Notes under the pieces: model-generated | Seen by the model: only the letters and a program-made list of their open reading frames with translations | What the model was told of the DNA's origin: nothing | Databases searched by the model: none | Program-made: the position numbers and the translations under genes | In this document: positions 1-64,000 of the stretch, piece after piece | Position numbering within the stretch: position 1 is the first letter of the stretch | Layout of the letters: every line of letters begins with the position of its first letter | NCBI GenBank assembly: GCA_032718475.1 | Contig: JAUCBJ010009149.1 | Span: 62,001 to 126,000 of the forward strand | Direction of reading: 5' to 3' | DNA length: 64,000 bases | DNA from: Nemertoderma westbladi | Taxonomy: Eukaryota > Animalia > Xenacoelomorpha

Positions 1-1
1 T

Positions 2-253
2 AGGTTATTGATAAACAATACCGGGTTTTATGTTGTCTTTGATAATGTGCAACTTCAAGTTATATATGAACCTGAAATTTTTAATAATTGCAAAATAAGA
101 ATAAATAATACCATAGTCATTTGCTGCTTTCATACCGGTAAATGTACTTTAATGTGTTCACCTAGCAAATTTCATATTTATTACCCTATATTTAGTAAAC
201 TTGTTAATTATTTATTAATGTTTGGTGTTGTGACTTTAGGTGTTGGTGATTAG
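2..253 (+). CDS. C-terminal part of a divergent TATA-binding-protein (TBP)-like protein, 5' truncated by window edge
   Basis: YEPEIF...IVICCFHTGKCTLM...YYPIF resembles the TBP repeat YEPELFPGL...VLLIFVSGKVVLTG...IYPIL; the frame is open from the window start. Confidence 0.55.
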   Translation, partial: RLLINNTGFYVVFDNVQLQVIYEPEIFNNCKIRINNTIVICCFHTGKCTLMCSPSKFHIYYPIFSKLVNYLLMFGVVTLGVGD

Positions 254-339
254 AAGGTGAAAATTAAACATTACTATTTTTCAATCAATCAATCGGTAGT
301 TAGGGAAAACTAACCTCGTTTGAATAAGTATGACTCTCA

Positions 340-470
340 CGGGCTGACTGCGTGCCTAGCTGCGTGGCTGGCTGGCTGACTGCATGACCGACCGCGAGGC
401 TGCTGCGTGCCGCGAGGTTGACTGCGAGGCTGGCCGCGAGGCTGGCTGCGAGGCTGGCAGCGATGCTGCT
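340..470. repeat. GC-rich low-complexity repeat (GCTGCGAGGCTG-like units)
   Basis: Repeated gcgaggctg/gctggctg motifs read directly. Confidence 0.6.
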
Positions 471-480
471 CTGACTGTGT

Positions 481-1595
481 GGTTGACCGCATCCCATGAC
501 TGTGTACACATCCGATTATATCCGGCTCACGATATTGTATACAATGACTTAGTTTGTTACTGCGGGTACTGTTACATTAATACTGTGGTACCGTACTGCG
601 GTACAATGCTAATCAAAAGAAATCAGCATGCTCTATCTGACTATACTGTTACAACAGCGACAGTACTGCAGTACTGTATTGTTTGAGTAGGTGATCTAAT
701 CCCTATATGCGAGAGCTACGCGTCCCTTCTAGGTTATGACAGCAGTATGCTAATCAAGGTTCAGGTAGACAGCAGTATCCATATAGTTGAAAAAAAAAAA
801 AAATGTTATTACATCAGATTACTGCTGTACTGATAAAGTGGTTGACAGTTGTGGATAGGAGCTGCGAGGTTGACCACATCCCCCGCAGTGTGGCTGACTG
901 CGTACACATCTGATTGTAACTAGCTCACGATATTGTATACATTGACCTAGTTTGTTACTGCAGGTACTGTCGTACCGGTACTGCTGTACGGTACAATGCT
1001 AATCAGTATGCTCTATCTGATTATGTTGTTACATCAAGAACAGCGACAGTACTGCAGTACTGTATTGTTTAGGTAGGGGATCTAATCCCTATATGTGAGA
1101 CCCCTGCATGTAATCTAGGTTATGACAGCAGTATGCTAATCAAGGTTCGGGTAGACAGCAGTATCCTTATAGGTGAAAAAAAACAAATGCTATTACATCA
1201 GATTACTGCTGTACTGATAAAGTGGATGACAGTTGTGGATAGGAGCTGCTAGGCTATCTGTGAGGTTGATCGCATCCCCGCAGCGTGGCTGACTGTGTAC
1301 ACATCTGATTGTAACTAGCTCACGATATTGTATACATTGGTTTAGTTTGTTACTGCAGGTACTGTCGTACCGGTACTGCAGTACGGTACAATGCTCTATC
1401 TGATTATGCTGTTACATCAAGAACAGCGACAGTACAGCAGTACTGTATTGTTTGGATAGGTGATCTAATCCCTATATGTGAGACCCCTGCATGCATCAGA
1501 TTACTGCTGTACCGATACCAGTAGACAACGACTACAGTGTTGGAAGAGTAAAACACTACCGGTACTGATAAAGTGGATGACCGTTGTAGATAGGC
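481..1595. repeat. About 390-bp tandem repeat, roughly 2.7 copies, palindrome-rich, inside the Polinton
   Basis: Units start at about 481, 868 and 1264 (ggttgaycrcatccc...gtacacatc); units 1 and 2 contain the perfect 16-bp palindrome cagtactgcagtactg (one mismatch in unit 3). Confidence 0.85.
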
Positions 1596-1954
1596 CTATA
1601 ATTTATCAGAACCGGTACCAACAGGTTATCATTACACTCTATACAGATTATGTTGCATTTTCTGACTAATATTACTAGTCAACTACTGTATGTGTTATTA
1701 GTTTGCGACGTAAAGGCTGTTTCGCAATACCAGTACATCTATATTAGAATGATATCGAGAATACTTACTGTACATGTTACGTCTACATCATATTGTTAAA
1801 GGTGTATGGTTAACCTACCGCGATTGACTCTTTTTTAGAGAACTTGTTGTAAAAAAAAAATTATATTTTATTATATTTTTATATTAACATCAAGATCATC
1901 ACCAAAATAAAATTATATTATCCCATCACATTACATTACATGCTTAGAGTAAAC

Positions 1955-2554
1955 CTACAGTACATCTTCCACCGCAGTTACTTCTTTCTGTTTATCATCG
2001 ACATCAGTCGCAGTTAAACGCTTTCTCATGAAAAAGTGCAGAGCCTCAAATCCGCCAACACGTTTTGCTGAGCAGTATCGCAGACAGTTATCCTTTGTGT
2101 TTAAGTGAAACGCGCATTTACTTTCCGCTGTAGTAAATCGGTCGTGAAATCGGCAAGGAGTTAAATAATCGTGATATTGCTTATATATTCCCAATTTCTC
2201 CACCAAATTTGGCTTGAGAACATCGAGTTGGGAAACTAATATTACCAGCTTCAGCAACACAAATACATGAATATTTTTTTTATATTTTAAATGTCTCTTC
2301 ATATATTTTATAAAGTCATCTTGAGAAATGTCTCCGTAGTCCCAGGGCAAGTGAGAAGTCATATCACGTAAATTGTTTACGTGAGCCACATCTAAAGCTG
2401 ATAATTTAATATTAGGTGGGCCTTTAATTAAAAACGTCTTTACATTAGTTTTGGTGTAATTAGAATCGTATATTGCAAATTCTTTAAATACTACCGGATA
2501 CTCCTTATTATCTATCTTATAGTATTGAAAATCAACAAAAATAATATTATCCAT
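1955..2554 (-). CDS. Polinton RNase H-fold/DEDD-like protein with Maelstrom-like E-C-H-C residues
   Basis: N-terminal IFVDFQ...VFKEFAI and C-terminal CAFH-x9-CS..RV pattern. Confidence 0.5.
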   Translation of the reverse strand: MDNIIFVDFQYYKIDNKEYPVVFKEFAIYDSNYTKTNVKTFLIKGPPNIKLSALDVAHVNNLRDMTSHLPWDYGDISQDDFIKYMKRHLKYKKNIHVFVLLKLVILVSQLDVLKPNLVEKLGIYKQYHDYLTPCRFHDRFTTAESKCAFHLNTKDNCLRYCSAKRVGGFEALHFFMRKRLTATDVDDKQKEVTAVEDVL

Positions 2555-2589
2555 TTTATCTGATAAACAAAAGCAAGCTAAATGATTAA

Positions 2590-3042
2590 TTACAAAGTTT
2601 GTTGGTTTAATTTATAATAATTAACAAGCCATTTATATAATATAATTTCATTGATTTCCACATTATTTGTAAACGCGCTCATTGGATAGATTGTGTGAAT
2701 ACGATTTACTAAGTAATAGAGACAGTACAGGCCGCATGTGGTCCGTCTAGGGTCTTGAAATTGTTTGCGTGTAGTACGCCACCTTGCGGAATTTTTCTTA
2801 AGCCATTTTTCGATGCATCTGTTTGGATATTTTGGTCCAAACGAGTCAAATACTTCAGCCTCATTATCTCGTATATATATAGCGATCCAATGAATCCCAG
2901 GCAGATGCTGTTTATCAGTATTTACTATCAAGCCATAATCCCGCCGCTTATTATTATCTAATTTAGGTAATTTATTAGCCGGAAACGCGCCCAAATAGTG
3001 ACCACCCACTGGAAACATATCAAGGTCCTCTGTAGATAACAT
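2590..3042 (-). CDS. Adenain-like cysteine protease (virion maturation)
   Basis: NTD...GIHWIAI...FDSFG...Q...TCGLYC catalytic His/Asp/Gln/Cys motifs. Confidence 0.92.
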   Translation of the reverse strand: MLSTEDLDMFPVGGHYLGAFPANKLPKLDNNKRRDYGLIVNTDKQHLPGIHWIAIYIRDNEAEVFDSFGPKYPNRCIEKWLKKNSARWRTTRKQFQDPRRTTCGLYCLYYLVNRIHTIYPMSAFTNNVEINEIILYKWLVNYYKLNQQTL

Positions 3043-3044
3043 AC

Positions 3045-4304
3045 TTAATCGATATGTATTTCTTTCCTGCTATTTAAACTTAATGATTGATCATAAATAT
3101 TAAAAACGATTACATTTATGGTTTCAACCAACGGTTCAGCAAATCTTAATTTTAATTGACCGTTAGTATATATCGACGGTTGCGGATCTCTAACGTAGCC
3201 GTCGGCGGTTAGGTCCCAGGATAGGATGGGACAATTACCTAAGTAGGTTTCATGGTCTATATTATTACCCCCATAACCGTTAATATATGTATTAATGTTC
3301 TTCATTAATTGAGTATACTCAAAAATATATGTTCCATCTGTAAAATTAGGTTCGTATATTACACCCCCTACTGGAAGACCGTCTACAATCAGTTCCGCGC
3401 GTCTAAGGTTAAAATGTTCAAATTTCAAGGGATTGCTAATTAATTCTCCCGAATAAGCGTTATTTGTTATGAAGCCAATAATAACTAATTTGGGTTTTTT
3501 ACCATCAAATATGTTTGTTTGAGTGTAATTTGTGGTTTGAGCTGGAATAGTAAATGTAGTCACCTCTTTCTTTTGAAATTGATATTCAATATCGTAGCTC
3601 TCTAAACCTTTTAGGTGACTGCTTTCTATTACCGGATTAACCTCCATTCTAGGGATTAGAATTTTTATTTCATCTAATTCTAGTCGAAGATTTGTCACGG
3701 CGTTTGCGTTTGGAGTGATTTTAAAAATAAACGAATTTGATACTTTTCTAAAATGCATTCTTAAATCATACCCAGGTTGTATTATTTTAGTTTCAGTATC
3801 AAAATCAATCGTCAATCCACTTACAAATTGCATTTGTTTACTAAAGGCATCGCCAATAGGATGCGCGCCGGGATCAATTTCATTTCCGTGTTCAGATAAA
3901 GGTTGATGAAAGCCGCCCGCCCCCAGTAACCCATTTTTATCCTCGTAAGTTGTAAATAATAAATTGGATAAGTACGACTTGTAGAAATAATGGTTATTGC
4001 TATATTCAACCTGCTTCTCATTAAGGTCTATTTTAATATCACTCCACATAGTTTCAGCTGGGTAATTCAGCATATAAATATGGGAGTTTTCAAGTCGTCT
4101 ATCCCAGCGTACTGTACATTTTGTAATTAATAACGCGTCTTGCAGTTTCGTATAGAATTCATTGGATCTGGGTACAAGGAAGGTGACCTCCCTAGATTCA
4201 TTTCTGAGATTAGATACAGGGTAAATTGTTTCATAATGTTTTGCTTTAAATTCAGTCTGTATTGGCTGTGTAGAAAATAAATCTAATTCCTTAATAATTG
4301 ACAT
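3045..4304 (-). CDS. Major capsid protein (double jelly-roll, hexon-like)
   Basis: 419 aa; ELDLF..PIQT start, PKLVIIGF, NPLKFEHFNL, DLTAD and G.L.LRFAEPL motifs typical of Polinton MCPs; next to the protease. Confidence 0.85.
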   Translation of the reverse strand: MSIIKELDLFSTQPIQTEFKAKHYETIYPVSNLRNESREVTFLVPRSNEFYTKLQDALLITKCTVRWDRRLENSHIYMLNYPAETMWSDIKIDLNEKQVEYSNNHYFYKSYLSNLLFTTYEDKNGLLGAGGFHQPLSEHGNEIDPGAHPIGDAFSKQMQFVSGLTIDFDTETKIIQPGYDLRMHFRKVSNSFIFKITPNANAVTNLRLELDEIKILIPRMEVNPVIESSHLKGLESYDIEYQFQKKEVTTFTIPAQTTNYTQTNIFDGKKPKLVIIGFITNNAYSGELISNPLKFEHFNLRRAELIVDGLPVGGVIYEPNFTDGTYIFEYTQLMKNINTYINGYGGNNIDHETYLGNCPILSWDLTADGYVRDPQPSIYTNGQLKLRFAEPLVETINVIVFNIYDQSLSLNSRKEIHID

Positions 4305-4306
4305 TA

Positions 4307-4870
4307 TTAAAAAATACTTTTTTCGCAGTGTTTCAGTTTACCTTTTATATTTCTCTTTTTACTACGTCGATGAGGTATGTTCATAGACATTGGCTGTCTA
4401 GCGGGTCGCTTTAAATCTCTATAAACTTTTTCTACAACCGACCTTGTTGACGGTTTCATTTTATTTAATGCTTTATTAATAACCGTATTAGCTTGCTGAT
4501 GTAAGACCCGCTTACCTTTTGGTATTACGTGTTGTCTCATAAATTTTGTGGTAAATGGTAAAGCTTTCTGTAAAACTTTTTTAGCTAATGGCTTACCAAA
4601 TTTTTTCAATGTAGATAAAGCGTCTGTAAATATACCTTCTCCGTGTTGATTTGCTCGCATACCTCTACGATAACGCTGAAAACGACGTTGTTTTAAGTTT
4701 GGACCAAATGTGCCAATTTGTTGACCGTAAGGGTCAATATATGAACCACCTCGAAAAACGGGAACTTGCGTCGAACCTCTGGTACTTCTTCCCCCTTTAA
4801 AAACAGCAAGATTAGAGTCTGATCCCCCATATTGTGGTTTACTGTATCTTTGAAATAAATCGGAATCCAT
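4307..4870 (-). CDS. Basic core protein with protease sites and amphipathic helix (pVII/cupiennin-like)
   Basis: QYGG and QHGEG-IF motifs followed by a K-rich amphipathic helix (IFTDALSTLKKFGKPLAKKVL); lies between penton and MCP. Confidence 0.7.
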   Translation of the reverse strand: MDSDLFQRYSKPQYGGSDSNLAVFKGGRSTRGSTQVPVFRGGSYIDPYGQQIGTFGPNLKQRRFQRYRRGMRANQHGEGIFTDALSTLKKFGKPLAKKVLQKALPFTTKFMRQHVIPKGKRVLHQQANTVINKALNKMKPSTRSVVEKVYRDLKRPARQPMSMNIPHRRSKKRNIKGKLKHCEKSIF

Positions 4871-4871
4871 T

Positions 4872-5726
4872 TTAATTTATACGTTTAAAGTGTAAGGTAA
4901 TACAAGTTGTCCCGTATTCAAAATTCAAATCTTTTCCTTCTTTGTCTGTTATTTCAATATGAATGTATGTTATCTTATATGATTTTTTTACAGAGATATA
5001 ATGAATTGTATCCTTGGCAAATTCTTTATTTATTACGCTACCATATTTCACATCATCAGGTATCGCAACACGACGAAGTAAAGCTAAACCAAAGTCGTTA
5101 ATATATTGATTTTCAATTATATTAGTAGTCACGTACATGTTCGATTTAGGTTCTGGAATAGAGTTGGGCGGTTGAGGGCATAAAAATACCATCTGGTAAG
5201 CTTTTTCTCCATTTCCGATAACCTTTATTAAATAACCCTTTATATTATTTTTCGTCTTCAAAATAATTTTAAAATTTGGATTTAAATTCGCGCCGAGATT
5301 ATTTTCAGTAATTCCAAAATAATAGGCTAATTGTTGACCTATAAATAACTCTCGCACAGTTTTCCCTAAAATAAATTGCAATCTATTTTGCTGAGTATTT
5401 TCAACTATTTGTAATTTATCTTTCAATGTCCCCGTGTTAAAATAATCTATAATGTCGTTGATACTGTAGAATAAACCAGATGGAAGTGTATCCTCAAAAA
5501 TTTTTTTCCCTTTTTTTAATAAAATAACATTCTCTACATTGTTATACATGGACGGTAACGTTGCTAAGTAAAATATACTTTTTATACCTACCACCCAGTT
5601 TTCGTTTGGGTTTATAGGTAAGGCGCCGTGGAAATTTATCTGATAATTACTAGCGCTATTGCGGGGAAAATCAATTGGGCAGGAGTTACTCGGCAGCCTT
5701 ACGTAGAATTCATCCATCGCCACCAC
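4872..5726 (-). CDS. Minor capsid protein (penton-like), paralogue 2
   Basis: FYVRLPSNS...FPRNSASNY start, MYVTTNIIE..I.D....LLRRV and LHFKR end motifs. Confidence 0.8.
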   Translation of the reverse strand: MVAMDEFYVRLPSNSCPIDFPRNSASNYQINFHGALPINPNENWVVGIKSIFYLATLPSMYNNVENVILLKKGKKIFEDTLPSGLFYSINDIIDYFNTGTLKDKLQIVENTQQNRLQFILGKTVRELFIGQQLAYYFGITENNLGANLNPNFKIILKTKNNIKGYLIKVIGNGEKAYQMVFLCPQPPNSIPEPKSNMYVTTNIIENQYINDFGLALLRRVAIPDDVKYGSVINKEFAKDTIHYISVKKSYKITYIHIEITDKEGKDLNFEYGTTCITLHFKRIN

Positions 5727-6582
5727 CCCGTATTAACTTAAGTGTTATAACAGTACGACCTCCGCTGAAGTTAATTAGTTGCCCCTGTCCGTCGCGTAAA
5801 GTAATTAATATTGTTTTTAGTTTTTTATTCAACAACGGGAAATAGCAAATGCTCTCGTATTCGTGATTAATATATTTTCGATTTAATTGCGTTAAAGGGC
5901 AGGTTCTTAAGAGCGGTGCTAAAGCGTCGCCAACAAATGAGCTCTCAATAATATCTGTATATATAAAGATAGTGTCTTTATTACGTGTTATATTTGTGGG
6001 AGCTGGAAAATCTAAAATGCCAATTTCCGAAATTTTTGGTCCACTATAATTTAAAATTAATATCGGCTGTTCTATATTGCTTAATTCATCTACTGTAGTG
6101 GTACTGTATATATCCCAATTCGGAATATCCGGATGATTCCGATCCAATAACGGATTTAAGCCTAGAATTTGTATTAAATCACCACGTAGACTTAATTGTA
6201 TTTTTTTCAACTTTTTAGGAAATTTAAATTTAATTCTAGAATTATTTGTATTAAAAATGAATTCGAAATCTCTATATTTCGCTTCAGAATTAAACAGTTT
6301 ATTTATATCATCAATAATCACTTGAATAGAGTTATGCATACCAGGAAATAAACTATATAATTTGGCATCTTTTGCATCGACGCCGATTGACAGCGAGATT
6401 TGAGTTTGCAGCGTAATATTACTATATGTTGCTTGATATTGAAGTTCGGCAAGTCCAACTTTGGCATTTGAACCAATATATAATTCTTCAGCTAAATCAA
6501 CAGTAAACTCACTAGGATTATTATTGGGATAAATGTTCAATGAGCTATCTGACAGTAGAGTGATATATGTATCTGTGGCCAT
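5710..6582 (-). CDS. Minor capsid protein (penton-like), paralogue 1
   Basis: YITLLSDSS..YPNN.PS.FTV start, IFIYTDIIE..FVGD..APLLR motifs. Confidence 0.82.
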   Translation of the reverse strand: MATDTYITLLSDSSLNIYPNNNPSEFTVDLAEELYIGSNAKVGLAELQYQATYSNITLQTQISLSIGVDAKDAKLYSLFPGMHNSIQVIIDDINKLFNSEAKYRDFEFIFNTNNSRIKFKFPKKLKKIQLSLRGDLIQILGLNPLLDRNHPDIPNWDIYSTTTVDELSNIEQPILILNYSGPKISEIGILDFPAPTNITRNKDTIFIYTDIIESSFVGDALAPLLRTCPLTQLNRKYINHEYESICYFPLLNKKLKTILITLRDGQGQLINFSGGRTVITLKLIRGGGDG

Positions 6583-6824
6583 TATTTAAGCTTGCTCTCT
6601 CTACTTGACTCTTTTGTACATACAGTACAGTATAATGTTAAATTATAGACATCTGTGACCACGTTCATCGCTGCATCTTCTACAGTATATGTGAGGGATC
6701 AATATTTTACTGGCTTTATTTAAAGCGGATGAACTATATAGTATAGTAATATCATTCGAGTTAATATTGATTAATTACGGTCATATGCGACCAAAATGAA
6801 TTAATATACAGTATAAACCTAAGC

Positions 6825-7931
6825 TTATTTAATATGCTGTACCCAGGACTGTTTCTTGGATCCGATGAATCGGACTAAATATTCTTTCTTCCCATTGCGT
6901 ACACGTTCTTTAAGTTTGCCAATATTTTTTTTGTCAATTGCTAGATAAATATTACTATTCGGGTGAACCTTTTGGAGTTCGTGAGAATAAAATGAGCCCT
7001 TTATTATAGCTCCGGTGCTGTCCTTAATATCGAACATTACCGCTGGTACTCTATCCAACCTGACTCGATGAATAATAAATAATTCACGTGTCCATTGTTC
7101 TCGATAGCCTTTAGCAAAAGCGGTACGGGCGATAGATAATCGTACTGTATCTCCAACTTTAAATTTTATTTTCTTGTGATTTATCTGTCTATATTTCCCA
7201 TATAATCTATTCATTAATTCAGTTTCATTAAATTTATTAACTTCAATGGGAGTCATTTTTATTGTCCTATGATACGACCTATTATAAGCCGAGATAAGCT
7301 TAGGTAAAATTTTTATCCAGATATTATTTCCCCTCTGGGTGAAAATTTTGAACATCTTTGTTTTTAATGTGCGATTGAATCTCTCAACAATAGCCGCCTT
7401 ATTCACAGAGTACATTACGTAATACTGTATACCTAACGTATCTAAATATTTCCTTACAGATTTATTTAGAAACTCAGAACCTTGATCAGTGGCGATTCTG
7501 TTTGGTTTTCCTTTCTGGAATATTTTTTGCAATATACTAATAATTTCATCACCCTTTTTTGTTTTCATGGCATAGCCAAAAGCAAGCCGACTGAAGGCAT
7601 CAATGCATGTTAATATATAGTTATAATTATTATTTTGCGACTTATATTGCTGCATATCCACCAGATCTATCATATATATATCTTTTATGCCTCCCGTAAA
7701 TATTTTAGATGTTGGATAATGTTGTCTACGTGGAGCGTGAAGGGTGTATGTCTTTTGTCCGCTCAACCATTTCTGGGCTTGCATCGGTTTGATGTTTGCA
7801 GCTTTTGCTAATTTTGCAACACTTGCAAATCCCGCGGGGGATGAAGGATCTAAATAAATTCTTAACAGTTTTTTGTCTAAGCTTCGGCTTAAAATCGGTT
7901 TCATCTTGCGAGGCATCTTTTCGACAACCAC
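6825..7931 (-). CDS. Polinton retroviral-like DDE integrase with C-terminal chromo-like segment (ATG start likely 7916)
   Basis: YTLH, IDLVD, TDQGSEF and VERFNRTLK motifs; C-terminal KEYLVRFIG...SWV. Confidence 0.95.
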   Translation of the reverse strand: MVVEKMPRKMKPILSRSLDKKLLRIYLDPSSPAGFASVAKLAKAANIKPMQAQKWLSGQKTYTLHAPRRQHYPTSKIFTGGIKDIYMIDLVDMQQYKSQNNNYNYILTCIDAFSRLAFGYAMKTKKGDEIISILQKIFQKGKPNRIATDQGSEFLNKSVRKYLDTLGIQYYVMYSVNKAAIVERFNRTLKTKMFKIFTQRGNNIWIKILPKLISAYNRSYHRTIKMTPIEVNKFNETELMNRLYGKYRQINHKKIKFKVGDTVRLSIARTAFAKGYREQWTRELFIIHRVRLDRVPAVMFDIKDSTGAIIKGSFYSHELQKVHPNSNIYLAIDKKNIGKLKERVRNGKKEYLVRFIGSKKQSWVQHIK

Positions 7932-7967
7932 AAGTAATATGTATATTCAAATCTCTTATAAAGGGCA

Positions 7968-8138
7968 TCACCGTAAGAACAATTGAAATTTTTTAATTAT
8001 TTTCTTCGAAGTTGATGTTTTGATGGGTTTTCTTTTTGTAGTATTTACTCTAGGTATATCTTGTGGTTTTAAATCAGTAGCTAACGGTTTACTCGATACT
8101 AAATATAATTTTCTAAATGTTACTCCCGTTTTAACCAT
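7968..8138 (-). CDS. Small basic Polinton protein (56 aa)
   Basis: Translated by hand: MVKTGVTFRKLYLVSSKP...KKFQLFLR*; fills the gap between flanking ORFs and has the same TAATAATG start context. Confidence 0.4.
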   Translation of the reverse strand: MVKTGVTFRKLYLVSSKPLATDLKPQDIPRVNTTKRKPIKTSTSKKIIKKFQLFLR

Positions 8139-8144
8139 TATTAC

Positions 8145-8528
8145 CTACCGTCCACGGTTAATTTTTTTTGCAATAGCAGCCCCAGCGGCAGCGGCCCCGG
8201 CACTCGCGGCTAGTTTCGCACCAATGCCGAGTAAGGGTATTAGAAACGGTAGTATGCCACCAGATTGATTGCTTAACTTTTTTCTGTAACTTGATATATT
8301 TTTTGTCTTACGGTTGAGTGATTTCAATACCTTCTTATAGCGGCGAATATTTCTAAATGAATGAGGGGTCAATTGTACGTTACCTTTTAGAACATTTAAT
8401 GCAGTATTTACAATGAGCCGTATTAATTCGTTACTGGCGGTATGGTTAATAAAATAAGTTCTTTGTTGAGGGGTAGCACTGCGTAGAAATTCCAGCTCGT
8501 TACGATATTTCTGCACAAGTCTATTCAT
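8145..8528 (-). CDS. pX/pVI-like virion protein with QSGG cleavage site and hydrophobic tail
   Basis: LNVLKGNV...KKLSNQSGG-ILPFLIPLLG pattern; located next to the ATPase. Confidence 0.7.
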   Translation of the reverse strand: MNRLVQKYRNELEFLRSATPQQRTYFINHTASNELIRLIVNTALNVLKGNVQLTPHSFRNIRRYKKVLKSLNRKTKNISSYRKKLSNQSGGILPFLIPLLGIGAKLAASAGAAAAGAAIAKKINRGR

Positions 8529-8568
8529 TGTTGCAACATTATTGAAAATTGTTACAAAATATTAATTA

Positions 8569-9243
8569 TTAATTATTATTATTATTATTTTCGCTACGTT
8601 TATAGTCAGTGTAATTTTTAATGTAACAATTATGATTACGAAATATATCAGATCTAAATCTTAAATGTTCTGGTGTTTCCTGTCGTAAATCAATTAAGAA
8701 ATGTGAAAATGGTTCAATTGTTGCATCTTGATAGGAATCAACTAAAAATTTGGTCTGCCCTGGTAACATCTGCTTCGCGAAATTTAAAACCGATAGACTG
8801 TCTCTCGGATTTTTCATTAATACTAAAGTATGGCTATTAATTGATCTTGTGCGGTTATGCTTCCCACCGTAAAACATGTTTTGCGTTATAAAACAAATAA
8901 ATATATTGGAATGATGAGCTACCTTAGTAAACAATACAGTTAATGCTGTACTGGACTCAGTTTCTGTTAACAAATCATCTATAATTAATAAATCTCGACT
9001 ATTGACTAATCTATCTATATTTTCAGGCAAACCTTTGTAAAGGTGAGTAATACCAGGAATAGTCGGGGGATTGCTCCCGTAACAATACAATACTCGCAAA
9101 GGAGCTTCGTTGAAGCAGCCATTCTTGTGTTTAATTAAATTCCCCACAAAGGTTGACTTTCCGGAGCCAGATGGCCCTGAAATTATCATACTCGTTCCCA
9201 TTTGAAAGTTTAAATTATATGGGCCTGAATTAAAGTCAGCCAT
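8569..9243 (-). CDS. FtsK/A32-like genome packaging ATPase
   Basis: Walker A GPSGSGKS, Walker B LLIIDD, HH.NI..FITQN, KNPRD and LIDL.Q.T motifs. Confidence 0.93.
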   Translation of the reverse strand: MADFNSGPYNLNFQMGTSMIISGPSGSGKSTFVGNLIKHKNGCFNEAPLRVLYCYGSNPPTIPGITHLYKGLPENIDRLVNSRDLLIIDDLLTETESSTALTVLFTKVAHHSNIFICFITQNMFYGGKHNRTRSINSHTLVLMKNPRDSLSVLNFAKQMLPGQTKFLVDSYQDATIEPFSHFLIDLRQETPEHLRFRSDIFRNHNCYIKNYTDYKRSENNNNNN

Positions 9244-9462
9244 TTATTATTATTATTAAGATATATCAACAATACAATATAATATAATATCAATATCAAT
9301 ATCAATAAACCAACACCATTACTATGTATATAACAATAATTGATGCAACTACAATAATATTAGAGTACTGTATATTTAATTAACATATAACACAACTACA
9401 GTATGCGACGCTCGCTGCAGCAAAAGGTGCTATTTCCAATTATAGTATAGACAGATGTAATT

Positions 9463-9915
9463 TCAAGCATGGTGAGCATCTTTATACGCGAAATAATGAT
9501 AGGTAACATCGGCGGTTTGGAAATCACTTCCTGAGAATTTCGCGCTTATGATTTTTTTATGTTCGCTGCTAAAAAAATAAGGAATATAGTAGCAACAGCG
9601 TCGAACTACGTTTCTATAAAAAATATTCGCCAATATTGTAAATAAATCTCCGGGATCATTACTTTTCGCAGAAATATAAGTTATATTGCGAAGCTCTTTC
9701 CAATAAAAGGGTTGGTATCTTACCAACTTTATATTAAACTTAGATATGGGTGCGCGACAAATAGGACAAATTTTAGAACAATAATTATTCATTTCGGAAT
9801 ATTGCACAATACATTGTACGCAAGTTGCATGTTTATTTTCACATTTATAATAATCTCGATGTTGTTGCAATAACTTAGAATAGCAAACTGGGCATTTTTC
9901 ATTTAAAATATCCAT
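9463..9915 (-). CDS. RING-finger protein (putative E3 ligase)
   Basis: CPVC...CENKHATCVQC...CPICR C3HC4-type spacing. Confidence 0.75.
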   Translation of the reverse strand: MDILNEKCPVCYSKLLQQHRDYYKCENKHATCVQCIVQYSEMNNYCSKICPICRAPISKFNIKLVRYQPFYWKELRNITYISAKSNDPGDLFTILANIFYRNVVRRCCYYIPYFFSSEHKKIISAKFSGSDFQTADVTYHYFAYKDAHHA

Positions 9916-10083
9916 TTTCCAAATTTTAAAGTAAATTGAAAATAATTACCGCAATACACAACAACAACAACAACAAACAAAACAGTTATACTGTATATAC
10001 AAATACTACTACAATTTTCGATTATTTAAAAATAGTAAAATTTTATATATAATCATAAAATATTTATAATATAGAGGGAAAAG

Positions 10084-10530
10084 TCAAGAATCAATGATAT
10101 TATCAACATATTCAACATTATCCACTGATTCTTCAGGTTCGACAAAGGATTCTTTTGAAATCATTACAATAAAGAAAGACATAATTTCGTAGGGGCTATG
10201 CCGATTTAGCCGTATTTCAAACTTTTCACCAGCTTCGTTGTATTGTGTAATAAAAATAAATCCTTCTATCATGGCTAATAGTAAGATGCTGGTTAATTTT
10301 CCTCCCCCATGCTCAGCTTTCAGGTTGTAATCTAAAAGATGAATACTATTATCTGAAGCATCAATATCGATTGAGCTTAAAACTTTCCTGGCTTTTTCAG
10401 AAAACTCAATTTTATATTTATCATCTCCCTGACGGTAAATTGTATAATCAATAACAATATAGGCTTGACCATCTTCTGCAAAAAATGAATGCCTTACTAT
10501 TGGCATAACCATATCGGAATCAGAAGACAT
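10084..10530 (-). CDS. Polinton hypothetical protein (148 aa, acidic)
   Basis: Intronless ORF co-oriented with the cluster, AATAATG start context; no recognised motif. Confidence 0.55.
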   Translation of the reverse strand: MSSDSDMVMPIVRHSFFAEDGQAYIVIDYTIYRQGDDKYKIEFSEKARKVLSSIDIDASDNSIHLLDYNLKAEHGGGKLTSILLLAMIEGFIFITQYNEAGEKFEIRLNRHSPYEIMSFFIVMISKESFVEPEESVDNVEYVDNIIDS

Positions 10531-11099
10531 TATTTAATTTATTTTATTATAAATCAAACAAACAAAGTAAAAACTTTTAAACTAAAACCATTACAAATGA
10601 TTAATTGCGATTAAAGCAAGAGATTATATAAGATATTTTCAAAAATAATACAGGTCTTAAACTGGAAAATAGCCTAAATTCGGTTTATTGATTGGTTGAT
10701 TAGCCGGTAGGGAACTACTGTACAGTACAGTACAATTAAATAAAAAATTACGGTCAAGGTTGAGTAACTATGGAAATGTTCGTATACGTGTAGCTGGAAA
10801 CGTGGCGGAATTTCACGTATCCTACCGCTGGATTGGTAGGTTGCTTGGTTGGTTGGTTTGGTGACAGCCGTCGAGGAGTAGCGGTGGGTAAATAACCGTT
10901 GAGTTGGCAATTGATATAATATAATATATAATATGTGTGTAGTTGGCTACGTTGATGTCATCATCATATACAGTATACATCGATGGTGATGTGGTGAAAA
11001 GGGGAATAATTGGTGGGTGGGTAACAGCTGTGGATTGAGTGGTGATGTGTTGGAGGCTAGCCATGCGTTGAGAGGTTAGGCTACGCGAAGATGAATATG

Positions 11100-11518
11100 T
11101 AATGGTTGGTGAAAAATTGCGATTTGAAAAATAGTAGACGTTACCTGTAGACATCCCTAGCGTCTGTAAAATAAAGGTTGGTAAATATGAAAATACTGGT
11201 CGCTGAAAAATAGCGATTTGAAAAATAGTAGACGTTACCTGATGCTAAGTGTAGACACCCTGAACACCTGTAAAATAAAGGCTTATGATTGGATGCAGTA
11301 CTAGCGGTGGGTGACTAATAACGCCTCTAGCGGAAGATGCGGGAACTTGAGAAGTTGCCATGGTTACGGATGAAATGCTGTCATTTGATTGGTTGAAATA
11401 ATAACGACCACTGCTAAAGGTTGAAATGGTGGCTTCTGATTGGCTGCAGTACTAGAAATGGACGGTAATGATGGGCTACGGGTGACCTTGATGTCGTGTC
11501 ATAGCATTCTATACTACT
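11100..11518. repeat. Probable Polinton right terminal inverted repeat region (inner boundary unknown)
   Basis: Ends in ACTACT; duplicated motif gcgatttgaaaaatagtagacgttacctg (about 11119 and 11214); several ATTGG boxes. Partner TIR is not in the window. Confidence 0.6.
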
Positions 11519-13669
11519 GTCGTTGTCTGTATCCTTTTCATACATAAGCGCTCGATACACAGCGGTGTTTATCATATAGCAGGATTCGTTTTCGTCGGAG
11601 AACTCGTCCGTATAGAATCCTTCCATCTCAGAACCTTGGTCGGTGTCGTTAACATCACTGAATTGGACATGTAATTCGGAATCACTTACCTGACTCGGGT
11701 TGGTTCGCTCGAATTCAGTGTGCAACAAGAGATGATGCTTCGCACCGCACTTTGCACACCTTATGTCAGAGTAACAGGTTCGCCGTTGATGTCCTTGTCT
11801 GAGGCAATTGTAACACAACCGCTTATCCCACATGACTTCTCGTCTCTCTTTCAATGATTTCTTTAAGAATTCATCGCACATATTCAAGCGGTGAGTCCCG
11901 TCACATAGCACACATTTAGGTTTGATGTAACTGACCTTATTTTGGATGACATTGTGCACACTCGTTCTTTCTTCAGACTTTCTCACCTGAATTCTTTTAG
12001 GAGACGTAGGAGGGGTTTTTCGTACCGGTTCCCTTCTGTCATTGGGTCGAGACTTGGATTTACTTACCTGATCTTTAGGCATTTTATTGACATAATAAGA
12101 TCTGTCAGTGTCCTTTCCGCTGTCCTCTCCTTGAGAAGTCTGGCTTTTGCCATCGTCGGTATAACACACTGGTGTTACTTTTCTCCTGGAAGGGGGTTTC
12201 TCACTTACCTTGTTTTCCGGTGTCTTCTCTCTGGACTGCTTGAGGAGTTGCAATTTCACTTCTCCGTCCAAGAATGACATAAGATCGGCCATGGTAGGGT
12301 CTCGTCGTTGTTGTTCCATCATGTATAGTACCTTCTTATCCCAGCGTGTGCCTACCCCACCTTTCGGTAAAGTAGAAGCTACAGCTCCAATGACCATAGA
12401 ACTTTGGTATTCATGAGACTTACCTAACCAATCTAATTGTCTACAGATCTCTTGAATCTCATCGGAAAACTCTATTATCCCACTGCTGATGAACTTTCGG
12501 GGCGCTACTAATTTTGCATACAAATACTTAGCAATATTATTCCTATTACCATACCTGATGTTTAGTGTGTCCCAAACTTGTCTTAATCCGTCTGGATGTC
12601 CAATAAACTTTAACGCCATTGACTTGGGAGATCCTTCCAAGCACTCGATGAGGAATCTAAGTTTCTCTCCGTTAGAGAGCACAGAGTCCTGTATGTTATC
12701 CTTGTAATATTCATTAAAAGGCAACCATTTCATCTCATCTCCATTAAACTTGACAATCTCTCCAACCTTTACCGCTTGCCGGGCTTCGGTTCTAGCCATT
12801 TGACGTGTAAAACTTTCTTGGGCCATCGTATTATTGAATAGAGAATTATCGGTATATAAATTTCTCGGATTAGGATCAGGTCTATATGGAATATCGCTAT
12901 CAACAGGTTTATAATTACCCTTAACAGGGTTTCCTATAGGAGTTTCTACTTCGCTAGCAGTATAGATGCGTGTAGGCTCCACACCTTGCGCATGGGATAC
13001 TTCAGACCTAACGGGTTGACACATTGTTACAGGGGGTGGTGGTATAACCTTTTGTAAATTGACTAATTTATCGCGTTCTAATGCAATACTTTGCTGCACT
13101 TCTTGCAACTCTAGTTTACTTTCCCTTACTGTTCCCTTAAGTTGGTGAACAGTCCCTTCCAAATCTCGGACCTGCCGGGAGGAACATTCCTGTTGTTCCC
13201 TCAGCTGCCCAAGCAAGAGACCCATCTCCCGTCGTCCCTCATCCACCCAATCCGCCGCCGAAGCGGGGTCCGCCAACGTTGTAGCGGGCAGACGAGGGAC
13301 AACGGGCGATAAATCTTTAATATCTCGCTCGTTGTCTAAAACTGGAAGTGACTTGGGAACAGTCTTACTAGGTACAGAGGGCACAGGTAATTTGGTGCTG
13401 TGCAAAGGGAATCTAGAGGTTGTTTCCGGTAGTACAGGTGTCTCTAGCACCGAAGGGGTGGCTTCGAGAACAGGCCTAATTATTTCCGATTCATCTACTA
13501 TAGTAGGTAGTTTGTTTACGGTAGTAATCTGGTCTGTGGGTTCTGTACTACCTACGGTTGTGCTAGCTAATTGTCTTCTAACAGCAGGGGGCAAATCGGG
13601 CAATTTATGACGGTGAGATGTTTTCCTACGCCTGCTGAGACGAGATCTATTTCCTCCGCCTTCAGGATC
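11519..13669 (-). pseudogene. gag: BEL/Pao gag fragment (copy D), cut by the Polinton on one side and by copy E on the other
   Basis: FNGD..KW..F, EKLRFL..CLEG (DUF1759-like) and three BEL-type CCHC knuckles; homologous to 28790-30684 and 48900-51000. Confidence 0.9.
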
Positions 13670-16600
13670 TGTAAAAGCTTTTGCGTCATTAACCGGTTAT
13701 TTTCCCTTAAAGTACTCTGTAGTTGGTTTGCCAGGCATAAAAAGGCCGTGTCCTTGCTGTACTGGTGTTTTAGAGGACATAAAAGTCATTTCTTCTGTAT
13801 TTGAACTGTATTTGTACTTTAGAGGACATAATCTGCAATTTCATGATGTAAAAGGCTCGCTACTCTTGAAAACAGTGTCGCTACCATGACGACGGCTAAC
13901 GGCTGATATTGCCACGTTGCAGCTTTCCGTATCGGCCAATAGAATTTGAGTGGGCGTTGATTTCGACCTATCCTGAGCTACTGAACTGAAATTTTCCTAT
14001 CTCACTGCTCATCCTCTGTGTTGAACGGGAGCTTCGTGGAATAAGTGTAGTTGGTATTCTCGTAATCACGAGTTTTTCAAAGCCACGAAAGAACGGCTTT
14101 ATAGTGTTTTGTGCTTTTCTGCTTTTTAGCTCAACACTAGTAGGTTTAATTATAAGGACATATATCCTTTAACTGTAAAACTCATCTAACAACACTCTGT
14201 GAATATCACTCTGCAAACACTGAAACATTGCAAACTCATAACAATCAGTGTTCAGTTGTTGTTTTATACTGCTATTTGCTGTCGGTTATTCATTATATTT
14301 GTGGATGAATTATTATATTTGGAATAACGAGAAACAACCCCGAAACCCAATATTCTTGATATACCGAAGGTAAGAGAGAAAGGTTACAGATAAACGATTG
14401 TGACTTATGTTAAAGTGGTTTGAAGTGAATCTAATGTTATTTGATAGACCCTACATGAGTCAGCCTGTGTTCCTTTTATATGTGACTAAAATCAGTGAAG
14501 ATCGGCAGATTAGTGTGCAGTATTGTGCAGCATTGTGTATGCGTGAGTCTGTTAAAGAAGCATTTCCTAAAGAATGCGCCATATATGTCAATTATAACTA
14601 AACCATTTCGTTGTGAGTAGTTTAAGTCATAACTCTGTTTCTATAGATAGAGCGCCACGTCCTAAAGGAACTGTTAATATTCCCCGAAGGTGAATAATAT
14701 TGTCAGAGATTATATAATACTGTCAGTCGAATAATACATTAGGCTTACATAGCAATAAGATTAAACCGTCGAACACAATCTCCCGGGTATAACCAGCGGG
14801 TGAATGATCGCGCACGGATTGGTTTCGACTAGTGTAGTGAATCAAATATTTGTCATAGGCTAAAAAGCGATTTAATATCTAGAAGACATCATAATTTGGC
14901 GGGTTAAACTGCCAAAGGTCTGAAAGCGCGAACATTAAAGGATATATCTTCTTTATTGCAGTAAGCAATAAAGTTGAAAGTACCGGTCAACCGGTAAACC
15001 TGAAAGGTACATCTGTAGGTCAGTAGGCCCAATTGCAAGAACCGGTACTGCTGTAGGCCCGTAGGTCCAACTGCAAGAACCGGTACTTCTGTAGGTCCGT
15101 AGGCCTAACTGTCCTAACCGGTACTTCCCGTATAAGTACATTAGTATTATTCGATTTGATTGTTGTATACCGGTAGGCTGTTTAAGAGATTAGGGACTGT
15201 ACACCCCTTGTTTCTTTTGGAGCTTACTTATTTCTGTCAAGTTTTATTTGTTTGTAGGCCAGTATTGAACAGAAGACGTGTAAGCCTGATCAGATTGTAC
15301 AGACAATTTGTAGGCTGAGCTATTGTCTGATTGCTGTTAAGTCTGAACGGATTGCAGTGTGTGTAGAGCACCTGTCCGATTAAGTACGGTTAGGAAGTAG
15401 GGGCAGCGAATGCTGTAAGGTAAACCCCCCAGCTAAAGAATAAGTCGTACTACTGGGTTAGAACGCATACTCCCTAATCATTTCGGAGTCTGCATGTCCT
15501 GTGGTTTATTTAGGCTTGAGAGTAGTCTGCCATCGTTTAGTCTGTACTTTGTTTGTGTAAGTCTGTACGGGTAGCGTATAATATTATTTAGATAATTTGT
15601 AGGCTGGATAGTTGTCTGGCTGTTATTAGGTCTGAACGGATTGTAGTGTGTGTAGAGCACCTGTCCGATTGAGTACGGTTAGGAAGTAAGGGCAGCAAAC
15701 GCTGTAAGGTAAACCCCCAGCTAAAGAATAAGTCGTACTACTGGGTTAGAACGCATACTGCCTAATCATTTCGGAGTCTGCATATACCGTAGTTTGTTTA
15801 GGCTTGATAGTAGTCTGTCGGTATTTGGTCTGCATTTTGTTTGAGTAGTTTGTACGCGTAGCGTAATATTTATTATTCAGAGTTTATGCGATTATTCGCA
15901 ACATTCATATTCCCCAAGTTTGTTCCTACAGTAATTGTGTTTGTTATACATACCGTTATAGTTAAATTAACCCCGGTACTACACGGGCTGCTTGGCGTAG
16001 GTAAAGACTGGTGATTTTGTGCACCGGTTACTCCAGCAGATGCCGTGGTTCTTTTAGCTGTTCAAGTATATTTAACTACTGATTATCTGTTGTACAAGTA
16101 CTCGTACCTAATTTAGGGTTTAGTGTACAGTGCTTTCCGAAAGTAATTATTGTAGGCATTATATTTGTGTTGTAAAGTGGTTGATAGGCACCTTCGATTA
16201 GCTCTATTAACTTCTAGGTAGGAACACTCCGTGATACATAACGTAGAACCTATAGCGATACGGCTATAGGTCGTCAGGCGGTGGTATTTTCCTATCTAGA
16301 CAACGCAGTGTATTTACTACTACTTATTATTTTCAAATACCGTAGTACCCTGTCCGTTGTAATAACCAGATTTCTAACCCTTTGTTAGGCTGGTTTGTAG
16401 ACTTCTTGTAAAATTACCCTAAAAATTCGTATTTGTGTTTTTTGTAAATTTTTGTGTTTATTTAGAGATTGTAATCTCAACCCGAATTGTACGTAATTTG
16501 TAGTATTAAGTAACTTAGGTAAATTAGAATTATTTGTTTTAGTGTCATATAAGTAACACTTCACTGAAAGCGTACCGCTTTGTGCAGTGATTACCCCCCA

Positions 16601-17312
16601 GAAATAATAACATTTATTTCAACATTGAAAAACCCAGTAAAACGGGTATATATATATTATAAATCAAATCTAACGATTTATAAATAGTAGGCCTACCATA
16701 CAACCATTAGGTCTCAATATCAGTTGGACTACTGCTCAAATAACGGTAATAAAGTAAGTAAAGTAACAAAGTAACCCTAAAGTACAGAAATTCAATTATT
16801 TAAAATAATTGATATACCGGTATTTACGATAGGCCTATTATCTTTATTTCTGTAAATTTAGGCTGAAATTATACCGGTACTTGTAATTAATTCTAGTTCA
16901 GAATTACATATACTACAAACTGTAAGCTGTATACCGGTATTCCCGATAGGCCTATTATATATTTATATATATTTGTGCTAAAATTATATCGGTATTCTGA
17001 GATAAACCTAGTCTGTAATAATACTTATATATAATATAAGCATACCGGTATTCTAATATATTATATATATATATCACTCTACATTGAGTAGCAGTGTCGG
17101 TAGTTAATTGCTAGGCTAGTAGTTGATACTGAATTACTAGACTTGCTTGAACTGTAATATAGCAGTAGGCATTCAACTGTACATATAAATATGTCTGATA
17201 CTAAGCAGAACCTGTCAGACAGTCTATTAGATGTAACTATCTGCGACTCGGATAGAGGTGTAGAACCCTCTAGTCGTAAGTCCAGTTCACCTCCCACTGT
17301 GAGGAAGGTCAT
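13670..17312 (+). mobile_element. BEL/Pao copy E: 5' LTR (13670-14934), long leader and gag start (17191), 3' truncated
   Basis: LTR runs TGTAAAAGC...GCGCGAACA; leader and MSDTKQNLSDSLLD start match copy A up to KVI at about 17312. Confidence 0.9.
14935..14947 (+). promoter_or_regulatory. Non-tRNA primer-binding site of copy E (TTAAAGGATATAT)
   Basis: Directly follows the LTR end; exact reverse complement of 14160-14172 in the same LTR. Confidence 0.8.
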
Positions 17313-18607
17313 AACAAAATACAGACCAAACGCTGGCAGACTACTATCAAGCCTAAATAAACTACAGTATATGCAGACTCCGAAATGGTTAGTTAGTATG
17401 CGTTCTAAACCGAGTAGTACGACTTATTCTTTAGGCGGGGATTTACCTTACAGCTCTGGCTGCCCCTACTTCCTAACCGTCACTTTATCGGACATACACT
17501 CTACATGCACTGCAATCCGTTCAGACCTAACAACAATCCGACAACAATCCAGCCTACGAATTATCTGTACAATCTGAGCAGGCTTACACGTCTTCTGCTC
17601 AATATTAACTTACAGGTAAATAAAACCGACAGAAATAAGTAAACTATACAAAGGAATGAGGGGTGATCAATCCCTAATCCCCTAGCAGCCTACAATATAC
17701 AATATCACAATCGAAATAGTACTGCTGTACCTGTACTGTTGTAAGTACCGGTTCCAGTGGTTAGGTAGTTAGGCCTACAGGTTACCGGTCGACCGGTACT
17801 TTAGCTTTATTGCTTACGCCGCAATAAAGAAGCAAACTGTTATTGTTCTTACCAGAACAATATTAAACTGTATTTATTGCTGTATTGCCTACACTGCAAT
17901 CAAGAATTTTACAAACTGTTATTGTTCGCGCTTTTAAGACCTTTGGCAGTTTAACCCACCAAATCTATATGTCTTCTAGGTTATAAATCTACTCCAGCCT
18001 ATGACAAATATTGAACACCTATAATAATTCTAACATTAGCCGAAGCCAGTCTGTGCGCGACCATTCACCCGCTGGATATACCCGGGAGACTGGATTCGGA
18101 TGCTTTAATTTGATTGCGGTGCAGGCCTACCGTACTATTCGATTGATCGTTAATATATAATCTCTGACAAATATTATTCACTTTCGGGAAATATTAGCAG
18201 TTCCTTTAGGACGTGGCGCTCTATCTATTTAAACAGAGCTATGACTTACACTATACACAACGGTATGTCTTATAGATCACCAAAGTGCATTCTTTAGGAA
18301 ATGCTTTGTTACTCGGTCAAGCACACACAGACTATTGCACACAACTGCACACTGAATTGCCGATATTCACTGATTTTAATCATATATAAAGAGAATAACA
18401 ACCGACATTTGTAGGGCCTATTAAGTAGCATTGAACTCATTACAAACCACGATAATGTATGTCGCAAATTGTTATATGTAACCGGTCTCTCTAACCTTAG
18501 TGTATCAAGAAGATTGGGGTTTCGGATCGTTATCAATATTCTTCCCAATAATAATATGTAAATGAACGATACAATTAACAACACAGTAAATAGCAGTAAA
18601 TAATGCT
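17313..18607 (-). mobile_element. BEL/Pao 5' leader plus truncated 5' LTR (17923-18607), probably the 5' end of copy D
   Basis: 17923-18607 is nearly identical to 43645-44328; 17313-17922 is reverse-complement leader; same orientation as the gag at 11519-13669. Confidence 0.85.
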
Positions 18608-18974
18608 TCTTTGTAGCATACAGTATGTTGGCCTGCTATTTATCGTGTTGTAAACGATATAATATACATGATGGCCTAATCGACCAAATAATCATTGATC
18701 TTATGCAGAAATAATACATTATTTTATTAGAGTGACTTTGATCACAGTAATAATTCATGTGTATAATACCAGAGATTATATTGTATTGCAATAGTCATCT
18801 TTCTCGTGGTTTTAATATTTACATATAAATCAATCTTTTCATTTGGAAGCAACACCTGTTTACATACATGATAAGCATACACAAGGCGCAATACGGATAG
18901 AACATTGGTCAGTACCGCCTTGGCATTTATTATACCTTATCCGTCCGGGTTCGGTGGACTTCATCAAAACACGA

Positions 18975-19205
18975 ACCACCGGAGGCAACCCGAATACTCC
19001 TCTCTTTACTTGTAAGGCAGGAAGGGCCCACACCCCCCACACTAGCTCCCAAGGGTGAGTGCTCTTACTATCCCGCCCACATTTACTCCCCCAGAAATAT
19101 GCCACATTTCCATTACAACTGGATGTCTGAAGACGATGGGCTGTTTATTTTCTGTGGCCCATCGAACTTCCAGGTTGGATTACTGATGCTCTAACCACCT
19201 GAACA
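18975..19205 (-). mobile_element. Degenerate tRNA-derived SINE
   Basis: Shares ccggaggc.acccgaa..ctcctc with the SINE at about 23073; weak A/B-box-like head on the minus strand. Confidence 0.35.
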
Positions 19206-19829
19206 ACATAAAACTGTAAACAAATGTCCTAGAAAGAAATACATAGTGTATCACTTAAGTAAGACACGACTCTCATTTTTTCTTTGACACGACCCTCTCT
19301 ATCTTTTATACAAATCTTATAACTTAATTAAATTGCATGAAAAAGGAAACATGATAGTTTTGGTAACCCTATTTATGCAGACACGGCAGACAAGAGCCAA
19401 GGAAATACGTGTAACATTTTGGACGCCCATGTTACGGCAATCGTTTAACCAGTAGTTTATATTTATTTCTTATTCCATAAACTCCTTGTACTCAATCAAA
19501 TTCAATAAAATAGAAACTTCCAAACATGCCTCACAGTTTCTCGTGATTATCATGTCGTGAATCTATCACACTTCAACAATTTAAGAATTCGGGCGCTGTG
19601 CGTCTGTGCGTGCATATGGATAACGCACCTTATAATTGATTCATTATTGTAAGTAAGCTGGTCACATAAGGATACGTCAGAAACCTAAAGTTCGACTACT
19701 TAGACTCCTATATATGGGAGTCCATGATATGGGTTCTAACTGAGTTCAAGTACAATCAATGCACACATCTGCAACCAGACACTATATAACATTAGAGTTC
19801 TCATTGGACCCCCAAGCTTGCGCCTTGGA

Positions 19830-20160
19830 ACTGAGCCTCCTCCGTTTCGTAGGACATTTATTTTTTCGTGAAGACCAGCCTGTACACAGTCTTGCGCTTT
19901 GGCAGCCTATTGGAAAACATAAGCAACGTGGACAGTTCTTAAGATGCTTCTTAAAGGACACTGGCCTTGATGATGCGGATAATCTCGCGAAAGTCACGGG
20001 GGATAGGGAGTTGTGGTGGCAGGCATCAGTACGGGGATTTATCGCAGCACATAGTATCAGCATCGCATCGCACAGGGCACAGGTGATTTTCTCGGCGTTC
20101 GGCGGGATGTCACCAACCACCCAGAAACTTTTTAAGCATCTGAGTTTAAAACTCAGAAAA
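19830..20160 (+). pseudogene. Non-LTR retrotransposon remnants (RTE-like C-terminus plus restriction-like endonuclease fragment)
   Basis: RFVGH...LWQP...KDTG...DRELW, then FSAFGGMSP...FKHL. Confidence 0.55.
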
Positions 20161-20943
20161 ACCAATTGTTGTCATGGTCAATGAAAGAAAGATAACAACC
20201 GGTTTAAATAGGGAAATAATTAGTGAAGTAGACGATTAGTGAACATGTCAAAGGTTATTCCGACCTATGAATCAAGTTTTAAAAGAAGCTTTCTGTAACA
20301 AAGATGGAAAAGGTTGTTGTTTCCTATCGCAGGTGGTAAAATTTAAGTTAGCCAATGATTGTTACTGGACCCTGAGATCGGATGTTTGCTTACGGAACCC
20401 AGCAATGAATAGATGTATTGCAATTTCAAGATTACTCGTACTAGGGCCTGCCTATCCAACCAAGATATGAACCCTGCACAATGGATTTGAATAATTGTGG
20501 TGTAGTATGAGGCCTAATCCAATCACAAGTTTCCACAATAAAATTAGCCCAATAGATTACGGTTAGGCATTGCATTGCTATATGCGATTGGCTGTATCGC
20601 AAAACTACGTCACCGTTATCTTACTTAACATTATATTGTTGTTTAATTAAGTATTACATAAATTTGGCTCACACTAACCAAAGCTTAATATATTTGAAAA
20701 ATTTGGATTTTACTAGCTATATATTTATTTTTAACTTATTGAAAAATTATAAATATCCCCGCTTTTGATTTAATCAAGTAATATATATTACTTTATATTA
20801 CAGCAGTGATTCCTTTATGAACATTCGTTTTAATTTGGTATTTTAAAATTAAAATTAGTTTTAAATTAAACTTCCGTTATTCGAGGAAGATTTGTTAGGT
20901 AGACATATTTTATGAATTGACAGATCCTTTCACTCAATAAGAA

Positions 20944-21019
20944 ATGTCCAACCAAGCACAAACATCGCAAGGTTACAGTTGCATAGCAACTGGTTCTGGT
21001 CTATATCACATTCAACCAG
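20944..21019 (+). CDS. Predicted first coding exon of host T-box gene
   Basis: ATG..CCAG|GTGAGA donor in phase 1, which joins in frame to the exon at 21964. Confidence 0.6.
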
Positions 21020-21963
21020 GTGAGATTTTAACTAAGTTAATGAAAAGAACGGTTTGTATATCTTAGATAGCTATAACCTTCCTTTAGGTGCGTTGATTAT
21101 TTGACATGGGTGTATTTGTATTTTATGTAAGAAATTGTAAAATACATCTTCATTTCAGTGAGAAATCAAAAAAAATATACGACACATAGAGATACTACTG
21201 TAGAATGTTTTTCTAAATAATAAGTTAACTTGTGTAGAGGAAAAATTATTTACAGAAATGGAATTCTCGCATATAATAGCAGTAAATCACATGAGAGCTA
21301 AGAATTTCAAAAATGTAAAATTACACAATCCCTTAAAGATTATCGACAAATAAATTATTTATTACAAAATCAAACGTAACAATTAAATACACTATAAGCA
21401 ACTTTATATATTTTTATATATTTATTATATATATTTATAGATTTTAGATTTTCGTCTGTAGCTAAATTATACACTTCCGAGTTATACATTTCCGAAACAC
21501 TCTAAATTATACATTTCCGAGATAATTGCCTTCAAAGTTTAAACCTCCCCGCTCAAAACTATCTGTCTGGGCCTCTGGGATCTCGTTGGTTAATAAAGTC
21601 TAGCACGAGGGAAGCACACCACCGATCAAGATAACCAGATGATATCATAATTAAATTTAATTAATGCTCATTAAAATCCGAATGAATATAAAATGTGGCT
21701 TTATTTCCCGGCGGGATATAAGTTGTTGAATATAAATAACTTTATATATCGTATACCTCGCACATCACATATCGCCTACTAGTCTACTTCGTAAAATACC
21801 GGTACATCACTGAAGTGTTCAACTAACAGGCCTCTGGTTGTTACCATAAAATCCATATCATAATAAATTCAGCACATATTAAGTTTGGGATAGTTACCGG
21901 TAGTAGGCGGCTTTCGTATAATATATTGGACGTGACGCCGTTATAATAATTCGTTCTCTTTAG

Positions 21964-22174
21964 GTTTTCTCCCTACGACTATATACCCTCCTTCATTCAA
22001 CCCCGCCGACATTCTGGGTTTATCCTCGGTCTATCCACCTCCACTACCGGGTCCCACATCCTTCCTTCACGGAGGGCTGCCCCATCCCAATATAAAGGTC
22101 GATCTGGATGGACGGGTATTGTGGAAAAAGTTTCACGCCATCGGAACAGAGATGATAATTACAAAAGGTGGAAG
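21964..22174 (+). CDS. Host T-box transcription factor exon (start of T-box domain); subfamily unresolved
   Basis: ttctctttag| acceptor; encodes ...[30 protein letters not shown]; donor AG|GTTAGT at the conserved T-box intron position before RMFP. Not in the ORF track. Confidence 0.92.
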
Positions 22175-22597
22175 GTTAGTATAGAGGAAGAGTGTTCACA
22201 GCATCTTTATAATAGCATATCAATTAATTTAATTAGTACAGTAAATATGTATTGTAGGCCTAGTGATAAAAATATATAGGACATATAATAATACTTAAAG
22301 AGTTAACTGATAAGCGAATCTCATTTCGTGAAATAATATATCGTCGGCTCAATGTTAAATTATCAATTAAGGCAAAGGAGTATAGTTTCTATAACCAAAA
22401 CAATAAACGAAAGTAAATAGAACAGGTTAAGAGTTTATTTTTGAGAACTAGATGTTATTTCTCTCGATATTCCCCTGGAGATGGATGAATTCTGATAGCG
22501 GCCAGAGCACCCCCCATCCTCAATAGGTAATTGTGACAATTAATTATGAAACAATATTATAATTTATATGTTTTTAATATCCATTAGATTGTATAAA

Positions 22598-22717
22598 TTA
22601 TTAAGTAATTTAAACAGGACTTAGGGTGATCCATTCCCGCTGGTGGCGAATTCATTTTTTCCGCTCCATTTGCTATAGAGTTGGATCATCCTAAGTCCTG
22701 TTTAAATTACTTAATAA
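22598..22717. repeat. Inverted repeat / small MITE-like palindrome (about 36-bp arms)
   Basis: ttattaagtaatttaaacaggacttagggtgatcca ... tggatcatcctaagtcctgtttaaattacttaataa. Confidence 0.8.
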
Positions 22718-23059
22718 AACATTATAATTATTCGATAATTTTATATTGGCACATTTCACCCTCCATTGGGTACCTATCCTTTGATATATATATTACTCTG
22801 GTATAAATATTTAGGATACACGCAGCATGTGACACATCCATGTAACTATAATGATTCGAACTAAATCGATACTGACGATATCCATTTTGATAAAATTATA
22901 TAATTTGAAAAAAACGACAGTTACAAAGAGTAGGGAATCTTCCTTTGGTTTAGGTTCTGTATATACGGCACAAGTAATATAAATATGTTCATAAAATACG
23001 GCCAAAATTAACTTCAATAGGCGAGGTATTTCTTATCTATTATGGCATCACAAAACAAA

Positions 23060-23293
23060 CAGTCGGCGGAGTCCGGAGGCGACCCGAAGGCTCCTCTTTC
23101 GATTGCTGCTACCCGAAATTAGGGGTGGCGGTGGGCGCTACTTACTCCTAACCCTTGTTTTGCTCCCAGTAATTTAACTGGTATACTCATTTTATCGACA
23201 CAAGTGGATGAAAGGCTGAGTGGACCCTAGCGGGGCTGAACCTACAACCAGTGGATGGCAGGCCCAGCGCTCCACCAACTGAGCTACACCGCC
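23060..23293 (-). mobile_element. tRNA-derived SINE with Meta-domain-like core
   Basis: Minus strand has A box tagctcagttgg and B box ggttcagccc, then ctcagcctttcatcc...gtcgataaaatgagta. Confidence 0.7.
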
Positions 23294-23395
23294 ACACAGT
23301 TTAATAAATTGGTGTTATTATTTTTTTTTGATGCATAGTTCCCATATTATTTGATGTATATAGAATTTGTTAGTATCCCAAAAAGCACATATTAT

Positions 23396-23814
23396 GGTAG
23401 TGTAACACTGCGGAGTAATTCGGAAGTGTAACACTGCGGAGTAATTCGGGTAGTGTAACACTGCGGACTGCGGAGTAATTCGGGTAGTGTAACACTGCAG
23501 AGTAATTTGGGTAGTGTAACACTGCGGAGTAATTCGGGTAGTGTAACACTGCGGAGTAATTCGGGTAGTGTAACACTGCGGAGTAATTCGGGTAGTGTAA
23601 CACTGCGGAGTAATTCGGGTAGTGTAACACTGCGGAGTAATTCGGGTAGTGTAACACTGCGGAGTAATTCGGGTAGTGTAACACTGCGGAGTAATTCGGG
23701 TAGTGTAACACTGCGCGCTGCGGAGTAATTCGGAAGTGTAACACTGCGGAGTAATTCGGGTAGTGTAACACTACGGACTGCGGAGTAACTCGGGTAGTGT
23801 AACACTGCGGAGTA
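23396..23814. repeat. 27-bp minisatellite (GTAACACTGCGGAGTAATTCGGGTAGT), left segment, about 15 units
   Basis: Direct tandem repeats with occasional +7 (ctgcgga duplication) and shortened (cggaagtg) variants. Confidence 0.97.
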
Positions 23815-24998
23815 TGTAAAAGCTTTTGTGGGATAACTGATTCGTTTGCCTTGCTAACCAGTTCCCCCCCCGTCGCTAGAATACTCTAAAAAGGGATCTA
23901 TAACTCGAATAGCACAAGCTACCGGCTGATTGGCTGATTCGCTGTGCGAAGGGATCTGGGCTACGTTTGATTGTCCAGCTAGCTTGGGAAAGTATCTCCC
24001 AATAGAATTTGAGTTGATTTTGATTTCGACCTATCACAGATCTACTGAACTGAATTTTCCTATCTTTATGCTCTTTCTCTGTGTTGGGTGGAAGCCTTTG
24101 TAAATAAGGTTATTCTTATCAGTTTTCAGTGTTGTTGGTCTTTCTTTCCTAAGCCAGGAGAGAACGGCTTGTAAATATTTTGTGCTTTTCTGTTTTTAGT
24201 CTAACACTAGTAGGCTTAATTATAAAGGGCATATATCCGTTATCACTGGGTAACTCAATGTTATCACAACACTTAATATCAAACTAATGAACTTAACGCA
24301 CACTGAATTACTGTGCATACTTTTATATTGTTATACTGCTATTTACTGTCAGTTCTTCATAATATGGTTGATGAATTATTATATTTGGAATAACGATAAA
24401 TAACCCCGAAACCCAATATTCTTGATATACCGAAGGTAAGAGAGAAAGGTTACATATAACGATTGTGACTTATGTTAAAGTGGTTTGAAGTGAATCTAAT
24501 GTTATTTGATAGACCCTACATGAGTCAGTCCGTGTTCCTTTTATATATAACTAAAATCAGTGAAGATCGGCAGATCAGTGTGCAGTATTGTGCAGCATTG
24601 TGTATGAGTGATACTGATAACGAAGCATTTCCTAAAGAATGCGCCATATATGTGAATTATAACTAAGCCATATTGTTGTGAGTAGTTTAAGTCATAACTC
24701 TGTTTGTATAAATAGAGCGCCACGTCCTAAAGGAACTGTTAATATTCCCCGAAGGTGAATAATATTGTCAGAGATTATATAATACTGTCAGTCGAATAAT
24801 ACATTAGGCTTACATAGCAATAAGATTAAGCCGTCGAACCCAATCTCCCGGGTATATCCAGCGGGTGAATGATCGCGCACAGATTGGTTTCGACTAGTGT
24901 AGTGAATAAAATACTTGTCATAGACTAAAAGTGATTTGTTATCTAGAAGACATCATAATTTGGCGGGTTAAACTGCCAAAGGTCTAAAAGCGCGAACA
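23815..24998 (+). repeat. 5' LTR of copy A (1184 bp)
   Basis: Differs from the 3' LTR by about 5 substitutions and 1 indel by eye; TATAAA at 24221, AATAAA at 24905. Confidence 0.97.
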
Positions 24999-25009
24999 AT
25001 AACGGATAT
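24999..25009 (+). promoter_or_regulatory. Non-tRNA primer-binding site of copy A (ATAACGGATAT)
   Basis: Directly follows the LTR end; exact reverse complement of 24233-24243; repeated at 25068-25079. Confidence 0.8.
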
Positions 25010-25429
25010 TTAGTCTGTATTGCAGTGTAGGCATTAAATACAGTTTAATATTGTTCTGGTAAGAACAATAACGGATATAGCTTTATTGCAGTAAGCAATA
25101 AAGTTGAAAGTACCGGTCAACCGGTAAACCTGAACGGTCAATCTGTAGGTCAGTAGGCCCAACTGCCAGAACCGGTACTGCCGTAGGTCCGTAGGTCCAA
25201 CTGCCAGAATCGGTACTTCAGTAGGTTGGTAGGCCTAACTGTCCTAACCGGTACATCCCGTATAAGTACATTAGTATTATTCGATTTGATTATATATGCC
25301 GGTAGGTCTTAATAATTAATCGGGGACGCCTGGTTTTTATTGGGATTTTACTTAGGCCTATTTCTGTCAGTTTTATTTATTTGTAGGCCAGTATTGAGCA
25401 GAAGGCGTGTAAGCCTGATCAGATTGAGC

Positions 25430-25975
25430 AGACAATTTGTAGGTTGAACTGTTGTCTGATTGCTGTTAGGTCTGAACGGATTACAGTGTGTGTAGAGCCT
25501 GTCCGATAAAGAACTGTTAGGAAGTAGGGGCAGCGAATGCTGTAAGGTAAACCCCCAACTAAAGAATAAGTCGTACTACTGGGTTAGAACGCATACTACC
25601 TAATTATTTCGGAGTCTGCATGTCCTGTAGTTTATTTAGGCTTGAGAGTAGTCTGCCATCGTTGAGTCTGTACTTTGTTTGTGTAAGTCTGTACGGGTAG
25701 CGTATAATATTTATTTAGATAATTTGTAGGCTGGATAGTTGTCTGGCTGTTATTAGGTCTGAACGGATTGCCGCGTGTGTAGATCACTTGTCCGATAAAG
25801 AACGGTTAGGAAGTAGGGGCAGCGAATGCTGTAAGGTAAACCCCCGACTAAAGAATAAGTCGTACTACTGGGTTAGAACGCATACTACCTAATTATTTCG
25901 GAGTCTGCATATACCGTAGTTTGTTTAGGCTTGATAGTAGTCTGTCAGTGTTCGGTCTGCATTTTGTTTGAGTAG
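25430..25975 (+). repeat. Tandem duplication (about 290 bp x2) in the retrotransposon leader
   Basis: aatttgtagg...gcagcgaatgctgtaaggtaaacccc...ggagtctgca occurs twice; also twice in copy E (about 15305-15845). Confidence 0.9.
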
Positions 25976-27321
25976 TTTGTACGCGTAGCGTAATATTTAT
26001 TATTCAGAGTTTATGCGATTATTCGCAACATTCATTCCCCAAGTTTGTTCCTACAGTAATTGTGTTTGTTATACATACCGCTATAGTTAAATTAACCCCG
26101 GTACTACACGGGCTGCTTGGCGTAGGTAAAGACTGGTGATTTTGTGCATCGGTCACTCCAGCAGATGCCGTGGTTCTTTTAGCTGTTCAAGTATATTTAA
26201 CTACAGATTATATGTTATACAAGTACTCGTACCTAATTTAGGGTTTAGTGTACAGTGCTTTCCGAAAGTAATTAGTGTAGGCATTATATTTGTGTTGTAA
26301 AGTGGTTGATAGGCACGTTCGATTAGCTCTATTAACTTCTAGGTAGGAACACTCCGTGATACATAACGTAGTACCTGTAGCGATACGGCTATAGGTCGTC
26401 AGGCGGTGGTATTTTCCTATCTGGACAACGCAGTGTATTTACTACTACTTATTATTTCAAATACCGTAGTACCCTGTCCGTTGTAATAACCAGATTTCTA
26501 ACCCTTTGTTAGGCTGGTTAGTAGACTTCTTGTAAAATTACCCTAAAAAATTAGTATTTTGTGTTTTTTGTAAATTTTTGTGTTTATTTAGAGATTGTAA
26601 TCTCACCCGAATTGTACGTAATTTGTAGTATTAAGTAACTTAGGTAAATTAGAATTATTTGTTTTAGTGTCCTATAAGTAACACTTCACTGAAAGCGCAC
26701 CGCTTTGTGTAGTGATTACTCCCCAGAAATAATAACATTTATTTCAAACATTGACAAAACCCATTAAAACGGGTATATATATATTATAAATCAAATCTAA
26801 CGATTTATAAATAGTAGGCCTACCATACAACCATTAGGTCTCAATATCAGTTGGATTACTGCTCAAATAACGGTAGTAAAGTAAGTAAAGTAACCAAGTA
26901 ACCCTAAAATACAGAAATTCAATTATTTAAAATAATTGATATACCGGTATTTACGATAGGCCTATTATCTTTATTTCTATAAATTTAGGCTGAAATTATA
27001 CCGGTACTTATAATTAATTCTAGTCCAGAATTATATATACTACAAACTGTAAGCTGTATACCGGTATTCCCGATAGGCCTATTATATATTTATATATATT
27101 TGTGCTAAAATTATACCGGTATTCTGTGATAAACCTAGTCTGTAATAATACTTATATAGTTATATATACTATAAGCATACCGGTATTCTAATATATTATA
27201 TATATCACGCTACACTGAGTGGCAGTACCGGTAATTAATTACTAGGCTAGCAGTTAATACTGAGTTACTAGACTTGCTCAGACTGTAATACAGCAGTAGA
27301 CATTCAACTGTATACATAAAC

Positions 27322-30300
27322 ATGTCTGATACTAAGCAGAACCTGTCAGACAGTTTATTAGATGTAACTATCTGCGACTCAGATAGAGGCGTAGAACCGT
27401 CTAGTCGTAAGTTCAGTTCACCTCCCACTGTGAGGAAAGTCATCCCTCCAGTAGTAATAAAAGAACCTAGGCTGGTCCAACATCGTAGGTCTATCATAGG
27501 CACTCGAGCTCAGGTCAAACGGGACCAAGAAGCAGCGGAACAGCAACAACCCGCGAGCCAAGAACTTATTTCTCAGCGGCCCGACAGCTCCAGTAGTGAA
27601 GATACGGTAGAACTGACACCCGAACACGGAGCAAGGATGACGGATGAGGCTTATTCAGATCCCCTTCTCATCCTTCCTGCAGCCGTACTCACTAGGTTAT
27701 TGATCGCTGTGGAAGAACACCAGATCGATTGGGCGAAAAGCCAGCGTTCAACTAGAGATAGTTATGCTGGATACACAAGGGAAGAACTGAAGTCCATGGT
27801 CGAGTCGCAATGGAACTTCCCCGGACCCGGACTCCCGTTTGATTTATCCGAAGCTGCCTGGGAAGACATAAACCGGATGGGAGTAGCCAAAGAAACCATC
27901 GATCCAGCTGTGTGGAAGAGGTCCGCAGCCGGATACGCACAGGGATTCTTCAGCTCTATGGAGCGAGTAGAAAAACAACTTTTACAACAACCTCAAGGAC
28001 CTCAAGAGCAGGGACAGCTGCTTTATCAAGTAAGAGAAAGAATTCTACGAATCAGGTTAATATTATCGGCCTTTGAGGAGGCTTCTAAACGAAGACAAGA
28101 CACGTCGTTGCAAGTCGCCGTAAAGACTTGGTTTCAAAGGGTGAATCTCCAGGTTCAAGGAACATCTCAGTGGAAAGCTCAGCTGGAGGAGCGATCGGCC
28201 CATGGGGAATCAACAGACGCTACTTTTTCCCAAGTGGAAAGTGAAGCGACGGCAGAGAAGCCGCATAAGAGGGATGCCATTGACATCTATCTGTCGGACT
28301 ATCAACGTTTTTTAGGTGATGACGAATTGAGGAGAAGGTTAGATGGACTTAGCCCTAATAGCGAAGGAACCAAGCTTGTGTTGGATGCCATCGATGTGGA
28401 AATGAGGGCTGCGAACCAGGCTAAATTCGATGAACAACTCCGCATCGTTAGAGAACAAGAAGAACAAGTAAGGAAAAAACGTATAGAAGACAGAAAGGCA
28501 GCAGCAAAAGCAGAGGCAGAAGCAAAAGCGGCAGCGGCAGAGGCAAAAGCGGCAGCGGTGGCGGAAGCAGAACGGAGAGCGGCTGAAGAGATCGCCCAAC
28601 TGGAGTTGGAAAATCTTCAAGAGAAGCAAGACGACTTCAGTAAACAGTTAACAGTTAGTAATATGCAGATGATGAATCGATCTACTCCCAAAAGACAGGG
28701 ATATACATCATCTGAAGAAGGCGATACCACCGATACTGAAGGCAAAGGAAATAGATCTCGTCTAAGCAGACGTAAAAGAACATTCCAAATTGCCTGATTT
28801 GCCTCCAGCTGTTAGAAGGCAACTAAATAACACCAACTTAGGTAGTACAGAGCCCACAGACCAAATAATTAAAATAGAAAGACTCCCTACTATAGTAGAT
28901 GAGCCTGAAATAATTAGGCCTGTTCTTGAAATCACCCCTTCGGTGATAGACACACCTGTGCTCCCTGAAGCCACCTCTAAATTCCCTCTACATAGCACTA
29001 AGCTACCTGTGCCCAGTAGAACTGCCCAGGAGACAGTTCAGGTCCTGGACCCCGAGCGAAATATTCATAATTTGTCGCCCGTTGTCCCTCGTCCGCCCGC
29101 TACAACGTTGGCGACTCCCGCTTCGGCGGTCGAATGGGTGGACGAGAGACGGCGGGGGATGGATATCCTGCTCGGGCAGATGCAGGAGACTGTCCAGCAA
29201 TTCAAGGGCACAGTAAGGGAAAGTAGGCTAGAGTTGCAAGAAGTGCAGCAAAGTATCGCGCTAGAACGAGATAAATTAGTAAATACGCAAAAGGGTATAC
29301 CACCACCCTCTGTAACAATGTGTCAACCTGTTAGGTCTGAAGTATCTCATGTGCAAGGTGTGGAGCCTACACGCATATATACTGCTAGCGAAGCAGAAAC
29401 TCCTATAGTAAACCCTATTAAGGGTAATTATAGACCTGTTGATAATGACATTCCATATAGAACTGATCATAATCCGAGAAATTTATATACCGATAACTCG
29501 ATATTAAATAACACGATGGCCCAAGAAAGTTTTACGCGTCAAATGGCTAGAACCGAAGCCCCCGGCAAGCGGTAAAGGTGGGAGAGATCGTCAAATTCAA
29601 TGGAGATGAGATGAAATGGTTACCTTTTAATGAATATTACAAAGATAACATACAGAATTCTGTACTATCTAATGGAGAAAAACTTAGATACCTCATCGAG
29701 TGCTTGGAAGGATCTCCCAAGTTAATGGCGTTAAAGTTTATTGGACATCCAGACGGATTAAGACAAGTTTGGGATACACTAAACATCAGGTATGGTAATA
29801 GGAATAATATCGCTGGGTACTTGTATGCAAAATTAGTAGCGCCCCGAAAGTTTATTAGTAGCGGGATTATCGAGTTTTCCGATGAGATCCAGGAGATCTG
29901 CAGATAATTAGATTGGCTAGGTAAGTCTCATGAGTATCAGAACACTATGGTTATTAGAGCAGGGGCTTCTACTTTACCGAAAGGTGGAGTAGGTACACGC
30001 TGGGATAAGAAAGTGTTATATATGATGGAACAACAACGACGAGACCCTACCATGGCTGATCTCATGTCATTCCTAGATGGAGAAGTGAAATTACAGCTCC
30101 TGAAACTGTCTAGGGAGAAGACACCGGAAAACAAGGTAAGTGAAAAACCCGTTTCTAGGAGAAAGGTAACACCACTGTGTTATACAGACGACGGCGAAAG
30201 CCAGACTTCTCAAGGAGAAGATAGCGGGAAAGACACTGATCGATCTTATTACGTAAATAAAATTCCTAAAGATCAGGTGAGTAAATTCAAGTCTCGATCA

Positions 30301-30684
30301 AATGACAGGAGAGAACAGGTAAGAAAAACTCCTCCTACGTCTCCCAAGAGAATTCCGGTGAGAAAGCCCGAAGAAAGGGCAAGCGTACACAATGTGACTC
30401 AAAATAAGGTAAGTAACATCAAACCGAAATGTGCGCTGTGTGACGGGACCCACCGTTTGAATATGTGTGATGAATTCCTGAAGAAGTCATTAACGGAGAG
30501 ACGCGAAGTCATGTGGGATAAGCGGTTATGTTATAATTGCCTCAGACAAGGACACCAACGGCGTACCTGTTTCTCTGACATAAGGTGTGCAAAGTGTGGT
30601 GCGAAACATCATATCTTGTTGCACGCTGAATTCGATCGAAATAGTCCGAATCAGGTAAGTGATTCCGAGCTACATGTCAACTAA
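27322..30684 (+). pseudogene. gag: BEL/Pao gag with long N-terminal extension; frameshifts near 28785 and 29560, stop at 29905
   Basis: Four ORF-track pieces are contiguous in sister copies (RTSHRQKWPDLPP; ARQAVKVGE; CRQLDW); DUF1759-like region and three CCHC knuckles. Confidence 0.9.
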
Positions 30685-33314
30685 AACAGCGAGATAATCC
30701 AGTTCGAACCAAACGGATTTGCTTAAGTATACTGAGCACTTATTTCGATCCATTGGGATTTATTAGCCCAGTTATATTGATTGCTCGTAGTTTGGTACAA
30801 CAAATGTGGCTTGAAAACCACTCATGGGACGATCCACTTAAGGGGGAATTATTGAAGCAGTGGATGAAATGGGAAGATTCTCTGCCAGCTATCGAGGATT
30901 TTATAATTTCCCGTTCATATTTTGGTCATGTTCTCCCTACGTATTCCTATCAACTCCATGTGTTTGGAGACGCCAGCGATATGGGAATAGGTATAGTAGC
31001 CTATCTAAGAGTGGAAACTCCGGATGGAATCAAAGTCGCCCTGGTTACTTCTAAGGCATTAATCAACAACAAGTTGAAAGTTCCTCGAGCGGAGTTAAAA
31101 GCGGCTCTATACGCTACAGCCATCGGCCGGAATGTAACCGAACAGATTGACTATCCATTAGAGAAAACTGTCTATTGGACCGACGCTTTACTCGTGTTAG
31201 AGTATATAACCAATGAAGTCTGTCAGTTCAGCGTCTTTGTTACCAACAGGGTAGCCATCATACTTAGTCGCACGACGATGGACCAATGGAGACATTGCCC
31301 CGGAACTATTAATCCAGCAGACATCGCGTCCCGAGGAGCGACTCCAAAGGAATTGGTAAATACTCCCGAATGGTTAGGAGGACCCGACTTTCTCTACAGG
31401 GAAGAAGAAGAATGGCCTCCTCATCTCACAACAGCAGAGATCAGACAGGCCAAGGGAGCGGAGAAAGTTAAACCCAAAACTCGAGCGAGTAAATCGAAGT
31501 TGTTTAAACCTGCGGTTGATCTATCTGTATTATTTACTTCCGGAGGGGATGCTTTGGATCAGAAACCCACCGCCACGACTAAAGAAGTCTTGGAAATCCG
31601 TGACAAGGATTGGAAATCTGGAATACCAGATATTTCGCAAGGACTCTCACCTCTCTTGCAGAGAGCGATACGTCACTACAGTTCCTGGAATCGGCTCTGT
31701 AAAGCTGTCACCTATCTGAAACGATGTTTTCATCATCGTTACTCCGGGACAAAGACCAATAGTGATGATGCTCCATCAACATCTGCACGAGTCCATGTTG
31801 TTAAAGACCTTCCCCAATACAAGATATCCGACAGGTTTCTAAAGGAGAAGATCAGTTACCAGGAGCATGATGAAACCAACAAACAGATGCTGAGACTTCT
31901 ACAATGTTATGAGGATTCCGATAAGTATTTCCTGTTGTTAAGAAATCCGCAGATGCGCTTAAGGGATCGCTTCTCTAGTACCATGATAGATGGGTTAATA
32001 CGTGTTGGAGGCAGGCTTACCAACGCCCCATTATCCTTTGACACTAAGTTCCCCATACTCATTAGAAATCTTGACATACAAATCAAGATAATTGTAGATG
32101 TTCATAGCAAACTGTACCATGCTGGTAGAGAACGAGTTCTGAGCGAAATTCGAACTCGCTACTATTTTTATAAACCCCGTAGGGCTCTGAACCAAGTTCT
32201 TAGGAACTGCATACCCTGTAGGAAAGCATTCAGTAGGCCTTTAACACAGCGAGAGGCAGAATTACCTAGGGAAAGAGTAAGCTTCTATGAACCACCCTTT
32301 ACTAATACCGGTGTGGATTTATTTGGCCCTATTGAAGTATATCGTGCCCGGACTATAGTCAAGAGATGGTGTGTCATCTTCGTTTGTATGACTTGTAGAG
32401 CTATCCATCTCGATATGGTAAACGATCTATCCACCAACAGCTTCGTGTTGAGTTTACGACGACAGATTGCTCGCTTCGGAACCAGTAACACGATGAGATC
32501 GGATAAGGGAACGAACTTCATTGGCGCCAACAACGAAATTCAAGCTTACGTAAAGGACTGGAACAAAAGACAGGTGGACGATCAGCTAAGGATAACAGCG
32601 TCTAGCTGGACCTTCAACGCCGCCGACGCCCCTTGGTGGGGAGGAAGTTGGGAGAGATTGATTAGGAGCGTGAAGACTGCATTCCACTTTATTGTGCCTT
32701 GTCGCGCTTATCTCACCGACGAACTATTGCGGACGTTAATGGAGGAAATCGCCGCCTATCTCAACGAAAGACCGCTTATGCCAGTCTCTTCAAATCCTGA
32801 TTCCCTGGAAGCGCTAACACCCGCGCACTTTCTACTGAAGAAACCCGTAGCCATGCTCCCACGATCGGAGATCACAGACGGAGACGAGTACTGCCGTCGA
32901 ACCTGGCAACTTATGCAGTTGCTATCCCGTCGTTTCGCTGACCATTTCGAGAAACATTACCTGCCCACTCTACAACTTCGAACTAAGTGGTTTGCGCAGC
33001 AAGAAAACGTCAGCGCTGGAGACATGGTGCTTATTGTGGACCCCGATCTCCCACGTAAGCGATGGCAAACAGGACGTATCATCGAGACGCATATCTCGAG
33101 CGATGGTTTGGTGCGATCAGTAGAGCTCGTCGTCATGCGGCGGAACTTTAAGAAACCAGGGATAGTCTTTGAGACTCAACAGCTCAATCGCCCAGTGGGA
33201 TGTTTATGTTTACTGGAAAGAGACAGAGAGCTCTCCGGAAACTATGGAAGGCAAGAAACTCTTCCCACGACCACTTCCCTAATCCAACCGACATCTAGGG
33301 ACTCCCCAACTTGA
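30680..33314 (+). CDS. pol: BEL/Pao pol remnant: RNase H (Pao A17 region) plus integrase
   Basis: TKR..LS..STYFDPLG, LHVFGDAS, PRAEL.A, WTDA, NPADIASRG, HHCC zinc finger, GVDLFGP, SDKGTNF, GGSWERLIRSVK, DGLVRSV. Confidence 0.93.
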
Positions 33315-34981
33315 TATCGTTCGGAGTGGGCGTGTGACTCTATTATTTTATATTATTTTATTATTTTTATATTTATGTATGTATTACTATGTAATTTTAT
33401 TATAATCGTTTTATTTAATTTAGTAGAATATTATTTAGCGATTATTTTGTAGAATAGTGCAATATATTCGTGTTTATTACGTACGTAATTACTTATATTA
33501 TATTTAGTGAGACGGCGAAGAAATAATTATTTTTTCTCTTTCCTTACTGTCCGTATTATATTATAAATACGTAACTACAGTAAGATGAAATGTCCGTACT
33601 TACTAAAGTACAATAAAGCCACTACTATATTTAAGTATTATTGGTAGGCAGAGTATTAGGAATGCAAAGTTCAGATCCTCGTGTCTCGGCTAAACCAAGC
33701 TCTGGGTAGACCTTGGAAACGACTTGCCTCTTCACACTGACATTGCTTCGTGCGATATTGCTCTCATACCGTATATTAAATAATACATATAGTAGCGTGA
33801 TGTCCCTTTAACAGTAGCGTATAATGCAAAATAAATCTGTTAAACCCTTTGACCATCTGTAATTCTAGTCGATTAAGATATCGCGGCACCCACCGATATA
33901 CTTGAAAGACAAATTCTAGAATCAGTGGTTAACGTCCCCAGACAAGTTCTGGAATAAATCGGTGCCCATCTCAAATATTAATTATTTAATATTTGCAAAT
34001 CTAATAAATCAAAATCTGTAAAATTCAGATCCTGGTTCCAGATTCAGATCCAGATTCTGGTCAATTAAGATATCGTAGCATTTACCGATATTCTTAAAAA
34101 AGACAATTGTCATAGAATTAAGGATCTTGTGTCCCTAGACATGTTCTAGAATCAAAATATGTCCATTTAATTATCAAATAATAAAATTTCAGGGAATAAA
34201 TTTAAATTCATGCCTTTTAATGAATTTAATAAATTGCCATTTTTACGCAATTTATAACATTCCCAAAATTCCATTAATTAATAGATCAAGGGAGCGGAGA
34301 TTTATCTTATTATGCATATGAGTGTGCGAAAGTCTCCCAAACATAGTCAATAGCCGATAAAATTCATAAAGTCATGTATAAAACAGGACATTGACTATTA
34401 AAGAATTACTATTAAATAACATCCCAGATCTGTATGCATTGGAATTACCCTAATTCTACCGCTAGCTTTGCATAATGTCACCATAGCAACAACCACGCTA
34501 GAATTAGAATTGAGTTAAAAGAACAATAGAAAGCTTGTCCCATTGAATAGCATAGGGAATAAATAGCGCACTACTAGTATCCAAGGATACATAATAATAC
34601 AGTGACATTCTGGAAGGCATTGACTAACGGACAAATGGCCCGAATGTGCGTAGTTGTGACCAGTTGTGTGGTATTTGTGAGTTTATAGGTGAATGTTACT
34701 GCTAAAGTGTGTTTACAGTAGCTAGTCGCAATCGTAAAAGTAACCTAACTCTCCAAGGAATACCTGAAGTACATCTAAGCCTTTGGGACGGACAGTTGAG
34801 TGACTTGTGCCGGTTATCGTTGTCGTTGTACGGCTACGTCGTTGGCGAAAGTATAGCGACAGCGGTACATCGGCGCTGAGAATCTCATACTGTCCGGGGG
34901 CAAGGGAGAAATAGGCAGCGACGCCCGCTCGCCTAACGATATATAAACTCATTATAATATTGGTGAACTCGTATAGCAGAT

Positions 34982-37900
34982 ATGACTGAATTAATAGAAG
35001 ATGATCTTGGTATCAGGGAGAGATATACTCTACCTTTACAAGCGTTTGTCGATAGCTTGATACGCGGCGACGCTGATCCAACTACTACGGAGGACGATGG
35101 TCGTTATATCGAACCGCCAATGTCCCAGGAGCAACTTACGCGTGAATTGGACTATAGAAAGTTCACGGCTCGCTATACGCATCGTAATGGTATGTATATG
35201 GACTTCTTGACCACTGGTCATCCTATTGATTTACACGATACGGACGATGTAGACACCGAAAGGGAAATGGTTTTATTTAAATATCATACCCAGCGGAGTC
35301 GAAACGATAAATCGAGAATAGAACACGAGAACTCTATTCGAAACAAACTCGAAAGAGAAGACGTTGAAGAACCTGATAAACGTAACGGTTTCAACGATTA
35401 TCTAGAATTCTTAAGAGAGACCTATCTCAATGTTGCCAGTCAACAAAACCTCGAAACTCGATATCCTCAAGGTATACATCCAGATCCTATGATGGAACTC
35501 AAACGGCTCTATTTTACGATGATGTATCTTACTGCTGATCGACCGCTACCTGTCGTTCCAGATAGCTTCGAACAGATGGAGGAATATTGTAAAACTGGAG
35601 AGCGATCACCCGCGTTTCCTCTTCAAGACGTGCGTCTTTGGTATTACTGTGACGAATGCCCTAGACCTAACCAGCAAATCGAAAGGCATAAACATCCTCG
35701 GAGACGTTGCGCTAAACACAGTTTTACGCGATATACTTATGGGAGTTTCGAGCGTAACCTTTTCGACGTATCACCTACGGTCGCGCGCCTTAAGCGATCA
35801 GTGAATAAACCCATGATCAGAGTTCCGGAATACTCGGTCAGACCTCCCCATTCCCAAGTGATACCTCAAACTCTAGATCCTAATAGTATTACGGATCCTC
35901 CCGAACTGTACTCACTGTTCAAAGATCTGGTGTTACCTGAACAGTTGATTGGTGGCACTCCGGTAGTGGGTTCGTTGGATATTCGCCAACCTTACCTCGC
36001 TGGACTAGGACGCGGTCATCTAATATCACCGTTTAACCCCTACAACCGTCCTGGCCTTCCTCCGATCCAACCTGTTACAGAAGTCGAAGAGAGCGTGATA
36101 CGAAATGCATTAGACGCTATTCGGCAGAAAATCGGGAAAGGAACTTACGATTGCTTGGAGAAACGTAAATTGCAACAACAAGTCCAAGCGGTGAAAGAAC
36201 TAGCTTTACCCCAGTTCGATAGAGAAATACAAAATCTAGAGGAGGACATCGAACGTGGACGAACCTACTCTTTACAGGAATTCCTGGACGAGCGCTTGCA
36301 ACAACAAGCGGAGGAAAATCAGCTCGAGGAGAGACATATAGAGCTGACTGAGAGGGAAGAAGCAGCTTTAGCCCAACCAGAAGCTCAAATTCTCGTGACG
36401 GATCTCTATTCCAAAACGATTCTCCACCCCTCGATGGTTCCTCATTTTAAAGACAAGCTCTTTGCTACGGTACAGCCTCAACCGGTTAACACCGATCTCA
36501 GATCTCAAGAGCTCGTTGCTGACGCTCCCATGCTACAACGTCCACCCGTCGAGGCTGCTCGTGTCGATGGCGTACTTGTTGAGCCTCCGGACATTAGAGC
36601 GGATCTTGTCCGTCGCATGGTGCACGATGTTAACATACGCGCTAGACCTTTGCCGGACTCATTTTATGGAATTAAGGATCATCCTTATTACGTCAATTTA
36701 AAGCAATATTACATGGTGAAACCAGAAGATCCTACGCATAGTCTGAAGTTTCTACCATTGATCAATCCTCTCGACCTCGTTGAACTCGAACAACTACAAA
36801 AACATCTAGATCAGCTAGTTAAACTAAACTCATTTCGAAAACCGTATAATATTTCCAGAATAGAGAAAGAAATATCACCCCCGTACAATCTTGATGGATT
36901 CATTAAAACTCGATTGGTACACTGGAATCTTGACGTATTATTCGAGGAAGAAAGAATAAAACGATATGGAGATGTGGAAACCTATACTACACAATGCTTA
37001 AAGTATAGAGATTTACCCAATGCTAGCGAATGCGCTACTTTGTGGCATCCAGTGGGAATGACTCTCGAAAACGCCACTAAAGAATGGAACGAGACTCTTA
37101 ATGTTATCGAGATGTATGGCGTTGTTACTTATGACAACGAAGGTAGCGTTCCGGTGGGAGAACTAGGAACTACGCGAATGATACATATACGGGGACTCGC
37201 TGGTTCTACCCACGTATTCACTCGAGCGTGTTCCGACGTGATCGATTATTCTTTTGAAACCCTTACGGAGACACAAAAGAAACTTCGACATGGACAATTC
37301 GAGCTCGCGCAACGTTACGTCACTGACACCGAGCGCAAACCGGCCATGGGTATCGACGGATCAATGTTACCCCAACCCGTGCTCGAAATGTTGTTTAACG
37401 AAAGAATCCTAAAAATCGGCTCAGCTGTTTATGGAGATCTCCAAAACGACTTCCGGAATATGGAAAACATTCCATACCCTTTCGTTGATACTCAGCTGAT
37501 TGCTCCTTGGGCCGAGGTTTCTTTCACACTATGTATGCCAATACACCCAGCGACATTACTAAAGTACAACGGACATCCATCGGACATCTTGCCTTTCAAG
37601 AATATGGATGGAACTTCAAAGTTGGAAATCCTATCAATTACCAGCAGGTATATGGAGATCATTACTCCCGTTTATATTTTGACGGACCATTAACTGCGCC
37701 TGGTGCAGTATATAGCTTTATGAGTGTTCCACTTCGCCCTTCCTTAGCTATATACACGATCTTTGAAAACGCAGCACTTGCCGGTTGGCTAGCCGATGTG
37801 TGCAGTCGTACCATACGCGCTCACCCGTTAATACTTGGAACTAAACTCGCCAAGTTAGACGAACACAATAAGTTCATACGTTTCGAATGTTTCCGGCGCT

Positions 37901-39213
37901 TTCTGACTCCGTTCCGTAACGTCGATAGTCAGTTCAAGGACCGCGCGCTGACCAAGCTCAGTCTTAGAGACTCAGCTGCGGAGAAACTGAGTAGCGCTGG
38001 ATTTGCCGTCTTTCAAGACGTTTGTATACAGAACCTACATTCATCCGTTATACAAAGACCCCGAATATCTACAGGTTATTCTGTCGTGGAAATACAGACA
38101 GTGGGTCCACTTACGGAAACCGACACACCCACTTCGTCTATGCAGCTGGAGGATGAACCAGTATGCTTGGAATCAGAAGCGATTCAACCTACGGCTTCCC
38201 GGAGCAGTGACAATGATTATGTCATAGAGTGGTATCAAGGTCCACAGCGTCTCACAGCGTATGATTATCGACACGCTAACTACGTTTCCCGAAAACGTTG
38301 TCGATTATGCGCATCGAGAGACCACTTCACTCCTCTAGACTCGAGCGTACCTTGTTCCTATTTCCTCGAACAACCGATGATGGAAATATATTGTGCTTAT
38401 TGCCGGCTTAATAACTCTCATATATTTGCCGTCTGCCCACAATTTATGACTCAATGTCACTACTGTCAACTTAAAGGACATGAAAGTTACAATTGTCCCT
38501 TTAATCGCGATTTAGAAAGCGTAGACAAGATGATCACCCTGCGATACATCCGAGCTTGGGAAGCGAACGCCGATTTACATTGCGAATCCCGACATCGCTA
38601 TTACCCTGGACGAGCTTACGAGGGAGTTTACGCGTTCCATCCTTATCTATTCGCATCAATTGAACAGAAAACACGCGTACCAAGTTACGAGTTAATGAAG
38701 CGTGTTGGTGAGTGTATTTCCACCAAGTTTTGATTTTAAGCCCCTAATGATATAACCACATATCACCTGATCAATTTTATCCGTCAGGACCCTGAGTATG
38801 GCGACATCTTTGTGAACTCGCATCCTGAACTACAGGAAATATCTCGGCGACCATATGAATATCGAACCCGAGAACGCGAGCTGGAGAGAACCATTAAACC
38901 GAGAAAGTTCCTCACCACTCACGGTCCACCCACCGCTAGTGTCCAGACGACCCGTCAAGGACCCATAGGAGCTGCTGTCTTGAGACGCGCTCTAAAGGCC
39001 GTTAGACCTCACTCCACTGAGGTTGATATTAATCAACCAGGTACTTCGACCGGCGGGTATACCGATCGTAACCCTGCACCTTCTGATGCAATTATATTGC
39101 ACCCTTCGCCTAGGAGCTACAGCCCTCCTCGTAAAGTGGCTCGCCCCAAAGAGAAAATGACTCTTGCTAGCTTTAAAAAACTGCGTAAACGCCGTCCGCG
39201 CAAGAAAGACTAA
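34982..39213 (+). CDS. Extra 3' gene, predicted join(34982..37532,37565..38707,38741..39213), 1388 aa: unknown N-terminus, WRN/Mut-7-like DEDDy 3'-5' exonuclease, three CCHC-type knuckles, basic tail
   Basis: VVTYDNEG (ExoI), LPQPVLEMLFNERILKIGSAVYGDL (ExoII), FVDTQ, SIGHLA..YG and PL...AIYTIFE (ExoIII-like); CxxC..H..C clusters; two GT-AG introns of 32 and 33 nt restore a single frame. Confidence 0.72.
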
Positions 39214-39291
39214 CTGTTTAGAGTATTTATGTATATTAGAAATTGTGATTTTGTATATTTTATAGACTTAAATCCCATTTTCTGGGAGCGG

Positions 39292-40476
39292 TGTAAAAGC
39301 TTTTATGGGATAACTGATTCGTTTGCCTTGCTAACCAGTTCCCCCCCCCGTCGCTAGAATACTCTAAAAAGGAATCTATAACTCGAATAGCACAAGCTAC
39401 CGGCTGATTGGCTGATTCGCTGTGCGAAGGGATCTGGGCTACGTTTGATTGTCCAGCTAGCTTGGGAAAGTATCTCCCAATAGAAGTTGAGTTGATTTTG
39501 ATTTCGACCTATCACAGATCTACTGAACTGAATTTTCCTATCTTTATGCTCTTTCTCTGTGTTGGGTGGAAGCCTTTGTAAATAAGGTTATTCTTATCAG
39601 TTTTCAGTGTTGTTGGTCTTTCTTTCCTAAGCCAGGAGAGAACGGCTTGTAAATATTTTGTGCTTTTCTGTTTTTAGTCTAACACTAGTAGGCTTAATTA
39701 TAAAGGGCATATATCCGTTATCACTGGGTAACTCAATGTTATCACAACACTTAATATCAAACTAATGAACTTAACGCACACTGAATTACTGTGCATACTT
39801 TTATATTGTTATACTGCTATTTACTGTCAGTTCTTCATAATATGGTTGATGAATTATTATATTTGGAATAACGATAAATAACCCCGAAACCCAATATTCT
39901 TGATATACCGAAGGTAAGAGAGAAAGGTTACATATAACGATTGTGACTTATGTTAAAGTGGTTTGAAGTGAATCTAATGTTATGTGATAGACCCTACATG
40001 AGTCAGTCCGTGTTCCTTTTATATATAACTAAAATCAGTGAAGATCGGCAGATCAGTGTGCAGTATTGTGCAGCATTGTGTATGAGTGATACTGATAACG
40101 AAGCATTTCCTAAAGAATGCGCCATATATGTGAATTATAACTAAGCCATATCGTTGTGAGTAGTTTAAGTCATAACTCTGTTTGTATAAATAGAGCGCCA
40201 CGTCCTAAAGGAACTGTTAATATTCCCCGAAGGTGAATAATATTGTCAGAGATTATATAATACTGTCAGTCGAATAATACATTAGGCTTACATAGCAATA
40301 AGATTAAGCCGTCGAACCCAATCTCCCGGGTATATCCAGCGGGTGAATGATCGCGCACAGATTGGTTTCGACTAGTGTAGTGAATAAAATACTTGTCATA
40401 GACTAAAAGTGATTTGTTATCTAGAAGACATCATAATTTGGCGGGTTAAACTGCCAAAGGTCTAAAAGCGCGAACA
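39292..40476 (+). repeat. 3' LTR of copy A (1185 bp)
   Basis: Preceded by PPT GGGAGCGG, followed by TSD GAGTA. Confidence 0.97.
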
Positions 40477-43400
40477 GAGTAATTCGGGTAGTGTAACACT
40501 GCGGAGTAATTCGGGTAGTATAACACTGCGGAGTAATTCGGGTAGTGTAACACTGCGGACTGCGGAGTAATTCGGGTAGTGTACCACTGCGGAGTAATTC
40601 GGGTAGTGTAACACTGCGGAGTAATTCGGGTAGTGTAACACTGCGGACTGCGGAGTAATTCGGGTAGTGTAACACTGCGGAGTAATTCGGGTAGTGTAAC
40701 ACTGCGGAGTAATTTGGGTAGTGTGACACTGCGGAGTAATTCGGGTAGTGTAACACTGCGGACTGCGGAGTAATTCGGGTAGTGTAACACAGCGGAGTAA
40801 TTCGGGTAGTGTAACACTGCGGAGTAATTCGGGTAGTGTACCACTGTGGAGTAATTCGGGTAGTGTAACACTGCGGACTGCGGAGTAATTCGGGTAGTGT
40901 AACACTGCGGAGTAATTCGGGTAGTGTAACACTGCGGAGTAATTCGGGTAGTGTAACACTGCGGAGTAATTCGGGTAGTGTAACACTGCGGAGTAATTCG
41001 GGTAGTGTAACACTGCGGACTGCGGAGTAATTCGGGTAGTGTAACACTGCGGAGTAATTCGGGTAGTGTAACACTGCGGAGTAATTCGGGTAGTGTAACA
41101 CTGCGGAGTAATTCGGGTAGTGTAACACTGCGGAGTAATTCGGGTAGTGTAACACTGCGGAGTAATTCGGGTAGTGTAACACTGCGGAGTAATTCGGGTA
41201 GTGTAACACTGCGGCGTAATTCGGGTAGTGTAACACTGCGGAGTAATTCGGGTAGTGTAACACTGCGGAGTAATTCGGGTAGTGTAACACTGCGGAGTAA
41301 TTCGGAAGTGTAACACTGCGGAGTAATTCGGGTAGTGTAACACTGCAGACTGCGGAGTAATTCGGGTAGTGTAACACTGCGGAGTAATTCGGGTAGTGTA
41401 ACACTGCGGAGTAATTCGGGTAGTGTAACACTGCGGAGTAATTCGGAAGTGTAACACTGCGGAGTAATTCGGGTAGTGTAACACTGCGGACTGCGGAGTA
41501 ATTCGGGTAGTGTAACACTGCGGAGTAATTCGGGTAGTGTAACACTGCGGAGTAATTCGGGTAGTGTAACACTGCGGAGTAATTCGGGTAGTGTAACACT
41601 GCGGAGTAATTTGGGTAGTGTAACACTGCGGAGTAATTCGGGTAGTGTAACACTGCGGAGTAATTCGGGTAGTGTAACACTGCGGAGTAATTCGGGTAGT
41701 GTAACACTGCGGAGTAATTCGGGTAGTGTAACACTGCGGAGTAATTCGGGTAGTGTAACACTGCGGAGTAATTCGGGTAGTGTAACACTGCGGAGTAATT
41801 CGGGTAGTGTAACACTGCGGAGTAATTCGGGTAGTGTAACACTGCGGAGTAATTCGGGTAGTGTAACACTGCGGACTGCGGAGTAATTCGGGTAGTGTAA
41901 CACTGCGGAGTAATTCGGGTAGTGTAACACTGCGGAGTAATTCGGGTAGTGTAACACTGCGGAGTAATTCGGGTAGTGTAACACTGCGGAGTAATTCGGG
42001 TAGTGTAACACTGCGGAGTAATTCGGGTAGTGTAACACTGCGGAGTAATTCGGGTAGTGTAACACTGCGGAGTAATTCGGGTAGTGTAACACTGCGGACT
42101 GCGGAGTAATTCGGGTAGTGTAACACTGCGGAGTAATTCGGGTAGTGTAACACTGCGGAGTAATTCGGGTAGTGTAACACTGCGGAGTAATTCGGGTAGT
42201 GTAACACTGCGGAGTAATTCGGGTAGTGTAACACTGCGGAGTAATTCGGGTAGTGTAACACTGCGGACTGCGGAGTAATTCGGGTAGTGTAACACTGCGG
42301 AGTAATTCGGGTAGTGTAACACTGCGGAGTAATTCGGGTAGTGTAACACTGCGGAGTAATTCGGGTAGTGTAACACTGCGGAGTAATTCGGGTAGTGTAA
42401 CACTGCGGAGTAATTCGGGTAGTGTAACACTGCGGAGTAATTCGGGTAGTGTAACACTGCGGAGTAATTCGGGTAGTGTAACACTGCGGAGTAATTCGGG
42501 TAGTGTAACACTGCGGAGTAATTCGGGTAGTGTAACACTGCGGAGTAATTCGGGTAGTGTAACACTGCGGAGTAATTCGGGTAGTGTAACACTGCGGAGT
42601 AATTCGGGTAGTGTAACACTGCGGAGTAATTCGGGTAGTGTAACACTGCGGAGTAATTGGGGTAGTGTAACACTGCGGAGTAATTGGGGTAGTGTAACAA
42701 TGCGGAGTAATTCGGGTAGTGTAACACTGCGGAGTAATTCGGGTAGTGTAACACTGCGGAGTAATTCGGGTAGTGTAACACTGCGGAGTAATTCGGGTAG
42801 TGTAACACTGCGGAGTAATTCGGGTAGTGTAACACTGCGGAGTAATTCGGGTAGTGTAACACTGCGGAGTATTTCGGGTAGTGTAACACTGCGGAGTATT
42901 TCGGGTAGTGTAACACTGCGGAGTAATTCGGGTAGTGTAACACTGCGGAGTAATTCGGGTAGTGTAACACTGCGGAGTAATTCGGGTAGTGTAACACTGC
43001 GGAGTAATTCGGGTAGTGTAACATTGCGGAGAAATTTGGGTAGGTAACACTGCGGAGTAATTCGGGTAGTGTAACACTGCGGAGTAATTCGGGTAGTGTA
43101 ACACTGCGGAGTAATTCGGGTAGTGTAACACTGCGGAGTAATTCGGGTAGTGTAACACTGCAGAGTAATTCGGGTAGTGTAACACTGCGGAGTAATTTGG
43201 GTAGTGTAACACTGCGGAGTAATTCGGGTAGTGTAACACTGCGGAGTAATTCGGGTAGTGTAACACTGCGGAGTAATTCGGGTAGTGTAACACTGCGGAG
43301 TAATTCGGGTAGTGTAACACTGCGGAGTAATTCGGGTAGTGTAACACTGCGGAGTAATTCGGGTAGTGTAACACTGCGGACTGCGGAGTAATTCGGGTAG

Positions 43401-43644
43401 TGTAACACTGCGGAGTAATTGGGGTAGTGTAACACTGCGGAGTAATTCGGGTAGTGTAACACTGCGGAGTAATTCGGGTAGTGTAACACTTCGGAGTAAT
43501 TGGGGCAGTGTAACACTGCGGAGTAATTCGGGTAGTGTAATACTGCGGAGTAATTCGGGTAGTGTAACACTGCGGAGTAATTCGGGTAGTGTAACACTGT
43601 GGGAGTAATTGGGGTAGTGTAACACTGCGGAGTAATTCGGGTAG
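40477..43644. repeat. 27-bp minisatellite, main segment (about 115 units)
   Basis: Highly homogeneous tandem units; in register with the left segment across the TSD. Confidence 0.98.
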
Positions 43645-44963
43645 TGTTCGCGCTTTTAAGACCTTGGGCAGTTTAACCCGCCAAATCTATATGTCTTCTA
43701 GGTTATAAATCTACTCCAGCCTATGACAAATATTGAACACCTATAATAATTCTAACATTAGCCGAAGCCAGTCTGTGCGCGACCATTCACCCGCTGGATA
43801 TACCCGGGAGACTGGATTCGGATGCTTTAATTTGATTGCGGTGCAGGTCTACCGTACTATTCGATTGATCGTTAATATATAATCTCTGACAAATATTATT
43901 CACTTTCGGGAAATATTAGCAGTTCCTTTAGGACGTGGCGCTCTATCTATTTAAACAGAGCTATGACTTACACTATACACAACGGTATGTCTTATAGATC
44001 ACCAAAGTGCATTCTTTAGGAAATGCTTTGTTACTCGGTCAAGCACACACAGACTATTGCACACAACTGCACACTGAATTGCCGATATTCACTGATTTTA
44101 ATCATATATAAAGAGAATAACAACCGACATTTGTAGGGCCTATTAAGTAGCATTGAACTCATTACAAACCACGATAATGTATGTCGCAAATTGTTATATG
44201 TAACCGGTCTCTCTAACCTTAGTGTATCAAGAAGATTGGGGTTTCGGATCGTTATCAATATTCTTCCCAATAATAATATGTAAACGAACGATACAATTAA
44301 CAACACAGTAAATAGCAGTAAATAATGCGGCGAAAAGCAGTTTACGTCAGGGTGCTTAATCAGGTGCCTGACAAGCAAGATAACAGTTTGATGATCTTAT
44401 AATTAAAGACGCTCTAATGTTAGAAAACATTCCACGGCCGGTGTTCTAGGCGTGGGGGAAACGTCAGTACTGAATCCTGTGATTCTGCTGTACAGCTTTT
44501 ACACAAAGAGGAGATCTCTCATTGGTCGAACTGGCTGAGCCGAACAAAGAACCAAATCTCCTGGCAAAAAGCTCCACGTGGACACAGCTGATAGATGTCG
44601 TCATTTGAGCTGAGCAGAACAAAGAACCAAAGCTCCGGGCAGAAAGCTCCACGTGTACAGCTCAGCTGTTAGCTGTCGTCATAGTAACTACACTGTTTCA
44701 AGAGTATTTCAGCTTTTGCGTCATAGAATTGCTAATTATGTCCGCTAAAGTACACATACAGAATGAATGGCCCTCCATGTCCACTAAAACACCGGTACAG
44801 TAAGGAAACGGCTTTTATGTCCGTTAAAACACCTACAGAGTACTTTACGGGAAACATAACCAGCTAATTCCGCAAAAGCTTTTACACCGCTCCCAGAAAA
44901 TGGGATTTAATTATATAAAATATAAAAAATCACAGTTTCTAAAATATAAAAATACTCTAAACA

Positions 44964-46229
44964 GTTAGTCTTTCTTGCGCGGACGGCGTTTATGCAGTTT
45001 CTTGAGACTAGCAAGAGTTCTTTTCTCTTTGGGGCGAGCCACTTTACTAGGAGGGCTATAACTCCTGGGTGAAGGGTGCAATACAATTGCATCAGAAAGT
45101 TTAGGGTTACGGTCAGTATCTCGTCCATTTCGATATGCTTCTCCTCGAGCTGATTTTCCTCCGCTTGTCGTTGGATACGCTCGTCCAAAACTCTCGCAGA
45201 GAATAGGGTTGTCTAAGCTCGATATCTTCTTAGAGATTCGAGATTTCCCAATCGAACTGAGATAAAGCCAATTCGTTTACCGCTTGGACTTGCTGTTATA
45301 ACTTACGTTTATCTGAACAAACGCAGGTTTCCTTTCTGATCTTTGTAGAATAGCGTTTAACTCGTTTCGTACAACGCTCTCCTTCACCTTGATGAAGGGT
45401 TGTATCGCGTTAAACTGGGACGACCATACGGTTGAATGGTGATATTAGGTGTCCGCGTCCCAATACGGCTAGGTAAGATGGGCGGCTAGCTAGAGCTCGC
45501 TGCCGGAGTGTTACCGATTAATTGTTAGGGTAGTACTAGATCTTTGAACAGTGAATACAGCTCGTGAGGATCCGTGATACCATCAGAATCGAAAGTCTGA
45601 GGTCTAATCAAGGAACGAGGTGGTCTGACCGAGTATTCCGGAACTCTGATCGTAGGTTCACTCAAGGATCGTTTGAGAAGAGTGAGCGTAGGCGATACGT
45701 TGAATAAGTTTCGGTTTCCGTGGATGTTTATGTCTTTCCGTTTATTAGTTGGGTCTAGGGCATTTATCGTAATAATACCAAAGACGCACGTCTGGTAGGG
45801 GAAATGCGGGTGATATTTATTTGTTGTTACAATGCTTCTATCAAGAATTCCAAATATACACATTCTTTAGTGTCTTTTCTTTCGAGTCGATTTCGAATAG
45901 AATTTTCGCATTTGAATTTCAGTTTATGGTTCCGACTCCGCTGGGCAGGATATATGGTCGACATAGTCCGTATCGTGTAAATCGATAGAATGGCCAGTGG
46001 TTAAGAAGTCCATATACGTACCATTACGATGCGTATAGCGAGTAGTGAATTTTCCATAGTCCAATTCACGCGTAAGTTGCTTCTAGGAAATCGTCGGTTC
46101 GATATAACGACCATCGTCCTCCGTAGTAGTTGGGCTAGCGTCGCCGCGTATCAAGCTATCAACAAACGCTTGTAAAGGTAGAGTATTTCGCTCCCCGATA
46201 CCAAGACCATCTTCTATCAACTCCGTCAT
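44964..46229 (-). pseudogene. Decayed, internally deleted copy of the extra 3' gene
   Basis: Retains MTELIED start, RNLFNVSPT..RVPEYSVRPP, QQAEENQLEE-like and RKKD* end; exonuclease region absent. Confidence 0.85.
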
Positions 46230-47863
46230 ATCTGCTATATATGAGTTTATTAATATTATAATGAGCTTATAATTAGGCTAGCGAGCGTCGCTGCCTACCC
46301 CAATCACCCCCCGGACAGTGTAAGATCCTCAGCGCAAATGTATCGTCGTCACTGTGTTTTCGCCAACGTTGTAGCTACACAATGACAACGACACTAGCAC
46401 GAGTCACTCCACTGTCCGTCCCAAAGGCTTAGATACACTTCAGGTTCTTACTGGAGAGTTAGGGTTACTTTCACAATTGCGACTCGCTACTGTAAACACA
46501 CCTTAGTAGTAACATTCGCCTATAAACTCACAAATTCCACACACACAACTGTCACAAATTACACACACTCGGGCCATTTGTCCGTTAGTCAGTGCCTTCC
46601 AGAATGTCACGTTATTATCATGTATCCTTGGATACTAGCAGTGCGCTATTTATTCCGTATGCTATTCAATGAGCAAGCTTGCTATTGTTCTTTTTAACTT
46701 GCTTCTAATTCTAGCGTGGGTGTTACTATGGTGACATTATGGAAAGCTAGCGGTAGAATTAGGGTAATTCCAATGCATACAGATCTGGGATGCTATTTAA
46801 TAGTAATTCTTTAATGGTCAATATCCCGTTTATACATGATTTTATAAATTTTATCGGCTATTGACTCATACATTGAAGATTCTCACACTCTAACACACTT
46901 AATAGGATGAATCTCCGCTCCCTTGATCTATTAATTAATGGGATTTTGGGAATGTTATAAATTGCATAAAATTGCAATTTATTAAATTCATTAAAGTATG
47001 AATTTAAATTTATTCCCTGAAATTTTATTATTTGATAGTAAAATTGACACAATTTGATTCCAGAGCATATCTGGGGACATATGATCCTTGATTCTATGAA
47101 ATTGTCTTTTAAGAATATCGGTAAATGCTACGAAATCTTAATTCGACTATAATTTTTAAAGGATCTGAATTTTACAGATTTTGATTTATAGATTTGTAAA
47201 TATTAAATAATTAATATTTGAGATGGGCACCGATTTATTCCAGAACTTGTCTGGGGACGTTAACCACTGATTCTAGAAATTTGTCTTTCAAGTATATCGG
47301 TGGGTGCCACGATATCTTAATCGACTAGAATTGCAGATGGTCAAAGGGTTTAACAGATTTATTTTGCGTTTTACGCTACTGTTAAAGGGACATCACGCTA
47401 CTATATGTATTATTTAATATACGGTATGAGAGCAATATCGCACGGAGCAATGTCAGTGTGAAGAGGCAAGTCGTTTCCAAGGTCTACCCAGAGCTTGGTT
47501 TAGCCGAGGCACGAGGATCTGAACTTTGCATTCCTAATACTCTGCCTACCAATAATACTTGAATATAGTAGGAGCTTTATGGTACTTTAATAAGTACAGA
47601 TATTTCATCTTACTGTAGTCACGTATTTATAATGTAATACGGACAATAAGGAAAGAGAAAATGAATTATTTCTTGCCATCGCACTAAATATATAATATAT
47701 AAGTACTTAAGTAATAAACACTAATATATTGCACTAATCTACTAAACAATCGCTAAAATAACATTCTACTAAACAAAATTAAAGAAAACGATTACAATAA
47801 AATTACATAATAATACGTACATAAATATAAAATAATATAGTCACACACCCACTCCGTATGTTG

Positions 47864-50800
47864 TTACGTTATGGAGTCCCTAGATATTTGTTGGATTAGG
47901 GAGGTGGTCGTGGGAAGAGTATCTTGCCTTCCATAGTTTCCGGACAGTTTTCGGTCTCTTTCCAGTAAACATAAACGACCAGCTGGGCGATTGAGTTGTT
48001 GTGTTACTTTCTCCGCTCCCTTGGCCTGTCTAATCTTAGCCGGGGTAAGATGAGGAGTCCATTCATCTTCTTTACTTAGGAAGTCGGGTCCACCTAACCA
48101 CGCTGGAGTATCTATCAGTTCTTGAGGAGTTGCTCCTCTGGAAGCGATGTCAGCTAGATTGATCGTCTCGGGACAATGTCTCCATTGATCTACATTGGAG
48201 TTGATATCGTCATTATCTGAGGAGTATGGTGTTCCCTCAGTTGGGTCGTCAACTTCACTGCTCTCCACTTCCCGTTCACTTAATTGATATACCTGTTCTT
48301 TCGGTAATCTTTCCATGAGAGTTCTACGGGAAGGGCCAGTAAAGTACCAACCCACTCTAGTTCTTCCCGCATAAGCTTGTAGTGGTTGCGGTTGAGCAGG
48401 CCGTTTCTCTAATGTCTCGAGCGCTTCATGCGCATTTTGACCGATGAGTATTTGGACTCCAGGGTAATCGGTGTTGAATCTAGGTATTTCAAGCTGCTGG
48501 GTGAAATCGTCCTCATCCCAGTTATAAGGTTCCACTTGGCTGGTAGCAAAGTTCTTTATCGCTACCATTTTTACTGACCTTATGCTGTGTTCTCCTAGTT
48601 CATCCTGGGGGGTGGACAACGCGCCTACATAATAATCCGCTATTACGGTAGATTTCCAAACCTGCATTATTCCTGACATGTTCAGCTTAGTTTGGAACTT
48701 GGGTTGTCCAGCAAAGATGTCTTCGGCTAGTTCTTTGTCTATGAATGTTCCTGTGCTACCGGAGTCAAGGAGGGCGTTCACTATATAACTCCTCTTAGGT
48801 CCGTGGACCCTTAACTGTACTACAGGAAATTCTCGGATTCCTACATTGGAAGTTGTCGCTTTCCAAGATGGTTGTCGATCAGAAGTAGTTAGGGTGAGGT
48901 CACTGTCGGTGTCTTTTTCATATGTGAGTGCTCGATACACTGCGGTATTTATCATGTAACAGGATTCATTTTCGTCGGAAAATTCATCCGTATAGAATCC
49001 TTCCATCTCAGAACTTTGGTCAGTGTCGTTCACATCACTGAATTGGACATGTAGTTCGGAATCACTTACCTGACTCTGGCTGTTTCGCTCGAATTCAGTG
49101 TGCAACAAGATATGATGTTTTGCGCCGCACTTTGCACACCTTGCGTCGGAGTAACAGGTTCGCCGTTGGTGTCCTCGTCTGAGACAATTATAACACAACC
49201 GCTTACCCCACATGACTTCCCGTCTCTCCGTTAATGATTTCTTTAGGAATTCATCACACATATTCAAACGGTGGGTCCCGTCACATAGCACACATTTCGG
49301 TTTGATGTTACTTACCTTATTTTGAATAACATTGTGCCCACTCGTTCTTTCTTCGGGCTTTCTTACCTGAATTCTCTTAGGAGACGTAGGAGGAGTTTTT
49401 CTTACGGGTTCTCTCCTGTCATTGGTTCGAGACTTGAATTTACTTACCTGTTCTTTAGGCGATGTGTTGTCATAGTAAGATCTTGCAGTGTCTTTCCCGC
49501 TGTCTTCCTCTTGAGAAGCCTGGCTTTCGCCATCGTCTGTATAACACACTGGTATTACCTTTCTCCTAGAAACGGGTTTCTCACTTACCTTATTTTCCGG
49601 TGTCTTCTCTCTGGACTGTTTTAGGAGCTGTAATTTTACCTCTCCATCTAAGAATGACATGAGATCAGCCATGGTAGGATCTCTTCGTTGTTGTTCCATC
49701 ATATATAACACTGTCTTGTCCCAGCGTGTACCTACTCCGCCCTTGGGTAAATTAGATGTTAAGGCTCCTACAACCATAGAATTATGGTATTCATGAGACT
49801 TACCTAACCAATCTAGTTGTCTACAGATCTCCTGAATCTCGTCGGAAAACTCTATAATCCCGCTGCTAAGAAACTTTCGGGGCGCCATTAATTTCGCATA
49901 TAAATACCTAGCTATGTTAGTCCTATTACCATACCTGATGTTTAGTGTATCCCAAACTTGTCTTAATCCGTCTGGATGTCCAATAAACTTTAACGCCATT
50001 AACTTGGGAGATCCTTCCAAGCACTCGATGAGGAATCTAAGTTTCTCTCCATTAGAAAGCACAGAGTTCTGTATGTTATCTTTATAATATTCATTAAAAG
50101 GTAACCATTTCATCTCATCTCCATTGAACTTGACAATCTCTCCCACCTTTACTGCTTGACGGGCTTCGGTTCTAGCCATTTGACGCGTGAAACTTTCTTG
50201 GGCCATCGTGTTATTTAATATCGAGTTATCGGTATATAAATTTCTCGGATTATTATCAAGTCTATATGGGATATCATTGTCAACAGGTTTATAATTACCC
50301 TTAATAGGGTTTACTATAGGAGTTTCCACTTCGCTAGCAGTATAGATGCGTGTAGGCTCCACACCTTGCGCATGAGATACTTCAGACCTAACGGGCTGAC
50401 ACATTGTTACAGAGGGTGGTGGTATACCCTTTTGTAAATTTACTAATTTATCGCGTTCTAACGCGATACTTTGCTGCACTTCTTGCAACTCTAACCTACT
50501 TTCCTTTACGGTTCCCTTTAACTGTTGAACAGTCCCTTCTAACTCTCGGACCTGTTGGGAGGAGCGCACTCGATTCTCCTCCATCTTTCCGAGGAGAATG
50601 TCCATCCCCCGCCGTCTCTCGTCTACCCAATCAACCGCCGAAGCGGGATCCGCCAACTTCGTAGCGGGCAGACGAGGGACTACGGGCGATATATCCTTTA
50701 TATTTCGCTCGGAGTCCAGGACCGACACTGTTTCAGGGGCTGTTCCTCTAGGCACAGATAATTTGGTGCTGTGTAAAGGGAATTTAAAGGTAGGTTCAGG

Positions 50801-51679
50801 GAGCACAGGTGTCTCTATCACCGAAGGAGTGATTTCAAGAACAGGCCTAATTATTTCAGGCTCATCTACTATAGTAGGGAGTCTTTCTATTTTAATTATT
50901 TAGTCTGTGGGTTCTGTACTACCTAAGCCTGCGCTAGTTAGTTGTCTTTTAACAGCTGGGGGCAAATCAGGCCATTTCTGACGGTGAGATGTTCTTCTAC
51001 GTCTGCTTAGACGAGATCTATTTCCTCCGCCTTCAGCATCGGTGGTATCGCCTTCCTCAGATGATGTATAACCTTGTCTTTTGGGAGTAGATCGATTCAT
51101 CATCTGCATATTACTAGCTGTTAACTGTTTACTGAAGTTGTCTTGCTTCTCTTGAAGATTTTCCAACTCTAGTTGGGTTGTCTCTTCAGATGCCCTCCGT
51201 TCTGCTTCTGCCACTGCTCTTTTTCTTTCCGCTTCGGCCGCTGCAGCTGCCGCTTTTGCCTCTGCCGCTGCCGCTTTTCTTTCCGCTTCTACTGCTGCAG
51301 CTGCCGCTTTTGCCTCTGCCGCTGCCGCTTTTCTATCCGCTTCTGCCGCTGCCACTGCCGCTGCTGCTGTCTTTCTATCTTCTATACGTTTTTTCTTTAC
51401 TTGTTCTTCTTGGACTCTAGTGATGCGGAGGAGTTCATCAAATTTAGCTTGGTTCGCAGCTAACATTTCCGCATCGATTGCGTCCAGCACAAGCTTGGTT
51501 CCTTCACTATTAGGGCTAAGCCCCTCCAGCCTTCTCCTCAACTCTTCATCTCCTACAAAGCGTTGATAGTCTGACAGATAGATGTCAATAGCATCCCTCT
51601 TATGCGGTTTCTCTGCTGTCGCTTCGCTCTCGGTTGTATCTAGTAGACTGTCTGACAGGTTCTGCTTTGCGTCGGACAT
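47864..51679 (-). pseudogene. gag: gag-protease of copy B with one stop (50900) and in-frame deletions removing RT, most of RNase H and integrase
   Basis: Gag knuckles and aspartyl protease ALLDSGS, then jumps to DQWRHCP..ADIASRG and to QLNRP..RLCLLE. Confidence 0.9.
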
Positions 51680-53450
51680 GTTTGTTTATACAGTTGAATG
51701 CCTACGGCTATAAATACAGTTAAAGCAAGTCTAGCAATTCAGTATCACTGCAAGCCTAGCAATTAATTACCAATACTGCTACTCAGTGTAGCATGATATA
51801 TATAATATATTAGAATACCGGTATGCTTATAGTATATATATAAGTATTATTACAGACTAGGTTTGTCACAGAATACCGGTATATAATTTTAGCACAAATA
51901 TATATAAATATATAATAGGCCTATCGTGAATACCGGTATACAGCTTACACTTATAGTATATATAAGTATAATTTTGAACTAGGATTACTTACAGAATACC
52001 GGTATAATTGCAGCCTAAATTTATAGAAATAAATATAATAAGCCTATTGTAAATACCGGTATATAAATTATTTTAGAATAATTGAATTTCTGAATTTTAG
52101 GGGTTACTTGGTTACTTTAACTTACTTTATTACCGTTATTTGAGAAGTAGTCCAACTGATATTGAGACCTAATTGTTGTATGGCAGGCCTACTATTTTAT
52201 AAATCGGTTTGAGTTGATTTATAATATATATACCCGTTTTAATGGGTTTTGTCAATATTTGAAATAAATGTTATTATTTCTGGGAAGGAGTCACTACACC
52301 GAAGCTGTACGCTCTCAGTGAAGTGCTACTTGTTGGACACTAAAACAAATAATTCTACTTGCCTAAGTTACTTATCTACGAATTACGTACAATACGGGTG
52401 ATATTACAATCTCTAAATAAACACAAAAAATTACAAATACACAAATACGAATTTTTAGGGTAATTTTACAAGAAGTCTACAAACCAGCCTAACAAAGGGT
52501 TAGGTTATCTGGTTATTACAACGGACAGGGTACTACGGTATTTGAAAATAATAAGTAGTAGTAAATATATTGCGCTGTCCAGATAGGAAAAATACCACCG
52601 TCTGACGACCTATAGCCGTATCGCTATAGGTACTACGTTATGTATCACGGAGTGTTCCTACCTGGAAGTTAATTACCGCGGTCTACCAGAACCAATGTGC
52701 CTATTAACCACTTTACAACACAAATATACTGCCTACACACTAATTACCTTCGGAAAGCACTGTACACTAAACCCTAAATTAGGTACAAGTACTTGTACAA
52801 CAAATAATCAGTAGTTAAAAATACTTGAACAGCTAAAAGAACCACGGCATCTGCTGGAGTGACCGGTGCACAAAATCACCATTCTTTACCTACGCCAAGC
52901 AGCCCGTGTAGTACCGGGGTTAATTTAACTATAACGGTATATATAACAAGCACAATTACTGTAGGAATAAACTTGGGGATATGAATGTTGCGAATAATCG
53001 CATAAACTCTGAATAATAAATATTACGCTACGCGTACAGACTACTCAAACAAAATGCAGACCAAATACTGACAGACTACTATCAAGCCTAAACAAACTAC
53101 GGTATGTGCAGACTCCAAAATGGTTAGTTAGTATGCGTTCTAACCTAGTAGTACAGTGTATAAATAAATTAGACCAAGACCACCATCTGTAAAATGCTCG
53201 CGTGAGTTCAGGAGTTGCACAGATGTCAGGATGTGCTGATTCTATATCATGCACTAGGCCTAACGGATTCTGGTAGCCTGGAACTAGACCACCTGACCAC
53301 TACAAAAACGTATGTGACAGAGCGAGGTGCCGTTAGCCTAACATTTCTCGGAGGCTGGTCCGATAACACTCAACGCATTGTTTGGTTGGACATTGACATT
53401 ACCGGTATTGCATTACAGTGTACATTACTGCATTATTACATACGGATTAG

Positions 53451-54191
53451 GGTATTAGTACGTTTGAACGACACTAGCCAAACAAGCCTAAAATCAGATA
53501 AATAATGATACCGGTACCGGTATAGCAGTATTGTGCACCACCTTGCGGATTGCATGGACATTATTTATTAAGTTCTTTGAAGGGAATGTATTATTTTAAT
53601 GTAATTTATATTACTACTACTATTATCGGACTATTATTACTACTATTACTATTATTTACTAGCTTAATTACCGTTTGTAGGGCTAATATTTTAGCTTAAT
53701 CTATTAGTTTAATTACGGTTTACTGTGCGCGTACGTAATCTTAATTACATTCTACCGTAAAACATTACCATAATATTATAATTAATATTTACTCCGACTG
53801 GGGGTGTATCTTATTGTAAAAAAATATTACAAGCTGACAAGCTAATAATGCTGTTGCGATACGGTTGTTTATTTCATATGTTGGCCCTGAAAAGGGCCGT
53901 TTGGGTTGGTTATGGTATACATTCAGCAAGGGCAGTAATGTTTGAAAAATGTTCGTAATGTAGAAGAAGAAGTAATGTTCGGGGGAGAAGCTCCACGCTT
54001 TGTGCAAACTCAATAGCGCGGTCCTCAGTCTCGATAAGTTTCCCAGTACACGAGTACAGTACACTAACAGTAGGCCCAGTAAGTAACAGTAGGCCTAACA
54101 ATACTGATATACCGGTACCGGTACCAATTTTTATCAGTTTCTATCTGATTTCAGGATTGTTTGGCTAGTGTCGTTCAAACGTACTAATACC
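53451..54191. mobile_element. MULE-like non-autonomous DNA transposon (MITE), 741 bp
   Basis: TIRs ggtattagtacgtttgaacgacactagccaaac...; 9-bp TSD ACGGATTAG (53442-53450, 54192-54200). Confidence 0.9.
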
Positions 54192-54339
54192 ACGGATTAG
54201 TATGGATTGAGAAATTGGATATATTTGACGTCAATGGAGGTTTGGTTTGAGAAATTAATACAGTAATATCATGTAGGCCTACCTAATCATATCTTTGCGT
54301 TAATTATTACTAGATCCACTGGCCCCCAGCCTCTTCAAC

Positions 54340-54650
54340 AAACCATCATTGCCGAGGGGCACTCAGCTAAGGGGGCGGAGCGCATTAAAAACTCTAAGTA
54401 TCGCGACCTAATGGACCGGGGCCATTTATTTCACCCCGTGGCCTTTGAGACCTTTGGCCGCCCTGGTCCAGAGACATCCACCTTCCTCCGGGAGATCGGG
54501 GCTCGTCTCCACAGTGCAGCAGTGCCACCCACGAACCGCGGTCACACCAGTTTCTGCTCCAACGCCTGGAGATGGCAATTTTGGTTGGTAATGCAGCCTC
54601 AGTCATGGGGACAGCAACCACGCCGACCATCGGTCTATTCGGGGACTGAA
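54340..54650 (+). pseudogene. 3' remnant of an RLE-type non-LTR retrotransposon (CRE/HERO/NeSL-like)
   Basis: K..KYRDL...FHPVAFETFG..G....FLREIG, then frameshifted FLLQRLEMAILVGNAASVMGT. Confidence 0.75.
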
Positions 54651-55892
54651 GAGCCGAAACCAATCGAAACTGTCGAAATGGTTGCCAATGCAGTCACCAA
54701 CGGGATGACGGCCGAAGATATTCAATACTCTATCTTATGCAATCTCAAATATTCAATGTTCGATCCCTAGATGGAGCTATCTTATGCAATCTCAAATATT
54801 CAATGTTCGATCCCTAGATGGAGCAGTACTGTTTGGGCACAGTGCTTTAAATGCTGCAGCCTAGCCCAACCCCGGCTTTTATCCTTCAGTGGTCGATTGG
54901 GAACCAAGGCAACTTGGGAAACAGAGTGGAAGGGTTTACTGTGAAAGATCACCCATGGTGGTGAACAGGCATTCCTTGGCTTAACGAGCCTAAAAGATTC
55001 TCCCATTCAAATATTCAATTCGGTACTGTACCTTCAATTAAATATTCAATCTTAGTATTATTTCTGTGCTTCGTTATTTAATAATGTGATTAGATAAAAA
55101 AAATAAATTAATGAAATATAATTCATCTGTTAAATATTACAAAAAAAAAATCCTACATTATATTAACATTTATATAGTTTTGAATTAAATGTTTCGAAAT
55201 CAACAGTCATTCAATGAACTTATACAGCAGTGTCATATATCGCGTATCCCATGGCTGCTTGGTTTAATCACTATTCTTTATTCAAGTATAACTGAATCCT
55301 GGCCCGGCGCCTTTACCCTCCACTGATAATTTAAATCGTAACTTATTCAATCTTTGACTAAATTATACCAAACTTGTTAAACATGTAATCTTGGCTATCG
55401 GCTAAAATAAACACAACTTGCTAAAGTTTCCCCTATAATGTTTTTTCCCATAGAACAGGATGCAGTTTTATTTTAGTAGTAAACAAGCTGTTATTTGCGT
55501 CGATTTTCACCTGGAGAGGGAAGAATATTGATTGCCCCCCCCCCCCCCCTGCAGTTAAGTAAGTGAAAATATTTCGGCATCATTTAATTTTATTATCACG
55601 GTCGCACATCAAGTAGTCTGCCAAAAGATACAATTCATTATAAACATAACAAAATTAATTATAATAATTCTAAAAATATAAGGCAGATCTTCCTAAAGTT
55701 AGCTCTTTAGTCTTTAGCAATCTTATACATTGACAAGACTTATAAAATAATTGATGTTGAATAATTTATTATTAAGATTAAAATATATTATTAGGATTTC
55801 GAAGAAAGCAAATTGTATTGAGTTAGTATTGGCAAGTTAATCTCACAAAACCACATGAGAGTAAAAACCCAAGCGATCATTTTGTGAACATC

Positions 55893-58800
55893 TGTCAACG
55901 GCGGTTTGCCGATGTTGGTCCACAGGCAAATTGGCGCTGTGTTTTTATTATCATTAATGTAAAAAACCAAGATAATTTGTTTATAGATAGATTGCCCTAC
56001 CACATGAGATGAAATGTCTACATTTTATACTGTATTTTCCTCCAGTTATAACTTTGAGTATAGTTATACTGTATATGTATACTTTCTTTGTACAGTCTGA
56101 CCGTGTCAGTCTGCATTCATTAACTTTATACATACTTTGTTCAGTCTGACCGTGTCAGTCTGCATTTATTAACTTTATACATACTTTGTACAGTCTGACC
56201 GTGTCAGTCTGCATTCATTAACTTTATACATACTTTGTACAGTCTGACTGTGTCAGTCTGCATTCATTAACTTTATACATACTTCTGACCGTTCTGACCG
56301 TGTCAGTCTGCAGTCATCACTTTCAATTGCCCGTCTGACCGTGTCAGTCAACCTTTACTTGTGATAGCGGTACCGTGTACCGTCTGTACCGTGTACAGCT
56401 CAAGGATGGATTATTGGGGCATTTGAAATTCTGAAATGTCAAAGTCGATTTTAACAATGTGATTTCTCAGACCGGTCTGATACCGATCTGATTGTGGTAG
56501 TAATTTCATTGCTGCAGCCCAAGAACTTCGTAACCTCATTGAGGACTGGAATGAGTCTACCTTCCATCAGGTGCTAGCTGGGTTCCAGATATCCTCTCAA
56601 CCATGGAAATTCAACCCACCTCATGCACCCTGGTATGGTGGGGCATACGAAAGACTCATCCACTCAATTAAAGCAGCTCTGATGACAATCCTACCTTCTC
56701 CGCGAGACTTTTCTGATGAAATGTTCAGAACACTACTAATGGAGATTGCGGACTCCATAAACCATCGACCATTGGTTCGTATTTCCAATGATCCAGATGC
56801 TGGGGAAGCTCTTACCCCAGCCCACTTCCTTAATCCCCGTCCTTCATCTCTTCAAGTTTATGAGCATCATGATGATAGTGATCATTCTGCTTGCTATTTG
56901 AAATCCTATTACAAGGCAGTTGCCTTACATGTTGATACTTTCTGGGGAGTTTGGAAGACTCACTACCTTCCAACTCTTCAAATGCGAAACAAGTGGTTTG
57001 CCCAAGCTACTAATATTTCCATTGATGACCTCGTTATCGTTGATGAACCAAATGTCCCACGCCACAAGTGGCTTCTGGCCCGTGTGCTTGAACTCCACCC
57101 TAGTGAAGATGGACTTGTCCGTTCTGTTACCCTTAAACTTTCGAATGGCTCGATATTGAAGCGCCCTATCCGACGCTTAGTATTACTTGAGTTGGCCAGA
57201 GGCCACCATGGTAATTATGGGGAATTCCCCAAAAGTACTGAAACAGAAGGCTTAGGTCATCCTTCTAACTCAGCCCTTCATTCGTAAATGTACATATAAA
57301 TTACTTAGGCCCTATTAAGTAGTTGGTTAAGTAATATGTGCAGGTACTATTTCTATTGTCTGTATTGTAGCTACTGTAATATCACTAAAATAGAAAATAG
57401 AGAAAATTTTACTCAATGAAAATTTTGGGAGCGGGAATACTACCCAAGATTACTTTCATGGCTTGCAATTGCATCTTTTTTTTATAAATTTCTTACCCTA
57501 AATTTCTTTTTTTTTTGGGTCATTATAATTGGAGTTATTGTTCATTAAAAATTTAAATTATAGTTGCATTTGAAAAGATGCTCCTATGATTTAAAACTTC
57601 CTTAGATACATTACTTCTGTAACCTTAAGTTACAGATATATTTGCTTAACCTTAAGTTGTGCAAATATTTAAAATTATTAAACGGCTGGACTAGTCCAGT
57701 AACAAGCTTTAGTTAAACAGCTCTTGAGGTTGCTCGCTTAAATCACTGGTGCGATTTAGTTGGCTTTCTTGCCTGGAATGCTCCAGGAACGTTATGTGGT
57801 TCTACCGGAAGTCGACTCCTCATCCTCCTCGACTTCTTCTGGCTTCTTTAGACTTAACGCGGTTTCGGATACGAGACTACCTGCTCTAGGAGCTATCCTC
57901 TCTCAAGAATCCTACCGTATCTATATTTGGATTTGGATGCGCATGTGGATTTCTAAATGCTTATGTCCACCTTGAACCACCGTGTGCGCCAGCCCAATAC
58001 ACCACCTTGACTTGAGTCATAGCCATAGTCATCGGGTCGTTTGATCGCTTCCTAAAGTGCTTTATGATGAATGGTCGCGATTTATATACGTTTTCGTTGT
58101 TACTTTCACTGCTCGCTTTCAGTGGTGTAAAGAGGATTCATTGGGGGAGTTTGGGCCATTTACCAGATATATAGGCCTATATAATAAACGCGAATAATGG
58201 AATACGCGATTTTCCAAAAGGTTTATTCTTAAACAGAAGACAAAAGAAATTTCATGTTCGATGTTGGGTCTGGTAATCGTACCATCAGGGTTGCACCACT
58301 ACTACATTTGCCGCACCTTCAGAAACGTGCTATCTTACATTAAATTCCCAATATTTGTAATATATCTAATTTATATATATATGCAATCTATGATATGCAA
58401 TTATATTCGTGCAATTTAATTATAATACGTAATATAATAGGGTCGGCCAACCTAGTGGTTTTCTCCAAGTCTCCAATTTTTCTATATTTTTTTTATATGT
58501 GTATATTTGTGCTGTTAATCTGTTCTTTATTGTTATTGACGAAGCCTAAATATTTAGTTTAGTATTATTAGAAAGTATATTAGATGTTTAACATCAGTAG
58601 TATGTATGTTTGATATCATTCATTATTTGGATATATTTTTTTGTTTGTTTGTTTCGTGTTCCCTTTGTTTCGATCTTTGATTATTATTTTTGCCGATGAT
58701 TTTTTATGTAGCAATTTGCTGTGGTCCATCAATTGTATATAGCCTATCAGTACTAGGCTATAGGGAGCGGTGTCAACGGCGGTTTGCCGATGTTGGTCCA

Positions 58801-59722
58801 CAGGCAAATTGGCGCTGTGTTTTTATTATCATTGATGTAAAAAACCAAGATAATTTGTTTATAGATAGATTGCCCTACCACATGAGATGAAATGTCTACA
58901 TTTTATACTGTATTTTCCTCCAGTTATAACTTTGAGTATAGTTATACTGTATATGTATACTTTCTTTGTACAGTCTGACCGTGTCAGTCTGCATTCATTA
59001 ACTTTATACATACTTTGTTCAGTCTGACCGTGTCAGTCTGCATTCATTAACTTTATACATACTTCTGACCGTTCTGACCGTGTCAGTCTGCAGTCATCAC
59101 TTTCAATTGCCCGTCTGACCGTGTCAGTCAACCTTTACTTGTGATAGCGGTACCGTGTACCGTCTGTACCGTGTACAGCTCAAGGATGGATTATTGGGGC
59201 ATTTGAAATTCTGAAACACAGCGTTTGTAGGGTCCAAACCCCTACAAGCTGTTATCTCGCCCTACTTTCGGATATATTTCAATATTCCAAAGATTTCTAA
59301 TGCTGTAATGTTGACCTACAGTTTGGTTGTTGATGTTGGTGCTTATTGCTATAGACCTATTGCTGTATTGCCGATTGCCGATATTATTGAACCACAATAA
59401 TTATTACTGGAGACAGCTCCTAGGTTGGGGGCCGATTATTATCAATCCGGTGAGTTTTTGGAGTTATTTATAAACCTCTTGGGTATAACCTAATTAAAGC
59501 TTGATATCATAATAACCTCCCACGTTAGATAGGCCTAGGCAGCAAGTTCATTGACCTCAATTATAGACACCATTTATCCGTTTGTGAGCGAGATAGTTTT
59601 CTCGAATTCAAGTTACAACGCCCATCGGCCATGACAGCATGACCCCCTTTATTGCGTAATCGCAGCCATGCAAAGTCGTTCCATCCTTCTGAGAAATCAC
59701 ATTGTTAAAATCGACTTTGACA
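55893..59722 (+). mobile_element. Second BEL/Pao family, internally deleted; truncated 5' LTR 55893-56436, 3' LTR 58771-59722
   Basis: Termini TGTCAA...TTGACA; 5-bp TSD ACATC (55888-55892, 59723-59727); PPT GGGAGCGG (58763-58770); LTR contains about 45-bp tandem repeats with differing copy number. Confidence 0.9.
56475..57287 (+). pseudogene. pol: BEL/Pao integrase C-terminal fragment
   Basis: RSDCGSNF, FNPPHAPWYGGAYERLI, LTPAHFL, YLPTLQMRNKW, DGLVRSV. Confidence 0.92.
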
Positions 59723-61539
59723 ACATCCAATGATATTGCCTGTTTTATAAATGCTTTAAGTTGTTATGGGATGTTCTGTTTGATTGGTTGTTATGTGATT
59801 TACTTGCTAATGTTGGCCAGTATTAAATACACTAAATCAACAAGCACTTATCAATGTGTACAGATATACACAGATACAGTAGGAGTCAATATGTTTCACA
59901 GGAGGCATGATGGAGGGGGGGGGGGGGGGGGGGGGCTGGGGGGGGGGATTTTCGAAAACCTATCTTGATGAATTAAAAGCACATCCCGGCGAATTAGCAA
60001 TGATAATCATTAAGTGGGGAAAGGAGCAGGTTGCTGTGGCAGGATAATGGATAGAATAATGTATTACGTATAACTGTATATCATAACATATGTATAACTG
60101 TATTACGTATTATTTAGCTACATTAAATGTACAGTTACTGCTGTATTGTACGATATGACAGTATTTTACAAAGATTAAAGCTGTAAAGAGGCCTGACCTC
60201 TATCCTAGAACCTAGAGCAAGAGTCCATAAATTGTATTATATTCTTAAGTACATTCCTGCATTCTTTCATTATTACGTCAGTCACTGCAAACATCACTCA
60301 TAGCGTCATAGGTAAGTTTTTTAGAGTCTGAGAGTACATGTAGAGCTACCGGCATACTGCTAATATTTAAATGTAAACTACTAAGTTACATTGATCGCTT
60401 GTTGATTTAGTGCATTTAATACTGGCCAAGATTAGCAAGTAAATCACACAACAACCAATCAAACAGAACATCCCATAACAACTTAAAGCATTTATAAAAC
60501 AGGCAATATCATTGGATGTTCACAAAATGATCGCTTGGGTTTTTACTCTCATGTCACAAAACCAGTCTAGTCTAACTATAGAGTACCCTTGTTCCAGGTT
60601 TAGGCCTATAGATTCCACCGTCTTCGTTCCAGGTTTAATTCTGTAATAGACTCCGTTATCCGTCTCGATCGCTTCGCTATGCACCATCTTACTGGGTTTA
60701 ATTAACTCAGAAACTGCATCGCCTTCCTGTCGTTCTCTGTTTTGTAGATTACTTCGCCATCATCTGATCGCTTTGGTTGCGTGTTTAATACTGTAATAGA
60801 CTCCGCCGCCATCGTATCGTTCTGGATACATTGAATAGACTCCATCAGTCAGTCCATTGTCCATCGCAATCGTTTCATTGTTACGTTTAATTGACTCCGT
60901 CGCCTCCTCGGATTAGGAATCCGGCCGGGTTTCGTAGATGCCGCCATCATTCAGCAGTTCAGTGTTTTTAATCAAAGCCAGAATTCCGGCACTGGCACCA
61001 CGATCAACGATTTCGGAAGCAACAGACTCCGTCAACAACACTCGGGGTTTAAAAAATACAACTATCGGGCAACTTGTAACTGGGCGATCATCTATCTGAT
61101 AGTTGAAAAAGACTGTCTGACAGTTGGTATCAGACTATCTGATAGTTAGCGCCCCATGGGTAAATCCTTACCCCATGGGCTGTTACCTCTCTGACTGACA
61201 GCGCAACAGCCCCTATAGTCAATATGCGGGAAACACTCAAATATTACTGTAATATTTTACTGTAATTTTAAAGTAATCGCCATATTTTATATTTTACTGT
61301 AAACAAGTTTTTGAATAATACTGCACATAATATTTATATAAACATATATACCGTATACTTTTTATAAAAACTAAAATTTTTACTTTTTCTAACTACTTTT
61401 ACTAAAATTTAATGAGCTATCCAACAGAGCAAGCAAACGGCATTTACATGGCAATGTTAGTTTACGTGCTGTGGTCCATTTCTGGCACCTATCTCCAGTA
61501 TTTTACTACTAAAATTTTCGAAAGTTTTTATCGCTCCCT

Positions 61540-62250
61540 AAAATTACTTTATTTGAGGTATATTGCGGTTTTTTGGATGCTGATTAAATATAACAGTCGT
61601 GACAATTTTCGGTAATTTTGAATGTGCCCCCTGTGGCACGAAAAAAAACAAGTAGTGCAAATATGATAATGAAAAACACCACAAAATCAAATTGATTTTA
61701 TGACCATGTGGGTTTTATAGAATGCTGATCACGAATATGACACTGAAATATACCGTACCTTGTTGATTATGGCATTTTTTGGATATGTGTCGAATGCGCG
61801 GCACGAAAAATAAAAGTACAGTAGCTCAAATGATAATCAAAAATCATTAACAAATCAGCCTGATTTTAAGACATTAAGGGTATTCGGGGACGCTAATCAG
61901 GAATATGACACTCGAAAATATCGTATTATCCAACCAAATTCGATTTGTGCCGTTTAAAATTTAATGCTACCACTTGTATTTTTCGTCCCACCAGACAAGC
62001 ACCAAAAACGATAGTGGCGTTGCGTTACCACGAATAATTTTTAACGAGTTGTATCGTGATCAGCGACCTTGAAAACCAGTACAGTTTCAGAATTAACAAA
62101 CCAAAGGCAAAATTTAACAGTATGTAATTTTTGCGACACTTACTTCTTAATTGTTCTGGGGCACCAGCGTGGCACCAAAATTGGGTTTGCATTACAATAA
62201 ATATTTATAACTAGTTTCATCGTGATCAGCACATCGAAAACCGTTATACA
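61540..62250. repeat. Probable non-autonomous DNA transposon remnant with subterminal repeats
   Basis: gctgatcacgaatatgacact-like motif three times forward (about 61579, 61724, 61892) and twice inverted (about 62054, 62219); ends not resolved. Confidence 0.45.
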
Positions 62251-64000
62251 ATCAAAATTGTATTTTTTGCCAAGATCTAAAAAATGTATAAAATGAACAC
62301 CCCCCCCCCCCCCCCCCCCCCCCCTCCCCCAGAGCCAATTGCGTTGTAAAATAGCCGTGTCAAAAGGTGTTTCCTTGAACTAAAACTCTAAGTTGGGCAG
62401 TAAGCGTGTTTGTATGTGTCATTGATTCATTACTTTATTTAAGATTATTTTATAACATCAATTTAACGTTGCTATGCTGAGTCGATCAGTAATTTCATTG
62501 GATTAAATTTATATCGGCGTGTTATACTGTATTGTTCATACATACATCAACAATAAATAAATATGTATAATATATCAATAAATAATTAATTACCCAACTG
62601 TACAGTTTAATTTGCTCCGCCCCTCTGCCAATCCTATAGCAGTTCACCCGCTCCACGTGACCAAATGTATGCACTAAAGTTTATTTGAGTGACATCAATT
62701 AATTATAATTACCGTACAGATGGACTTATGGCGCCATTGACAGGGGGGACGTCAAGCGCGTTTTATTATTATTATTACTTCCTACTCCTGACCAATAAAA
62801 GATACATGAATAATACAAATGCACTCTAAAGGGTCTGTAACGTCCAACCATATAGAATCGACCCTGATTGGCTAGAACAGTGTGACGTTGATTGGCTGAC
62901 AGTACAGTAAGTTACGTGTACGAATTCGTAGGCCTGGGCCAAGGACTGGCAGAGCTAAAAGTAAGCCCCCGCTAGCGGGGTCCATTCAGTTTTTATACTA
63001 GACCGTCTTTAAATGTAAAACAAAATAGTCCATTATTGGGTTTTCGGGGTCGAGAAATCCATTTCCGACATTTGCATGGTCATATCACTTCGTTCTGTTG
63101 CCATGGTAACGGGGTAATTTTTTACGATATTTGATTCCCCATGTTATTGTGGCTATAAATAAGGGAAAACCATTCACTATAGGTTTTCGAGGGCGGAGAT
63201 TCAAGTTTTGTTGAGTCAATAACTGATGTGCAGTAAATTGCCAGCTACATGGCGGCCGATATTTTCTAACCAAAACAATAAACGGAAGCTGGAAATTCAG
63301 GAATACATCTGACAATGTTCATACGGCACATTGGTACCGGTAGACTGGGGTGTCTTCCGTAAGCTGGTCAGTCTGTTGGCGGCACCGCTGACTGACACAT
63401 AAGGAATCCGTATGCGGATGCATCATCGACCAATCAAAATTGCAAATCATCCCCTTCTATTTCCTTAGAAATTGATTGGAGCCCTCCTTCCTCCTTTTGG
63501 CTTTTTAGTCTTACTCTTAAGATGTGGTTTTCAAGCAATGTTAGATTTTGAATAGTAATTTGGATCTTTCTATTGGCCTGTTTAGTAATGCTTTAAAATA
63601 TTGGGTGTTATTCAGACTGAATGTTAAAAGGTTTAGAGATTTTAGTGTCTGGATTAGTATGCTATAAATCAAATAGTTATCTATTGTTAATCTTAACACT
63701 CTACCTATGAAGCCTAGACATGGTTCTTCCATCACCATGGGTAAAAGGAATGATTTATTTAATTGGTATCATTATTCTTGTATCACAGGGGCCAGGGGGA
63801 CTTCATGTATAGTATAAAATGTGTTTATGGAAAGTTTCAATTTGACAACTAACACTAGAGTATACTGTAGTTGACGACACCGCGGGCCAAGCCAAGGTCG
63901 TCTTGGCCAAGCCTTTCCAGTAATCTAATTGATATAGCAGTCTTAATTCACCGAGACAAGATATTAATTTGCCGAGATGGGATCTGCGTCAAGTTTCCGC

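What the first reader, a model, noticed from the sequence alone, without database searches (positions are those of the whole stretch)
24221..25009. Self-priming BEL/Pao retrotransposon: primer-binding site complementary to its own LTR, co-varying in three variants
Seen: no TGG tRNA-type site follows the LTR. Copy A: ATAACGGATAT (24999-25009) pairs with ATATCCGTTAT (24233-24243). Copy E: TTAAAGGATATAT (14935-14947) pairs with ATATATCCTTTAA (14160-14172). B/D variant (minus strand): ATAACAGTTTG (17922-17912) pairs with CAAACTGTTAT (44390-44380; taken from the near-identical copy B LTR because D is truncated). The motif always sits in TTAATTATAA..CAT-[11-mer]-C, and pairing starts at the first base after the LTR. 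Known: Tf1/sushi-group Ty3/gypsy elements prime from the first 11 nt of their own RNA, while BEL/Pao elements are described as tRNA-primed. Inference: tRNA-independent self-priming in BEL/Pao, which I do not know to be described. Open point: the motif is only about 12 nt from TATAA, so it is either the transcript 5' end or supplied by the 3' LTR part of the RNA.
Basis: partly seen in the sequence, partly recalled or inferred. Interest (0 to 1): 0.92.

Follow-up and report, generated by a model that had tools for sequence, protein, structure and literature searches.

The report
Self-primed BEL/Pao retrotransposon, twin primer sites
A family of animal jumping genes lacks the usual tRNA landing site and instead carries 11-13 letters that pair exactly with a stretch of its own terminal repeat, changing in step in three variants, so it likely starts copying itself with a piece cut from its own RNA, a route shown for yeast Tf1 but not found in print for this group.

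Summary
Observation confirmed. The element is BEL/Pao. No TGG site follows the LTR; the first 11-13 nt pair perfectly with a motif in the same variant's LTR only (other variants 5-6 nt; shuffles 2-4 of 5000). New here: A and D carry a second copy of the site 69-79 nt downstream that tracks the same changes; 55 of 55 cells are Watson-Crick and 6 of 11 pairs change on both sides. Predicted duplexes flank the first site as in the Tf1 'pretzel'. In 9 of 9 relative families with independently fixed LTR ends the site is also self-complementary (0 of 132 swapped pairs), in 6 across a splice junction inside the LTR; one TGG-type relative shows none. Best reading: Tf1-like self-priming from the 5' end (0.7); own-RNA priming in some form about 0.9. 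Not shown: transcription start, cleavage, priming; no RNA holder listed; RT is deleted in all window copies. Not found in print in 8 searches; this scan noted the same, including the spliced form, on other genomes.

The parts
23815..24998 (+). Element A, 5' LTR (1184 nt, TG..CA)
   Evidence: 99.5% to 3' LTR
24216..24232 (+). Conserved block TTAATTATAA..CAT directly before the motif; A of CAT (24231) is the proposed transcript start (inferred)
24233..24243 (+). A: putative self-primer motif
   Evidence: family conservation ends at 24242-24244 in four runs
24808..24830 (+). A: LTR arm of predicted duplex 3 (pairs 25010-25032)
24873..24878 (+). A: LTR arm of predicted duplex 2 (pairs 24990-24995)
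   Evidence: same letters in E and D
24999..25009 (+). A: primer-binding site 1, no spacer after the LTR
25010..25032 (+). A: leader arm of predicted duplex 3
25049..25070 (+). A: predicted 9-bp hairpin ending in a second GAACA, an LTR-end look-alike; same in D
25068..25079 (+). A: primer-binding site 2 (12 nt complementary to 24232-24243)
27289..30684 (+). A: gag-region ORFs; protease and RT absent after them
30663..33314 (+). A: RNase H - integrase ORF (Peptidase_A17, Integrase_H2C2, DUF5641)
34967..39213 (+). A: extra ORFs of unknown kind before the 3' LTR
   Evidence: (no Pfam)
39284..39291 (+). A: polypurine tract
39292..40476 (+). A: 3' LTR, motif copy at 39711-39721, followed by target duplication GAGTA
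13670..14934 (+). Element E, 5' LTR (1265 nt)
14160..14172 (+). E: putative self-primer, 13 nt from the A of CAT
14935..14947 (+). E: single primer-binding site, followed by site-2-type leader
17923..18606 (-). Element D, 3' part of 5' LTR (motif part missing)
17912..17922 (-). D: primer-binding site 1
17833..17843 (-). D: primer-binding site 2
43645..44886 (-). Element B, 3' LTR (1242 nt)
44380..44390 (-). B: putative self-primer motif matching the D sites
47864..51685 (-). B: gag-protease ORFs (DUF1759), RT absent

Best explanation
[quoted passage not shown] Shown: the complementarity, its covariation, the second site, the lack of TGG. Predicted by folding: two duplexes that hold site 1 open as an internal loop. 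Inferred: transcript start near 24231, cleavage, priming, and re-copying of the site from the primer during plus-strand synthesis, which would explain why all changes are strict Watson-Crick. RT must come in trans, since no window copy has it.
For: 55 of 55 cells Watson-Crick, 6 of 11 pairs with two-sided change, no G-U. Cognate 11-13 nt against 5-6 nt non-cognate; shuffles 2-4 of 5000. The helix forms across about 770 nt in whole-region folds (E 0.96; A site 2 0.88). With site 1 held unpaired, A and D fold duplexes on both sides of it; the best partner of the 3' leader in the LTR is the homologous segment in all 5 leaders (A1 -23.4, 1 of 60 shuffles as good; D1 -27.1, 0 of 60), the layout described for Tf1 (PMC10085805, passages). 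Family conservation drops sharply after the motif's 3' end (depth 60825 to 5154 in X1 between 24243 and 24248). Relatives: 9 of 9 families at 10-15 nt, 0 of 132 swapped and 8 of 2700 pseudo-leaders at 10 or more; blind scan 8 of 11 families against 4 of 176 swapped, and the one TGG-type element scores 6. A canonical poly(A) hexamer lies downstream of the motif in 7 of 9 relatives and in A, E and B, none just upstream. Tf1 cuts between bases 11 and 12 (PMC7175516, passage) and copies its primer into cDNA ends (PMC11042837, passages).
Against: No transcript start is known. TATAA lies only 9-10 nt before the proposed start; read as a normal TATA box it would put the start just downstream of the motif (established spacing about 30 nt, recalled). 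In spliced relatives a start at the paired bases implies first exons of only 4-11 nt. Duplex 3 is weakly specific: the A leader pairs the D LTR as well (-24.5) as its own (-23.1); E, A2 and D2 are not clearly above shuffles (3, 3, 16 of 60) and in E a local hairpin wins. The plain fold puts the A motif on site 2, not site 1 (pseudoknots are excluded). The D-B link is inferred. Only three variants, from one window. The window element is on a long branch outside the clade of self-complementary relatives, so their evidence transfers by analogy. RT of this family was not seen.
Confidence: 0.7

Rival explanations
1. Own-RNA priming, but the primer comes from another molecule or from the 3' LTR copy: transcription starts about 30 nt after TATAA, the motif is in U3, and a co-packaged RNA or a short LTR transcript is cut to give the primer in trans.
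For: TATAA sits 9-10 nt before CAT and is in the conserved block. Covariation and the spliced relatives fit this equally.
Against: The start would fall in the stretch that is unalignable between A, E, B and between run contigs. Cutting U3 would break the template, so a second RNA must be spent (inference). E pairs exactly up to the A of CAT.
Confidence: 0.15
2. The motif is the RNA's 3' end: TTAATTATAA is the poly(A) signal and the unadenylated 3' end primes directly (lead from note e1-7468529).
For: A weak signal variant could be read in the block (variant list recalled); conservation ends right after the motif.
Against: No AATAAA or ATTAAA lies just upstream of the motif; canonical hexamers are 94 (A), 175 (E), 187 and 458 (B) nt from the LTR end and 12-128 nt downstream of the motif in 7 of 9 relatives.
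Confidence: 0.06
3. The pairing is a structural or regulatory helix (packaging, dimer, translation switch) and the true primer is a host tRNA fragment or another host RNA.
For: Belpaoviridae are described as tRNA-primed; half-tRNA priming exists in copia lineages. Host tRNAs could not be compared.
Against: No TGG in the first 9 nt of 11 of 12 leaders, the 12th (L068) being self-complementary too; one host RNA cannot fit three variants differing at 6 of 11 positions; the helix would occupy the very site a primer needs; the TGG-type relative has no such helix.
Confidence: 0.07
4. Chance, local duplication or assembly artefact.
For: An 11-nt match to a 1.2 kb LTR arises about once in 1000 tries.
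Against: Three variants, five sites, one homologous position, strict covariation; motif context and site-2 collapse seen in contigs of independent runs.
Confidence: 0.02

Closest known systems
Tf1/Tf2/Tj1 and the Tf1/sushi group (Ty3/gypsy chromoviruses), self-primed reverse transcription
   Same: 11-nt site next to the 5' LTR complementary to the element's own LTR; predicted three-duplex 'pretzel' layout; the A and D sites even begin with ATAAC, as the Tf1 site does.
   Different: BEL/Pao proteins, no chromovirus; LTR about 1.2 kb with the motif about 750-775 nt from its end; two tandem sites that co-vary; start site and cleavage not shown here.
Ty1/copia TAR lineage (Houba, Osr-1) and Tcn1, self-priming predicted from sequence (PMC6317226)
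   Same: Same criterion met: at least 10 nt starting 0-5 nt after the LTR complementary to the LTR.
   Different: Other superfamilies, plants and fungi.
Belpaoviridae (BEL/Pao, Semotivirus), e.g. Achilles with an 18-nt tRNA-Tyr site (PMC4580426)
   Same: DUF1759, Peptidase_A17, DUF5641; integrase after RNase H; TG..CA LTRs; 5-bp target duplication; extra ORF before the 3' LTR.
   Different: No tRNA-type site; element 16.7 kb against 4.2-10 kb in the ICTV profile; long branch, 33% identity to best hits.

Membership tests
BEL/Pao (Belpaoviridae) | Pao-type gag, RNase H and integrase domains in gypsy-like order | tested here: met
   DUF1759, Peptidase_A17, Integrase_H2C2, DUF5641; 57 of 58 hits carry PF05380
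BEL/Pao (Belpaoviridae) | RT phylogeny | not testable with these tools
   no RT segment in the window by tblastn with 3 relatives; tree made on RNase H-integrase only
BEL/Pao (Belpaoviridae) | LTRs TG..CA, polypurine tract, target duplication | tested here: met
BEL/Pao (Belpaoviridae) | 18-nt site complementary to a tRNA 3' end (ICTV description; descriptive, not the basis of the taxon) | tested here: not met
   no TGG in any of the three leaders; ICTV text
Named BEL/Pao lineage (Sinbad, Suzu, Tas, Pao, BEL, Flow, Dan) | clusters with reference elements | not testable with these tools
   no named reference sequences were available; window element is a long branch
Tf1-type self-priming mechanism | 10-13 nt after the LTR complementary to own LTR | tested here: met
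Tf1-type self-priming mechanism | two flanking duplexes between site-adjacent sequence and LTR downstream of the primer | tested here: inconclusive
   predicted in A and D for site 1, weak in E; little covariation
Tf1-type self-priming mechanism | primer is the 5' end of the transcript | not testable with these tools
   only contigs, no raw RNA reads
Tf1-type self-priming mechanism | RNase H cleavage releases the primer | not testable with these tools
   needs biochemistry
Tf1/sushi group (membership) | Ty3/gypsy chromovirus pol with chromodomain | tested here: not met
   Pfam gives BEL/Pao domains and no chromodomain

The most novel reading that the evidence does not exclude
A large part of BEL/Pao diversity in aquatic invertebrates does not use tRNA at all: it self-primes, and in many families host splicing of a cap-proximal intron inside the LTR builds the primer; because the spliced piece is consumed as primer and the LTR is re-copied from the unspliced 3' copy, the intron survives retrotransposition. 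The window family is a deep, intron-free branch with two alternating primer sites, both rewritten from the primer.
Probability: 0.55. Interest if true: 0.85.

Novelty: new variant of a known kind. Interest (0 to 1): 0.72.

Why it matters
It would correct the standard description of a whole family of reverse-transcribing elements (ICTV: primed by host tRNA), add a third superfamily in which self-priming exists, and tie retrotransposition to transcription-start choice and, in relatives, to splicing, which gives hosts a control point other than tRNA fragments. It also explains why tRNA-based annotation finds no primer site in many such elements. The three natural variants make a ready specificity test.

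Tried and rejected
No whole genome is held, so host tRNAs and further linked copies could not be examined. Sequencing runs: no RNA holder listed; X4 is only guessed to be RNA and is contigs. Pattern scans for the LTR end found 0 stretches in viral and metagenome contigs; the protein scan of viral contigs gave 0 relatives of 41 matches. The second read-laying was meant to list motif variants that match site variants, table 5c; it listed no letter table, so that out-of-sample test failed to run. The first blind scan over all 80 loci was too noisy (many 8-11 nt hits at wrong places, no null) and is used only for leads. MAFFT did not align the B motif with A and E; the register rests on the shared block. 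Splicing does not lengthen the pairing in A, E or B. ARAGORN found 0 tRNA genes in the window. The protein atlas did not answer for the extra ORF. Two primary Tf1 papers (PMC1563812, PMC109269) are not held; Tf1 facts come from passages of later papers. Literature searches listed no paper on self-priming in BEL/Pao; subscription journals, Repbase Reports and GyDB pages were not searched, and a recalled report of a self-encoded tRNA-like primer in nematode Cer7 could not be checked.

Full report
Observation. Element A spans 23815-40476 with LTRs of 1184 and 1185 nt, 99.5% identical, and a GAGTA target duplication in a 27-bp satellite. E has a whole 5' LTR and leader; D has only the 3' 684 nt of its LTR, 99.4% identical to the 3' LTR of B, which supplies the motif. 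The first 11 (A), 13 (E) and 11 (D) bases after the LTR pair perfectly with one homologous position of the cognate LTR; the 10 other leader-LTR combinations reach 5-6 nt, D's own truncated LTR included. Shuffled LTRs reach the observed lengths in 4, 2 and 4 of 5000.

A and D carry a tandem second site, preceded by GAACA like the LTR end (25068-25079; 17843-17833). Over five sites and 11 core pairs, 55 of 55 cells are Watson-Crick; pairs 1, 5, 6, 8, 10 and 11 change on both sides, with no G-U and no mismatch. Such strictness fits a site that is copied from the primer rather than only selected for pairing (inference); Tf1 cDNA retains a copy of its primer at the 3' end (PMC11042837, passages). 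E has one site with the LTR on its left and the site-2 leader on its right; a contig in run X3 skips the same 69 nt.

Identity. Pfam gives DUF1759, Peptidase_A17, Integrase_H2C2 and DUF5641; 57 of 58 homologues carry the A17 domain, the best at 33% identity. No RT segment is found in the window with three relatives as queries: A lacks protease and RT, B lacks RT, so these copies depend on an enzyme in trans. Contigs of four public runs show a high-copy family. In them the block 24204-24243 is shared and agreement ends at 24242-24244, with unlike loose ends in all four runs. No raw RNA reads were available.

Structure. Folding from the A of CAT, the motif pairs with the site across about 770 nt (E mean probability 0.96; A with site 2, 0.88). 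Site 1 of A scores 0 there because it lies inside another helix and the program excludes pseudoknots. With site 1 held unpaired, A and D fold a 6-bp helix on its 5' side (24873-24878 with 24990-24995, same letters in A, E, D) and a long duplex on its 3' side (24808-24830 with 25010-25032; -23.4 kcal/mol, 1 of 60 shuffled leaders as good; D -27.1, 0 of 60). That is the three-duplex layout described for Tf1 (PMC10085805, passages). Against it: E, A2 and D2 are not clearly above shuffles (3, 3, 16 of 60), E prefers a local hairpin, and the A leader pairs the D LTR as well as its own.

Relatives. A profile search of metagenome contigs returned the best 80 of 572 confirmed loci, 60 families at 80% identity. 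Twelve loci had a repeat whose two copies diverge at its 3' end; I dropped L049 (same family as L038), L050 (repeat does not end in CA) and L070 (repeat in coding sequence), leaving 9 families. All 9 have 10-15 nt, starting 0-4 nt after the LTR, complementary to their own LTR: 3 contiguous, 6 longer or only across a GT..AG junction inside the LTR (unspliced 6, 10, 11, 7, 6, 5; spliced 11, 14, 15, 13, 11, 10). None of 132 swapped pairs and 8 of 2700 pseudo-leaders reach 10. Two choices were made after seeing the data: the GTTCGT donor of L068, and the 5' LTR copy of L005, whose 3' copy has a changed motif. A blind scan on the 14 loci where an LTR-to-gag stretch could be set automatically gave 10 nt or more in 10 of 14 loci (8 of 11 families) against 4 of 176 swapped; misses were L009 (LTR ends in TA), L032 (wrong stretch), L050 and L054, the last having a TGG-type site. 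Further cases have LTR ends inferred from the match itself and are leads only. On an RNase H-integrase tree of 73 sequences and 743 columns, the 22 self-complementary relatives fall in one clade (support 0.997) with spliced and contiguous forms mixed; L054 groups with insect proteins; the window element is a long branch between them. There is no outgroup, so one origin or two cannot be told. I found the spliced form, before the look-up that showed earlier notes of this scan on other genomes; those notes are not independent support.

Which end of the RNA. A canonical poly(A) hexamer lies 12-128 nt downstream of the motif in 7 of 9 relatives and far downstream in A, E and B, which argues against the motif being the RNA's 3' end. 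E pairs exactly up to the A of CAT, and conservation stops where the primer would be cut. An intron whose spliced junction is the primer can persist if that piece is spent as primer and the LTR is re-copied from the 3' copy (inference), as in the Tf1 scheme (PMC5341516, figure legend; PMC7175516, passage). Against: TATAA is only 9-10 nt before the proposed start, and first exons would be very short in relatives. A primer supplied in trans remains open.

Literature. The ICTV profile says Belpaoviridae have an 18-nt site for tRNA-Arg or tRNA-Gly (PMC8742986, whole text); Achilles has a tRNA-Tyr site (PMC4580426, passages). Self-priming is reported for Tf1/sushi, Tcn1 and copia TAR, Houba and Osr-1 (PMC6317226, passages). 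The main BEL/Pao survey has no occurrence of 'primer', 'PBS' or 'tRNA' (PMC3118150, term search), the Sinbad paper none of 'tRNA' or 'priming' (PMC554778). Passages of PMC13524379, PMC6934838, PMC3601003, PMC3286476 and PMC8220671 added nothing on BEL/Pao priming. Eight searches listed no report of it; no supplements were read, and closed journals and Repbase were out of reach.

Verdict. A real, strongly non-random feature. It works like Tf1 on every sequence-level test that could be run but is not a Tf1/sushi member. Own-RNA priming about 0.9, the 5' Tf1-like version 0.7. New variant of a known kind; interest 0.72.

Noticed in passing
L001, L016, L019, L026, L032/L080, L035/L066, L038/L049, L044, L045, L052, L068, L069/L071/L077 (LTR regions): The site after the LTR is complementary to an exon-exon junction of a GT..AG intron (66-426 nt) inside the LTR, 10-15 nt. 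In L032 the 5' copy lacks the 117-nt intron exactly (may be an assembly mix of copies)..
   Followed up: yes
window 24999-25079 and 17922-17833: Both primer sites carry the variant's own letters although the duplication predates the A/D split (spacers 82% alike over 120 nt). A contig joint that skips the 69-nt unit is seen in X3. How site 2 is kept in step is unexplained.
   Followed up: partly
window 24244-24330, 14173-14260, 44379-44328: The 60-95 nt right after the motif are unalignable between variants and between run contigs, while both sides are conserved; this is where strong-stop DNA would end.
   Followed up: partly
window 23396-23814 and 40477-43647: A and B are both inserted in the same 27-bp satellite array (115 and 15 copies), tail to tail; possible target preference.
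   Followed up: no
window 34967-39213: Extra ORFs (908, 414, 157 aa) between integrase and 3' LTR with no Pfam match; the second ends in CCHC-like knuckles. Not obviously an envelope gene.
   Followed up: partly
window 1955-9945 (-): Polinton/Maverick-like gene block: rve integrase, adenovirus-type protease (below cut-off), weak P-loop ATPase; family name recalled. 386-bp tandem repeats at 653-1495.
   Followed up: no
window 55893-59218: A second, shorter BEL/Pao family (DUF5641, LTR about 450 nt, same GGGAGCGG tract); its 5' LTR end and primer site are deleted, so it could not be tested.
   Followed up: partly
window 24436-24512: A 77-nt GT..AG intron-like stretch inside the LTR, similar in E and D; no matching joint among the 15 joints listed (1 not shown).
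   Followed up: partly
L054:145-165: A relative with a classical TGG-type site (tRNA-Tyr type, assignment recalled) and no self-complement; groups with the insect proteins.
   Followed up: yes
window 14155-14161; L032, L080, L038 LTRs: GGACA(C/T) directly precedes the paired bases in E, in common run contigs and in two distant relative families; a possible initiator.
   Followed up: no
window about 23297-23210 (-): tRNA-like SINE head seen by eye; ARAGORN does not call it.
   Followed up: no

Follow-up and report, generated by a model that had tools for sequence, protein, structure and literature searches.

What does the long, alignable downstream part of the LTR do in a retrotransposon of Nemertoderma westbladi? 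Within the 64,000-nucleotide stretch of DNA that we analyzed (the window), the 5′ LTR of one element, element A, carries a block at 24334..24998 (+ strand), with an 11-nt candidate self-primer upstream (24233-24243) and the perfect complement of that primer downstream (24999-25009). A first-pass annotation, whose feature coordinates correspond to the downstream two thirds of this LTR, had described the region as one conserved, co-varying structured RNA of about 600 nt with group I intron-like motifs, and had suggested that it acts as a ribozyme releasing the primer or as a scaffold uniting primer and binding site. Our analysis favors another reading, to which we assign a probability of roughly 0.58: that the block is an R-U5 leader carrying discrete cis signals, and not one large fold or a ribozyme.

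Element A is a 16.7-kb BEL/Pao retrotransposon that occupies 23815-40476 on the + strand. Its 5′ LTR (23815..24998, + strand, 1184 nt) starts with TG and finishes with CA, the LTR pair (23815-24998 versus 39292-40476) is 99.5% identical over 1185 nt, and the element is flanked by a 5-bp target duplication, GAGTA, at 23810-23814 and 40477-40481. The insertion site is a 27-bp satellite array, and LTR retrotransposons are abundant across this window of animal DNA. In Pfam searches, the ORF at 30663-33314 contains Peptidase_A17, Integrase_H2C2, and DUF5641 domains, and a sister element on the minus strand, element E, contains DUF1759. Because Peptidase_A17, DUF1759, and DUF5641 are BEL/Pao domains, we assigned the element to this group, which is confined to metazoans according to the available part of one study (PMC3601003). 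We rejected protein coding within the block, where the longest stop-to-stop frame is 65 amino acids (24469-24666) and copy C differs by a deletion of 7 nt and an insertion of 10-11 nt. Nor is there support for an intron inside the LTR: none of the 15 joints listed, out of 18, has GT..AG ends, and the primer runs uninterrupted in each of the three LTR variants.

Using an nhmmer profile of the block, we identified five LTR copies in the window, with E-values of 1e-217 or better, and no sixth copy at E ≤ 10. It is this alignability in all five that defines the block, which is likely R-U5. Three copies lie on the + strand: A5′ in the 5′ LTR of element A (nhmmer match 24334-25001), A3′ in its 3′ LTR (39812-40476, nhmmer match to 40477), and copy B (14267-14934, nhmmer match to 14937). 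On the minus strand are copy C (17923..18598, nhmmer match 18598-17920), whose LTR is truncated upstream, and copy D (43642..44320), which is part of the 3′ LTR of element E. Since A5′ and A3′ are 99.5% identical and the C and D LTRs 99.3% identical, the window holds only three independent sequences. Block identity is 93.7% between A and B, 77.5% between A and C, and 75.8% between B and C. Viral contigs contained 0 matches to a 22-mer taken from the most conserved island; a single 19-mer match in metagenome contigs was set aside as chance, the contig being unrelated, GC-rich, and bacterial-looking. In public DNA runs under the same organism label, the family is present in thousands of contigs (12,684 in run X1).

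Two complementary sequences bracket the block. The candidate self-primer ATATCCGTTAT (24233..24243, + strand) is a perfect 11-nt complement of ATAACGGATAT (24999..25009, + strand), the putative primer-binding site (PBS) immediately 3′ of the LTR’s terminal CA. A second, identical PBS copy lies at 25068..25078 (+ strand) within a 69-nt duplication, and copy C likewise has two PBS copies, at 17922-17912 and 17843-17833, both of which fit its own primer type. In variant B, the primer ATATCCTTTAA (14162-14172) pairs with the PBS TTAAAGGATAT (14935-14945), and in the C/D type, CAAACTGTTAT (copy D, 44390-44380) pairs with ATAACAGTTTG (copy C, 17922-17912); this last pair combines the D primer with the C PBS, from two copies that are 99.3% alike, and does not come from a single intact element. 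The three variants thus have three different 11-mers, each a perfect complement of its own PBS. Six positions show two-sided changes (two between A and B, and four between A and C/D), with 0 mismatches in 33 cells, which is strong evidence that primer and PBS pair and bears out the earlier placement of the block between two co-varying ends. The element contains no tRNA-type PBS starting with TGG. From these sequence comparisons, the BEL/Pao family of element A very likely self-primes.

This arrangement resembles that of Tf1 and Tf2 of Schizosaccharomyces pombe (Tf1/sushi), where an 11-base stretch derived from the LTR is likewise perfectly complementary to a PBS after the 5′ LTR. Tf1 also shares the lack of a TGG-type tRNA PBS, and structure between primer and PBS would be expected to assist pairing here as well. 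Unlike Tf1/sushi elements, which belong to Ty3/gypsy, the element described here is BEL/Pao by its Pfam domains. The ~755 nt that separate its primer from its PBS are a further difference from Tf1, in which this distance is roughly a hundred or so nucleotides. Judged by sequence, then, the element is very likely a Tf1-like self-primer in its mode of action but is not a member of Tf1/sushi. A literature search judged without full texts returned no description of self-priming in BEL/Pao. In Tf1, RNA structures make it possible for the PBS to pair with the first 11 bases, and RNase H cleaves between base 11 and base 12 (PMC7175516, available part); RNase H cutting also frees the primer in Tj1 (PMC4600332, available part). 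By analogy with Tf1, the primer of element A is probably freed by RNase H. A TATA-like sequence, TTATAAAG, lies ~5 nt upstream of the primer, a position that agrees poorly with a transcript whose first bases are the primer. In a separate comparison, we dropped a PBS-flanking stem of the U5-leader type, which is visible by eye in A only and is lost in B and C.

A hairpin overlaps the 3′ half of the primer in copy A. This sequence, GTTATCACTGGGTAAC (24239..24254, + strand; -4.5 kcal/mol, z -1.77), consists of GTTATC and GGTAAC arms around an ACTG loop, and sets a U.G pair (T24243.G24250) at the primer end. The first-pass annotation had likened this pair to a group I cleavage site. In B the hairpin is shorter (TTTA/ACTG/TAAA), with the same loop as in A and without the U.G pair, and D has no equivalent, so that this feature of copy A is real but is not kept in the other variants. 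We consider it a long shot that the hairpin, changing in step between A and B with its ACTG loop kept, is a switch setting the place and time of the cut, in a family that would self-prime over the longest known fold-back (~755 nt), with primer and PBS held by a modular RNA block.

The same U.G pair had entered a broader proposal, in which a group I-like or other self-cleaving ribozyme cuts after 24243 and leaves the 3′-OH of the primer. Its other basis was a likeness of three motifs, AAAATCAGTGAA (24553), TCAGAGATTATA (24768), and AGAAGACAT (24945), to the P, R, and S elements of group I introns. We found all three motifs at these positions, and all are invariant, forming three of the block’s ten invariant islands. 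In group I introns, P pairs with a downstream Q to form P4, and R pairs with S to form P7. The complements of the R-like GATTATA (TAATC, ATAATC, and TATAATC) and of the S-like motif (ATGTC and GTCTTC) are absent from 24200-25120, and the core complement of the P-like motif, CACTG, occurs only upstream, at 24244 and 24301, with none in 24565-24767, between the P-like and R-like motifs. Without these pairing partners, neither P4 nor P7 is possible with the proposed elements. We also ran cmscan at E ≤ 10 with lax filters on 23000-26500 and 24200-25030 (copy A) and on 43600-44460 (copy D), and the Rfam matches listed included neither group I introns nor GIR1 nor ribozymes of any other family. The three stretches gave five, four, and one matches, all weak and unrelated; DicF, tmRNA_permuted, Clostridiales-1, snoRNAs, mir-317, and Teg49 fall far below their gathering scores and were discounted as chance. 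The likeness to group I introns and GIR1 is thus a loose one, of three invariant motifs and one U.G pair in copy A, against no covariance-model match, no P4 or P7 pairing, and a cleavage-site hairpin that is not conserved. Given also the RNase H route by which Tf1 makes its primer (PMC7175516, available part), we judge a ribozyme to be exceedingly improbable. That a ribozyme making a retrotransposon’s primer fails these tests spares bench work directed at one.

We next consider how fast the block changes. The block is alignable in all five copies, and the U3 of A does not align with that of C/D, as the first-pass annotation had noted in calling the block conserved. Its rate of change does not bear out that word: A and C differ at 147 of 662 aligned sites (22.2%), compared with 52 of 254 four-fold degenerate sites (20.5%) of gag-protease between elements A and E, a calibration that presumes one shared history of LTR and gag without recombination. 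The first, second, and third codon positions of gag-protease differ by 7.0, 5.6, and 20.1% in the same comparison. The average rate of the block is therefore about synonymous, and a block that seems conserved beside a variable U3 may be changing at the rate of synonymous sites, a caution for similar comparisons. At such low divergence, it is not the conservation of the block that needs explaining, but rather the unalignable U3 and the 60-90 nt directly after the primer, for which even A and B yield no alignment. These two regions were probably replaced.

Changes within the block are unevenly distributed. We counted six invariant runs of at least 18 nt where 1.5 were expected (P 0.001), and the index of dispersion of changes was 1.25 versus 0.76 (P 0.008). 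Ten invariant islands of at least 11 nt, 151 nt in total, are identical in 5/5 copies. The clumping of changes points to constraint on separate islands and to drift in the spacers between them. The motif TCCTAAAG(A/G)A is present twice, in two of the islands (24630 and 24726), and some islands are palindromic, including CCCGGG and ATTATATAAT. The invariant LTR terminus, AAAGCGCGAACA (24987..24998, + strand), is itself an island; LTR ends in general serve integrase end recognition, and by this analogy the terminus is likely the integrase end-recognition site. These data weigh against the simplest account of the block, in which it aligns through shared descent alone and has no function, U3 having been swapped by recombination and the islands being chance. 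Such an account agrees with a divergence no lower than that of four-fold sites and with the number of helices compatible in all three variants, which shows no excess (302 versus 284.5 ± 31.6, against a null that preserves the conservation pattern). It does not agree with the excess of long invariant runs, with islands kept in every copy, or with three hairpins, described below, that are more stable than all of 200 shuffles, and we regard it as very unlikely.

Does the block nonetheless fold as one RNA? Each motif named in the first-pass annotation is where it had been placed: CCAATCT at 24840 with AGATTGG at 24881, TAGA at 24921 with TCTA at 24942, GCATT at 24625 with AATGC at 24638, CTCTGTTT at 24698 with AAATAGAG at 24710, AATATT at 24741 and 24761, GGCGG at 24962 with CTGCC at 24973, and TCGCGC at 24873 with GCGCGA at 24990. 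Both of the compensatory pairs it reported are also real: at 24843/24884, A and B have A-T where C has G-C, and at 24924/24942 the variants A, B, and C have A-T, G-T, and G-C, respectively. The TAGA/TCTA helix on its own has an energy of only -1.1 kcal/mol (z +1.06). Of the 41 proposed pairs, 35 never vary, three have one-sided changes, two have two-sided changes, and one is broken in B, and the covariation observed in these helices was reached by 112 of 500 shuffles. As a whole, the block does not fold more stably than expected (z -0.87 on the + strand, with 5 of 20 shuffles as stable; z -0.47 on the minus strand).

We then predicted a fold from one variant and checked it on another, with the changed positions fixed. 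When A’s single-sequence fold was applied to C, 44 of 73 changed pairs (~60%) were broken; compatible changes nonetheless numbered 29 versus 22.0 ± 2.9 (P 0.011) and two-sided changes 9 versus 5.3 (P 0.035). The other directions gave no excess of compatible changes (P 0.24 for C on A, 0.29 for B on C, and 0.18 for C on B), and the reverse tests were null throughout, with P values from 0.18 to 0.54. In the helix scan, helices carrying a two-sided change were modestly more numerous than expected (29 versus 17.9 ± 5.3; for local helices, 9 versus 3.5 ± 2.1). An RNAalifold consensus of 186 pairs, nine of them two-sided, has covariation reached by 0 of 500 shuffles; we do not count this as support, since the consensus was derived from the same three sequences. 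Covariation in the block is measured on three independent sequences, with directional tests that disagree. According to the folding models, some local hairpins are real but an architecture of 600 nt is not shown, and these comparisons do not support the single co-varying structure proposed at first.

A related idea is that the whole ~750 nt serve as one RNA scaffold, uniting the 5′ primer and the PBS for fold-back priming. The ends must meet, since primer and PBS co-vary across ~755 nt, and Tf1 needs RNA structure between the two (PMC7175516, available part); the two-sided changes of A’s fold on C point the same way. Set against these are the unremarkable global z-score, the changed pairs broken in C, the null reverse tests, a mean divergence at the four-fold level, and the unalignable 60-90 nt after the primer. 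The 11-bp duplex between primer and PBS forms in the energy model regardless of the intervening sequence, so its prediction proves nothing about what lies between. We also rejected pairing of the unalignable post-primer segment with a GU-rich part of the block, for which duplex P values were 0.08, 0.20, and 0.04 and the position of the best exact helices differs among A, B, and D. We consider a scaffold of this extent improbable.

The evidence for RNA structure is local. Five small hairpins on the + strand stand out, with z-scores that are optimistic because the windows were picked after looking. Stem-loop a (24466..24527; -18.8 kcal/mol, z -3.66, 0/200 shuffles as stable) has an outer stem, TGACTT/GAGTCA, that becomes CGACAT/ATGTCG in C through two two-sided changes; three inner pairs are broken in C, whose own fold differs in part. 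Stem-loop b (GCATTT/AATGC, 24625..24642; -5.0 kcal/mol, z -2.05, 8/200 shuffles) has its loop within TCCTAAAG and is invariant in 5/5 copies, so no covariation test is possible for it. Stem-loop c (CTCTGTTT/AAATAGAG, 24698..24717; -6.6 kcal/mol, z -3.58, 0/200 shuffles) contains one U-A to U.G change. Stem-loop d (24833..24894; -21.0 kcal/mol, z -1.75, 14/200 shuffles) is a long stem with an invariant CCCGGG...CCAGCGGGTGAATG top, and adopts the same fold in all three variants (A, -21.0; B, -19.4; C, -22.7 kcal/mol); its pair 24843/24884 changes from A-U to G-C, and 24846/24881 from U-A to U.G in B. Stem-loop e (TTTGGCGG/CTGCCAAA, 24959..24980; -11.5 kcal/mol, z -4.06, 0/200 shuffles) ends 18 nt upstream of the LTR end, and its changes keep pairing on the + strand only: a C-G pair becomes U.G in C, and a G>A change at 24965 in the public DNA runs turns a G.U pair into A-U. 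When A, B, and C were folded singly, hairpins b, c, d, and e were identical and a was recovered only in part. With three of the five more stable than 200/200 shuffles, local RNA hairpins are predicted in the downstream LTR, in agreement with this part of the first-pass annotation.

The changes within the stems also bear on the strand. In the helices of the first-pass annotation, five changed pairs stay paired on the + strand through G.U or two-sided changes, and one is broken. The one-sided changes yield G.U pairs when read on the + strand but would yield A.C on the minus strand, which points to a + strand RNA. Over 24847-25000, where the run data are complete, all five sites in these helices at which the runs differ by at least 5% are compatible with pairing. 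The runs were read as per-site tables: the C at 24884 accounts for 9, 11, 26, and 26% in runs X1, X3, X4, and X6, below its partner G at 24843 (21, 27, 64, and 71%). Because these site frequencies are unlinked, the run data agree with pairing and do not prove it.

These observations are relevant to an alternative in which the islands act mainly as DNA, either as host transcription-factor sites downstream of the start or as enhancer-like modules, together with an integrase end site, and in which the hairpins are incidental. Most of the proposed “hairpins” are indeed merely invariant sequence, with 35 of 41 pairs never varying; the repeated TCCTAAAG(A/G)A motif and the palindromic islands look as protein sites often do; and neither strand of the block has excess folding energy. 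Incidental hairpins would not be expected to keep pairing on the + strand alone at five pairs against one broken, to remain compatible with pairing in the read data at 24965 and 24843/24884, or to exceed every one of 200 shuffles in three cases. We consider this alternative unlikely; that the islands may act as DNA rather than RNA is a point against the R-U5 leader that we prefer.

That preferred reading, an R-U5 leader with discrete cis signals, draws on where the block sits, which is upstream of the PBS and within an LTR that has TG..CA termini and a target duplication. By analogy with known elements, the block is probably transcribed as a leader between the self-primer and the PBS. Like the R-U5 regions of retroviruses and LTR retrotransposons, with their U5-IR stem, poly(A), and packaging hairpins, it lies in the downstream LTR, is more alignable than U3, and combines short conserved motifs with small hairpins near the PBS; unlike a typical R-U5, it is very long (~665-765 nt). 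Conserved LTR modules and stem-loops between the LTR and adjacent sequence have been described, in a study that by its own conclusion did not model BEL/Pao LTRs (PMC3601003). In the mechanism we propose, the ten islands and the five small hairpins would serve replication of the element as cis signals distinct from one another, and the spacers between islands would drift almost neutrally. Self-priming would follow the Tf1 pattern, with cleavage after the 11 paired bases by the element’s own RNase H, and stem-loop e and the terminal island, beside the PBS, may serve priming and integration. The analysis gives a calibrated view of an LTR leader of unusual length, in a family that very likely self-primes. 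For mapping the signals for priming, polyadenylation, and packaging, which are hardly known in this group of retroelements, its islands and hairpins are the natural place to start.

A candidate poly(A) signal at 24819..24824 (+ strand), together with stem-loop d, would mark the R/U5 border of such a leader. Copy A has ATTAAG here, which is a point against the leader reading; the aligned hexamer of B, C, and D is ATTAAA. In four of the public DNA runs, G>A at 24824 makes up 56-82% of contig depth, and copy A has an AATAAA of its own at 24905.

The candidate self-primer, an 11-mer inside the LTR, and the candidate primer-binding site (PBS) directly after the LTR are perfectly complementary in three variants, each of which carries a different 11-mer. 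In element A, a BEL/Pao retrotransposon on the forward strand, 24233-24243 pairs with 24999-25009 (+), and in the related copy B 14162-14172 pairs with 14935-14945 (+). On the minus strand, the primer of copy D, the 3′ LTR of element E, at 44390-44380 pairs with the PBS of copy C at 17922-17912. Comparing the three variants, we found two-sided changes at six primer/PBS positions, and in variant B the complementarity extends to 13 nt. A motif, TTAATTATAA(A)G..CAT, is common to all three variants, with the primer starting 5-6 nt downstream. The 3′ half of the primer lies in a hairpin whose stems change in step between A (24239-24254, GTTATC/GGTAAC) and B (14168-14179, TTTA/TAAA), while both keep an ACTG loop; D has no counterpart of this hairpin.

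Both A (24994-25078) and C (17927-17833, -) contain a 69-nt duplication of the terminal LTR bases and the PBS, which is absent from B. In A and C, each of the two PBS copies fits the primer type of its own element. Within A's duplication, just upstream of the second PBS copy, lies a good 5′ splice-site-like sequence, CTGGTAAGA (25056-25064). The long untranslated leader 3′ of the PBS carries a ~288-bp tandem duplication in A (25430-26001) and B (15301-15881).

We were unable to align U3 (23815-24232) or the post-primer segment (24244-24333) of A to 44886-44321 (-), even though the elements concerned differ by only 20% at four-fold coding sites. Scrambling of the post-primer segment (60-90 nt) is seen even when A is compared with B, despite their 94% likeness in the alignable block downstream. 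These sequence comparisons suggest module replacement, rather than drift, in both parts. Within the block, 24819-24824 reads ATTAAG in A versus ATTAAA in B, C, D and most of the read depth in public DNA runs, and 24905-24910 reads AATAAA in A versus AATCAA in 93-100% of read depth; judging from these hexamers, the position of the poly(A) signal may have shifted in A.

No long frame of element A (27289-38733) has a Pfam match to reverse transcriptase (RVT_1) at E<=0.1. Frames 34967-37693 (908 aa) and 37489-38733 (414 aa) match no Pfam family, and could represent an extra gene, envelope-like or of another kind.

The host site of element A is a 27-bp satellite array (unit ~GCGGAGTAATTCGGGTAGTGTAACACT; 23352-23814 and 40477-43641), which also adjoins the 3′ LTR of element E at 43642. 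At 17312/17313, B and its leader (13929-17312, +) meet C and its leader (18606-17313, -) head to head, forming an inverted duplication junction that may reflect either a rearrangement or an artefact of the assembly. A second and unrelated direct-repeat pair (55893-56436 and 58771-59216), with 97-98% identity and a spacing of ~2.9 kb, is probably the signature of a small LTR element.
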